Assembly (NCBI GenBank): GCA_002269645.1
Contig: NIVC01000106.1
Location: forward strand, 620,001-684,000
Direction: 5' to 3'
Source of the DNA: Macrostomum lignano
Lineage: Eukaryota
Length of the DNA: 64,000 nucleotides
The notes under the pieces were generated by a model. That model ran no database searches and was not told the origin of the DNA. It saw only the letters and a list, made by a program, of their open reading frames with translations. Position 1 is the stretch's first letter; each line of letters starts with the position of its first letter. Below, one piece after another: positions 1 to 64,000 of the stretch. The translations under genes were made by a program, and so were the position numbers.

Positions 1-714
1 CGGGGGGTGAGAGAGGGCTAATCAGGGGTGAGAGGCGGGCTGTTATAGCCACATAAACACTCAATCGTATCTGTAAGCACAGCTCACCCTCAGTCTTCAG
101 TGCGTGTCTCAAAGAAACAGAAGACAGTCTTAGCAAAAGAGTTTCCTTGCAGTTTTCCCGGAGTCTTCACCGTAAGTCCCAGCATTTTATAGCCGCGGTC
201 GTGGTGAGTGGAATTGAAAAATCAATGAAATCATCGCCTAAAACGCGATTGGCCCCAAAATTTGATGGCCCGTCATCTCAAGGAATGATTGCTCTTTGAA
301 TGAAAGATTTCGAAGCAATAAATCTGTCAAAAAGCAGTCCAGTTTTATCAACGCAAGAAATAAATTAAGAAGAAAGTCATTTCTGCTTTCAGCAATCTTT
401 TTCTGGAACATTTCTTGATTGGTCGCTGTGACTCAACCGTGTTTTGGCTTGCACAATTTTCAAAGCGTGTGCCATAGGACGCATATTTATTGAAATTATG
501 GTTATTAAAACGATAGAGCGATGAAATTATGGAAGAATATTTTTAAATATTTACTTATATTTACTAGCTACTGCTAGTAAAATATTGCATTTGCAAATAA
601 ACTCCTTCCACCAACAGGGCAAAACAGATTAATTAAAACTCTTTGACTAGCGGCTCAGAAGTCAAAGTGGGATTGAAAGAGATTAAATGTGAGATTAGGG
701 GTACTGGACAGTGA

Positions 715-1315
715 GATGAAGGGAGAGACTAGAGAGCGAGATAAAGGGAGAGACTAGAGAGGGAGATAAAGGGAGAGACTAGAGAGGGAGATGAAGGGAG
801 AGACTAGAGAGGGAGATGAAGGGAGAGACTAGAGAGGGAGATGAAGGGAGAGAGTGGAGAGTGAGATGAAGGGAGAGACTAGAGAGGGAGATAAAGGGAG
901 AGACTAGAGAGTGAGATTAAGGGAGAGAGTGGAGAGTGAGATAAAGGGAGAGACTAGAGAGGGAGATGAAGGGAGAGAATAGAAAGGGAGATGAAGGAAG
1001 AGACTAGAGAGGGAGATGAAGGGAGAGACTAGAGAGTGCAGTGAAGGGAGAGACTAGAGAGTGCAATGAAGGGAGAGACTATAGAGTGAGATGAAGGGAG
1101 AGACTAGAGAGGGAGATAAAGGGAGAGACTAGAGAGGGAGATGAAGAGAGAGACTAGAGAGGGAGATGAAGAGAGAGACTAGAGAGGGAGATGAAGGGAG
1201 AGACTAGAGAGGGAGATGAAGGGAGAGACTAGAGAAGGAGATGAAGGGAGAGACTAGAGAGCGAGATGAAGGGAGAGACTAGAAAGTGAGATGAAGGGAG
1301 AAATTAAAGATTGAG
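715..1315. repeat. Purine-rich 25-bp minisatellite (GGGAGAGACTAGAGAGGGAGATGAA)n
   Basis: Tandem unit visible directly, about 24 imperfect copies; boundaries approximate. Confidence 0.95.
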
Positions 1316-2036
1316 ATGAAGGCAGGGTTTAGAGTGGAGAGGTGAGACTGAGATGAGACATGAGATGAGAGAGAGAGAGACAGCACTAGAATATTAGGAC
1401 ACGTACCCAATAACAAGCTCTCGTCAAAAAATATTCAGAACCCAAACACCACTAGTAAAGACTAGACAGAAAAGCAATTAAACTGACAGAAACACACAGA
1501 AAAGCTGCAATTCACCAGGAGAAAAACAGTGAACAAAGAAAATTTCAACCAGCTTGTTCTTGTAAAACATTTAAAATCGAATGACTGCCTTAAAAACTTT
1601 AATCTCAATTTTAATCTACTGGAAAGCTGACGATGCTAAACAAAAATCATTAATTTCGTATTGGAAAAAGAGTAAAAGTTTAAAGCAAACAAAAAGAAGT
1701 TCTGAAACACACCAAGAGCAAGAAATACTGACTGAAAGAAAAACAAGCAACAAAACAGTTGAACCACAGGACAATCTAGGGGAAAGGCATTGATTAGAAC
1801 AGTGTTAATTAAAGTGGATTATATCGGCACCAAGAGTCAGAAATCAGGTTCTATGAGAGGTTCGGCCATAGACATTCTGTCCTCAGCCTCAAGACAGGGG
1901 GTCGAGACTCTATATTATAAAACAATCAAACAGGATCTTCTGAAGTATAGTAAAGCACAAAATAAATATATAAATAATTAATAGGAACACACCGACACCC
2001 AACAAGACTGCAGGTCCATTAATATTAATTAAAGCT

Positions 2037-5000
2037 TTAATAAAACTTCTTAGCAGCATCTTGGCGTTTCAAATAGAACATGCCCAGGCAGACAAAGGCT
2101 GCAGTCTGTAGCAGAATGGCGCAGTAGAGCCCGTAGGTTGTCGCGCAGGTTGATGAGGCCTGGTCGCCCTGTGAGCCGGAATTCTGCTGATTGAGCTGAA
2201 CAGATCGACCAACGCGTTCGGACAGTTCCGAATGCCTGCTGGTCAGATGGTCCACCTTGTCAGCTAGCCTGGTCAGGATGTCGCGCAGCTCTTTGACTGC
2301 GTAAGCGTCGGCACTGCCTCCACTGGCTTTGCTGTTACTGCCGGCTGGGGATTAGATGATAATTATGTAACTGGTGCCACACTGTTAGTTTGATTTAGTC
2401 TATTTGAATGATAGGGACCGTAGCCCAGTGATCTAGTGCGGCGCTCTCATGTGCCAGCGGCCCAGGCTCGATTCCTAGTGCAGTCACATTAATTTGGGGC
2501 TAAATTGGTATCTCAGCTTGGCTTGTGGAATCAGGGGATGGATTATCGTGTGTCTGTATGGATTATCGTGTGTTTGTATGGATTATCGTGTGTCTGTATG
2601 GATTATCGTGCGTCTGTATGGATTGTCCTGTATCGATGTAGATTATCGTGTGTTTGTATGGATTATCGTGTGTCTGTATGGATTATCGTGTGTCTGTATG
2701 GATTATCGTGTGTCTGTATGGATTATCGTGTGTCTGTCTGGATTATCGTGTGTCTGTATGGATTATCGTGTGCCTGTCTGGATTATCGTGCGTCTGTATG
2801 GATTATCGTGTGTCTGTATGGATTATCGTGTGTCTGTATGGATTATCGTGTGTCTGTCTGGATTATCGTGCGTCTGTATGGATTATCGTGTCTATGTGAC
2901 TTATCGTGTGTCTGTATGGATTATCGTGTGTCTGTATGGATTATCGTGCGTCTGTATGGATTGTCCTGTATCGATGTAGATTATCGTGTGTTTGTATGGA
3001 TTATCGTGTGTCTGTATGGATTATCGTGTGTCTGTCTGGATTATCGTGCGTCTGTATGGATTATCGTGTCTATGTGACTTATCGTGTGTCTGTTCGCTAT
3101 GCTCGTGCAATTAACGCCCTCCTGAGGGCCAACCCCCAAGGCACAGTGAAGTGTACATGCCTAACGATAAATAAAGTTAGGGCCGCTGTACACTCCCGTG
3201 TAAGTGTGTGCCTGTGCGTATCCGCGCGCTTGTGTGCCTGCCTGCTCAGGGGAGTCGGCGGAATGGGCAGCAATGCAGTGCACACTGCCCCCTGCCGCTA
3301 ATAAAAAAGAAGGGAGATGAAGAGAGAGAGAGAGAAAGAGAACTTTTAAAATGAACATAATTAATTATCAACAGAGGAAATACAATCATACTACTAGTAT
3401 AGACCCCAATGTGAGTAGTATCTCACCAGCGGCCGCATTAGCGGCAGTTTTCACGTCGGCCAATTCTCTTTTGACTGCGTCTACAGAATGCGTGACCTCC
3501 GTGATGCTTGTAGCCAAGTCGTGCCTAGCATTGGCCACCGCTGAGGCCACGTCGTGAATTGAAGCCCGGATCTTCGATTGCTCCTCCCAGATCTGCCGGT
3601 ACTGCCTGGCGGCTTCATCTTCGACCGCAGAATCGCCCGGCTTGCCCGCGTCGCCGCCCGAGCCAGTTTGACCTTCAACGGCTTCTCTGTGGCTCTTGGC
3701 GATGGCGTCGATTTGATCGCGCAGTTTCTTAGAATACTCCTCGTATTCCTGTTCGTATTTCTTGCGCTCCTCTTCGCTGGCTTTGATGGCCGCTTCGCTT
3801 TGGTCAGCTGCGCCTTTGACTGACAACGAGTGAACCACGAAGCTGTACACGTCCATATCGTCTGACACACCGCCAGTGGATGCCGTGACGCCGAAGTAGC
3901 CTTTGCCCGGCAGTTCAACGTTGTCCTTCTCGAAGCACAGCTGCAAAACAGTGCGTTTGGGGTAGTCGGCTCTGGCGCCCATTCTGACAGTTTCACATGG
4001 CGCTAATACTGACAGTTTGGCATGGCGCTAATACTGACAGTTTGACTTGGCGCTAATACTGACAGTTTGGCATGGCGCTAATACTGACAGTTTGGCATGG
4101 CGCTAATACTGACAGTTTGACCATGGGGGGTTGCAGTCTAGTGGTTAGAGCGTCGGACTCACGACTTGAAGGTCTGGGGTTCGATTCCCGATCCCACTGG
4201 AACAATTTGTGTCCTTGAACTACACACTGAATTCTGCATTGCTTGAGTTCACCCAGCTGTAAAATGGTTGCCAGCATTAGCTGGGGTAATTGGGGGTTTG
4301 TGGTGACCCCCCCCCCCAGGCCTTGGACTGAACAGCCGTACGCAGCCTTTAGATGCGCCGCGCAATAGCTGCGGTTGAGCTGTCGGTTGCACGTTGCACA
4401 TCTGCCCATTAGGGCAGGTGTAATCAATTTAATTATTATTATTGACATGGCGCTCCGACTCACCTCATAGTCGCTCTCGCTATCCTCGCTAGCCACTCCA
4501 TTGTTAACGTGCAGCGTCAGCCGCTTATTGAGGTACTGCAGCCTCAGCCGGACGGGGAAAGGCCGATTCCGGTAGTTCCTCAGACAGTGGCCGATGTCCT
4601 GGTCGAGACCGTCAGTGTCGTGACTCCAAGCCAAGGCTTTATTAGAGCTAACAAAGCCGCCAATCTTTGGATTGTCATTTTTGCCATCATTATCGTAGGT
4701 GTCCAGCAGTACAGCTAATCCTGTCCAGTTGCTGGCACCACCGAATACCCGGACGCTGGGCAAGTTATAGTCTGGTTTCTCGTCTACAAACCAGATGCCG
4801 AGTCCGTCTCCGCCGTGTCGACCGACGCCAGAAACTCGAGTAGCAATGTCCAGACGAAAGTTGGCGAAATCGGCGAGTTTTTTGGTCCAGGCGTGGCCTT
4901 GTTTGCCAGACATGGACGGCGTTAGGCGAATGTAGCTGTCACCAGCGATGGCATCTGTTTAAAGAATTTTTTGAAATTAAGATAAAATTTTTGTTTTTAA

Positions 5001-5764
5001 AATTCAAAATTTTTGTGAAAAGTGAAAATTATTTGGGAATGCTTCAATTTATTAATTTAATATATATACAAATGTTAAACAGCAAATTAATGATTTTATT
5101 ATCAATTGAAATATTACACTATGAGTTTAAAGACTAAAGTTTTTAACCTTGCAATGCGAACCATACAAACAAAAAATTGTAGCACTCAAAAAGAGTAATA
5201 TGACAGACACAACTTCTGAATGTACAAAGTATGTACTTATAATTTAATAATAACTTTAATATAACAAGTTAACTAATTCAATTTTATCTTGTGTAAATTA
5301 AATTTAAATTTTTTATTAGCTAGAAAAATATCAGTGCTAAGCTATAAAGCCCCAACACTGGATAGAATTTGTACAAATTGTCTTAATACAAAATTAAAAA
5401 TGTATAATCTTTTTCAAGTAAAAACCATACTAGTGAGGTATAGTACTAGTACTGATAAAAATATTCACTTTTTAAATATAGTTACCAAAATTTTGTAAGA
5501 CATAATAAAATTTAAAGATTAATCTTTGTTTCTTATATGAAAAGCATTCAGTAGGACAGTAACTTTACTTATAAAATGGTTTGAAAAAAACAACTTACGT
5601 CCTCCATACTCCCAGAATGGAATAGAACCATCCTTTTGGGTCAGATAGGGTCCTTTAAATGATAATTTGTACTCGAATCTTGCAAAGGGCTCCGTGGTAT
5701 CAGAAAATGAGTCAGAAACTAAACATAATAAAGTAAGAAGAATTATATATTTCACACTGTGCAT
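2037..5764 (-). CDS. LMAN1: ERGIC-53 / LMAN1 L-type lectin cargo receptor, 4 exons, 492 aa
   Basis: Exons (-): 5764-5599, 4954-4464, 3940-3427, 2344-2037; all GT-AG, phases 1/0/1, total 1479 nt. Signal peptide MHSVKYIILLTLLCLVS, FEYKLSFKGPYL, GDGLGIW, DTYDNDGKNDNP, YFGVTASTGG lectin motifs, coiled-coil stalk, TM helix and C-terminal KKFY (KKFF-like ER-retrieval/COPII signal). Confidence 0.95.
2415..3305 (+). mobile_element. tRNA-derived SINE-like element (family 2) with an internal 20-bp array, in LMAN1 intron 3
   Basis: Pol III A-box-like TAGCCCAGTGA and B-box-like GGCTCGATTCC at about 2420-2477. Segment 3129-3196 recurs almost identically at 16238-16305. Ends in an A-rich stretch. Confidence 0.55.
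2538..3095. repeat. 20-bp minisatellite (GGATTATCGTGTGTCTGTAT)n
   Basis: Direct tandem unit; explains the Cys/Val-rich spurious ORFs at 2494-3077. Confidence 0.95.
3975..4122. repeat. 25-bp minisatellite (GGCGCTAATACTGACAGTTTGGCAT)n in LMAN1 intron 2
   Basis: About 6 tandem copies seen directly. Confidence 0.9.
4125..4409 (+). mobile_element. tRNA-derived SINE (family 1, CORE-like), copy A
   Basis: A-box TAGTGGTTAGAG, B-box GGTTCGATTCC, then TGTCCTTG...TTCACCCAGCTGTAAAATGG central block and 3' AGCTGTCGGTTGCAC. Homologous copies at 11139-11379 and 39720-39974. Confidence 0.85.
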
Positions 5765-6669
5765 AGCGGATGTTGTCTAGCTAAATTTGCAAAAAGCTCT
5801 AAATGCAGCACTTTACTATACTTATAAATTTTATTCTTGACCAGTTAGCGACAGTAAATTTCCAGCCACAGCTCAGGAATGATTCGACTAGTCCGTTCGT
5901 AATTCACTCAGCACATCCTTGCCCACGATATCATTATCAAAATTATCGCGCTCAGCTGACGTTTAAATTGTCAATATGAAACGTATGTTAAAAATATAAA
6001 CACAGTTTGGCAGCGTAATATTTGTTTTGAGTATTATGAGCATTTTTAAGTGAATGAAACCAATGCAAACCATCATAAAATATTTTGCGCAAAAATAAAA
6101 CTTAACAGTCATTGCTTGGTGCTAAATTTTTAACGACAAACTTTTATCCTAAAGTACGAGAGGATTGTGAGTCGACTCAAACCAGTTAAGAAAACTTATC
6201 GGCACGTTGAGTACTGTATTTAACGGAGCAATAAACTTATTTGTGCTATGTCATATTGCCTATTGCCTAAAATCATAAAAAATGGTACAACTAGACTCAT
6301 AGGTTTTATATGAATCTATTACTATCTGTATTTTATATCAGATATAGTACGTGCTACACACATTTTGTTACACATGCATGCAGGCAGTAATTAGACAAAT
6401 AATGATTAAAAAAGGATTAAAAAACCGATAAGTACCATGTGCTGTGTGCTTTTTAATGATTTTAGGCACAGTGCGTGGACGGATGATTGCACCGTAGGAT
6501 ATAAAATTAACATATAAAGCAATTCAACAAACGAAAAGCTTATGAATATCGATAGAGCTGTGATTTTTTCAGTAAACCTGCCCTCATAAAATTTTCCAAG
6601 AAAATTTTCCATCCTTCTAATTGAGTAGTCCAATTACTCTTTACATTGTACAGTACATTTACAGTATCG

Positions 6670-6995
6670 GGCCAAAGCTGCAGCGCCCGTCCATGGTTAC
6701 CATCCTGCGCCGGCGGCGACTTCAACTGGCGGGCCACGTGATTCGGGCCGAGGGCTACTGCCCCCAACCTGTTCAGGACGTCCTGCTGCTCACCTTGCAG
6801 GGTCCGTTCAGGCGGGGTCAGGCCCGACCCGTCGATACGTGGACTGCCTGTTGTGCGACACTGCAATGGGGCGCCCGACACTGCCAACGGAGCGGGCTTC
6901 GTTCGCTTCCAGGATCTACGGCGTGCCATCTGACGTGCCCTGCTCTAACTGTGACCTATGCTTGTGGGGCTGCTTATTTTGTTGTTGTTGTTATT
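6670..6995 (+). mobile_element. 5'-truncated 3' end of an RTE-like LINE
   Basis: Encodes RRRRLQLAGHVIR...VQDVLLLTLQGPFRRG, homologous to the 38200 region of the large LINE; ends in a (TTG)n tail. Confidence 0.75.
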
Positions 6996-9139
6996 TATAC
7001 ATGTACGAGTACATGCACATGCAAATGCTCACAAGTACAGCTAATACTCTGCGTTAAACATGTAATGATTACAGTATTATTATTATTATTATTAATATTA
7101 CTAATACATGTATTATTACACTTATTACAATTATTGTTACAAAAAATTTACAGCAGGTACAAAGTAACTTATGAATTTTTAATAGATAGATGACTTCTTA
7201 AAGGGAAGACAATATTTAATTCACTGAACGCCTAATTCCAGTCCATGTACATGCATGTAATTGTTACCGCAATTTGATAAGACGTGACAGTGCATATGAT
7301 AATTAGTCATGACGAAACGGCTGGGTGGTAGAGCAGTCGCTGCAAGTTGCTTAGCGCGTGCACGTCGTATTTCATTATGGTACACATTTAATTTGTCTTT
7401 GAATATCTACACGTAAATCGATCAAATCGACGCGAGAGCTCAACAGTCAAGATGAAAAGCACGTTGAGAATTTAATTAGGTGCCAACAATTAGGTACATC
7501 TCTATTCTGTATTCATGTCATATACATATCTAGTTACCACGAAAAAATTGTGTGTCTGATAGCCCTTTCGAATAGTAGCAAATAATCGGTCTAAAAACGT
7601 ACATGTAATTTGCCTTGGATAATTGGATATATACGTTCATATACATGTATATGCCAACATGCATGTACATGAAAGAGTAAACACATCATGGACAGCTGAA
7701 GTACATGTAGAAGGCGCTACACACTTGATTTTCTTAGAAATGAGCCGATAAAACGCATATTTTTCGTAGATCGCCACAGTGTGCAGAACATAGCCGACAT
7801 AGATTTCGTCATAGCCGAAATTATGATTGACGAGAGCAAAAACGTACTGCTGCCATTGACTGAGCGAAGTTCCTTACCGGCCTGCCACCTCTCCGGCTCA
7901 TTTCCAAGAAAATCGAGTGCATAGCGTCCGTCTGCTTTAGTTGTCAATGGTGGGCATGTGCTGCATGCATTGCAGAGTCGGTAAGTGTGAAATTGCATTA
8001 CCGTATATATGTAACCGCGACCAGATTGAATCAATGTCCATGCCAGATCTCCTCAGTGAGGCGCAGCAGCTGCTGATCGATGCAACGACATCTCAACTCC
8101 AGCTGGTTGATTTGTATGCAGTGGTCTGTTACCTGGGGATGTACATACAGATATGCGGATTTGAAATATTCAGGACGTGCTAAAAGACGGTATCGCTTTG
8201 TTCGAACTTCACTGAAATACGCAGCTACAGCCAACTATATATGCATTGGCGAGTTACACCATATTTCACATAAGAGTCCCCTAAGATAGTTTTCTACCGA
8301 ATTCGCTGTCTATGGTACAACCTATTGAATAACGTCGTAAATACTAATAAATTCGTTACTACAGAATTCGTATCGCATAGACCGTATATATTCTTTATTT
8401 TTGAGCAGATGAATCTCGGATTAAACGCATTTACTTTGCTCCGTTTTCAATTAGGAAGGAGTTCAGACAGTAAAGATTATTTTCATTTTATAGTGCTAAA
8501 CTACGATCTAACTGAAAACATGCCCAATCTTGCTTGCATTTGTTTTTGTTTTTTAAAATTCATTTGTAATACTGCCAGTAGCACTGACGATTTCGTTCGA
8601 AACATTTTTGGTCAAAAGCTGATGGAACAGATGTCTCGCCGGATGGCAAGAATCTCCTTTGCTGTAGAAGTACTATAGTATGATCCAGCAGAACCTTGAA
8701 ATTGACAAGATTCAAGTTTGGTGAGCCAGTTAGAACAGATTAGCCTAATCTCCGGATTAGCTGATTTCGATTTCCTTTGTCAATTTCCCGCGTTCGTCTC
8801 TCAGTGTGTTTGACCTACCGCAGCTGCAGGAGCTGCTTGTAGCGACTTGAATACTATTATGCTACTTTTTGAGGCCAGTATGAGTACTAATTGTGTCAGA
8901 GAGAGTGTGTGTGTCGAAGAGCTCAGCCGATCGATTTATCTGTCTGTTTTCTAAGGCCACTCTGCATCCATGGCCATCCTGAAAAGTCATGTCGCATTAA
9001 GTAATTGCTCTTGTGATATTTTGTAAACAGAATGACAGCATTAAGCATTGATGACGGCTGCCTCAGGGTTGGCAGGTTAGCCTTGGAGAGGACCTCCGTC
9101 CGCATTTCTGCATCTGCATCAAGGAAATGCTCCGTGAGT

Positions 9140-9500
9140 ATTTGCATCTCAGCAACTCCCCACTTTGAGTAATTGACATCTCAGCAACTCCCTACTTAAG
9201 TAATTGGCATCTCAGCAACTCCCTGTGAGTATTGGCATCTCAGCAACTCCCCACTTGAGTAATTGGCATCTCAGCAACTCCCTGTGAGTATTGGTATCTC
9301 AGCAACTCCCTGTGAGCATTGGCATCTCAGCAACTCCCTGTGAGTTATTGGCATCTCAGCAACCCCCTGTGAGTATTGGCATCTCAGCAACTCCCTGTGA
9401 GTTATTGGCATCTCAGCAACTCCCTGTGAGTATTGGTATCTCAGCAACTCCCTGTGAGTATTGGCATCTCAGCAACTCCCCACATGAGTACTTCACATTT
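9140..9500. repeat. 28-29-bp minisatellite (TTGGCATCTCAGCAACTCCCTGTGAGTA)n
   Basis: Tandem unit seen directly. Confidence 0.9.
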
Positions 9501-9737
9501 CAGCAACCTAATGTGAATCTTGGCATCTAAATAACTCCCCACGGGCATCTCAGTAACTTCATTTGATCCACGTAATCCAGCAACCATAGTATCGCAACTT
9601 TTTCCCAAAGTCTTGAAATTATGAGGTTTGGCACCAACCAATACAAGATTTTTGCACTATTGCCTGGCAATTGGAATAAACCTCAACACTAGTAATGATG
9701 GAGAATATTAGCATTCGGCTTAACCCTTGCATGCTGT

Positions 9738-12327
9738 TCATTCGGCACCAGCCAAACTGTAAAACTCACAGCAAGATGCTCCGCACAGCAGCTTGGCATA
9801 GCCAGTTCGAAACTGTCGATTCGACGCCGCATAGATGATGCAGTTAAGCGCAGAGTTGACGTGACAAATCAGCACAGTGAAGGCGTGCAACTGCAGCGGA
9901 AATGTGTCCCGAACATCGGCCACCGTCACCGTAGCGTACGGCACCCAGCAGGCGCAGAAGGTGACAAAAATAGTGAAAAATGTCTTCAACAGACGGACCT
10001 CTTTCACTAACTGGGGATTCTCCATGTTGCTATTCGTAGAAACGGCGCAAGCGACGCGCCGGCGTACGCGAATCACGTGACGATAGATAAGAGCGTAGCA
10101 GATGCCAATTAGCACCAGGGGAACGTAGATGCCAGCCAGAATGAAAAACAGAGCAAAGCTCAGAGACGCTAGCCGATTAAATACGCAGATGAACTGTTTC
10201 CGGTCGAAGGTGTACTCGCTCCAGCCGTAGAAGTTCGGCGACTCTGCGGGATCGAATGATATATTGATCTCTGAACTCTTTCCATAGGTTACCAAGTAAG
10301 GCGCCACATGCTTTGCCAGCCGATTAGGGGGTGGGGGCGTCCCCTTGGCTGTGGCCCCAATTTTTATTGGTGAATCAATGATTCCATTGTGTCATGGAGA
10401 GCTACACCCGGTTTTCTTACAAATGAACCGGAGGCCTGTAAGGAACGTACATCTATCGTATCTCCAGTACGCATAGCGCTCAACGGGGTTTCGCCATAGA
10501 CAAATTCGGTCGGGGAAAATCCGATTTCTCAAAGGCATACTAAATGCACTACGACAAATAAACGCCTTCGGTTTAGCTATAAGCTGAAATGCGAGCAATT
10601 GATTGAATTTGATATGCTCTATTTGTCGAATAATATTTTCAAAGACTCGAATTATCATAATATTCAATTACTCTTTGGTGATTTTTGTGTGGCAGCCATG
10701 TCAGTCATAACCGGTTTTACTGTTCGGTCTACAAGCACGCGCAAATTTTGCATCAAAAGCTCCTTCAAGATGCAGGTTTGTTCATGGATTAGCGCCTAAA
10801 TCCTTCACTATAATCCTTTTAATAATTTGTCATTTCTGGTCTAACCAAAATCCGTAAATAGTTAATTCCACACTTAGCTTGCTCGATTTTTCCTTAATAC
10901 CCAATAATCCTGGAGCTTTCATAAGGACTAATTGGATCCCATTAATTTCAATTTAATCCCTAACCAGTCTTCACCTGACACAACAGCAAAACAGTTTTTC
11001 TTTTCCGCGTCGTCCCAGGTATCCCCGTGATTTGTTTGCCCGATTTTTCAGCTTCTTGGCCTGGCTTTGAGGATTGGCAAGCTGTTTTGCCCTTCCCATC
11101 ACTTTTAAGCATGCACACGCTTTCACGGGAGTACAGCAGGTTGTAGTATAGTGGCTAGAGCGTCGGACTCACGACTGAAAGGTCGGGGGTTCGATTCTCG
11201 ACCTACTCGGAACAGTCTGTCCTAGAGAGAGATACTTAACAACTCTGCATTGGTTCAGTTCACCCAGCTGTAAAATGGGTGTCAGCATTAGCTGAGGTAA
11301 TTGAGGGTGTGTGTGACGACCATCCACAGTCCTTGGAGCAATAGCAGCGGCTGAGCTGTCGGTTGCACATCTGCCCATAAAAAATAGTGGGTTGGCCTCC
11401 AGTTTCCGGCTTTGCGCTAGTCAAAAACCGCTCCCAGACGTTTCAACTTACGCGAGGCTGCACTGAACAGCCAAAGAACAACGCAGTAAACAATGGTGCT
11501 ACGCTTTGTGAACACTCGCCCATAGGAATCATGATGGCAGATGCACAGGTAACGATTTAGTGCGATGGCGCCAATGCTCAGCATAGAGCAGAAGCAGCTG
11601 GTGAGGCACACCGCTCCGATCACCTTGCAGAGGATTGGGTGCTGGCTGAATACCCATTCTCCGTCCAGAACTCCTGCAAATGATTGCTGATTGGGTATAG
11701 GCTTTGGCTTGGTCTTTGTCTTTGGTTTACGGTTCATGCGTGTAGTGTTTTATTTTCTGGGTGTTATAGAGCTTAAAAATGTCATATTGACTCATTGTAC
11801 GTTTGTGCTCAGTGTCTGTGTCCATTTGACTGTCTTTGTGACTATCTCAGTGTCTCAGTGTCTGTATGTCTTACCGAGAGCATTCATAGGCACCACAAAG
11901 CCGGTGACAGACAAGTCAGCAACAGCCAGATTAACCACAAAGTAGTTGCTTTTTATTCTCAGACTCTGCCAGATGTTCAAAGTTTTGCACATTTATTACT
12001 TTATTATTTTATCTGAATAGCAATTTCACAGTTAGAAAAGATGACTAATTACCTTCGTTTTGAGCACGGCCATAATGACCAGAACATTGCCAATCGAACC
12101 AAATACAGCGACCAAGCATAATATTGGAACAAAAACTGAAAAATCAACTTCGCTCGTACATATGGCTTGATCGATTTGTGGATTATCAATAAAACTAGTA
12201 CAGAACTGGGAAACTTACACGGATAGTAATGAAAAAACAGCATGCCCAAGTTGTGGGCATACCCGCCTGAAATGTTTGCATTACTCCGCATGAATTCGTT
12301 AAGCTTGAAGACCACATTCAAGTCCAT
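9738..12327 (-). CDS. Class A (rhodopsin-family) GPCR, melatonin-receptor-like, about 341 aa
   Basis: Exons (-): 12327-12263 (tentative), 12194-12053, 11965-11875, 11673-11452, 10243-9738; total 1026 nt in frame. TM1 GSIGNVLV, TM2 NLAVADL, TM3 ALNRY, TM6 CWVPY, TM7 NSALNCIIY. NRY and a non-Pro NxxxY are hallmarks of melatonin-type receptors. First exon and the 68-nt first intron are the least certain parts. Confidence 0.85.
11139..11379 (+). mobile_element. tRNA-derived SINE (family 1), copy B, in the last GPCR intron
   Basis: Same head (TAGTGGCTAGAGCGTCGGACTCACGACT...GGTTCGATTC), core (CAGTTCACCCAGCTGTAAAATGGG) and tail as copy A. Confidence 0.85.
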
Positions 12328-12424
12328 GACTTTGTCGTGATGTGTTAGGATTGAAGAAAAACTGTTTTTGTTTCAGAAACTTGTTCCTAACGGTTTTTAT
12401 TTCAAGGCTTTTCATTGACATTCG

Positions 12425-12495
12425 CGCATTGGTCAGCCCGATTGGTTGGGAATAACAGTACGACTTTAAATCCAAGCTCTCTTCGCATTGGCTGT
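12425..12495 (-). promoter_or_regulatory. Three CCAAT boxes upstream of the GPCR start codon
   Basis: ATTGG occurs three times on + (CCAAT on -) about 100-170 bp upstream of the proposed ATG at 12327. Motif match only. Confidence 0.3.
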
Positions 12496-12523
12496 AGTAT
12501 AGCTCGTATCTTGTTAACCTACT

Positions 12524-13047
<524 letters not shown>

Positions 13048-13219
13048 ACAACAAATCGAGGATGCAGCAGGATGGCTTGTTTTAGGGTTTAGATATTTTA
13101 TTTATTGGCATAAAAATATGTACTGAGTCTGTACCTCCAATGTTAGCCATAGACGGGTTTGCTGCCTTGAGCTATTAGGATTTTTCGATCGTACCTCCAC
13201 CCAGGAACACGCAGCAGCC

Positions 13220-14281
13220 ATGGAACTCTCTCGAGAGCATTTTAGAGCCATGATTTATTATTACTACAAAATGGGTTTATCACCCCAAGAATCACTAAAT
13301 CGGCTCCAAAGCTGTTTTCAAGACTCTGCACCATCGCAGACAACAGTTTTTGACTGGTATGCGGAATTCAGACGCGGTCGGCAGCACCTCCAAGATGAGC
13401 CCCGTTGTGGCAGGCCTGCAACCGCAGTTACCCAGCAAAACATTAATGAGGCAGAGCGGCTTATCTTGGAGGATCCTCGAATCACCTACCGCCATCTCGA
13501 GGCAAGCCTGGAGGTTGGATTGGGGGCACTTAATGAGATCCTGCACCAACACCTTCGAGTGCAAAAGAGGTGTGCCCGGTGGATCCCCCACTGCCTCACT
13601 GTTGACCAGAAGACTGCCAGGGTGGAGTGGTTGCTGGTTCATGCTCACCAAATTCAACAGTGGACACCAGCGGTCTGTTTTTGACATTCTAACAGGTGAT
13701 GAAACATGGATTTACAATTTTGACCCCGAGACAAAGCGTCGATCATCGCAGTGGTGCTTTCCCGATGAGGATGCCCCTCAGAAGGCCATCTGATCCAGGA
13801 GTTCAGGAAAGAAGATGGTCGCAGAATTCTTCAGCTGCTCGGGCTATGTGGCCACAGTAGCGCTCGAGAGTCAGCAGACGGTGACAGCACATCGGTACAC
13901 CAACGTCTGTTTACCAAAAGTCCTCAACGCATGGGACGAACGACGTCCTGGAACTGGAGTCCGTGGTCTTCTGTGGCACCATGACAACGCCCCGGCACAC
14001 ACGGCTGCTTTGACTGTTGACTTCTTGACCGATTCTGGAGTAAAATTGCTACCACACCCAGCCTACTCACCTGACCTGGCCCCGTGCGACTTTTTTTGTT
14101 CCCGAAAGTCAAGAGTCAGCTGAAGGGGCGTCGGTTTTCATCCAGTGAGGAGGCTGTTCAAGCGTACCACGATGCCGTGGCAACCATAGGACAAAGTGAA
14201 TGGTCCCAATGCTTCACCAACTGGTTTCAGAGGATGAATCGTTGCATGCAAGTTGCTGGAGAGTACTTTGAAAAGTTGTAA
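13220..14281 (+). mobile_element. Mariner (Tc1/mariner, DD34D) transposase pseudogene
   Basis: HTH region EFRRGR...DEPRCGRP, WIPH, TGDETW, HDNA, YSPDLAPCDF with 34 residues between the 2nd and 3rd Asp, C-terminal GEYFEKL. Two frameshifts (about 13635 and 14100) and a TGA at 13791-13793. No TIRs recognised. Confidence 0.95.
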
Positions 14282-14986
14282 CTAGTTTCACTTTGTTAAC
14301 TTGGTTCATTGTTACGTATCCGGCATGACGAGTTCGACGAAGCCCATCGCCTTACACAGAAGATACAACAAAAGTTTCAGGCTGAGAGAGAATTAGGAGA
14401 AAGTAGAGAAGAGAGGACAGCGGCGTAGAGATGGATGAAGATACCATTAGCGCAGCTTGGCGTGGGAAGTCTTTTGAAGCGGAGATCGTTGCGGATTGAC
14501 TGGCCACAAGGACTGGGACGAGGAATTGCCCTCCTGACTTATTAACCAGGACTATTGGGTATTCTTCGTTGTTCTTGGTCTGCAGGCTAGATTGCCTTTT
14601 TTGGTAATTCAGAAGCTTAAAAGTCAAGGAGATATTATCAATTTATAGGTTGTAGAAATAAAGAACTGGAAAGTTCTTATCTTACGAGTACCAATTCATT
14701 TTGCAGACAAAACAATCCTTCAGCAAAATGTACACGAGTTGCGAGTGTAGTGATATTCTACTTTAGCTGTCCGTGGGCTCAACCACGTACAGGGCCTACA
14801 AGTACTTGAAGTGGTAGCCAATAGGCTTTTAACCTGAAATTGGGGCTATATAGGACGGACAGAAACTGGACGACCTGCAGTTACGGCTCTCACTATTTTA
14901 CCCAAAACTGAAGCGGGTAGCTCAATTGACTCAATCGAAAGTCTCATTGTGTTAAAAGCCACTAAATAAGCTCGTGAAAAGCAGCG

Positions 14987-17900
14987 ATGAATCGAAGACT
15001 AACAAACGCAGCTCTCATCGGATTACTATTACTTTTTGAGACCGCTCTTGGTAAGCTTTGCAACATTAAGTCAACACTTTCGGACATTGTACAATACATG
15101 TATTGCACCAACATTTATTGAACAAAAATCAAATGAATTGCAGCGGCTCGCTACGCCTTGGTTCCGAAAAACAAGCCTGCGAAAATGTCTACTAAGATTT
15201 ATTCATCGGAGAACCCGATGCTGGGAAACGATGGCAACACCGATGGGAAACTGGTCCATGGTTCTCAGTGCTTCCACACTGATCCAGCTGATACGCTGCC
15301 CTGGTGGATGTTGGATATGGAGCAGGTCTACCTCGTCTTTGGAGCAGTGCTGTGGAACAGGCTCTCCACCGATTATCCTGATCTCAATGACAGAGCTTCA
15401 CGACTCAGTGTTGGTAGGTGCCGGAGTTCGTTGCCTCGTAATCTGAAAAATGATGCCGAATAACTAAAATGTGTAACTCCTCACTGCAGCTGTCTCATCC
15501 AATGCGGCTGTGTGGACGAGCTTCAACAAGGACCTGTTCGACCTGTGCGCCTACTATGGCGGCACTCCCACTGTCGATGGCAACCCGATCAACCTCACCT
15601 GCGTGCAGCCGGTCGCTGGCAGGTACTTCGCTATCTACAAGAACGTCTCTGGACTCTCGGATAAATCGTTTCACCTGTGCGAAATCGATATTCTTACCAG
15701 TGAGTCGAATAGATAAAATGATTTTTTACATTTCAGTATTTCTGAAGTAGCATTTTGAGCTTTGGTCTTCTGTTCGGCCCCGTTTTGGGCTTCAAAAACG
15801 CAATTTCGTATTAAGAAGGAGGCCTGCAAGTTGTAGCGGCCCACTATGCGCCCCACAATAGTTGCGCTACCATAAAATTGCGCAGACGTAAGAAGAGAAT
15901 AATGACATGAGCTCAACTTTTATCACCTCTTTGACATCGCAAACCCCACATTAGAGTTGCGTCCCCATCGATTAAAACCTCTGCAAGTGTACTCAAACAA
16001 AAAACCCTTCCTTTGAGTTAAGTATAGTCAGAGTACATTTTTAAGCTATCTGGAAATGTCACTTCTTCAAAAAGTCTCAATTAACATAACGACAGCTGGA
16101 ATGTTCACATTTTTAAAGAATGACCAACCTTGCCGCAGAAAATAGAGCGATCAAATTGCCGGTGGCGGAATTGCGGCGGCAAAATTTTGGGGCGGTCATA
16201 TTGTGGCGGTCATATTGTGTCCTAGACCCCTTGCGGTCCAACCCCCAAGGCACAGTGAAGAGTACATGCCTAACGATAAATAAAGCTAGGGCCGCTGTAC
16301 ACTCCTGTGGGAGTTTTACTTGACAATATCTTGTGAAAAAAAGTTGTGTGGCAGTTTTTGCTCAATAATTCCAATAAAATATAGTTCTTTCAATAGTTTT
16401 CCTGCTTTAGCTGCTCATGTATACTCAGCAACATCGAAAAGTCGCCATCATAGATGATTCCGTCTGTGGTCCCCACTTTCGAGAGTGCAGGTAAAGTCTA
16501 TTAATCCTTGCGACTGACGCAACTTAGCTACGACGCGACAGACTTGATTTGAGGAATGAAGTTGGGGAGCGGTGTGCGAGGGTTGGACGGATTAAAGCTA
16601 CCCCGATCAGTTTTCTCGTATCTTTTTTTAGAATAACCCAAGAGAAATCGCTCACTGGCGCATAGAGTGGCGACTCTTCAATGTTGCTGAGTGCATGTAT
16701 ACCTATTAGTTATGAACTAGCAATCAGCGCCCCCCGTTGAGGAGCCAACAATGGATGGAATACAATTTTTTAATAAACTGCATGTAGCTTCTTCTTGCAA
16801 TAACCTCAGCAATTCCCCTCGTAAGCCTTGACAGCTCAGCTATTCCCCCCGTGAGCCTTGACATTTTAACAATCCCCCCGTGAGCCTTGACATCTCAGCA
16901 ATTTCCCCAGTAAGCCTTGACATCTCAGTGATTCCCCCAGTAAGCCTTGACATCTTAGCAATTCCTCCCCAGTAAGCCTTGACAGCTCAGCTATTTCCCC
17001 AGTAAGCCTTGACATCTCAGTGATTCCCCCAGTAAGCCTTGACATCTTAGCAATTCCTCCCCAGTAAGCCTTGACAGCTCAGCTATTTCCCCAGTAAGCC
17101 TTGAAATCTCAGTGATTCCCCCAGTAAGCCTTGACATCTTAGCAATTCCTCCCCAGTAAGCCTTGACAGCTCAGCTATTTCCCCAGTGAGCCTTGACAGC
17201 TCAGCTATTTCCCCAGTGAGCCTTGACATCTCAGCAATTTCCCCAGTCAGCCTTGACATCTCATCAATTTCCCCAGTAAGCGTTGCCATCTCAGCAATTC
17301 TCCCTTGAAGCTTTGACATCTCAGAAATCCCCCCTCAAGAGGCGCAAGCCTTAATGCAATTTCTCCAGATTTTTTATCTCAGATATTTTATACGAGGCTT
17401 GACAGCTTAGCATTCCCCTGAGAATCTTTTATTACGCTTCTTGTATTTTAAAATTTAATATAAAAATAATTAAAAAATTTTGCACTACTCAAAGATTCGA
17501 ACCCAGGTCGCTGCATTAGCAAATCAGCCTGTTCACATGCAGGCTAGCTCTCTATTGAAATGCATTGTAGCATTTATGATTCAACACTCACAAGTTATTT
17601 AGAGTAAAAATCACACGATGCAGTTATGGCATAATCAATTTCTCAGTCAGTCAGTATCAGTTTCAATTAAAGTTAACAATATGGTTACGCAATCTCTCTA
17701 AATCGTCTCGTGCTATGCTTCCACACTGTTTTCGATAAATAAAAAGCCTTGTGTGATGCAATCTTTATCAGAATCAGAATTCAGTCAGTCCGTTTTTTTC
17801 TGTAGCACAAGTCTGCTTGACCTTTGCAAAAAGCATGTTTTTCGAATATTTAATCCCTTTAGCATTGAGCAATTGAGGATTAGTATAGGTAGAAGTTACG

Positions 17901-18236
17901 GAGGATCTGAAAGGTGGGTAGAATCATCCAGCATTGAAATTCCTTTTTTCTTCAATTTTAGTCGTTTCCACTGGCACAAATTTGACGGAATTCTTTTCGA
18001 GAGGCCAGCAGCCCAGTTTCATTCCACCAGCTGCCACGCGACCGTACATGACCAGCCAGTCGGTCAGCTACCTCGCCGAGTGCGCCGCGCTGTGCCGTGA
18101 CAACATCCTCTGTCGTTATTTTCTGTTCTCCGGTGCAAACCGCAACTGCTCGATGTTCCAGTACTCCAGCATCCCAAGCGACTTCATCGGAATGTGGAAC
18201 GGAAAGGAAGCCGGTTTTTGGAAGTTCTCTGGCTGA
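14987..18236 (+). CDS. Secreted F-type lectin (FTP/F5-8C) + PAN/apple protein, paralog 1, 272 aa
   Basis: Exons 14987-15050 (signal peptide MNRRLTNAALIGLLLLFETAL), 15144-15413, 15490-15699, 17962-18236; all phase-1 GT-AG introns; 819 nt. CFHT...PWWMLDM...WNR...GRYFAI...LCEIDI lectin motifs; ECAALC...CRYF...CSMF PAN-like Cys pattern. Confidence 0.88.
16238..16305 (+). mobile_element. Fragment of SINE-like family 2
   Basis: About 68 bp with about 2 mismatches to 3129-3196 (CCAACCCCCAAGGCACAGTGAAG...GCCGCTGTACACTCC). Confidence 0.75.
16422..16693. mobile_element. Tc1/mariner-type MITE, about 270 bp
   Basis: Terminal inverted repeats ACTCAGCAACATCGAAAAGTCGCCA / TGGCGACTCTTCAATGTTGCTGAGT (2 mismatches in 25); TA at the left flank; no coding capacity. 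Confidence 0.7.
16800..17330. repeat. About 30-bp minisatellite (CCCAGTAAGCCTTGACATCTCAGCAATTTC)n in lectin-1 intron 3
   Basis: Tandem unit seen directly; explains the MSRLTGEIAE repeat ORF. Confidence 0.9.
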
Positions 18237-19944
18237 GTCGTCATTTTTGAATGCCAAATTTTTACCCAGTCAGCAGTTTAAAGTACGGTTAAATTAGCGA
18301 GAGAGAAGGTATCGATTGCTACTGCAAGATGGCTTGTAGAAAGAACGGATAAGTTCCGTCTCTTAAGAAAATCTTTGAAGACTGGCTATACCGTAGTTGC
18401 TTACTTATCGCTGAGCCATCCACGTTAATCTTCACCTTTTAATTTTATACTCAAAACTAACTAAAAATGGTTTTTCTTTGAAAGAGATAAAATTCTCAAT
18501 TTTTAAAATGAGTACGGTTTACTTGCTGTGACTGCTTCATTGCTTCTTTAACTGCTGAATTAAAAAAGCCTTATAATTTAAAATAATATACAAAGTTATG
18601 TACAAAATATTTTAAAATTCATATCACGATTTTTATTAATTAGCTTTCCTTTTTTAAGTCCGGCTTTTTTATAATAATGAGATATGAACTTTTCTATCTA
18701 GCTAATTATTCTAGCTTACAAAAAATTAAATTTGTTGGTAAAATGACACTGCAAAACAATAATAATTTAAAATATACATATTTTATTTTATACAAAGCAT
18801 AAGTTTTGTAAAATAAACGTTAATTGCTTCTCGCTTATGTATCGTTACAAAAGCCAGCCTTGCAAGATTTTCCAAGAAACGAATTAATTTCCGTTCTTTG
18901 ACTAAATCCCTTGCTAATAATGACTTAAGCAATTTAAACAAGTCGCTATTAATGCTGATTGTATTCTCTTTCATTTTTTTCTCTGATATCAGCTTGTTTG
19001 AAATTCTTCGTGTATAACTCATTCTCAGACGATTGTGCTAACAAAAAATCTTTTTAATGCCAGTCACTCAGTGTAGTGTCCGGCGGGAAGTTTCGGTCAT
19101 TTTGATTTGAATGTAAATAATATGATACATTTATTAAAAATGGTACATTTAGGTATATGAATTCATTTACTCACCCAAGCAATTCTACATACTAAAAATT
19201 ATTGATTAAATTTATTTTATGCCACAGCCTGGCAAAATTTACATGTACGAGTATATCTACTAGTAGCTCATTGCTAAAACTAGCTTTAATGCGTTGCTTC
19301 TGCAGCAAATTAAAGCCTGCTGGTCCCATCGCTGCTGCATGTATTAATATTTTATGAGGCATTCATGCTGAGCAAACCTAGTCTCCTGGGCCTGGGCTCA
19401 ATTATTGTAGATATGCTGATTAATTAGTTGCGTTTTTAATTGCCTACCGTTTTTTACGTCAACCAGGTAACAATGGGGACGGTCAGCCGACAGGTAGCGA
19501 CTTAATTTGGAAATGTAGTTTTTAGTACACCACCTGTCTGATCTGCCTCCGAAGCCTATCCGGCACAGGGGAATCGGAAAATAAATGATGGAACAGCTAA
19601 GAGGGGGACGTCTGCGATCTTATTCTTGCTAGTTGAAATTTCTCAGGAACACATACCGATTCTTAGTTAATTTTGTGCACCTAATGATATGACACAGTTC
19701 CGAATATCCGGTTACCTGGTTTAAATTCTGATTAAAGATTAGTCCTGGACTCCTGGGGCTTACCGAGAGGATTGTCAAGTTTGGTTTGTGTTCGTCTCAT
19801 GAGAGAGTTCTGTGACGTTGTCAGTTTCAGTAGCCCCGCCAAGGGCCGTTTTGACATACGGTACCAATCTTTAATATTACTGGTTTCGTATTCTCACGTC
19901 TGCTTAAAGTAGTGCCCTAAGAATTTTAATCAACTGCGTACAAT

Positions 19945-20317
19945 TGTAAACCCTGCGTACAGCGCGCGATCGATAATTTCTATTCCTGTTTTTCTCAGCC
20001 GGCCAATAGAAAAGCCACGCATTAATTAATTATACTAATTTCTCTCGCGCGCCACCCCCAGCCCGCTCCTTATCAGTTCTGTCTGGCCGTGCGCTCCGGG
20101 TTTAACCCGTTTACACTGGCTCCGCTCCTCTCCACTCCGCTCCGCCGCCACGCTTGGGAGCTCTTGTAGACCTATATACTCTGGCCGCCCTTACTTCGTT
20201 ACTTGCCTTCTCTCTCTCCGCCACGCCTCCGCCTCCGCCTCGGTTAACAATAAATAAGTCTGCAGCCATTGATCGTATTGACGTTAACTAATTCTACTGC
20301 CAAGTGCTACCGCTACA
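19945..20317 (+). mobile_element. Possible solo LTR
   Basis: Starts TGTA, ends TACA, internal TATATA and AATAAA in LTR-like order. No TSD found and no second copy in the window. Confidence 0.25.
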
Positions 20318-22925
20318 AATTTGCCTCTGCCGCATTCATTTGCCTTCGCTCATTCTCGAGGCCGCCACACTTAAATCGTCAGTCGTCACTGTTCTTTAGA
20401 CGCGTACAGATGTCGAATGGCTGAAGAGCGAGAAGACGCGCTTTTATTTTTCTTTAGCAACTCGCTCCTCACCCGCTCTGCAAATTGTTTTGCAGCAATG
20501 TTGCAGGAATATTGACGAATCATGTTTTTGCCATGTTGCTCAGAACAGCTGCATTCTGGCAATTGTGTCATTTCTTTGATGGATTTTGCTAAAACTTTCA
20601 TATGCCTCCATCTTCTTGAGTCATTTGGTAAAATGACTCATCTTCACCAGTAAGGTATTTAAAATTCGATGCTTTATTTGAGATTTCCTATTCGAAGTTT
20701 CAAATTTATCATGGCGAGCATATAAAAGTTCCAACTGCACTTAACCAGGAAGTGAACTTCACTTTCTACCTCCACATGGCTCCTTGGGCAGGTACTACTT
20801 GAAGTATTCTCGTAAATGATGCTTGACTTCATTGTTTTGCAATTCTGGATTGGAAATTTCCCCGACATAATTTTCGGTTGAGTAGTACTATGTACCATTT
20901 GAAGCTGAGCAGGGCAGCTCAATAACAAACGCGCCTGAATCTCACGCCACAACCCCCTGGTCGATTCCATACGCAAACACATTCATTTGGGGCTTGTCCA
21001 CGATATACAAGTTTTAATGCATAGAGTGGATTTTAAATCATTGAGTAGCAAATTAATTCTGACATAATCTTTCCATATACATTTACTCGTACTTGCGATC
21101 GCGGATCTGTGAGAAACAACACAAACATGGACACGTGTACGTAAGCAGGAGCACGTGTCTCGGGCTGACTTTGTACGAGCGTACGAGCCGTACACGAATC
21201 GATTGGCTTTTGGCAATCGACATTCTCAGCAGGCGGTCTGTTAGTCTATCATACTACTGTGCAGATAATTCCGGGAGTAGCAAAACGAAATTATTTGTTT
21301 TTAAAGATCAATTAAGGCGCATAAAGTTTGAGAATTTTGAGCTAAAAGTTAGTCTCGAGCTTGCTATCCGAAAAAAAGCTAAATTTAGCATCGCCTTTGC
21401 GTGGCTCTTTGCGTTAGATCTGAAACAATTGTGTTTGATCTGATTGCGAAGAGATATTTAATACAATTGTATTGCACGAAGCTGGAGGGCCTCATTGACG
21501 CACCGGGATTTCAATATTTTCGCTAATTAAAAATCAATTTATTTCCAGGTTCTAAATGGATTGGCAACAACAAAAGACTACTTTATCTACTTATCGCTTT
21601 CAAATACTTTTTATCAGTCAAAATTGAATTCACTTTAATTGCCTCTTCTCTCTATTTTGAAATCAATTTTAGCTAATGCATTTCTGTTTTATTTGCCAGA
21701 AAACACTGTTGATTGCTATTGGTAACTGATTTCCGTTGTCGTCGACTGTTTGCTTCACTTGAGGAGAAATGTAATAAGCACCGGTACCTATAACTGTACT
21801 GAGTAAGCTTAGAAGGCTTTTAATGAACATTGAATTACGTAGACCACGGTTTGACCACGGCAAGAAACCGCACTGCTCCACGACAACGATCGCTTTTAAT
21901 TTGATTTCGTTATTGACGAAAAGAAACGAATCCATCTTAGGCACTATCAGCAACCATCACAGTACGAGCTCTACTTAGTCGGTTCTGGGACTTAGCGCCA
22001 AAGAGCAGACAAGCCCGCGTGCATGTGGCCATGCCATATCTGACTAGTGCAGTGAGGGTTACCGTAAACATTCTAGTTATCCGAGGTGGCAGGCCATTCC
22101 TCTATCACTTGGATATCATATTTGTCTATAGTATGCAACACAAAAAACATCAGAAAACAATTTGAAGGCAATTTTTTTTCAATTAGCAATAGCTGAAGAC
22201 AATCGGGTTTTAGAGTTGTACGAGAATATTTAATCATACGCAACAGCGTACGAGCAGGCCGAAAAAAATAAGGGTAGCTATACTGACACAACAGCATAAA
22301 ATCACTACAACATTTGGCTTTATTGAGTACACGTCTGGAATATAAAGACTCTGAATATCACCATGTAACACTGGACACTTCCGATAAAAAGGTAGGCAGA
22401 TACAGGAGTAATCCTGGCTTTGTCAAACACTGGAGTATAAATTTCAATAAAATCCGTTAGGCACTTTGATTATTAAAATTATGAATCATAAATTTTGCGT
22501 ACTGCAGAAACTAAACTGCAGCTGAAAATCCAAAGAATCCAAAAAATCTCGAGTAAACCAGAAAAAGTGGACATTTCGTTTTTTAATGTAACTTAAAATT
22601 GGCGACGCAAAAAAGTCTTATCAAAGTTGTAAGAAAGAAAAAAATTGTCCCAAGCGAATTTCCATTGAAGAAGTATCCGCGAAGTCTTATAGAAATATTC
22701 AATTTAGTACTTTAATATAGCTAGAATTACAAAAGGGTACGCTCGTAAAAATCTTTTCCTTCAAGCATAGTCTTTAGGTCTTGATCTAACTGAATAAATA
22801 GTCAATTAAAACCCACGTTGACCATCTTTACCTACAAGCCTAGCTAAGCGTGTAATTTTGCTGGCATTTAGAACCAAATATCCAGTTTCCGAAGTTATCT
22901 ATTTTATAAAAGTCTGCTGACACGC

Positions 22926-25900
22926 TCAGATTGAAAATACAAACCAGAAGTCGTTTTGCTCTTCGTTCCAAATTCCGATGAAGTCGCTTGGGATGCTGGA
23001 GTACTGGAACATCGAGCAGCTGCTGCTTTCAGCAGAGAACAGAAAGTAGCGGCACAGAGGGTTGTCGCGGCAGTCCAGAGCGCACTCGGTGTTGCTCCTG
23101 GCTTTCACAGCAGAGCTGTACGGTCGAGTGGCCAGTGGTGGAACGAAGCTGGGCTGCGTCTCCTGCATGTGGAAAGCGATGTTGGCGCTTTCAGGCATGA
23201 CTGAAAAGAAGAGCGGAGACATTGAATCCAGCGGCTTCTCGAACAGGCAAAGTTGCGCTTTGTGATGTTCGCGCAGTGACTTTGGGTGCGTCAGGTAGCG
23301 CTAACTTTTGTGCGGCAGTGACTGCTCTAATGTAGAAGTATTAGGATCTGGTACAAAGTACTTTTAACGATAGGAGATTCAAAGTAGACTCGCCGAAATC
23401 GTCAGCTTAGATTGAACTCACCAGCTAGAATGTCGATCTCGCACAGGTGAAAAGATGTATCCGTGAGTCCAGAGACGTTCTTGTAGATAGCGAAGTACCT
23501 GCCAGCGACAGGCTGCACGCAGGTGAGGTTGATCGGGTTGCCATCGACAGTGGGAGTGCCGCCATAGTAGGCGCACAGGTTAAACAGGTCCTTGTTGAAG
23601 CTCGTCCAGACGGATGCCACTGACGTAGCAACTGAGAAAATTTTCAAGAGTAGTTCACTCGACAATTTAAACAGAGAATATTTTGGTAGCAACGAAGCCA
23701 AGACACTCACCAACACTCAGTTTTGTAGCTCGATTTGTGACACTGTCAATGCTGCTTATTCGATTCCACAGCACGGTACCGGAGACAAGGTAGACCTGCT
23801 GCATGTCCACCATCCACCAGGGCAGCGGATCGGATGGATGCGTATGAAAGCATTGAGCATTAAGAATGAGCTCGGGATTGGTGTTACCATCGTTTCCATG
23901 ATCCGGGTTGTCAGCTGAGTTGAGCTTCGAAGACATCTTTGCCGTATTGTGTTTCGGAACGAAAACTGTTCGAGTGGCTGAATGAGAAGGAATAATGAAT
24001 TCTTTAGGGGTTAGGCGAATGACGAAGACAGAAAGCAGAATGTGGAGGACAGCAAGCACAAAGCAAAGATCAGGTGAGCAACCCCAAACTCCAAAAAGCA
24101 GGTGAGTCAGAGGAGAAAGGAGGAAAATATAAACAGTAGGAGCCAAGGCAAGCAGACATAGATTGACGGGCTGCTAGGTTACCGGCACTGCCATCAGAGA
24201 TGTACCGCGTGATGTGATGTAAGCGTTGCAGCCAAAACGTTGTCTATGATTTTATTGTCTCTCCCCTTGTTAAGCGTTCTTATCTCGTCACCCATTTTAT
24301 TTAGGACCCTTTTAGGGCTTTCTTTGATTTACAGCTATCCCAATTTGCACTTTAAGTTGTGCCTCAATAAACGGCCTGTCATTTTTGTGATGAACTAGTG
24401 CTGAATCACCGGATTCACTTCACTGAGAAACCACCGAGCTGCGCCAATCTCACAGCAGTTTGATGCGGTCCACGCTTAGACCCGCATTAAAAGCAAAAGT
24501 CGCTCCACCACGCCGGAGCGAATGCGCCGAGAAGCTAGAAGCTTCCAGCCCGGTCTTGCAAGACAGACGATGCAGGCGGTGGCGGACCCCCCGCTGAGTC
24601 AGAAGCCGCCAGGATCGCGGTGCTCTGAGAATATGGAGACTCTGAGACGCATCAGAAAGGCGATTCAGCTGCCAGTGATGTCGGAGCGCAGCCACAAGAC
24701 ACAACTTGAGAGCAGCTGCTGAGCTCGGGCCCATGACCGGGAGCTGGATTGTGTGAATGCACTGTGTTTGAACGAGCTACAAAGATGGCAACACCAGCGC
24801 GGCTGAACTTGACATCAGAGATCCTGATCGCGCTCGCCGAGTCACCCGATTTCTTGCGGTTGCACAGATTATCGAGGCGGAGCATGCCGAACCAGCCCGT
24901 GAGCACGAGAGCCCACAGAGCAGCATCTGCCAGACCTGACAGCAGCAGCTGCTGTCGAATGTGCATCAAATTCTCCGGCCTGAGCGGCTGCTTAGTGGCT
25001 GGGGTCCACGACTTGCTTAGGTCCCGTCTAATTCCTTTTAGGATGAGTGGCAGAATTGGAGCTCGCGCAATTTCGTCGAGACCGAGTCAGCGGCAGTACT
25101 AGCACAACGCTTGCAGATGAAGTTGAACACTGTTGAACGAAAGCAGGCGAAAAGAGATGTCGGACAGGTAGAGTACGAAAAGCTCCACCGTGGGCTGCTC
25201 AGGTTGTTCATTTAGCCCTTGACAGAAGCGACACCAGACTCGCCAAACAGACTCGTAGGTCAGCCGTGTCGACTCCGCTAGAGACAACTCGATCAGACGA
25301 GCCGCCCGCCCCCAAAGCCGCCGCACCGCAGGGCCAGGACCTGTAAAAGCAGAAAATGGGAGGTAGCAGAGGCCAGCGCGTGGGAAGCAAATTCAAGCGG
25401 GCACACTTGCACAGTGCCTTAAAAACGCATGCAAAAGTTAATGAGACCACTCCGAGAGTAAAGTCGCAAAATAGGGTCAGCATAAGTCTGAAACCAGCCC
25501 GGCACATAAAAGAAGTTTAACGCAACTTTGTTAGCGAAACAGAAGAGACCGACAGTCTGAAGCAAACGCAGCAGCTCAGAGTCTTTAGAAGCAGCCTTGT
25601 TGAGAATGCAGATAGCTGGATCATTGTCAACGTAGCATCAGCAGCAGGCGGAGCACCATCAGAGTGAGAAGCGGCACGAGAGCTTCTTTGTAGTTGATCG
25701 GGTACTTGGCAAACTGGCCATTGAATTCCTCCTAGTCGATGAAGATCCAGGCACAAAATTGGTGGCTGCAGATGATGCAGCCGCCCGCCTTCTCAGAGGA
25801 GTCACTCTCCAGCATCCACTCGCTGAGATACTTGGGCCAGAGCTCGCCGCCATTCAGCTTGCGGATAGCCAAGGACCACCACTCCAGCTCGCCACGCAGC

Positions 25901-28249
25901 GACTCATCCATGCGGATGCAGTGCCTAGGATGGGCTAGAGAGTTGACTCTGGAAAAAAGGTTGCGCAAGAAACTCCTACCCAGGGGTGGAGCGACCTGGC
26001 ACCACCAGTTAATATTTCCACACAGCTTCTGAAGCTTCCGCTTAGTTAACCTCGACTTCAGCTTCATCTGCTGGACGAGGTTGACAGTCAGATCGATCTT
26101 ATCATCGGGCAGGCAAAGAAAAAAGAACTCATGTCGATTTCACACCGAGGTAGGTGACGATCTGGACTGGGGCGCTGCTCTTCTCTCAGTTGATGTCGAA
26201 CCCAAGACGTTGGAGAAGCCCAGTTAAGAACCCATAGGCCTCTTCACACTTGGCTCTGCTGTCAAAAGCAAGGCCAAAGTCGTCCAAATATCCAACGACA
26301 TTGCTAAAGCCAGACCGCTGCATAATTCGGACAATAGCCTGCGAGATTCTATGAAAGATGGAAACGGAGGCAGCGGCGCCAAACATCAGCCGGGTGTCAA
26401 CCAGGTAGCATGGCGAGTCGGCCCCTTTGAATTTCCATTACAGACCGGCCGCCGGGTAGCAAGCAGGGTGAATGCCAACGGAGCGGCAGGCATGCTTCAC
26501 GTCGACTTTAGCCACAAAGCAGCCAGGACGGAGCAGACGATAAACTCCATCGATAGACTGAAGGCGAATGCGATTCTGCTGATGGTAGTGACTGTTGATA
26601 GAATTTCCATACAGAGCGCTGGCGTCATGGATCAGCCGGATTGATGAGCTGTCCTTAGGGATCCACGATCGCTGCTAGCGGGCTGACCTTCGTAGGCTTT
26701 GTGGAAGACTTACATAACGGCCTGTTCTTAGCTCTTCTATAATTTGCTTATCAACGAGCTCTTGGCACGCGAGCGCAGAGTTGTAGTTAGGCTTAAAGCT
26801 TTCACAGAATTTGGTATCACCAGTGATCATAAAGCCGGCACTAATTTCATTTAAGAGAAACTCGGCATCTCTGTCTTTATTAAGATACTTCGACCATTCA
26901 GAAAACGGCATGTCACCACAACTGGATGTAGGAAAATTTTCAGGAATAAAATCGCGGATTGATGAACTATTTACAATGGCGGGTAGTCGGTCATCTAGTT
27001 TTTTGACGCTGAAGCGTGCAGATGACCCGGATGGTCCCTTCTGCAGATGATGCAAATATGCTGAAATTTGCATTCCTCACCGAACATACAGCCAGTGTCG
27101 CGGTTGAAGAGCAGACAGATTTGGCGATTCCTCCTATTCTGACTGGCTGCTTCCTACGTTGCAAGCTGCTGTCTATGGCGTTGAGTCGATTTGGAGCAAG
27201 CAGGTGTGGTGAGAGCAACTGGAAAAACTCGTTGTCCCAGTCGGAAGCTGTCATGATAGAGCAGGACATTACTGACGTCAAAGCCACTATTCAGCAGCTC
27301 GCCTCACTGGCGGTTGTAGGCAGGGTACTCATGCACCCTTGGAGCAGCGCGCGCTTCCCAGTCAATCATCTCGCCAGATTCAATCAGCGACTGGAGAATT
27401 CTCGCATTCGCACTTGTCCACTCGCCGATGCTAATCTGCTCCAGCGGCTTCTGTTTGATATTTGTTCCTTTCCTATTGCTAGTGCTAACATTTCCGAAGT
27501 CTTCGACGAAGTCAGGAATCAGAAGTGGCCCTCTCTTGGTGGGGTCAGCATCTTGCGCCAGGAGGGGAATATTCTCAAGGGCTGAATGAGCTGCACCCCA
27601 ACTAGCAGAAAAAGCAGGCTTACCATCCGTCATAGTGCGCACTAGGATGGCGTCTGGCGTCTTGGCGTCTTGCGCTGAGCTCGGCTGCCAACTCCGCTTC
27701 CTCCTTTTGGAGCCTCAGTAGCCTGATGCGTTCCTCGGTCGCTTCGATCTCATCGCGCAGGTCCTGACCCGTTGTCGAGCGCTGTCAGTTGATTCCTCTC
27801 GTCTGCTGGTTGAGTCGTCTTGTTCAGGGTCTTTGCTTTGTAAAAATTTCAGGCGCGCTAACCAAGTTCGTTTGTTACCAGTAGTTGGCTGGCCAGCCGC
27901 GGAGAGTTGAGCTTTCAATTCTCGGGCAAGGCTAGCTTGGCTAGTTTGGCAAGGCTCAGCCATCGCGCAAAAATTGAGCAGGTGTGCGACACCGAAAACA
28001 GAGCACAAGTTGGGGGTTTAAAATAGCTAGCCACCACGCGACAACCCCCCCCCCCCAACGCTGACGTAACCTCGCCACCCCTAACACACTTTGTACGCGG
28101 CCTATTGCCGCCCATAAAGCACACTTTATATTGACCTCTTTAGGCAGGTAATGTCATAATCGAGTGAATTCTTACTCACCCAGACTACCGGTTAGAAACA
28201 GCAGAATTAAGGTGATATCCGCCAAAGTAGAACGAAATTTGAAGTTCAT
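22926..28249 (-). CDS. Secreted F-type lectin + PAN/apple protein, paralog 2, 273 aa
   Basis: Exons (-): 28249-28180 (signal peptide MNFKFRSTLADITLILLFLTGSL), 23977-23711, 23631-23422, 23200-22926; all phase-1; 822 nt. Intron 1 is inflated to 4.2 kb by a YR retrotransposon. Confidence 0.85.
24009..28136 (-). mobile_element. Tyrosine-recombinase retrotransposon (DIRS order, Ngaro-like), decayed
   Basis: Order on -: ORF1/gag-like (about 27960-27050), RT with FLLNEISAGF and YLDD (about 27070-26100), RNase H (RGELEWW, ESDSS), YR with HSLRRGGAT (about 25330-24450). Many stops and frameshifts. No methyltransferase seen and the pre-RT region resembles Ngaro rather than DIRS1 (from memory). Flanked by TCTTTAGG at 24001-24008 and 28137-28144. 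Confidence 0.85.
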
Positions 28250-28852
28250 TATTTTCAAAAAATTCAAAAACAATTCTGTGAGTCAAAAAGGGCCTATGCA
28301 GCTGGCTGGGCGAGAATGGCGAGGACGTTTTTCGAGGCAGTTATTCCTTTTTAATTATCCAAGCTAATCTGCAGGCTCGTCTGGTTGGAGAAAAAATGTT
28401 GAGAATCGCTACGGTTTCATTGGATGAAAATTTATCCAATTAAACGAATATATAAAAATACGTCAACAGAGACAGCAAGAGTACGTCGTAAGCCGGTGTC
28501 CGCAGCGCAGTCCCCATCCGGAGAGTCCAGGAGGTGGATGGGCGCTCGCTCGGTAGGCCCTAGAATATTTAACAGTTTACCCTCGTAGCGACTTGCATTG
28601 ATTAGGATGATGCATTGTTAAAGTTTAAACAAATCAGGCCCTCGTACCACTAAATTGCTGAATTTAGGTGCTTCAGTGATGATGATTGTGTTTAAAAAGT
28701 TTGCAAGGCAAACCAAAAACATTGTTGCGAGTATAAGGATTGAAATGGCACTGTGATTGACTGACTGTAACAGTTATTAACTTCATGGAGAGAGAAAGGT
28801 TCTTTGGGGATATTAGCCCAAACAGAAGTTCATTTATATGCTTTATTAAACC

Positions 28853-29059
28853 ACTTTCAAGTCCATTTTCTTGGACTTTATGAAGTTGCAAAGTCACGAG
28901 GGATATATGGAAACAGTTGGCAAGAGTAACCTGGCCTGCACCATCTGCGATGTTCCCAAGTTCCTTTCCGTCGATAATGGCACTGCAATGTGCAATTTGG
29001 ACTTCGGAAGTCCGCTTGTACCCGCTCAGCGCAGTGAGACCGAGACTGGCTGTGGTTAG
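28853..29059 (+). pseudogene. Possible relic of a Cys-cluster (KDZ/Zisupton-like) transposase
   Basis: FKSIFLDFMKL...CTICDVPKFLSVDNGTAM resembles the F..F..L...CxxC..P..L..DG pattern of that family as I recall it. Short and unverified. Confidence 0.2.
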
Positions 29060-30213
29060 TGACGCGTTTGCGTATGCTGCTGGCCTCTGTTAATACAGGA
29101 TTTTACTCATAAATTTCGAAACAGTTTTCTTTCCAATGGGACGATAGAACCATTGATCGCCGGGTTTGGTGCTCGGCTGCAGGTACAAGCGCCCCGCACC
29201 AGCCGGACGTTTACCCAGGAATTTTTCATATAGCTTGACATGACATCTTTTTGGGTCAGTTAATTCGAAGTGTCAAACCACTTTTGGTTTTGCTCACCTT
29301 GAAATTTGTGGCCTAGCTCTTGTATTTTTCATTTTCTCAATCAAATACTCAATTTTATATGACTAAAACTGTAAGGCTCCTCCCAACAACTCCGTCTTTT
29401 TACGTCCAGTAAAGTCAAGTTGAAATGGATTCCGGGAATTATCCAGGTAACTTTCAAAAATCTGTGGCTTTAAATAGGTATGCCATAATTTTTCGGTCGA
29501 TATTTCACTTAAATACTTCGATCGTTTCTTCGACCTCAAAACTAAGGCATATCTTATACATGTAACTGATTTTTGCGTAGCTGGGGCACTTATATGCCTT
29601 GTCGCGTCAGTTTGACAAACTTCGGAAAGTCATCAGAATCGAACGACAGGTTTTTTACCAAAAAGTCAAAGGAAGCTTATGAAATGGGTTTAGAAAAGCT
29701 AAGTCCAGATATTGAAAAATACGCAGTAGTTAACAGTGACTGCAGGCTCTAAGTCCAAATTTTAGGTAACAGTTACGAAAAATTTTGGATAGACTACTTA
29801 TAAAGGCAAAATCTTTAGTAGGCTGTTGCGACTGGGTCAGTTGTTAAGATCTAATCTGGAGATTCTGTTGGGAAAATTTGGATCTGACGCGAAAAAAAGT
29901 GTTGTCAATAGCTAAGGTTTTTGACTGATTCAGGATTCGGAACTTCTGAGTGCTACTATCGGTTCGGATATCAAATTCGAATCCAGAACTAACAGTTGTA
30001 TTTTTTAAACCTCAGAAGATTGCGACGGTTGAGAAGAGTTTAACTTTTACAGGTTTTAATTTTTGCCTAGCCAATGAAATCCTTCCAATTCTGTAGGCAG
30101 GACTTAGTCAGCATGCTCAGACACATTTAAACGGCTTTCTGTATTTTAAAAGAATTAACGATTTCCGTAGTAGCTGCAACTCAAGCCAATTCGTCTCGAA
30201 AACAAGCGTCATC

Positions 30214-31295
30214 ATGAACATTATTGGGTTGATTCTCTTGGCTATGTGTCTGCCGATCATTGCAGGTTTGTCTCCCAACATGCTCATTTTATTGTATAAT
30301 TGCATCACTACGGAAATTTCAATGTTTCTACTTTTAATTCAGACTGTCGCAATTTCTTTATGGTACCAAAAAATCTGACCGCAAAGCAGTCGACGAAATA
30401 CCAGACGGAAGACAATCCAAATCTAGTGAACAACGGTGATCGCAGTGGTACCTACGTACCTGGTGTCACCTGCACTCACGCTAGCGGTGATGATCCGGGA
30501 CCTTGGTGGCTGCTGGACATGGGCCAGACTTATCTCATCAGTGGGGTTAACATTTGGAATAGATTGGATAACGACTGCGCGCAGAGATTTACGCACAGTG
30601 GCGTTGGTAAGTGACCTGATGTAGCTGATTTATAAGATAACAGGATTCCTTTAAGTCATTTAACTGTGAAGCTACCAACGTAACAAATCATTACACAGGA
30701 ATCACTTCCGATCTGACGGTGTGGACAGACTTCAGCATCGACCTGCTCGACCCGTGCCACTTCAGGACTGACGTGCCTACAGTCGCGGACAATCCTCTGA
30801 AGTTCACCTGCGCCCGACCAACTTCCGGCAGGTACCTGGCCGTGTACAAGAACCTAACTGGCGTGCCCGATTTACTGACTGGGTTTCACTTCTGCGAGAT
30901 TGACATCTACGCTTGTGAGTGTTGGCCTTGTTCAAAACTAATTGACAAAGAAGGTATTGCTGCTAATTGATAATCACTTTTTTTTCAAAACAGTCACCAA
31001 AGATTCGTCTAAGTTGGTCGTCACCGAGACGCAGGCGAGCTTCTCTGCCTCATCCACTGCTGGCCTGCTGACAGCCTCTGCTCCACATCGGGTCAGATCT
31101 CAGCTGGAATGCACGCTCCTGTGCTCCAGCCATCCGTACTGCCTGTACGCTCTGACGAGAACTACGTCCGCTGTCCTTGAATGTTGGCTATTTTCGTCGT
31201 TCAGCATCCCGACTAGCTTCATCAGCCTGTTTAATAATAGCAGCAACGATGGCGTTCGATTTCTCGGCCTCTACGGCGGTCTCTCGAAGCCATGA
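30214..31295 (+). CDS. Secreted F-type lectin + PAN/apple protein, paralog 3, 277 aa
   Basis: Exons 30214-30265 (MNIIGLILLAMCLPIIA), 30343-30606, 30699-30914, 30994-31295; all phase-1; 834 nt. CTHA...PWWLLDMG...WNRLDNDCAQR...GRYLAV...FCEIDI; PAN-like ECTLLC...C...C. Confidence 0.88.
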
Positions 31296-31394
31296 ATGAG
31301 AGGCTTTTAAAAAAGTCAAAGAAACGCTCAGATGTCAGATTATTTATTAACAACTAATGAGTCATCTGCTCTTATTCAAAAATATATAAATGGA

Positions 31395-31950
31395 AATGCT
31401 GTCTAACACTTCTAATTCTAGCTGTCTAACATTTGATTCTAACTATCTAACATTTCTAATTCCAGCTGTCTAACAATTAATTATAACTATCTAACATTTC
31501 TGATTCTAGCTGTCTAACATTTGATTCTAACTATCTAACAGTTCTGATTCTAGCTGTCTAACATTTGATTCTAACTATCTAACAGTTCTAATTCTAGCTG
31601 TCTAACAATTAATTATAACTATCTAACATTTCTGATTCTAGCTGTCTAACATTTGATTCTAACTATCTAACATTTCTGATTCTAGCTGTCTAACATTCGA
31701 TTCTAACTATCTAACAGTTCTGATTCTAGCTGTCTAACATTTGATTCTAACTATCTAACAGTTCTAATTCTAGCTGTCTAACAATTAATTATAACTATCT
31801 AACATTTCTGATTCTAGCTGTCTAACATTTGATTCTAACTATCTAACATTTCTGATTCTAGCTGTCTAACAATTAATTATAACTATCTAACATTTCTGAT
31901 TCTAGCTGTCTAACATTCGATTCTAACTATCTAAAAGTTCTGATTCTAGC
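31395..31950. repeat. 22-bp minisatellite with 44-bp dimer structure (TCTAACATTTGATTCTAACTA / TCTAACAGTTCTGATTCTAGCTG)
   Basis: Alternating subunits seen directly. Confidence 0.92.
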
Positions 31951-32519
31951 TATTAAAAATGGGACTATGACTTTCTATTGAGTAATTCTAATTCCAGCTA
32001 ACATCGAAAAAGCTGCATTATAAAGCAGACTAGCTGACTAAAGTGTTTTTTCGTCTTCTTTTTTTCTCATCCAAGAATGAATAGCCGTGTTGGCACTCAG
32101 CTTACCTCTTCAGCTGCTTTACAATTGGCCTTCTACAAGAAGGCTTTCTCATTAGCGAATTCCCAGCCGAGAAGGCTGTTGGACCTCCGCACCGTAAACA
32201 TAAGCAAGAGCTCCTAATGCTGAAGCGTTGCCATAACAACCCGCAGACAAGAGAGCCTAAACATAGGCTTGGAAGTTTTCTTCCTTTGCACTTCCAAATC
32301 GCGCGACGGAATGCATAAATATTTGAGCTAATTAAACAGACCTAACTGAGTCTGCCTAACGCGCGGGGTTTAACTCGCCAAGAGGGACTTTGCTGACAAT
32401 CCAACTACGAGCTACAAAATTTTTTTCTCTCCTCTTCGCATCAACTAACGCACAACTACATTGAGAACTGTGTACAAAATTGAGGCTAACAATTTATTGC
32501 CAAAGTTTTTTGTGGGAAT

Positions 32520-33830
32520 AGTCCTACGTCAGTCATTGGGAACAGACCCCGATGTTCAGTAGAACCGTCCTACGTCAGTCATTGGGAACAGACCCCGATG
32601 TTCAGTAGAACTGTCCAATGTCAGTCATTGGAAACAGACTCCGATGTTCAGTAGAACTGTCCAATGTCAGTCATTGGGAACAGACCCCGATGTTCAGTAG
32701 AACCGTCCTACGTCAGTCATTGGGAACAGACCCCGATGTTCAGTAGAACTGTCCAATGTCAGTCATTGGGAACAGACCCCGATGTTCAGTAGAACCGTCC
32801 TACGTCAGTCATTGGGAACAGACCCCGATGTTCAGTAGAACTGTCCAATGTCAGTCATTGGAAACAGACTCCGATGTTCAGTAGAACTGTCCAATGTCAG
32901 TCATTGGAAACAGACCCCGATGTTCAGTAGAACTGTCCAATGTCAGTCATTGGGAACAGACCCCGATGTTCAGTAGAACTGTCCAATGTCAGTCATTGGG
33001 AACAGACCCCGATGTTCAGTAGAACTGTACAATGTCAGTCATTGGAAACAGACTCCGATGTTCAGTAGAACTGTCCAATGTCAGTCATTGGAAACAGACC
33101 CCGATGTTCAGTAGAACTGTCCAATGTCAGTCATTGGGAACAGACCCCGATGTTCAGTAGAACTGTCCAATGTCAGTCATTGGGAACAGACCCCGATGTT
33201 CAGTAGAACTGTCCAATGTCAGTCACTGGGAACAGACTCCGATGTTCAGTAGAACTGTCCTACGTCAGTCATTGGAAACAGACTCCGATGTTCAGTAGAA
33301 CTGTCCTACGTCAGTCATTGGAAACAGACTCCGATGTTCAGTAGAACTGTCCTACGTCAGTCATTGGAAACAGACTCCGATGTTCAGTAGAACCGTCCTA
33401 CGTCAGTCATTGGAAACAGACTCCGATGTTCAGTAGAACTGTCCTACGTCAGTCATTGGAAACAGACTCCGATGTTCAGTAGAACCGTCCTACGTCAGTC
33501 ATTGGAAACAGACTCCGATGTTCAGTAGAACCGTCCTACGTCAGTCATTGGAAACAGACTCCGATGTTCAGTAGAACTGTCCTACGTCAGTCATTGGAAA
33601 CAGACTCCGATGTTCAGTAGAACCGTCCAATGTCAGTCATTGGGAACAGACCCCGATGTTCAGTAGAACCGTCCAATGTCAGTCATTGGGAACAGACCCC
33701 GATGTTCAGTAGAACCGTCCAATGTCAGTCATTGGGAACAGACCCCGATGTTCAGTAGAACTGTCCAATGTCAGTCATTGGGAACAGACCCCGATGTTCA
33801 GTAGAACTGTCCAATGTCAGTCATTGGGAA
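32520..33830. repeat. 46-bp tandem satellite, about 28 copies
   Basis: Period 46 (GTCCTACG at 32521 and 32567); unit TCAGTCATTGGGAACAGACCCCGATGTTCAGTAGAACTGTCCAATG; no unique spacers. Confidence 0.97.
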
Positions 33831-33840
33831 TCATTGGCGA

Positions 33841-33872
33841 TCTTTTAATGTGAAGACTAAATTTATTGCATG
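33841..33872 (+). other. Spliced-leader (SL) exon-like sequence at the 5' end of the LINE
   Basis: TCTTTTAATGTGAAGACTAAATTTATTGCATG matches 28/32 nt of the 3' part of the Macrostomum lignano SL as I recall it (TCTCTTACTGCGAAGACTCAATTTATTGCATG). It ends in ATG like flatworm SLs and is not followed by a GT donor. Confidence 0.7.
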
Positions 33873-36032
33873 TAAATGCCGCTACCTCTAAGTGGTCAGG
33901 CGGTGAGCCGCTCTTAACTGCTGCGGCGGCCAACAGCGGCAGGACCAAGCGGGGGCAGCGAAGCGAGCGTCGGCGTGAGCGAAATCGACGCGGTCGGCAA
34001 CGTGGTGCTGCCCGTCGAGCTGCTGCCGCTCTGGCCCATATTGATCCTTTGGGTGGTGCCAGGGACCGAGAGGCTCATTTACATCGAGCCCCAGCTGTAC
34101 CACAGGGCACGCTTCGGGTCGGGACGCTGAATCGCCGCACTCTCAAGGCCGCCTGGCGGAGAGGGGCTCTGGCAAAGCTAGCGCACGACCTAAGCTGTGA
34201 CGTCTTCGCATTGCAGGAGGTATCTATCAGGGCTGATACGGGGCTTCACTGTGAGGATCTGGGCGCCGGATGGACCCTTTAATATACATCAGCAGACCAA
34301 CGAGGCCGTAGAGGAGTTGGAGCGCTGGTCGGACCGAGGCTGCAGCAGAGCTGTCACTGCGTCTCTCTGTCCCCTCGGCTGCTCCGGGTCGACGTTCGGC
34401 TTCGCGGCCGGAACGCTCGCCTGTTCTGTGCGTACGCGCCTCCTGCCAAACGCCCTGACGAGGCTCAAGAATTCTTTGAGCAGCTCTCGGTACAGTTGGA
34501 GGAAACGGCGCAGCGTGATACATTGATAATCCTCGACCTGAACGCGGTTTAGCGTAGGTCCGAGTGGTCACTGTTCGTCACACCGCGTGAGAACGGCAAC
34601 ACCGGAGCGCTGGAGGACTTCCTAGAGAGGCAGGACATGGTGTCGGCCAACACCCGCTTCCGCAAGACGCTAGGCAGGCTCGCAAATTTTTTTGGGCTGC
34701 AAGCGCAGGCGGCGGAAAGCGCGTGGCCGGAATGCAAAACGGAGGCAGGCACAGCTCGATCATGTGCTGGTGCGCTTCCTCGAGCGCCGCCGCGTCGTCA
34801 ATTGCCGCGCCATCACGCCGCTTGCTCTGCGGTCCGATCATCGACTCCTCGTCTGCGACCTTCGTCGTCGTCACAATCCGCTCTATCGTCCACCGAAGCG
34901 GCCACCGCGGCGCTACTACCGCGCGCTCAGGGACGCCAACACGCACAGCCGCTTTGCTAGCGCTTTCATCACTGCGCTCGGCGGCAAGCGTGGAGGTGCC
35001 GAGTACGCCGAGGTGTGCGCTGCAGTTCGAGCCGCCGCGGAACAAGCAGTCCCGCTCTAGACCGGCCTAGAGTGAGCAGCCGGTATGGCAATACGACCCC
35101 ACGATTCGGCAAGCGAGGGAAGAGCTGGAGCGACTCCGTTTGAGCAGGCGACCAACCCGCGAGGCAGAGGAGGCCTTGGCGGCTGCCCATTTACAGCACA
35201 AGCAGGCTGCTGTTGATGACACCATTCGGGCCGTCTCTGCCGCTGGGCCTGATGCCAGAGGCCGCGTGGTCTGGTCGGCTATCAATGCTCTGACAGGGCG
35301 AAAGCGGTGCATTCCGCTAAACCTGGCAGGCGACTCTGCGGACGAGCGCAGGAAAGAGCTGCGTGAATTCTTCGCCACCATTGTCAACGCGCTGCCACCA
35401 CCGCTGCCAGAGAGTCTGACGCTGCCGCCGGAGATGCCGTTGCCCGCAGAGGAGAGCTTCAGCCTAGCACCAGTCAGCACAGCCGACGTTGTGAGGCTCG
35501 CCCAACAGTCACAGGGCGGGAAAGCGCTGGGTCCAGACGAGGTGCGCATCGAGGCGCTGCGCATCCACTGTGTGGTCAGTGAGGTCGTCAGAGTGATGAA
35601 TCGCGTGCTCTTCGGTGAGGAGGCACCCAATGAATGGACCACGGTGCACATCGTCGCAGTTCCTAAGAAGCCGGGCACCACGAGGCTTGATGAGCATCGA
35701 GGTACCTGCCTTCAGTCCTGCGCTGCGAAGTTGTTCAACCGGATGCTGTTATCGCGGTTGCAGCCCGTGCTGGATCCGTACCTGCGTCCTGAGCAAAACG
35801 GCTTCCGGCCCCATCGCAGCACTGTGACACAAATCCTGGCTCTTTGGCGAGTCATCGAGGAAGCATGAATACGCCAGTCGATCCTGATTGTTGTCTTCAT
35901 ATATTAGATTTCAAGAAGGCATTCGACTCGGTCGTCAGGTCTGTGCTCCCAAAGGTGCTCCGTGCGTACAACGTGCCAGAGCTGCTCATTTCCGCCATCA
36001 TGGCGATGTACCATGATACGAAAGCTGCTGTT

Positions 36033-36337
36033 TGTGGCGGCCAGACTGTGCGACCGGCAGCACCAGTGCAGCCGCACTGGAAACCCCCCCCCCCGCGTAC
36101 CTCTGTCTAGCTGAGGTGGGGTGGTGGCGCACCGCGCTAGCCGGCTCGCTAAGCCAGGGGGGTTGGCGTAGCCAATCACGCCACGCCACATGTGCGCACC
36201 TCCCTCGGCCACTCAATAATCTCGCTATGCATATAATGTATGTATAAATATTAATGTATGTATAAATATACGCGCAATGCAGTGCAACATCTTTGCTGCC
36301 ATTCCATCTATTGAACTAATTAAGGCCTTCCGCCTCA
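36033..36337 (+). repeat. 5' LTR (305 bp)
   Basis: Differs from the 3' LTR by 1 substitution, poly-C length (11 vs 9) and one 18-bp unit. Confidence 0.92.
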
Positions 36338-37163
36338 TTGGTGAGCCCGACTCCCAGCGCGGAACGCTGGGCCTACCTGGTCGGCCCTGTGCGGTCCTGG
36401 CAGCCAACCGCCTTGGCCGACTGCAACGGCAGCACCGCAGCCCAGCAGCTCTGCAGCACAGCAGCCCAGCAGCACCGCAGCCCAGCAGCACCGCAGCCCA
36501 GCAGCCACAGCAGTACCCCGCAGCAACAATCGGCCAAGTCAGCCCGCCCCCCGGTAGCTCCTGGGGTCTCGCCTTTCGGCCCCGCGTTGGACCAACCAGC
36601 GCCACACGCTGCAACAAATTTTAGGTTAGCACCGCTGCTGCTAGCCTAACGTCCCCAGCCTCTGTGCAGGAGCTTCGACCCGGCTCACGGCGGCAACTGA
36701 CTGTCGATTGCTTCGGGTGTGGTCCGGCCGCGCGCCCCGGCTGCTTTCCGCGCCCGCCTGGCGCCCTGCCGCCACCTTCGGCGCCCGCCTGGCGCCCTGC
36801 TGCTGCCTTCGGCTCCCGCCTGGCGCCTTGCTGCTGCCTTCGGCGACCGTCTGGCGCCCTGCTGCTGCCATCGGCACCCTGCTGCCTTCGGCGCCCGCCC
36901 GGCGCCCGCTCGGCGACCTGCTGCCATCGGCGCTCGCCTCCGCGCCCCTGCTGCCATCGGCGCTCGCCTCCGCGCCCCTGCCGCCTGCGGCGCCCGCCTC
37001 CGCCTAGCGCCCCTGCCGCCTTCGGCGTCCAGCTGATTTCGGCGCCCGCTCTTCTGCAGCTCCGCGGTCTTCGGCGCCCGGCTTTCGGCGCCCGCTCCTC
37101 GGCACTCTCGCTGCCTCGGCTACCACCCGACGTTCGGGGCCTAGCTCGGTGCTGGGGGAGCTG

Positions 37164-37484
37164 TGTGGCGGCCAGACTGTGCGACCGGCAGCACCAGTGC
37201 AGCCGCACTGGAAACCCCCCCCCGCGTACCTCTGTCTAGCTGAGGTGGGGTGGTGGCGCACCGCGCTAGCCGGCTCGCTAAGCCAGGGGGGTTGGCGTAG
37301 CCAATCACGCCACGCCACATGTGCGCACCTCCCTCGGCCCCTCAATAATCTCGCTATGCATATAATGTATGTATAAATATTAATGTATGTATAAATATTA
37401 ATGTATGTATAAATATACGCGCAATGCAGTGCAACATCTTTGCTGCCATTCCATCTATTGAACTAATTAAGGCCTTCCGCCTCA
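37164..37484 (+). repeat. 3' LTR (321 bp)
   Basis: Direct repeat of 36033-36337 with one extra 18-bp TTAATGTATGTATAAATA unit. Confidence 0.92.
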
Positions 37485-38916
37485 TGTTTCAACATCGGAC
37501 GGCCTATCGGACTTCTTTGAGACATCCTCCGGGGTGCTTCAGGGTGCGTCAGGTTCGTTCTGGTGCTTGACTGGGTGCTGAGGACCGCTCTTCCTGCCAA
37601 CGACGACGGATTTCTGTTGCGGCGACGCGTAGGTCGACGTCGACTGGAGAGGCGACTCAGCGTGCTTGGCTACGCCGACGACCTCGCCCTGCTGTCCTGA
37701 AATGTCAAAAGCGCCCATAAACAGCTGGAAAAACTTGTTGCCGTTGCGGCGAGTGTCGGCTGGGTAGTCAACACGCAGAAGACTGTCGTGCTTTTCGTGC
37801 CGGACGAAATCGAGGCTGCAATTTTGTGCCAATGCGCAGATGGACAAGCGACGGAGCTTCCGTGTTGTCAGCAGTTCATCTACGCTGGCGGTCTGGTTCC
37901 CGGCGTCCATGAGGATCTGCGGCGTCACCGCGGACGTGCCTGGGTTGCCTTCCGTTCTTTGAGGGCAGTCTTGCAGTTTGAGGCCCTGCCTGACCGCCAG
38001 AGGGTGGCGCTGTTCCAGGCGGTGCTCGAGACCGTCTTGCTGTACAACGCTGAGATCTGGACGATGACGGACTCGCTCGAGCAACAAGTTGATGCGGTGC
38101 ACGCTGGCCTGCTGCACTTCGCCTTCAAGATGGACAAAAAGCGACTTTCTACTCCACTGGACTCCAGCTGGCAGGCCTCATCATCGAATCGTACTGTCTA
38201 CGACCGGTGGAGGAGGTGCTGCTGCTGACGCTGCAGGTGCCCTACCAGCGAGGGACAGGCGCGCACATGGCGTTTTGTCGACTGCCTGCTGCCTTTCTAA
38301 ATACCCTGACACCGTATTTTGTTGCTGCGGTCTGTCACTCATTTTGCTACGCAATCAATTTTTTCCTTCGCGTAAAGTTTGGATACACTTTCCTCAGCTA
38401 ACTCATATGGCCCTTGATGATCACCTGCAGTTTATTTGCTTCCCAATCAAACTCATAAAAATTTGAAGTGTATTTTATTAGGTCAGAGTATATAAGATAA
38501 AACTGCGATGGAAAAAAGCATGCAAAAGTGCCATAGCCGGTATGTATAGAAGCTGAATAAGTTACGGATGAGTGACTTTGCTCTGCCGTGTCGAACTGTG
38601 CAGCTCGAACTCACGTCGAGTCACTTGCCGTACCTCGAAGAACCCAATAGATGACGTGATATCTCTGAAAATTTAATTTAGAAACATATTTATAAATAGT
38701 ATTCGCGTATCGTATTGAAAACTACAGAAAAATAAGGCTGATGTCTGTCGACAAATCGATAATCTTCCTTACCCTCACATGTCACAGGACAATATGTGAA
38801 AAGTCGAACCTAGAGAATCCTTCTTTATTTTACGCCCTATTTAACCCACAATTCAGAGTACGAGTCAAATTTATTTGGGGCTCAATCACGAAGAATGGCT
38901 TATTGCTTGGGAAAAT

Positions 38917-41900
38917 CTAGCATATTAGGGCAACCTCCAACGGACTCTTGACGATGAGAGTCGGGGCCGCTGTACGGTCGTACACCCTGTGTGAGCCCGT
39001 GTCTGCTTGCCTTCTTGCTAGCGGCGGGTCGACTTTCGTCTCGACTTTCTGATGCCCTAATCAAACAAAGATATTGTAATTAATAGATCGAGCTTACCAA
39101 CTCCATAAGCTACCACATCGCAGAGTTCAAAAAGCGTTGTCAGGCTACTGTCATTGATTCTGCCTATGCGGACAGTAAGCTCGCTAGCCTGAGCACCCTG
39201 GCAGTTAAACGATTCTGCAACGCTCATGTCCATGCTGTCCACTCTGCTGCACAGTTGTCTGCCAGCCAGCACCTCAAAAAGTTGACAGTTGTTGTCAACT
39301 GGTGGCGACGATTCCGGCGAAGAGGAGGTCAAGCACGAGTCCAGAATGACCCGGCCAACTTTGACGTTGCGTCCAAACTGACCGCGCCAATCGAAATTCG
39401 CTGCTGCAACGTCTGCGTTGGAACTGAAATCTGACGAAAGGGACTCGCAAGCGGATGAGGATGCACTTTTCGATTTAGCGCCGTCTATCGAAGTCTGTCG
39501 GCAATTGATAAATGTCAACGGCTGAGAGTCTGGAAGAAGTGGGGACGCAAACAAAGCTGTAAAGAACTTTTGACGGGGGCGTACGCTGAGAGTAATTTAC
39601 GACGTATCAGTTCTACGACACTAAAATAAATCTGCTATGTCTACGACAAAATTTATAATGATAATAATAATAATTGATGAGAATTAACTAATAATGAAAT
39701 GAAATGTCACCTGTCCAAACGGGCAGATGTGCAACCGACAGCTATTGCGTGGCGCATTTGAAGGCTGCGTACGGCTTTTTCAGTCCATGGACTGAAGGTT
39801 GCCACAAAAATCCTCAATTACCCCACCTAATGTCATTTTACAGCTGGGTGATCTGAAGCAATGCAGAGTCAAGTGTCTAGCTCAAGGACACAAATTGTTC
39901 CGAGTTTGGTTAGGGTTAAGGATAGACCTTTCAGTAGTGATTCCGACGCTCTAACCACTAGGCTACAACCCCCCTACGACAAAGAGCCAGCGCACTCTTG
40001 CAAAATAAAAGATCCTTAACAATAAATCCACTAAGAGCTGAGGCATAGCAAGCTGGCAAGGAGAGGGGAGGGGCGAGGCCCCTTTCAAAAGGCTGACAAA
40101 AACGATGATACCCCATTGCAAGCTGTAGCTCCTTGGTGCTGCCACAGCTCCATCGACGGCGAACCCCCAAGGACCTGCTACTACAACAGATTTAAACAAC
40201 ATAATGTAGAATACTTCTAAAAAACAGGCACTCCATTTTCCACAACTTTAATTGCGAGTGGCATATTTAGTTATTCAGGAATGCTTTGTCGTTAAAAGTG
40301 CCGTCTCACAACTAGCACGACACTTGAACGTACCAGTGTCAAACACGCGAATCCCACAAACCGGTCCAGGGTAGTCGCAATTTTTCTCCACTTTCGACGG
40401 CGTCTTCGTCTCCGAGGCGTCGTCTGGACGCCGAACCCCGACTAGCAGGGAGCCGGTCTTGTCGCCGGAACAGTCGAAGATGCCCAGCGATCGGCCCAGC
40501 TGGTCCAGACGGCAATGCCGACTGGGCAGAGCGGCGTCCCAAGGCCGGGCAATCACGACGATTCCCTGCGGCAGGTGTCGGTCGACACTTTTAGCGGACG
40601 AGTTCAGCAAGGCGCCCTTGACCACCACACGTTGGAGACGGACTGGCCGATTGAACTGGCCGAGCCAGGACCAGCGGAATGGGTCTCGGCGAGGACAGTC
40701 GATCGGATAGCCGCTGTACACTTTCCAGCAGTCGCTGTCATCTTTTATGACTTCGTCAACGCCCTCTGATCCGTCGGATTTTGTCAAGCGTCGTCGACTC
40801 GAACCTGGGATGCTCGAGGGGCTGGCGGCAGCAGCCGTGGGACGAGAAGCTTTTGTCAGTGGCCGGCTGTTTTCAATCCATTTGCAGGATTGGAAGGCCA
40901 GATTGGCTGTGGGTAAAATTTTCATTGCTTTTAGATTTTTTCATCATTGAGATTTCTCAGAGAAAAAGCTTTCGAGTGAAATTCAAGATCTGAGACCGAG
41001 ATCCGGGATCTGAAAATGAAATTTAGAAACAGAGAGTGTGACAGGATTTAAAGATGAGATTCAAGATCCAAATATGAGATTTTTGAGAATCTATTTTGAA
41101 TGTGGGAAGGTTAAGAATCTGTAAGTGAGATACGCTCGTAAAAGTCCAAGGTATATCATACTCGTAGTATTTTTCCCCAACTTCGAACGGTCTTTCAGAT
41201 TATCATAGCAAGCAGACAACCATTTTAACCAGTTTCAATAAATCACTTGTGAACGAAGTAAAATATAAAATTTTCAAATTTTTAAACTTTAAAACTTTAA
41301 ATTTCAAATTTTTTAACTTCAAACTTCAAGTTTTTAATCTACTATCAACAATATTAGTGACGATTTTGACACTATTGACGTTGATATAGCGAGGCTTATT
41401 GATTTGATGTTTACGGATCGAACCACTAGCTACGAAGACATCCACAAGCCCTCGCTTCGATATTAGGTTAGAAGATGAGCTCATGGCTTTTGCCGACGGC
41501 TACGAAGCTACTAAGAAAGCTGCTTGAATAATCAAAACGTTTCAACAAAAGACCATAGACTTATTTGACCAGAAAACGTTTCAAAACAAGACCATAGACT
41601 TATTTGACAAGAAAACGTTCCAACAAAAGACCATAGACTTATTTGACCAGAAAACGTTTCAAAACAAGACCATAGACTTATTTGACAAGAAAACGTTCCA
41701 ACAAAAGACCATAGACTTATTTGACCAGAAAACGTTCCAATACAAGACCATAGACTTATTTGACCGGAAAACGTTCCAATACAAGACCATAGACTTATTT
41801 GACCGGAAAACGTTCCAACAAAATACCATAGACTAATTATTTGAACGGAAAACGTTCCAATACAAGACCATAGACTTATTTGACCGGAAAACGTTCCAAT

Positions 41901-42521
41901 ACAAGACCATAGACTTATTTGACCGGAAAACGTTCCAACAAAATACCATAGACTAATTATTTGAACGGAAAACGTTCCAATACAAGACCATAGACTTATT
42001 TGACCGGAAAACGTTCCAATACAAGACCATAGACTTATTTGACCGGAAAACGTTCCAATACAAGACCATAGACTTATTTGACCGGAAAACGTTCCAATAC
42101 AAGACCATAGACTTATTTGACCGGAAAACGTTCCAACAAAATACCATAGACTAATTATTTGACCGGAAAACGTTCCAATACAAGACCATAGACTTATTTG
42201 ACCGGAAAACGTTCCAATACAAGACCATAGACTTATTTGACCGGAAAACGTTCCAATACAAGACCATAGACTTATTTGACCGGAAAACGTTCCAATACAA
42301 GACCATAGACTTATTTGACCGGAAAACGTTCCAATACAAGACCATAGACTTATTTGACCGGAAAACGTTCCAACAAAAGACCATAGACTTATTTGACTAA
42401 TAGTGGGGAATAATAATGCGAAAAAATCAATCTTTCGATAGTGCTGCTTACAGAATTCCGGCATTGTAGCTGAGACAAGCATCAAGCTGATGCTAAGAAG
42501 CATCACATCGGTCAGAATCAT
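38917..42521 (-). CDS. Secreted protein with two divergent F5/8C / F-type-lectin-like domains, about 413 aa
   Basis: Exons (-): 42521-42452 (signal peptide MILTDVMLLSISLMLVSA), 40906-40334, 39556-39098, last exon 39056-38917 (alternatives: 39048-38900, or read-through to the stop at 39057). All phase-1. WLGQFNRPVRLQRVVV, WRGQFGRNVKVGRVIL and FELCDVVAYG resemble discoidin/FTP strands. Confidence 0.6.
39720..39974 (-). mobile_element. tRNA-derived SINE (family 1), copy C
   Basis: Reverse complement of the head (GGTTGTAGCCTAGTGGTTAGAGCGTCGGA), core (CACCCAGCTGTAAAATG) and tail (AGCTGTCGGTTGCACATCTGCCC). Confidence 0.85.
41530..42398. repeat. 39-bp minisatellite (GACCATAGACTTATTTGACCGGAAAACGTTCCAATACAA)n
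   Basis: Tandem unit with occasional 42-bp variants; lies in intron 1 of the double-domain gene. Confidence 0.95.
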
Positions 42522-43594
42522 ACTGTTGCTTTTAATTGTTTAGCTAAAAACTGTTACAAATTTAAGAGAGATTGTGGAACAGAGAGATACAAGAGCCTTA
42601 GAGCAAGTGTGAGGTCTGTCGTATTTATATTTCGTACAATTCCACCTTGTATCCAGTACTCAAGGTAGCATTACTGTTTGAGTCTGAGTCAAAAGCTCAT
42701 GCGACCTCAGCTGAACTCGGGAGTGTATGAGATGTTGCGTAAAAAGCGTTTCAAGGGGTTAAATAATGTGAGAAAATGAATCTTAGAGAACTATAATTTG
42801 GGCTATTCTGAAGTGTTTATGCCAGCTTCATTCCCACAGTTTAAAAGCAGATTTTGTTCAAAACAATTCGCGAAAAAGAATTGTTTTATTGTCGGGCTGT
42901 GTCACACCTGTGCGACAGTAAGGTTTTTAGCGGGGCTAACAAATATCTTGAGTAATTATAGTCAATTATAGGTTATGCAAAAGGCAAAGAGAGTCATACC
43001 GCGCAAACATATTGATACATTGTTTACATGTACAGGGGAGAGAGTAGAAAAAACAATTGCCATTTTCAAACTTTTCACGATAGAACAAGAAAGCGAGCAC
43101 GAGCTAACTACTGAATAAGTAGTAGAGATAGCGAAGCTTTAAAACCTGTTTCAAATTAAAAGCGATCGCAAATTTAAATTAGTAAGGAGCTATCCTTGAA
43201 GAGCGTCAATGACCAAAATGAGGTAGATTTCAATACAGGCTGTAAAATCGAAAAATGTTAATGAAGATCAAAAACTGGGTGATGAAAAAGGAATTGAAAC
43301 GCCCGGTGATTATTTTATAATATAATGACTGCCTAGCTGCAAATATGTACAATCTGCTTGTGTGATATGCATTGTTTGTGTGACACTGCGCGAGACACTT
43401 TTACTGACTCTCTTTTGCAAAGCAGTCAGAGAAAAAATGTGAGTAAAGCAGCTGCAAAACTAGCAAAATTAGTTGGACAAAACTTGCATTGATTTTTAGA
43501 TGAGCCAGAGCATAGCAGGATGATCTGAGGATGGGTTGATTTATTCTGAGTGCTGTTTGAAAATCAAATAGAAAAGCAAAAATATTCTTATTAG

Positions 43595-43990
43595 CTAATG
43601 TACATATACTGCCTGGCTCTCTCTCTCCAACCCGATCTTGAGTCCACCAATGTACATACTGCCTGGCTCTCTCTCTCCAACCCGATCTTGAATCCACCAA
43701 TGTACATACTGCCTGGCTCTCTCTCTCCAACCCGATCTTGAATCCACCAATGTACATACCGAGTCTACCGACTAGCCCTTTATCTTTAACTCGGCCTTGA
43801 ATTCACCAATGTACATACAGGCTGGCCCTTTACCTCTAACCCGGCCTTGAATTCACCAATGTACATACCGACTGGCCCTTTATCTCTAACCCGACCTTGA
43901 ATTCACCAATGTACATACCGACTGGCCCTTTATCTCTAACCCGACCTTGAATCCACCAATGTACATACCGACTGGCTTTATCTCTCTACA
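43595..43990. repeat. About 49-50-bp minisatellite (CACCAATGTACATAC...CCCGA.CTTGAAT)n
   Basis: About 8 diverging copies seen directly. Confidence 0.85.
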
Positions 43991-44193
43991 TGTACTAGCC
44001 CCGACCTTGAAGTAGAAAAAGTACGAGCGTACATACAGTCTGAGTGATTTATTTGTACAAGGCAAACCTTAGCTTTCACTCAGTTACTCAAACGACAACT
44101 ACACAAGAGGAGGTAATGATGAGCAAGCAAAACAAAAAGCACTTGAACGTAAAAGCTGTTTTTGAGTTTTTAATAACGACTGACGATAAAGAA

Positions 44194-51423
<7,230 letters not shown>

Positions 51424-52544
51424 GTCGATGTTTTTCGCGTTGAAATTTTTGTTTGTCAAATTTAACCTGGGCTGTGATGGCAGAGTTTCCGGCTCGGAGA
51501 AAGTTACGAATAAGGGTTTCTTTCTCCTGGCAGAGAATGAGAGAATTGAAGCCTCTCTCTGCGAGAAAAGGAGCTGAAATTGGCCGCTATTGGTTGAAAT
51601 TTTGCGGCTCTGGGGTTGGTCGGGCGTTGGCCATAGGCTTAGCCGGACCAGTGTGAGGTTGGAGTGGCGCCTTATAGGCAAACTGAGCAATACCATTTGA
51701 TGATGGAGGCGAGACTTGACTGGGCCGAGGCTGTCAGGGCATAACAAACATTTTTATTGCGTCAAGCCCGGCCAGCCAGGGGCCCTTATACGAAATTTCG
51801 GGATAATTTTATTACAGAAAGTTTTACGAGGGCGTTGCGGAGGCGCTCCGTTGAGGGGCGACAGAGGGTCGCTTGGGCTCAGTTTAAACTTGAACTGCTT
51901 TTAGTTAGTAGGTGGATTTCTCGCGCCCTCTATAGGTCGCCAATCTCCTCCTGTCGCCATGGGGATATGCCAAGGTTCCGAGATCCAACTGTGAGATATT
52001 ATACACTATCAATATACAGTCTATATAATAAAACAGGTCGAGAAATATTCAATTTTAGAAACTTTCGCCGACTGCTGGACGTCTGCATGGTTATAAAAAC
52101 CCTGGCATGGTTGATTATTCTACATGAGGCTCGATCTTGTTCGCACCTAAATGTGAATAATACATACAGTATATACGATTTATTTCCCCGCGAACAGGGA
52201 TATTTTAACAAATTTCAATCCCATTAGTGGGAATGGGGAGGCTTCCCATATGGGTTTACGAGGCAGCCCAGCTGCCTCAGTGGCGCATAAAAATATCAAT
52301 TTAGCTGATTGTGCTATCTATATCGATGTTGAAGACAATCTGCTAAATGAAGTTTGCTTTTTGTTATATTGTGCTCTTCAGATATGCTCTCTAATTCCTG
52401 TTCATCTCTGAAGGCTTTTGGGAAATCATTTTTTGGTTTATGATTTGCGAATAATTAACTCAAGCACACACATTCTTGAGATTATGAGAAATCATTTCTA
52501 TAACCACCGCGTGCAACTCTGCATTATTGTAGCTTAAATCTCAT

Positions 52545-53265
52545 TGAGTGAGTCTCCAAATCTCATTGAGTGATTCTCCATAATCTCACTGAGTGAGTCT
52601 CCATAATCTCATTGAGTGATTCTCCATAATCTCACTGAGTGAGTCTCCAAATCTCACTGAGTGATTCTCCTAATCTCATTAAGTGATTTTCCAAATCTCA
52701 CTGAGTGATTCTCTAAATCTCACTGAGTGATTCTCTAAATCTCACTGAGTGATTCTCTAAATCTCACTGAGAGATTTTCCTCAGATCTCACTGAGTGATT
52801 CTCTAAATCTCACTGAGTGATTCTCCAAATCTCACTGAGTGATTCTCTAAATCTCACTGAGAGATTTTCCTCAGATCTCACTGAGTGATTCTCTAAATCT
52901 CACTGAGTGATTCTCTAAATCTCACTGAGTGATTCTCTAAATCTCACTGAGAGATTTTCCTCAGATCTCACTGAGTGATTTTCCAAATCTCACTGAGAGA
53001 TTTTCCTCAGATCTCACTGAGTGATTCTCTAAATCTCACTGAGAGATTTTCCTCAGATCTCACTGAGTGATTCTCTAAATCTCACTGAGTGATTTTCCTC
53101 AGATCTCACTGAGTGATTCTCTAAATCTCACTGAGAGATTTTCCTCAGATCTCACTGAGTGATTCTCTAAATCTCACAGAGAGATTTTCCTCAGATCTCA
53201 CTGAGTGATTCTCTAAATCTCACTGAGTGATTCTCTAAATCTCACTGAGTGATTTTCCAAATCTC
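52545..53265. repeat. 22-bp minisatellite (TCTCACTGAGTGATTCTCTAAA)n
   Basis: Tandem unit with a longer TCTCACTGAGAGATTTTCCTCAGA variant. Confidence 0.95.
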
Positions 53266-53769
53266 AAATCTACAAGTCTGAAAATCGCATCAACAATGAC
53301 CCTGATGGCCTACAGAAAACAAAGTGAATCCTGAAGACTTTATTCAACATCAAACAGGAAAGCGCCGAGGTTGCACTGCAGCTGAGGTGTCAGGTGTTCA
53401 AAAGTCTGCATTAAAAAAATTGCTCATTAAAACACAGGGCGCTAAGCGGTCCAAAATTTGGGTCATTAATTTAAGCTTCTTAATTTTTTGTTGCTGAGAA
53501 AGTCATCTGTCTTCTTGGAGATTTTCTGACGAAGTGGGTCCTCCTCTGATCTCGGCGCAGAAATCTGAAACATTTTGTCGTCAAGAACTGCAAGAAGCTT
53601 TCTATCGAAATTAAGAAAACAATTAAAAATGAATGGGATGGCAGTTGTCGGCAGACTGTCGGCGGTGGGTCGTTAATGACACGCAGAAAGGCCTCTGTAC
53701 CAGCTGGTATTTTGGTACTCTCCGCTATTAATGTTTCAACATTCAGCACGGCTGTTGAAACATCTCCCC

Positions 53770-54575
53770 AATTCTAGGGGCGCCAAATATAGGGGCGCCA
53801 ACTACAGAGGCGCCAACTATAGAGGGGCCAACTGAACTATAGAGGCGCCAATTATAGAGGCGCCAACTACAGAGGCGCCAACTATAGGGGCGCCAATTAT
53901 CTCGGCGCCAACTTTCGAGGCGCCAAACTATAGGGGCGCAAAACTATAGGGGCGCCAACTATAGGGGCGCCAACGTTTAGAGGCGCCAACTATAGGAGCG
54001 CTAACTCTAGGGGCGCCAACTATAGGGGCGCCAACTATAGGGGCGCCAACTATAGGGGCGCCAACTATAGGGGCGCCAACTCTAGGGGCGCCAACTATAG
54101 GGGCGCCAACTTTTAGAGGCGCCAGCTATAGGGGCGCCAACTCTAGGGGCGCCAACTATAGGGGCGCCAACTATAGGGGCGCCAACTATAGGGGCGCCAA
54201 CTCTAGGGGCGCCAACTATAGGGGCGCCAACTATAGGGGCGCCAACTATAGGGGCGCCACCTAGAGGGGCGCCAACTTTTAGAGGCGCCAACTATCTCGG
54301 CGCCAACTTTAGAGGCGCCAACTATAGGGGCGCCAACTTTAGAGGCGCCAAACTATAGGGGCGCCAACTAGAGGGGCGCCAACTAGAGGGGCGCCAACTT
54401 TTAGAGGCGCCAACTAGAGGGGCGCCAACTTTTAGAGGCGCCAAAGGGAAGCGCCAAACTATAGGGGCGCCAACTAGAGGGACGCCAACTTTAGAGGCGC
54501 CAAAGGGAAGCGCCAAACTATAGGGGCGCCAACTAGAGGGACGCCAACTTTAGAGGCGCCAACTATAAGGGCGTC
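53770..54575 (+). repeat. 15-bp minisatellite (GGGGCGCCAACTATA)n
   Basis: Tandem unit seen directly. Confidence 0.95.
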
Positions 54576-55084
54576 TTGATAGCGTCTCCTGTATCTTGGA
54601 GGCACACTAGCATTTCAAAAAATCCCTTTCCATCTGTCCAATCGTTCCGATTGTAAAAATATCCATAGCGCGGCAGGCGCATGGCCGGGGGTCACGTTTT
54701 GCGCTTGAAAAACGATGCTGGCAAACCAATTAAGTTATGGAACAGGGCAACGTGGCGGTGTGGGGGGGGGAGGGTTAGCGCTCCGGAGGGACACCACAAG
54801 TTTCCCACACCATGCCCAGGGTCCCAGGGTTCGGTTTACGAGAATAGCTGCAGGTCTCTGGGGTGAGATAAAAATGAAATTATGCTATTTGGCGTGCTTT
54901 TATAGAGTTATGGCTTTTGGTTGGCAGGTAAGCATGAGCGCTGTTTAGGTAGCAGGCATGAGGTCGTTTATAGGTTAGCGCCCATGTGCTGGTGTAGTGA
55001 CCGTGGCTCATCTGCTCTGACAATGACTATCATGAATTTTCTAATCTTGAATGCAAATTTCTATTCTGTAGAAAACAACTTCAC

Positions 55085-55410
55085 TGGCGCCGTTCTGTAG
55101 CTGGCGCCCCCCTCTGTAGCTTCATGGCGCCCCTCTGTAGCTGGCGCCCACTCTGTAGCTGGCGCCCACTCTGTAGCTGGCGCCCCTCTGTAGCTGGCGC
55201 CCCTCTAGCTGGCGCCCCTCTCTGTAGCTGCAGTGCCCCCTCTCTGTAGCTGGCGCCCCTCTGTAGCTGCAGTGCCCCCTCTCTGTAGCGGGCGCCCCTC
55301 TGTAGCTGCAGTGCCCCCTCTCTGTAGCTGGCGCCCCTCTGTAGCTGCAGTGCCCCCTCTCTGTAGCGGGCGCCCCTCTGTAGCTGCAGTGCCCCCTCTC
55401 TGTAGCTGGC
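55085..55410 (-). repeat. 17-bp-based minisatellite (TGTAGCTGGCGCCCCTC)n, inverted relative of the 53770 array
   Basis: Reverse complement GAGGGGCGCCAGCTACA matches units of the 53770 array. Confidence 0.9.
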
Positions 55411-55689
55411 AGTTACACCCAGTTTTCTTCACATCTCTGGAGCTTCCCTTAAATTTTTAGGGTTAAACGCAACACATTGCATGGGTAGTTTCGAGTCATT
55501 TTGAACCGAAATATCGAGGAACTCATAAAATTCTTGACGCAAAATATGTCTGAAAGATTTCCAATTTAAATATGCAGACCATAACGTGTTGGCTAAAGGC
55601 GTTATAATACTCGTAAATATGTTTTTTGAGGGAGGTGGAACTCAGAGCGCACAGACAGTTAAATCGAGGTGATGCCTTCCGATGCGAAA

Positions 55690-56370
55690 GGGTAAAGAGA
55701 GGGAGGGGATGGAGGGTAAAGAGAGAGAGGGGAAGGAGGGTAACGAAAGGGAGGGAAAGATTATAGAAAGTATGAAAGGAGGGTAAAGAGATGGAGGGGA
55801 AGGAGGGTAAAGAGAGAGAGGGAAAGGAGGGTAAAGAAAGGGAGGGAAAAGAGGGTAACGAAAGGGAGGGAAGGATTATAGAAAGAATGAAAGGAGGGTA
55901 AAGAGAGGGAGGGGAAGGAGGGTAAAGAGAGAGAGGGGAAGGAGGGTAAAGAAAGGGAGGGAAAGGAGGGTAAAGAAAGGGAGGGAAAAGAGGGTAACGA
56001 AAGGGAGGGAAGGATTATAGAAAGAATGAAAGGAGGGTAAAGAGAGGGAGGGGAAGGAGGGTAAAGAGAGAGAGGGGAAGGAGGGTAAAGAGAGAGAGCG
56101 GAAGGAGGGTAAAGAAAGGGAGGGGAAGGAGGGTAACGAAAGGGAGGGAAGGATTATAGAAAGAATGAAAGGAGGGTAAAGAGAGGGAGGGGAAGGAGGG
56201 TAAAGAGAGAGAGGGGAAGGAGGGTAAAGAAAGGGAGGGAAAAGAGGGTAATGAAAGGGAGGGAAGGATTATAGAAAGAATGAAAGGAGGGTAAAGAGAG
56301 GGATGGGAAGAAGGGTAAAGAGAGGGAGGTGAAGGATAAGAGAAAGAGGGTAAGAGGGGGAAAGAGGAGA
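55690..56370. repeat. Polypurine minisatellite (AAGGAGGGTAAAGAGAGAGAGGGG)n with higher-order repeat
   Basis: Seen directly. Confidence 0.92.
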
Positions 56371-56864
56371 GGAAACCAGCGACAAAAGAAATCAAACAAT
56401 GACGAGTATTGAAACTCTAAATAAGTAAAATCCGAAATGAGAACAGATCCAGATACCGCAGCCATGATAGAGATTGGCCCCTGCATGCATATTACCTTAA
56501 ATTGCGAGCGTAACTTAATTGAGAATTTAGTTCAGCAACGTAATAATGTAAAGAGTCTAGCGAGAGTACGCGGTGGTCCTGCAGTGTTATGAAATCATGC
56601 AGCAACCCGTGGGAAGAAAACCCTTTTTTTAACGAACTTCGTTCGCACTGCAGTTAAACAACTGTTTCTTTTTAAATCTTTTAACAGATTTTTTAAACTA
56701 CGTAGGTAAGCTGGCGACGTGGCTTAAAAGTTATAATTATTTCTTTTTTTAAGTTGCATTTTTCGCCGTTCGATGGTTACTAACAGCCTCTTTTACTGTA
56801 CTGACTTTGCTTTTGCGCTGCTCGATAACTTCGTGTAATAAATGAACATTGTACATATATTGTC

Positions 56865-57270
56865 TATGAACATTGTCCATTCATGGCGATACAATGTCCA
56901 TCTATGGCGATACAATGTCCATTCATGGCGATGCAATGTCCATCTATGGCGATAAAATGTCCATTCATGGCGATACAATGTCTAGAATTTATAGCGATAC
57001 AATGTCCATTCATGGCGATACAATGTCTATTTATGGCGATACAATGTCCATTCATGGCGATACAATGTCTAGAATTTATAGCGATACAATGTCCATTCAT
57101 GGCGATACAATGTCTATTTATGGCGATACAATGTCCATTCATGGCGATACAATGTCTATAATTTATAGTGATACAATGTCCATTCATGGCGATACAATGT
57201 CTATAATTTATAGTGATACAATGTCCATTCATGGCGATACAATGTCCATTCATGGCGATACAATGTCCAT
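56865..57270. repeat. 21-bp minisatellite (ATGTCCATTCATGGCGATACA)n
   Basis: Seen directly; explains the MNGHCIA and IHGDTMS ORFs. Confidence 0.93.
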
Positions 57271-58079
57271 TTCGACGGCTACTAATAGGAAAATGTCCAC
57301 TGATGTCACCAGAATGTCCCCTCACGTGCGAAGCGTCTATAATTGGCACTATAAATGCCTATTTAATTAGGAAGCTAAAATGCCTAAAACACTTGCATAT
57401 TGGCAATCTGCAACCCGAGATTCCCAGTTTAAAGTTTACAATTTTATCAAATCCCCATAAAAATTTTTGACGCCCACAAGATCAAACTTTCCCTGCTCTT
57501 GTCGATGAACAATCTAGTCTAGAAAAGTAGGTAGGGAGTGGAAGTATGACACACCGGCAGTCAGCACAGCCATCAGACTATTTAGGGTGTCCTAACAAAA
57601 CAGCAGCAGTTTTAAAACAGTGAGTGGTAAAGCCGCATGAAGCAGAGAGGAGGGGTTGGGCCAGGGGGCCCGGGGTGGTCATAAAATCCATAATAAGCGT
57701 GTCGCCAAGGGCGCCGCCACTTGAAGAAGCGAGGAGAGAGAAGAGAGCGAGTGACTGAGCTTACAGCCGCCTCCATCAAATATATTATTATACACATGCA
57801 TTTTCGCACACTGCAGGAACTGGTTGACCACAACTGAGCAGTATAAAATGCAGTATATTGCTTGCTCACAGCGTCGGCACAATATTATTAGTGCCCAGTG
57901 CGATCATGTAAAAAATAAAAGCCACCCACCCACTAAAGGGATTTTTATCGCTTAATGACACGCCGGATTTATAAGCCGCTAACTTTATTAGACCACTTGA
58001 AGTTGACCGCCTAATTACTGGATTGTACCTGAGAAACACACGGGACTGCGAAACCATGCTGGGCTTTTTCATGAGTTCT

Positions 58080-59945
58080 TCCCCTCCCCTGTTCCTTCCG
58101 CTCCCTACCCCTCTGTTCCTTCTGCTCCCTCCCCTCTGTTCCTTCCGCTCCCTCCCCTCTGTTCCTTCTGCTCCATCCCCTCTGTTCCTTCCCCCCTCCC
58201 CTCTGTTCCTTCCGCTCCCTCCCCTCTGTTCCTTCCGCTCCCTCCCCTCTGTTCCTTCCGCTCCCTCCCCTCTGTTCCTTCTGCTCCATCCCCTCTGTTC
58301 CTTCCGCTCCCTCCCCTCTGTTCCTTCCGCTCCCTACCCCTCTGTTCCTTCTGCTCCCTCCCCTCTGTTCCTTCCGCTCCCTCCCCTCTGTTCCTTCTGC
58401 TCCATCCCCTCTGTTCCTTCCCCCTCCCTCTGTTCCTTCCGCTCCCTCCCCTCTGTTCCTTCCGCTCCCTCCCTCTGTTCCTTCCCCCTCCCTCTGTTCC
58501 TTCCGCTCCCTCCCCTCTGTTCCTTCCGCTCCATCCCCTCTGTTCCTTCCGCTCCCTCCCCTCTGTTCCTTCCGCTCCCTCCCCTCTGTTCCTTCCGCTC
58601 CCTCCCCTCTGTTCCTTCCGCTCCCTCCCCTCTGTTCCTTCCGCTCCCTCCCCTCTGTTCCTTCCGCTCCCTCCCCTCTGTTCCTTCCGCTCCCTCCCCT
58701 CTGTTCCTTCTGCTCCATCCCCTCTGTTCCTTCCGCTCCCTCCCCTCTGTTCCTTCCGCTCCCTACCCCTCTGTTCCTTCTGCTCCCTCCCCTCTGTTCC
58801 TTCCGCTCCCTCCCCTCTGTTCCTTCTGCTCCATCCCCTCTGTTCCTTCCCCCCTCCCCTCTGTTCCTTCCGCTCCCTCCCCTCTGTTCCTTCCGCTCCC
58901 TCCCCTCTGTTCCTTCCCCCCTCCCCTCTGTTCCTTCCGCTCCCTCCCCCCTGTTCCTTCCGCTCCATCCCCTCTGTTCCTTCCGCTCCCTCCCCTCTGT
59001 TCCTTCCGCTCCCTCCCCTCTGTTCCTTCCGCTCCCTCCCCTCTGTTCCTTCCGCTCCCTCCCCTCTGTTCCTTCCGCTCCCTCCCCTCTGTTCCTTCCG
59101 CTCCCTCCCCTCTGTTCCTTCCGCTCCCTCCCCTCCTTTCCTTTCCCCTCTCTCCCGTGTTCCTTCCGCTCCCTCCCCTATGTTCCTTCCGCTCCCTCCC
59201 CTCCGTTCCTTCCGCTCCCTCCCCTATGTTCCTTCCGCTCCCTCCTCTCTGTTCCTTCCGCTCCCTCCCCTCTGTTCCTTCCGCTCCCTCCCCTCTGTTC
59301 CTTCCGCTCCCTCCCTCCGTTCCTTCCGCTCCCTCCCCTCTGTTCCTTCCGCTCCCTACCCCTCTGTTCCTTCTGCTCCCTCCCCTCTGTTCCTTCCGCT
59401 CCCTCCCCTCTGTTCCTTCCGCTCCCTCCCCTCTGTTCCTTCCGCTCCCTCCCCTCTGTTCCTTCCGCTCCCTCCCCTCTGTTCCTTCCGCTCCCTCCCC
59501 TCTGTTCCTTCCGCTCCCTCCCCTCTGTTCCTTCCGCTCCCTCCCCTCTGTTCCTTCCGCTCCCTCCCCTCTGTTCCTTCCGCTCCCTCCCCTCTGTTCC
59601 TTCCGCTCCCTCCCCCTCCTTTCCTTTCCCCTCTCTCCCGTGTTCCTTCCGCTCCCTCCCCTATGTTCCTTCCGCTCCCTCCCCTCCGTTCCTTCCGCTC
59701 CCTCCCCTATGTTCCTTCCGCTCCCTCCTCTCTGTTCCTTCCGCTCCCTCCCCTCTGTTCCTTCCGCTCCCTCCCCTCTGTTCCTTCCGCTCCCTCCCCT
59801 CCGTTCCTTCCGCTCCCTCCCCCTCTGTTCCTTCCGCTCCCTCCCCTCTGTTCCTTCCGCTCCCTCCCCTATGTTCCTTCCGCTCCCTACTCCTCCTTTC
59901 CTTTCCCCTCTCTCCCGTGTTCCTTCCGCTCCCTCCCCTCCTTTT
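58080..59945. repeat. 23-bp polypyrimidine minisatellite (CCCTCCCCTCTGTTCCTTCCGCT)n, about 1.9 kb
   Basis: Seen directly; explains the 650-aa Pro/Ser/Leu ORF. Confidence 0.97.
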
Positions 59946-60312
59946 CGATTTGTTTACCGAAACGAAAAAAAGTAACGTTTGTTTGGAAAGAATGCCAACT
60001 GAATAATTAATGCCATAATTAGGAGTTTATATCGATAAAAATCAATCAAATCTGTATTAATATAATTTTAAATTTTTACAATAGTCGCATAGCAAAATAC
60101 GATTCACAATGGCACCATTGATTAATATTGAGATACAAAAAGCAGCATATAATACTGCTATTGAGAATTTATCTATTGGTACAAGATACTCGTAAAAAAA
60201 GATTAGATTCCTAAACTAGTAATTGGCACTACTGTAAGTAAGAAGCAGAAATTACAAGTAAATTGCAATCGTAAATGAATATTTTTTTGAAAAATCTTAA
60301 TAAATGAAATAA

Positions 60313-63300
60313 TCAAAATTTCACTACGGCCTCCTCTGCAGCCCCGAACAAAGACTTCAAATAGCGGTCGAACCGAACCAGCAGCTGCCAGGCGTCTCGC
60401 GACAAAGACGAGGATTCGCCGTTTGCTTCGATGACGCGAAAAGTCAGCAAATCCAATGTTGGTAGAGATTTTATTGACAAGCGTAGCTGGCAATTTGGGG
60501 CCATTTCAAATCCGTAGTGCCAGCATTCATTAGCCGTAGCATTAGCCAATTCATTAGCCGTAGTATTAGCCAATTCATTAGCCGTAGTATTAGCCAATTC
60601 ATTAGCCGTAGCATTAGCCAATTCATTAGCCGTAGCATTAGCCAATTCATTAGCCTGAGAATTAGCCAATTCATTAGCCCGAGAATTAGCCTGCTGGTTA
60701 GCCACCGACAGCCGGAACCGTTCCAGTCGACCAGCGGAAACAGCGGAACCAGGCGGGCACCGGATGAACGAAGCGCCGGGCAAATCCAGCGAGCACCAGC
60801 AACCGTTGCTAAGCACGCCCGACTCAACCGGCGTCCTTAGCAACGGGCGGAGTAGATCGGCTAAGCCCAGCCGGATCGAGCTCAGCTGAGCAGTCAGCGG
60901 GCGGCACTCTATCCCGGATGTGCAGTCGAGACGGATGGCCAGACGAAACGGCAGCGGCCGATGACAGGCAACGCGCAGACCGATGTTCACCTCAACGAGG
61001 CTTTCCGAGGCTGACTGATCCGACGGAGTCGGCAGTCGGAGCCGTGGCAGATGGACAGAGTCTACGGTTGCTATGCGGCTGGCTTCCCCGGCCAGATCGT
61101 CCTCGCTAGCAGCTTCCAAGCCTGCTGGCGTCGAGTCCGACAGGTCGGCGGTGTCAGGATGAGTGCTGAATGTCAGGTCCACGGCCAGCAGGTCGGATTC
61201 GTTGAGCAGCTCGGAGGTCCGACGGCACTGAGGCGGGGACGGTTAGAGGCAAACGATGAGTTAGAATGACTATAAATAGCCTTGAATGACCAATAATGAC
61301 CTGATTACATGGATCATACATGACCCAGAATGATCATAAATGACCCAGAATGATCATACATGTCACATAATGATCATAAATGACCCAGAATGATCATACA
61401 TGACCCAGAATGATCATACATGACCCAGAATGATCATACATGACCCAGAATGATCATACATGGCCCAGAATGATCATACATGACCCAGAATGATCATACA
61501 TGACCCAGAATGATCATACATGACCCAGAATGATCATACATGACCCAGAATAATCATACATGACCTAGAATGATTATACATGACCTAGAATGATTATACA
61601 TGACCCACAATGATCATACATGACCCAGAATGATCATACATGACCCAGAATGATCATACATGACCCAGAATGATCATAAATGACCCAGAATGATCATACA
61701 TGACCCAGAATGATCATAAATGACCCAGAATGATTATAAATGACCCAGAATGATCATACATGACCCAGAATGACCCAGAACCAGTTAGCAAGTCCTCACC
61801 GTCAGTCTAACGGGCACAATGAGCACAGTCTCAGCGTCACTGTTTGTCAATTCGCAATCCAAGCCAGACTGCTCAGTCAGCAGGTTGAGCTCAACAGGCG
61901 GCTCAGCCAGCAGTCGCATCTCTGGCATTGCCTGACTTGCTGTGGGCGCAGCAACCGCCAGACTAGTTCGAGTCCGATGACTCATAGCACCCGATTGATC
62001 GGTGATTACAAAGTTCTTCTGAGCAGCAGAATCCACTCCAACGGCGGTGGAGGACTCGAACACAATCGAAGCTAATTTCTGAGTAGGCATATAACTAGCC
62101 AGTGAGTAGTATAGCTGAGCTCGAGATCTCACATCGATATCAACGTACAGATCGAAGTCGCCAGGCCCAGCCCAGTGCGCCAGCACTCCGCACAGATTCG
62201 CCAACAAGCCGGCATCAGTTTGCAATCGATGCCAATGAGTTCGAAACACTGACCGACTCACGTCCAGAATGCGGTGGCCGCACAGCCAGAGGTTCGAATC
62301 TTCAATACTGGTAGCTGGGGGAGAGTTGTACTGATCGGAATTGATTGAGGCTAACTGAGCCAGGCAGTCTACGATTGGCTGAGGCGGTATCCGACTGTAC
62401 ATGGCTGCCCGGTTCAGGATGGTCATATAGCGGCCCAGGGACTGCCTGTCCGCCGCATTCTCAGCGCTGTTGATGGCTACCCAATCGCACAGCTCTGAGT
62501 AGGCCTTAATAATTGATTAATTGAGTAATTATTCATTTAGGGTGGTTAGGGCATCTGAGAGATTTAGAAAATTAGTGACTGATTTTTACGAGTGACAGAA
62601 TTTTATGAAGCCGAAAGTGACAGAATTTGATGAAGCCGAAAGTGACAGAATTTGGAGAAGCCGAGAGTGACAGAATTTGATGAAGCTGAGAGTGACAGAA
62701 TTTGAAGGAGCTGAGAGTGACAGAATTTGGAGAAGCCGAGAGTGACAGAATTTGATGAAGCTGAGAGTGACAGAATTTGAAGGAGCTGAGAGTGACAGAA
62801 TTTGGAGAAGCCGAGAGTGACAGAATTTGATGAAGCTGAGAGTGACAGAATTTGAAGGAGCTGAGAGTGACAGAATTTGAAGGAGCTGAGAGTGACAGAA
62901 TTTGAAGGAGCTGAGAGTGACAGAATTTGAAGGAGCTGAGAGTGACAGAATTTGATGAAGCTGAGAGTGAGAGAATTTGGAGAAGCCGAGAGTGACAGAA
63001 TTTGGAGAAGCCGAGAATGACAGAATTTGAAGGAGCTGAGAGTGACAGAATTTGAAGGAGCTGAGAGTGACAGAATTTGAAGGAGCTGAGAGTGACAGAA
63101 TTTGAAGGAGCTGAGAGTGACAGAATTTGATGAAGCTGAGAGTGACAGAATTTGGAGAAGCCGAGAGTGACAGAATTTGGAGAAGCCGAGAGTGACAGAA
63201 TTTGAAGGAGCTGAGAGTGACAGAATTTGATGAAGCTGAGAGTGACAGAATTCGGAGAAGCTGAGAGTGACCAGAATTTGATGAAGCCGAAAGTGACAGA

Positions 63301-63750
63301 ATTTTATGAGGCTGAGATTAACAAAATTTGATGAAGCCGAAAGTGACAGAATTCGGAGAAGCCGAGAGTGACAGAATTTGATGAAGCCGAAAGTGACAGA
63401 ATAACTGAATAAGGCAATTTGAATGACAAAGGAATGCAGTTTCAATGAAGCAGAGTGACAAAAAAGCCAGTGTAGACTGCCGCTCACCTGATAGGGCAAA
63501 TCCGAGTCTGGAAAGTCCTGAGTGACGCTGTCCAGAAAGTCCAACAGATGCTCTGCAAACGCCAGGTTGGCATTGATCATGCTGATGAGCATCTGCCGAA
63601 TATCGTCGCCTAGCACACTGGCGTGGTGTCTGGCAAACACTGCGTACAGGCTGGCAAAGAACGCCACGGCGTGTCGGCCCCGACCGCCAGATTTCTGAGC
63701 TGGCCGGCTGAGACTGACCAGAGTGCCCATCAGGCAGGCTGAGGCCTCGT
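60313..63750 (-). CDS. AP5B1: AP-5 adaptor complex beta-1 subunit-like, 3' part (5' end beyond or at the window edge)
   Basis: Exons (-): 63750-63488, about 62504-61800 (acceptor uncertain, 62504 or 62492), 61227-60313. DIDVRSRAQLYYSLASYMPTQKLASIV matches the AP5B1 D.D.RD.AR.YY.LL..L...KL pattern, and the C-terminal DAWQLLVRFDRYLKSL resembles the AP5B1 end (from memory). Confidence 0.72.
60530..60690. repeat. 24-bp repeat (ATTAGCCAATTCATTAGCCGTAGC)n inside the last AP5B1 exon, encoding (ANELANAT)n
   Basis: About 6 in-frame, stop-free copies. Confidence 0.9.
61305..61780. repeat. 20-bp minisatellite (ATGACCCAGAATGATCATAC)n in an AP5B1 intron
   Basis: Seen directly; fills most of intron 61228-61799. 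Confidence 0.95.
62590..63410. repeat. 25-bp minisatellite (GCTGAGAGTGACAGAATTTGAAGGA)n in an AP5B1 intron
   Basis: Seen directly; fills most of intron 62505-63487. Confidence 0.95.
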
Positions 63751-64000
63751 CTGCGGGTTGGATTGAAGGGATCGGGTTTTGTTTTATACAGTCATCGGCG
63801 CCTCGAAACTGAAGTTCAGACTGGCGTCATGGCAACGGAGGTTTGATGCTAAGGCGACGCTCTCTCGGTAGATTCTCTTTGTCTCCCTTCCTGCCTCCCT
63901 TCTCTTGTCTCCCTCTCTCTCACTCCCCTGCCTCCCTCTCTCTCTCTCTTGCCTCCCTCTTTCTCTCCTGTCTTCCTCTTTCTCTCTTGTCTCCCTCTCC

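What the first reader, a model, noticed from the sequence alone, without database searches (positions are those of the whole stretch)
33841..38290. LINE retrotransposon whose 5' end is a spliced leader: candidate SL-trans-spliced retroelement
Seen: the RTE-like element starts immediately after TCTTTTAATGTGAAGACTAAATTTATTGCATG, with satellite DNA directly upstream and no GT donor after the terminal ATG, so this is not an SL RNA gene. Recalled knowledge: this matches 28/32 nt of the Macrostomum lignano SL, and flatworm SLs end in ATG. Inference: the element RNA was SL trans-spliced and then fully reverse transcribed. Trans-splicing could then give the LINE a capped, unit-length RNA cut out of read-through transcripts, the role HDV-like ribozymes play for R2 and some RTE elements. 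This differs from NeSL/SLACS/CRE elements, which insert into SL genes and use a restriction-like endonuclease; this element has an APE domain. An alternative is an RT template switch onto SL RNA, like U6-L1 chimeras.
Basis: partly seen in the sequence, partly recalled or inferred. Interest (0 to 1): 0.85.

Follow-up and report, generated by a model that had tools for sequence, protein, structure and literature searches.

The report
Spliced-leader-tagged dead RTE LINE copy
An old, broken copy of a flatworm RTE-type LINE has 35 bases of the host's spliced leader in place of its normal 5' end, which most likely records one retrotransposition of a trans-spliced LINE mRNA and does not by itself show a routine LINE strategy.

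Summary
Window 33838-33872 matches the published Macrostomum spliced leader (SL) at 30 of 35 bases without gaps. It is unique in the window, and shuffled sequence never exceeds 24/35. All five differences are G/C to A/T changes, as expected for decay.

The piece ends exactly at the SL exon end. It carries no GT donor, intron or Sm site, and it sits 3 nt upstream of the start codon (33876) of an RTE-like LINE. The LINE ends near 38330, not 38290. It is dead: 5 in-frame stops, at least 6 frameshifts, an 84-nt deletion and a nested LTR element.

Ten related elements from metagenome and Logan contigs show the normal 5' end of this clade. It consists of tandem 16-17-nt units ending in TTKCAG, which fits the published M. 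lignano trans-splice acceptor motif, followed by a conserved hairpin that ends at the ATG. None of them carries an SL, and the window copy lacks both units and hairpin. The closest family has a CAG exactly where the SL joins here.

Best reading, about 0.6: one LINE mRNA was trans-spliced at an AG 3 nt before its ATG and then retrotransposed. Routine use of trans-splicing by the family is untested. Precedents exist in Schistosoma mansoni and in dinoflagellates.

The parts
32521..33830 (.). 46-bp satellite, 28.5 copies. This is the upstream flank and is not part of the element.
   Evidence: It has no significant similarity to the SL.
33831..33837 (+). 7-nt filler TCATTGG at the 5' junction. It repeats 33822-33828.
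   Evidence: satellite register breaks after 33830.
33838..33872 (+). SL-derived segment, nt 11-45 of the 45-nt Macrostomum SL. It matches at 30/35, and all 5 differences are G/C to A/T.
33873..33875 (+). TAA, the only remnant of the LINE 5' UTR between the SL end and the start codon.
   Evidence: Alignment A2. L005/L016 have CAG|ATA at this place.
33876..38300 (+). Degenerate single ORF of an RTE-like LINE. The start ATG is at 33876, the APE region at about 34030-35015, the RT at about 35640-36032 plus 37489-37960, and YADD at 37671-37682. In-frame stops are at 34280, 34550, 35058, 35866 and 37698. There are at least 6 frameshifts and an 84-nt C-terminal deletion between CTGCTG repeats.
   Evidence: and 96/97.
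36033..37484 (+). Nested non-coding LTR element that interrupts the RT. The LTRs are 36033-36338 and 37164-37484, 93.5% identical, with TG...CA ends. The target duplication TGTT is at 36029-36032 and 37485-37488. A PBS-like TGGTGAGCCCG follows the 5' LTR.
   Evidence: Removing it restores ...KAAV|STSDGLSD, as in the relatives.
38301..38330 (+). LINE 3' UTR and decayed (TTG)n tail: CCTGACACCGTATTTTGTTGCTG.
   Evidence: Homologous to L016, L014 and L001...GTATTTTG(TTG)n.
38333..38343 (+). Possible downstream target-site duplication TGTCACTCATT. It matches TGTCAGTCATT at 33815-33825 at 10/11. The evidence is weak.
   Evidence: 9 of 300 shuffles do as well. The upstream copy lies 12 nt from the start of the SL piece.

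Best explanation
This is a dead, old insertion of an RTE-type (APE + RT) LINE in a macrostomid-like flatworm genome. Its own 5' UTR has been replaced by nt 11-45 of the host spliced leader.

Most likely sequence of events:
1. A LINE-containing transcript was SL trans-spliced at an AG 3 nt upstream of the LINE start codon. That AG lies in the 3' arm of the family's 5' hairpin.
2. The resulting SL-capped mRNA was used as the template for target-primed reverse transcription by the LINE machinery. Copying ran to within 10 nt of the SL 5' end.
3. The cDNA integrated at the edge of a 46-bp satellite, with 7 nt of filler.
4. The copy then decayed and received a nested LTR element.

Shown directly:
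- the identity of the SL piece
- the exact exon-end junction
- the absence of SL-gene parts
- the position relative to the ATG
- the normal 5' architecture of the relatives
- the CAG at the same place in the closest family

Inferred: the trans-splicing event itself, and that the SL and the LINE arrived in a single retrotransposition event.
For: 1. The SL match is 30/35, is unique and is far beyond chance. All 5 differences are G/C to A/T (P about 0.009 if they were placed at random). This fits decay of a genomic copy and argues against a cDNA or assembly artefact.
2. The piece stops exactly at the SL exon's last base. The real SL RNA gene continues GTAAGACACCG..., then a stem-loop, an Sm-like AUUUUUAG and a third stem-loop (L015). 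The window continues TAA ATG CCG CTA CC, which aligns with the N-terminal coding DNA of the relatives (A2).
3. The ATG at 33876 is the family start codon. ATGCCGC is invariant in 7 sequences, and the proteins begin MPxPPG.
4. The closest family is L005/L016, 78% nt identity over 2.8 kb. It reads GGTGCAG|ATA ATG CCG, so an AG sits exactly at the window's junction. L012 and L004 also have an AG 1-7 nt before the start-codon position.
5. The LINE has the family 3' UTR and (TTG)n tail, so it is a retrotransposed unit.
6. Precedents exist. Genome-encoded SL exons are merged to transposable elements in S. mansoni, and the authors offered the same interpretation (PMC5832876). Dinoflagellate retrogenes carry SL relics.
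Against: - There is a single copy, and no other copy of the family occurs in the window. The source genome could not be searched.
- The parental sequence with an AG at -3 is inferred from a 78%-identical relative. 7 of the 10 relatives have no AG in the last few bases before the ATG.
- The target-site duplication is weak (about 3% of shuffles, offset 12 nt). It is therefore not proven that the SL and the LINE arrived together.
- None of the 10 relatives carries an SL (L016 by reading).
- 5/35 mismatches is on the high side if decay is only 3-5% (P 0.006-0.03).
- The host species, and so its exact SL, is not verified. A host lectin exon found no close protein in the database.
Confidence: 0.6

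Rival explanations
1. RT template switch. During reverse transcription, the LINE RT stalled at the base of the 5' hairpin. It then jumped onto unspliced SL RNA at GTAA microhomology next to the donor site, or onto the free SL exon intermediate. This would give a U6-L1-like chimera.
For: - SL RNA is abundant.
- The relatives have a stable hairpin just before the ATG that could stall the RT.
- The hairpin's 3' arm in L004 and L006 reads GTGTAAGT / GTGTAAAT, which resembles the SL donor region G|GTAAG.
- The window reads GCATGTAAATG, one G short of GCATG+GTAA+ATG (alignment).
- L1-RNA chimeras are well documented (PMC11838501, listed; not read).
Against: - It needs the switch to land at the exon end and, in addition, a later 1-nt deletion. 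Trans-splicing gives the observed junction with no extra step.
- U6-type chimeras carry the small RNA through to its own 3' end, joined to LINEs truncated at variable points. Here the whole SL intron half is absent and the LINE ORF is complete at its 5' end.
Confidence: 0.15
2. The SL is a heritable 5' module of a subfamily. An SL-tagged copy became a master element, and the SL is a fixed part of that subfamily's 5' end. It might serve as an internal promoter or translation element. The window copy would then be an ordinary full-length member.
For: - Nothing in the window excludes it.
- The junction keeps the whole ORF.
- The SL AUG would be in frame with the LINE AUG in an L005/L016-type junction (AUG AUA AUG).
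- From my own knowledge: in Ascaris, SL sequences act as intragenic promoter elements of SL RNA genes.
Against: - No relative has an SL (L016 by reading).
- All 10 relatives keep the hairpin, and 7 also keep the unit array, which implies selection for that 5' UTR.
- In this copy the SL AUG is followed at once by TAA.
- The idea still requires an original trans-splicing or switching event.
Confidence: 0.12
3. Independent adjacency. The LINE inserted next to or into a pre-existing SL sequence (an SL gene, SL pseudogene or SL-tagged retrocopy), or a later rearrangement joined the two.
For: - The target-site duplication is not secure.
- The 3' flank begins CGGTCTGTCACT, which matches SL nt 11-22 at 10/12. 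In a shuffle test 84 of 3000 shuffles did as well.
Against: - Against real windows of this sequence, the 3' flank's score against the SL gene is ordinary. It is 27, against a mean of 18.8 and sd of 4.6, and it is not among the top windows.
- There is no Sm site or SL stem-loops at either flank, and Rfam finds nothing.
- It needs two exact coincidences: the target nick at the SL exon end, and LINE truncation exactly 3 nt before its ATG.
- The element has an APE, not the restriction-like endonuclease of the SL-gene-specific LINEs.
Confidence: 0.06
4. Chance or convergent resemblance. The motif is just the family's own 5' UTR, or satellite sequence, that happens to look like the SL.
For: The family 5' units (for example TGAATTATTTGCAG) vaguely resemble the SL 3' end (CAATTTATTGCATG).
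Against: - The 5' UTRs of the relatives do not match the SL better than shuffles of themselves do (226-1999 of 2000 shuffles as good).
- The satellite does not match either.
- The window piece scores 52, and 0 of 2000 shuffles reach that.
- The 22 bases outside the unit-like part match at 17/22 (P about 4e-7).
Confidence: 0.01

Closest known systems
Genome-encoded SL exons fused to transposable elements in Schistosoma mansoni (Boroni et al. 2018, PMC5832876)
   Same: Both are flatworms. In both, an SL exon sequence is encoded in the genome, lies outside SL RNA genes and is merged to transposable elements. The authors suggested trans-spliced, retro-transcribed elements.
   Different: In S. mansoni there are only table entries (6 loci). 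The junctions and the element families were not analysed, and assembly chimerism was not excluded. Here the junction, the element clade, the normal 5' end of the relatives and the decay state are all worked out.
Dinoflagellate retrogenes with relict DinoSL (Slamovits and Keeling 2008 from my own knowledge)
   Same: Retroposition of an SL-trans-spliced RNA leaves a DNA-encoded SL at the 5' end of the new copy.
   Different: Those are host genes mobilised in trans, often with tandem truncated relics from repeated cycles. Here the tagged RNA is the LINE's own mRNA and there is a single relic. I tested whether the relatives' 16-17-nt tandem units are such relics and found no significant similarity.
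SL-gene-specific LINEs: NeSL-1, SLACS, CRE1/2, CZAR (own knowledge)
   Same: A LINE lies physically next to SL sequence.
   Different: Those elements insert at a fixed site inside SL RNA genes in tandem arrays and use a restriction-like endonuclease. Here there is no SL gene remainder at either flank, the endonuclease is of the APE type, and the relatives sit in unrelated flanks.
U6-L1 and other snRNA/LINE chimeric retrocopies made by template switching (PMC11838501, listed but not read; own knowledge)
   Same: A small spliceosomal-type RNA sequence is joined to the 5' side of a LINE.
   Different: The SL part stops at the splice donor and not at the RNA's 3' end. The LINE is not truncated within its ORF.
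R2, RTE and L1Tc elements processed by 5' HDV-like ribozymes (Eickbush 2010; Ruminski 2011; Sanchez-Luque 2011; own knowledge)
   Same: The problem is the same: a promoter-less LINE has to be cut out of a co-transcript and translated.
   Different: Rfam finds no ribozyme in the window or in 8 related loci. These elements instead carry acceptor-like tandem units and a hairpin at the start codon.

Membership tests
SL-tagged retrocopy (retroposed SL-trans-spliced RNA) | A DNA-encoded SL exon sequence lies outside an SL RNA gene, with no donor, intron or Sm site. | tested here: met
   30/35 to the SL. The sequence after it is LINE coding DNA, not GTAAGACACCG.... Rfam finds nothing.
SL-tagged retrocopy (retroposed SL-trans-spliced RNA) | The SL is joined at exactly its exon 3' end to the downstream transcript. 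| tested here: met
   ...TTATTGCATG|TAAATGCCGC. A shift of up to two bases (the shared T and G) is possible if the parent read TGTAA.
SL-tagged retrocopy (retroposed SL-trans-spliced RNA) | The junction corresponds to a 3' splice acceptor (AG) in the unspliced parent. | tested here: inconclusive
   The parent is not available. The closest family, L005/L016, has CAG at that exact place. 7 of the 10 relatives have no AG in the last few bases before the ATG.
SL-tagged retrocopy (retroposed SL-trans-spliced RNA) | Retroposition hallmarks bracket SL plus body: a 3' tail and a target-site duplication. | tested here: inconclusive
   The (TTG)n tail is present. The candidate 11-bp duplication matches at 10/11, but 3% of shuffles do as well and it is offset.
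RTE clade of non-LTR retrotransposons | A single ORF of about 1000 aa with an N-terminal APE and an RT, in a unit of about 3.2-3.3 kb. | tested here: met
   RVT_1 E 4.9e-20 in the window copy. The relatives carry PF03372 plus PF00078, are 930-1050 aa and lie on 3.27-3.33 kb contigs. The window's APE region is 83% identical to M. lignano P0018.
RTE clade of non-LTR retrotransposons | A very short 3' UTR that ends in a simple-repeat tail, not poly(A). | tested here: met
   GTATTTTG(TTG)n in L001, L013, L014, L016 and the window; (TTA)n in L003.
RTE clade of non-LTR retrotransposons | The RT falls inside the RTE clade in a phylogeny. | not tested
   No reference LINE set was available in these tools.
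SL-gene-specific LINEs (NeSL/SLACS/CRE/CZAR) | Insertion at a fixed site inside an SL RNA gene, with the rest of the gene at the 3' flank. | tested here: not met
   The 3' flank against the L015 SL gene scores 27, against a window-wide mean of 18.8 and sd of 4.6. No Sm site or stem-loops are present.
SL-gene-specific LINEs (NeSL/SLACS/CRE/CZAR) | A restriction-like endonuclease C-terminal to the RT, and no APE. | tested here: not met
   An N-terminal APE is present. The ORF ends shortly after the RT/thumb region.
snRNA-LINE template-switch chimeras (U6-L1 type) | The small RNA is copied to its own 3' end and fused to LINEs truncated at variable points. | tested here: not met
   Only the SL exon part is present. 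The junction is at the donor site, and the LINE ORF is complete at its 5' end.
Ribozyme-processed LINEs (HDV-like) | A self-cleaving ribozyme fold at the 5' end of the element. | tested here: not met
   No Rfam family matches at E<=1 in L001, L003-L008 or L011, and none reaches the gathering score in the window. An undescribed ribozyme is not excluded.

The most novel reading that the evidence does not exclude
This clade of RTE LINEs, found in macrostomid flatworms and in relatives from marine metagenomes, may routinely depend on SL trans-splicing. Its conserved 5' arrays of 16-17-nt units each end in the host trans-splice acceptor motif (TTKCAG). The last unit is always changed to CAC and is locked into a hairpin that presents the AUG. 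These arrays would recruit the SL to read-through transcripts. That would give a promoter-less LINE a cap and a defined 5' end, doing the job that HDV-like ribozymes do for R2 and some RTEs. The window copy would be a fossil of that pathway.
Probability: 0.25. Interest if true: 0.8.

Novelty: new member of a known kind. Interest (0 to 1): 0.55.

Why it matters
If trans-splicing made this copy, it is sequence-level evidence that a metazoan LINE mRNA can be SL trans-spliced and still serve as a retrotransposition template. SL relics could then be used, as in dinoflagellates, to find and date retrocopies in flatworm genomes.

The more useful lead is the 5' architecture found in the relatives: arrays of acceptor-like units followed by a hairpin at the start codon. 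It gives a concrete, testable hypothesis for how promoter-less RTE elements obtain a capped mRNA in trans-splicing animals. M. lignano has transgenesis (PMC5730564), so reporter tests are feasible.

If the copy is a one-off, it is a curiosity. It also warns annotators that genome-encoded SLs can mimic trans-splice sites or SL genes.

Tried and rejected
1. Tandem 5' units of the relatives as relict SLs from repeated splice and retropose cycles. The SL has an internal AG 17 nt from its end and the units are 17 nt long. Similarity to the SL was no better than shuffles, so I rejected this.
2. The 46-bp satellite as an SL derivative (the SL is 45 nt). Not significant.
3. An SL RNA gene remainder at the LINE 3' flank. 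The shuffle test was marginal (84-276 of 3000), but the score is ordinary against real windows. Rejected.
4. A clean target-site duplication. Only a 10/11 match was found, offset from the SL piece. Unresolved.
5. More copies in the same genome. There are none in the window. The public collections reachable here hold only relatives of 78% nt identity or less.
6. Species identification through a host gene. The ERGIC-53-like lectin exon had no hit, although it is a real lectin domain.
7. Rfam ribozymes or SL families in the window and the loci. None found.
8. Run and sample accessions of the relatives in the literature. None found.
9. Literature on SL-LINE fusions in Macrostomum. None found.


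Full report
**What is in the sequence**

Window 33838-33872 reads CGATCTTTTAATGTGAAGACTAAATTTATTGCATG. The published 35-nt Macrostomum lignano spliced leader (SL) is CGGTCTCTTACTGCGAAGACTCAATTTATTGCATG (PMC8629364). [quoted passage not shown] The window piece matches at 30/35 without gaps.

It is the only site in 64 kb, on either strand, with 22/35 or better. Fifty shuffles of the window never exceeded 24/35. The 21-mer core occurs once, against 0 expected.

The five differences are G3A, C7T, C11A, C14T and C22A. All run from G/C to A/T. If differences fell at random over the 35 positions, that would have P of about 0.009. This is what mutational decay of an old genomic copy looks like. It argues against cDNA contamination or an assembly chimera.

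**It is not an SL RNA gene**

A scan of prokaryotic genome contigs for the SL turned up a real Macrostomum-type SL RNA gene. It sits on a contaminant contig of a 'Flavobacteriaceae' MAG (L015). The gene reads as follows:
- the 45-nt SL;
- the donor GTAAGACACCG;
- a stem-loop;
- an Sm-like AUAUUUUUAG;
- a last stem-loop.

It folds into the canonical three-stem SL RNA (z -4.4).

The window has none of this after the SL piece. It continues TAA ATG CCG CTA CC. From the ATG onwards this aligns with the N-terminal coding DNA of the related LINEs, and ATGCCGC is invariant in 7 sequences (A2).

The LINE's 3' flank starts CGGTCTGTCACT, which looks a little like SL nt 11-22. Shuffle tests were marginal. 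Against all real 130-nt windows of this sequence, however, its score against the SL gene is ordinary: 27, against a mean of 18.8 and sd of 4.6. Rfam finds nothing in the window.

**The LINE**

Conceptual translation gives one ORF of about 995 aa across shifting frames. RVT_1 scores E 4.9e-20. The N-terminal third is 82-83% identical to an M. lignano Exo_endo_phos protein (P0018) and 75-80% identical to P0017.

Intact relatives are 930-1050 aa, carry PF03372 plus PF00078, and sit on 3.27-3.33 kb contigs that end in GTATTTTG(TTG)n. These are the structural hallmarks of the RTE clade. I did not run a phylogeny.

The window copy is dead:
- in-frame stops at 34280, 34550, 35058, 35866 and 37698;
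- at least six frameshifts;
- an 84-nt deletion between CTGCTG repeats at the C-terminus;
- a nested 1452-bp non-coding LTR element at 36033-37484.

The nested element has TG...CA LTRs that are 93.5% identical and a TGTT target duplication.

The element's 3' end is at about 38330 (CCTGACACCGTATTTTGTTGCTG), not 38290.

**Where the SL sits in the element**

The start codon is the ATG at 33876. The relatives start MPxPPG... at the aligned ATG. The SL therefore ends 3 nt (TAA) before the start codon.

**The normal 5' end of the clade**

I recovered ten related elements with readable 5' ends from ENA, JGI and Logan contigs:

| Locus |
|---|
| L001 |
| L003 |
| L004 |
| L005 |
| L006 |
| L011 |
| L012, L013, L014 |
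| L016 |

All ten have an 11-15-bp hairpin whose 3' arm runs into the ATG. Nine of them were folded, with z-scores of -2.4 to -4.8. L016 has the same hairpin sequence as L005. The stem shows compensatory changes:
- TTTGCAC/GTGCAAA in L011 and L014;
- TTTTCAC/GTGAAAA in L001;
- ACGCC/GGCGT in L012.

Seven of the ten (L001, L003, L005, L006, L011, L013, L016) also have tandem 16-17-nt units upstream. Each unit repeats the 5' arm of the hairpin.

In every lineage the array units end in ...TTKCAG, while the last, hairpin-forming unit ends in ...TTKCAC. TTGCAG and TTTCAG fit the top motif at M. lignano SL trans-splice acceptor sites, [T/C]TNCAG (PMC8629364).

None of these loci contains anything SL-like. 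The best match in the loci scanned is 21/35, which is noise, and L016 reads as L005 does. The window copy has neither units nor hairpin (fold z -0.8). No other family-type 5' end exists in the window.

**The junction**

The closest family is L005/L016, at 78% nt identity over 2.8 kb. It reads ...TTATTTGCAC TCCG GTGCAG|ATA ATG CCG. The window reads ...TTATTGCATG|TAA ATG CCG. The SL therefore joins at exactly the position that follows a CAG in the nearest relative.

L004 has an AG 1 nt before its ATG. L012 has AGs in the last 7 bases before its (mutated) start-codon position. The other relatives have none in the last few bases before the ATG.

With an L005/L016-type parent, the SL AUG would be in frame with the LINE AUG (AUG AUA AUG).

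**Interpretation**

The simplest account is a three-step event. A LINE transcript was trans-spliced at that AG. The SL-bearing mRNA was then reverse transcribed by the LINE machinery to within 10 nt of the SL 5' end. It integrated at the satellite edge with 7 nt of filler (TCATTGG). This explains the exact exon-end junction without any extra event.

- **Template switching.** A switch onto unspliced SL RNA at GTAA microhomology (SL donor G|GTAAG, against hairpin arms GTGTAAGT and GTGTAAAT) is a real rival. It predicts GCATGGTAAATG and so needs an additional 1-nt deletion. It also does not explain why the SL intron half is absent, as U6-type chimeras would lead one to expect.
- **Independent adjacency.** This needs two exact coincidences.
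- **Chance resemblance.** This is excluded.

I could not show that the SL and the LINE arrived together. The best candidate target duplication is TGTCAGTCATT against TGTCACTCATT. About 3% of shuffles do as well, and it is offset 12 nt from the SL piece.

The idea is that trans-splicing gives the LINE a capped, unit-length RNA. This copy alone does not show that. It lacks the conserved 5' UTR, so it looks like a dead-end by-product. None of the ten relatives carries an SL.

The acceptor-like unit arrays are nevertheless a suggestive, independent hint that SL addition is part of the clade's biology. The CAG/CAC distinction is kept in seven elements from six divergent families. I rate that reading at about 0.25.

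The tempting idea that the 17-nt units are relict SL tails from repeated cycles failed a significance test.

**Novelty**

Boroni et al. 2018 listed genome-encoded SL exons in S. mansoni, six of them merged to transposable elements. They suggested 'trans-spliced retro-transcribed elements' but could not exclude assembly chimeras. Dinoflagellate retrogenes with SL relics are well known.

I found no report of SL-LINE fusions in Macrostomum, and none of this 5' UTR architecture. This is therefore a well-resolved new member of a known kind, with a new side observation attached.

**Limits**

- The source organism is not identified. The LINE's named relatives are all M. lignano proteins, but a host ERGIC-53-like lectin exon (Pfam E 3e-28) found no close protein. 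The species may be another macrostomid, and its own SL is unverified.
- The hosts of the metagenome and Logan relatives are unknown.
- Neither a genome-wide census nor RNA evidence could be obtained with these tools.

Noticed in passing
L001:1-80, L003:1-160, L005:1-50, L006:1540-1645, L011:1-105, L013:1-52, L016:1-108, also L004:100-134, L012:40-100, L014:170-203: There is a conserved 5' UTR architecture in this RTE-like clade. Tandem 16-17-nt units end in TTKCAG, which fits the M. lignano trans-splice acceptor motif. The last unit ends in CAC and forms an 11-15-bp hairpin, with compensatory changes, whose 3' arm runs into the start codon. I found no description of this in the papers searched.
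   Followed up: partly
L015:1590-1700 (JAGQZA010000190.1, 'MAG: Flavobacteriaceae bacterium HKST-UBA79'): This is a complete Macrostomum-type SL RNA gene: the 45-nt SL, a GTAAGA donor, an Sm-like site and three stems. It lies on a contig filed under a bacterial MAG. That contig is almost certainly flatworm contamination of the bin.
   Followed up: partly
window 36033-37484: A non-coding LTR element (TRIM-like) is nested in the LINE RT. The LTRs are 306 and 321 bp, 93.5% identical, with TG...CA ends and a TGTT target duplication. A PBS-like TGGTGAGCCCG is present. The interior consists of GC-rich 8-, 16- and 31-bp tandem repeats.
   Followed up: partly
window 4125-4438 (+), 11139-11337, 39689-39974 (-): There are three copies, about 74% identical, of a tRNA-derived SINE-like repeat with a (TTA)n-type tail. 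One sits in the intron after the lectin exon. Such SINEs are typical passengers of RTE-type LINEs; L003 has a (TTA)n tail.
   Followed up: no
window 6675-6930 (+): A 5'-truncated 3' fragment of a second RTE subfamily. It is 74% aa identical to P0002 over 50 aa, and 69-76% nt identical to the 3' ends of L012 and L001.
   Followed up: no
window 47945-47998 (+): A stretch resembles the donor-proximal half of the SL RNA gene: AGACACCGTAG-T-CAATAATCCA-CTATA against AGACACCGTTGATCCAATAATGGATCTATA. It is the second-best window-wide score against the SL gene (43, against a mean of 18.8), but only just above the tail of the distribution. It may be a decayed SL RNA pseudogene or it may be chance.
   Followed up: partly
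window 3386-4913 (-): Exons of an ERGIC-53/VIP36-like L-type lectin gene (Pfam Lectin_leg-like, E 3e-28). They have no close homologue in the 5.8-billion-protein index, although M. lignano UniRef proteins are in that index. The source species may therefore not be M. lignano.
   Followed up: partly
window 38270-38300 versus L016:3160-3245: The LINE's C-terminal coding end has an 84-nt deletion between two CTGCTG direct repeats. It joins ...VDCLL directly to the 3' UTR.
   Followed up: yes
window 31402-31951, 12299-13092, 41532-42521, 58000-60000, 62603-63730: The window is unusually rich in tandem arrays. These include a 44-bp satellite, a long trinucleotide run, and several minisatellites with strong strand skew. 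This is consistent with the repeat-rich genomes reported for Macrostomum.
   Followed up: no
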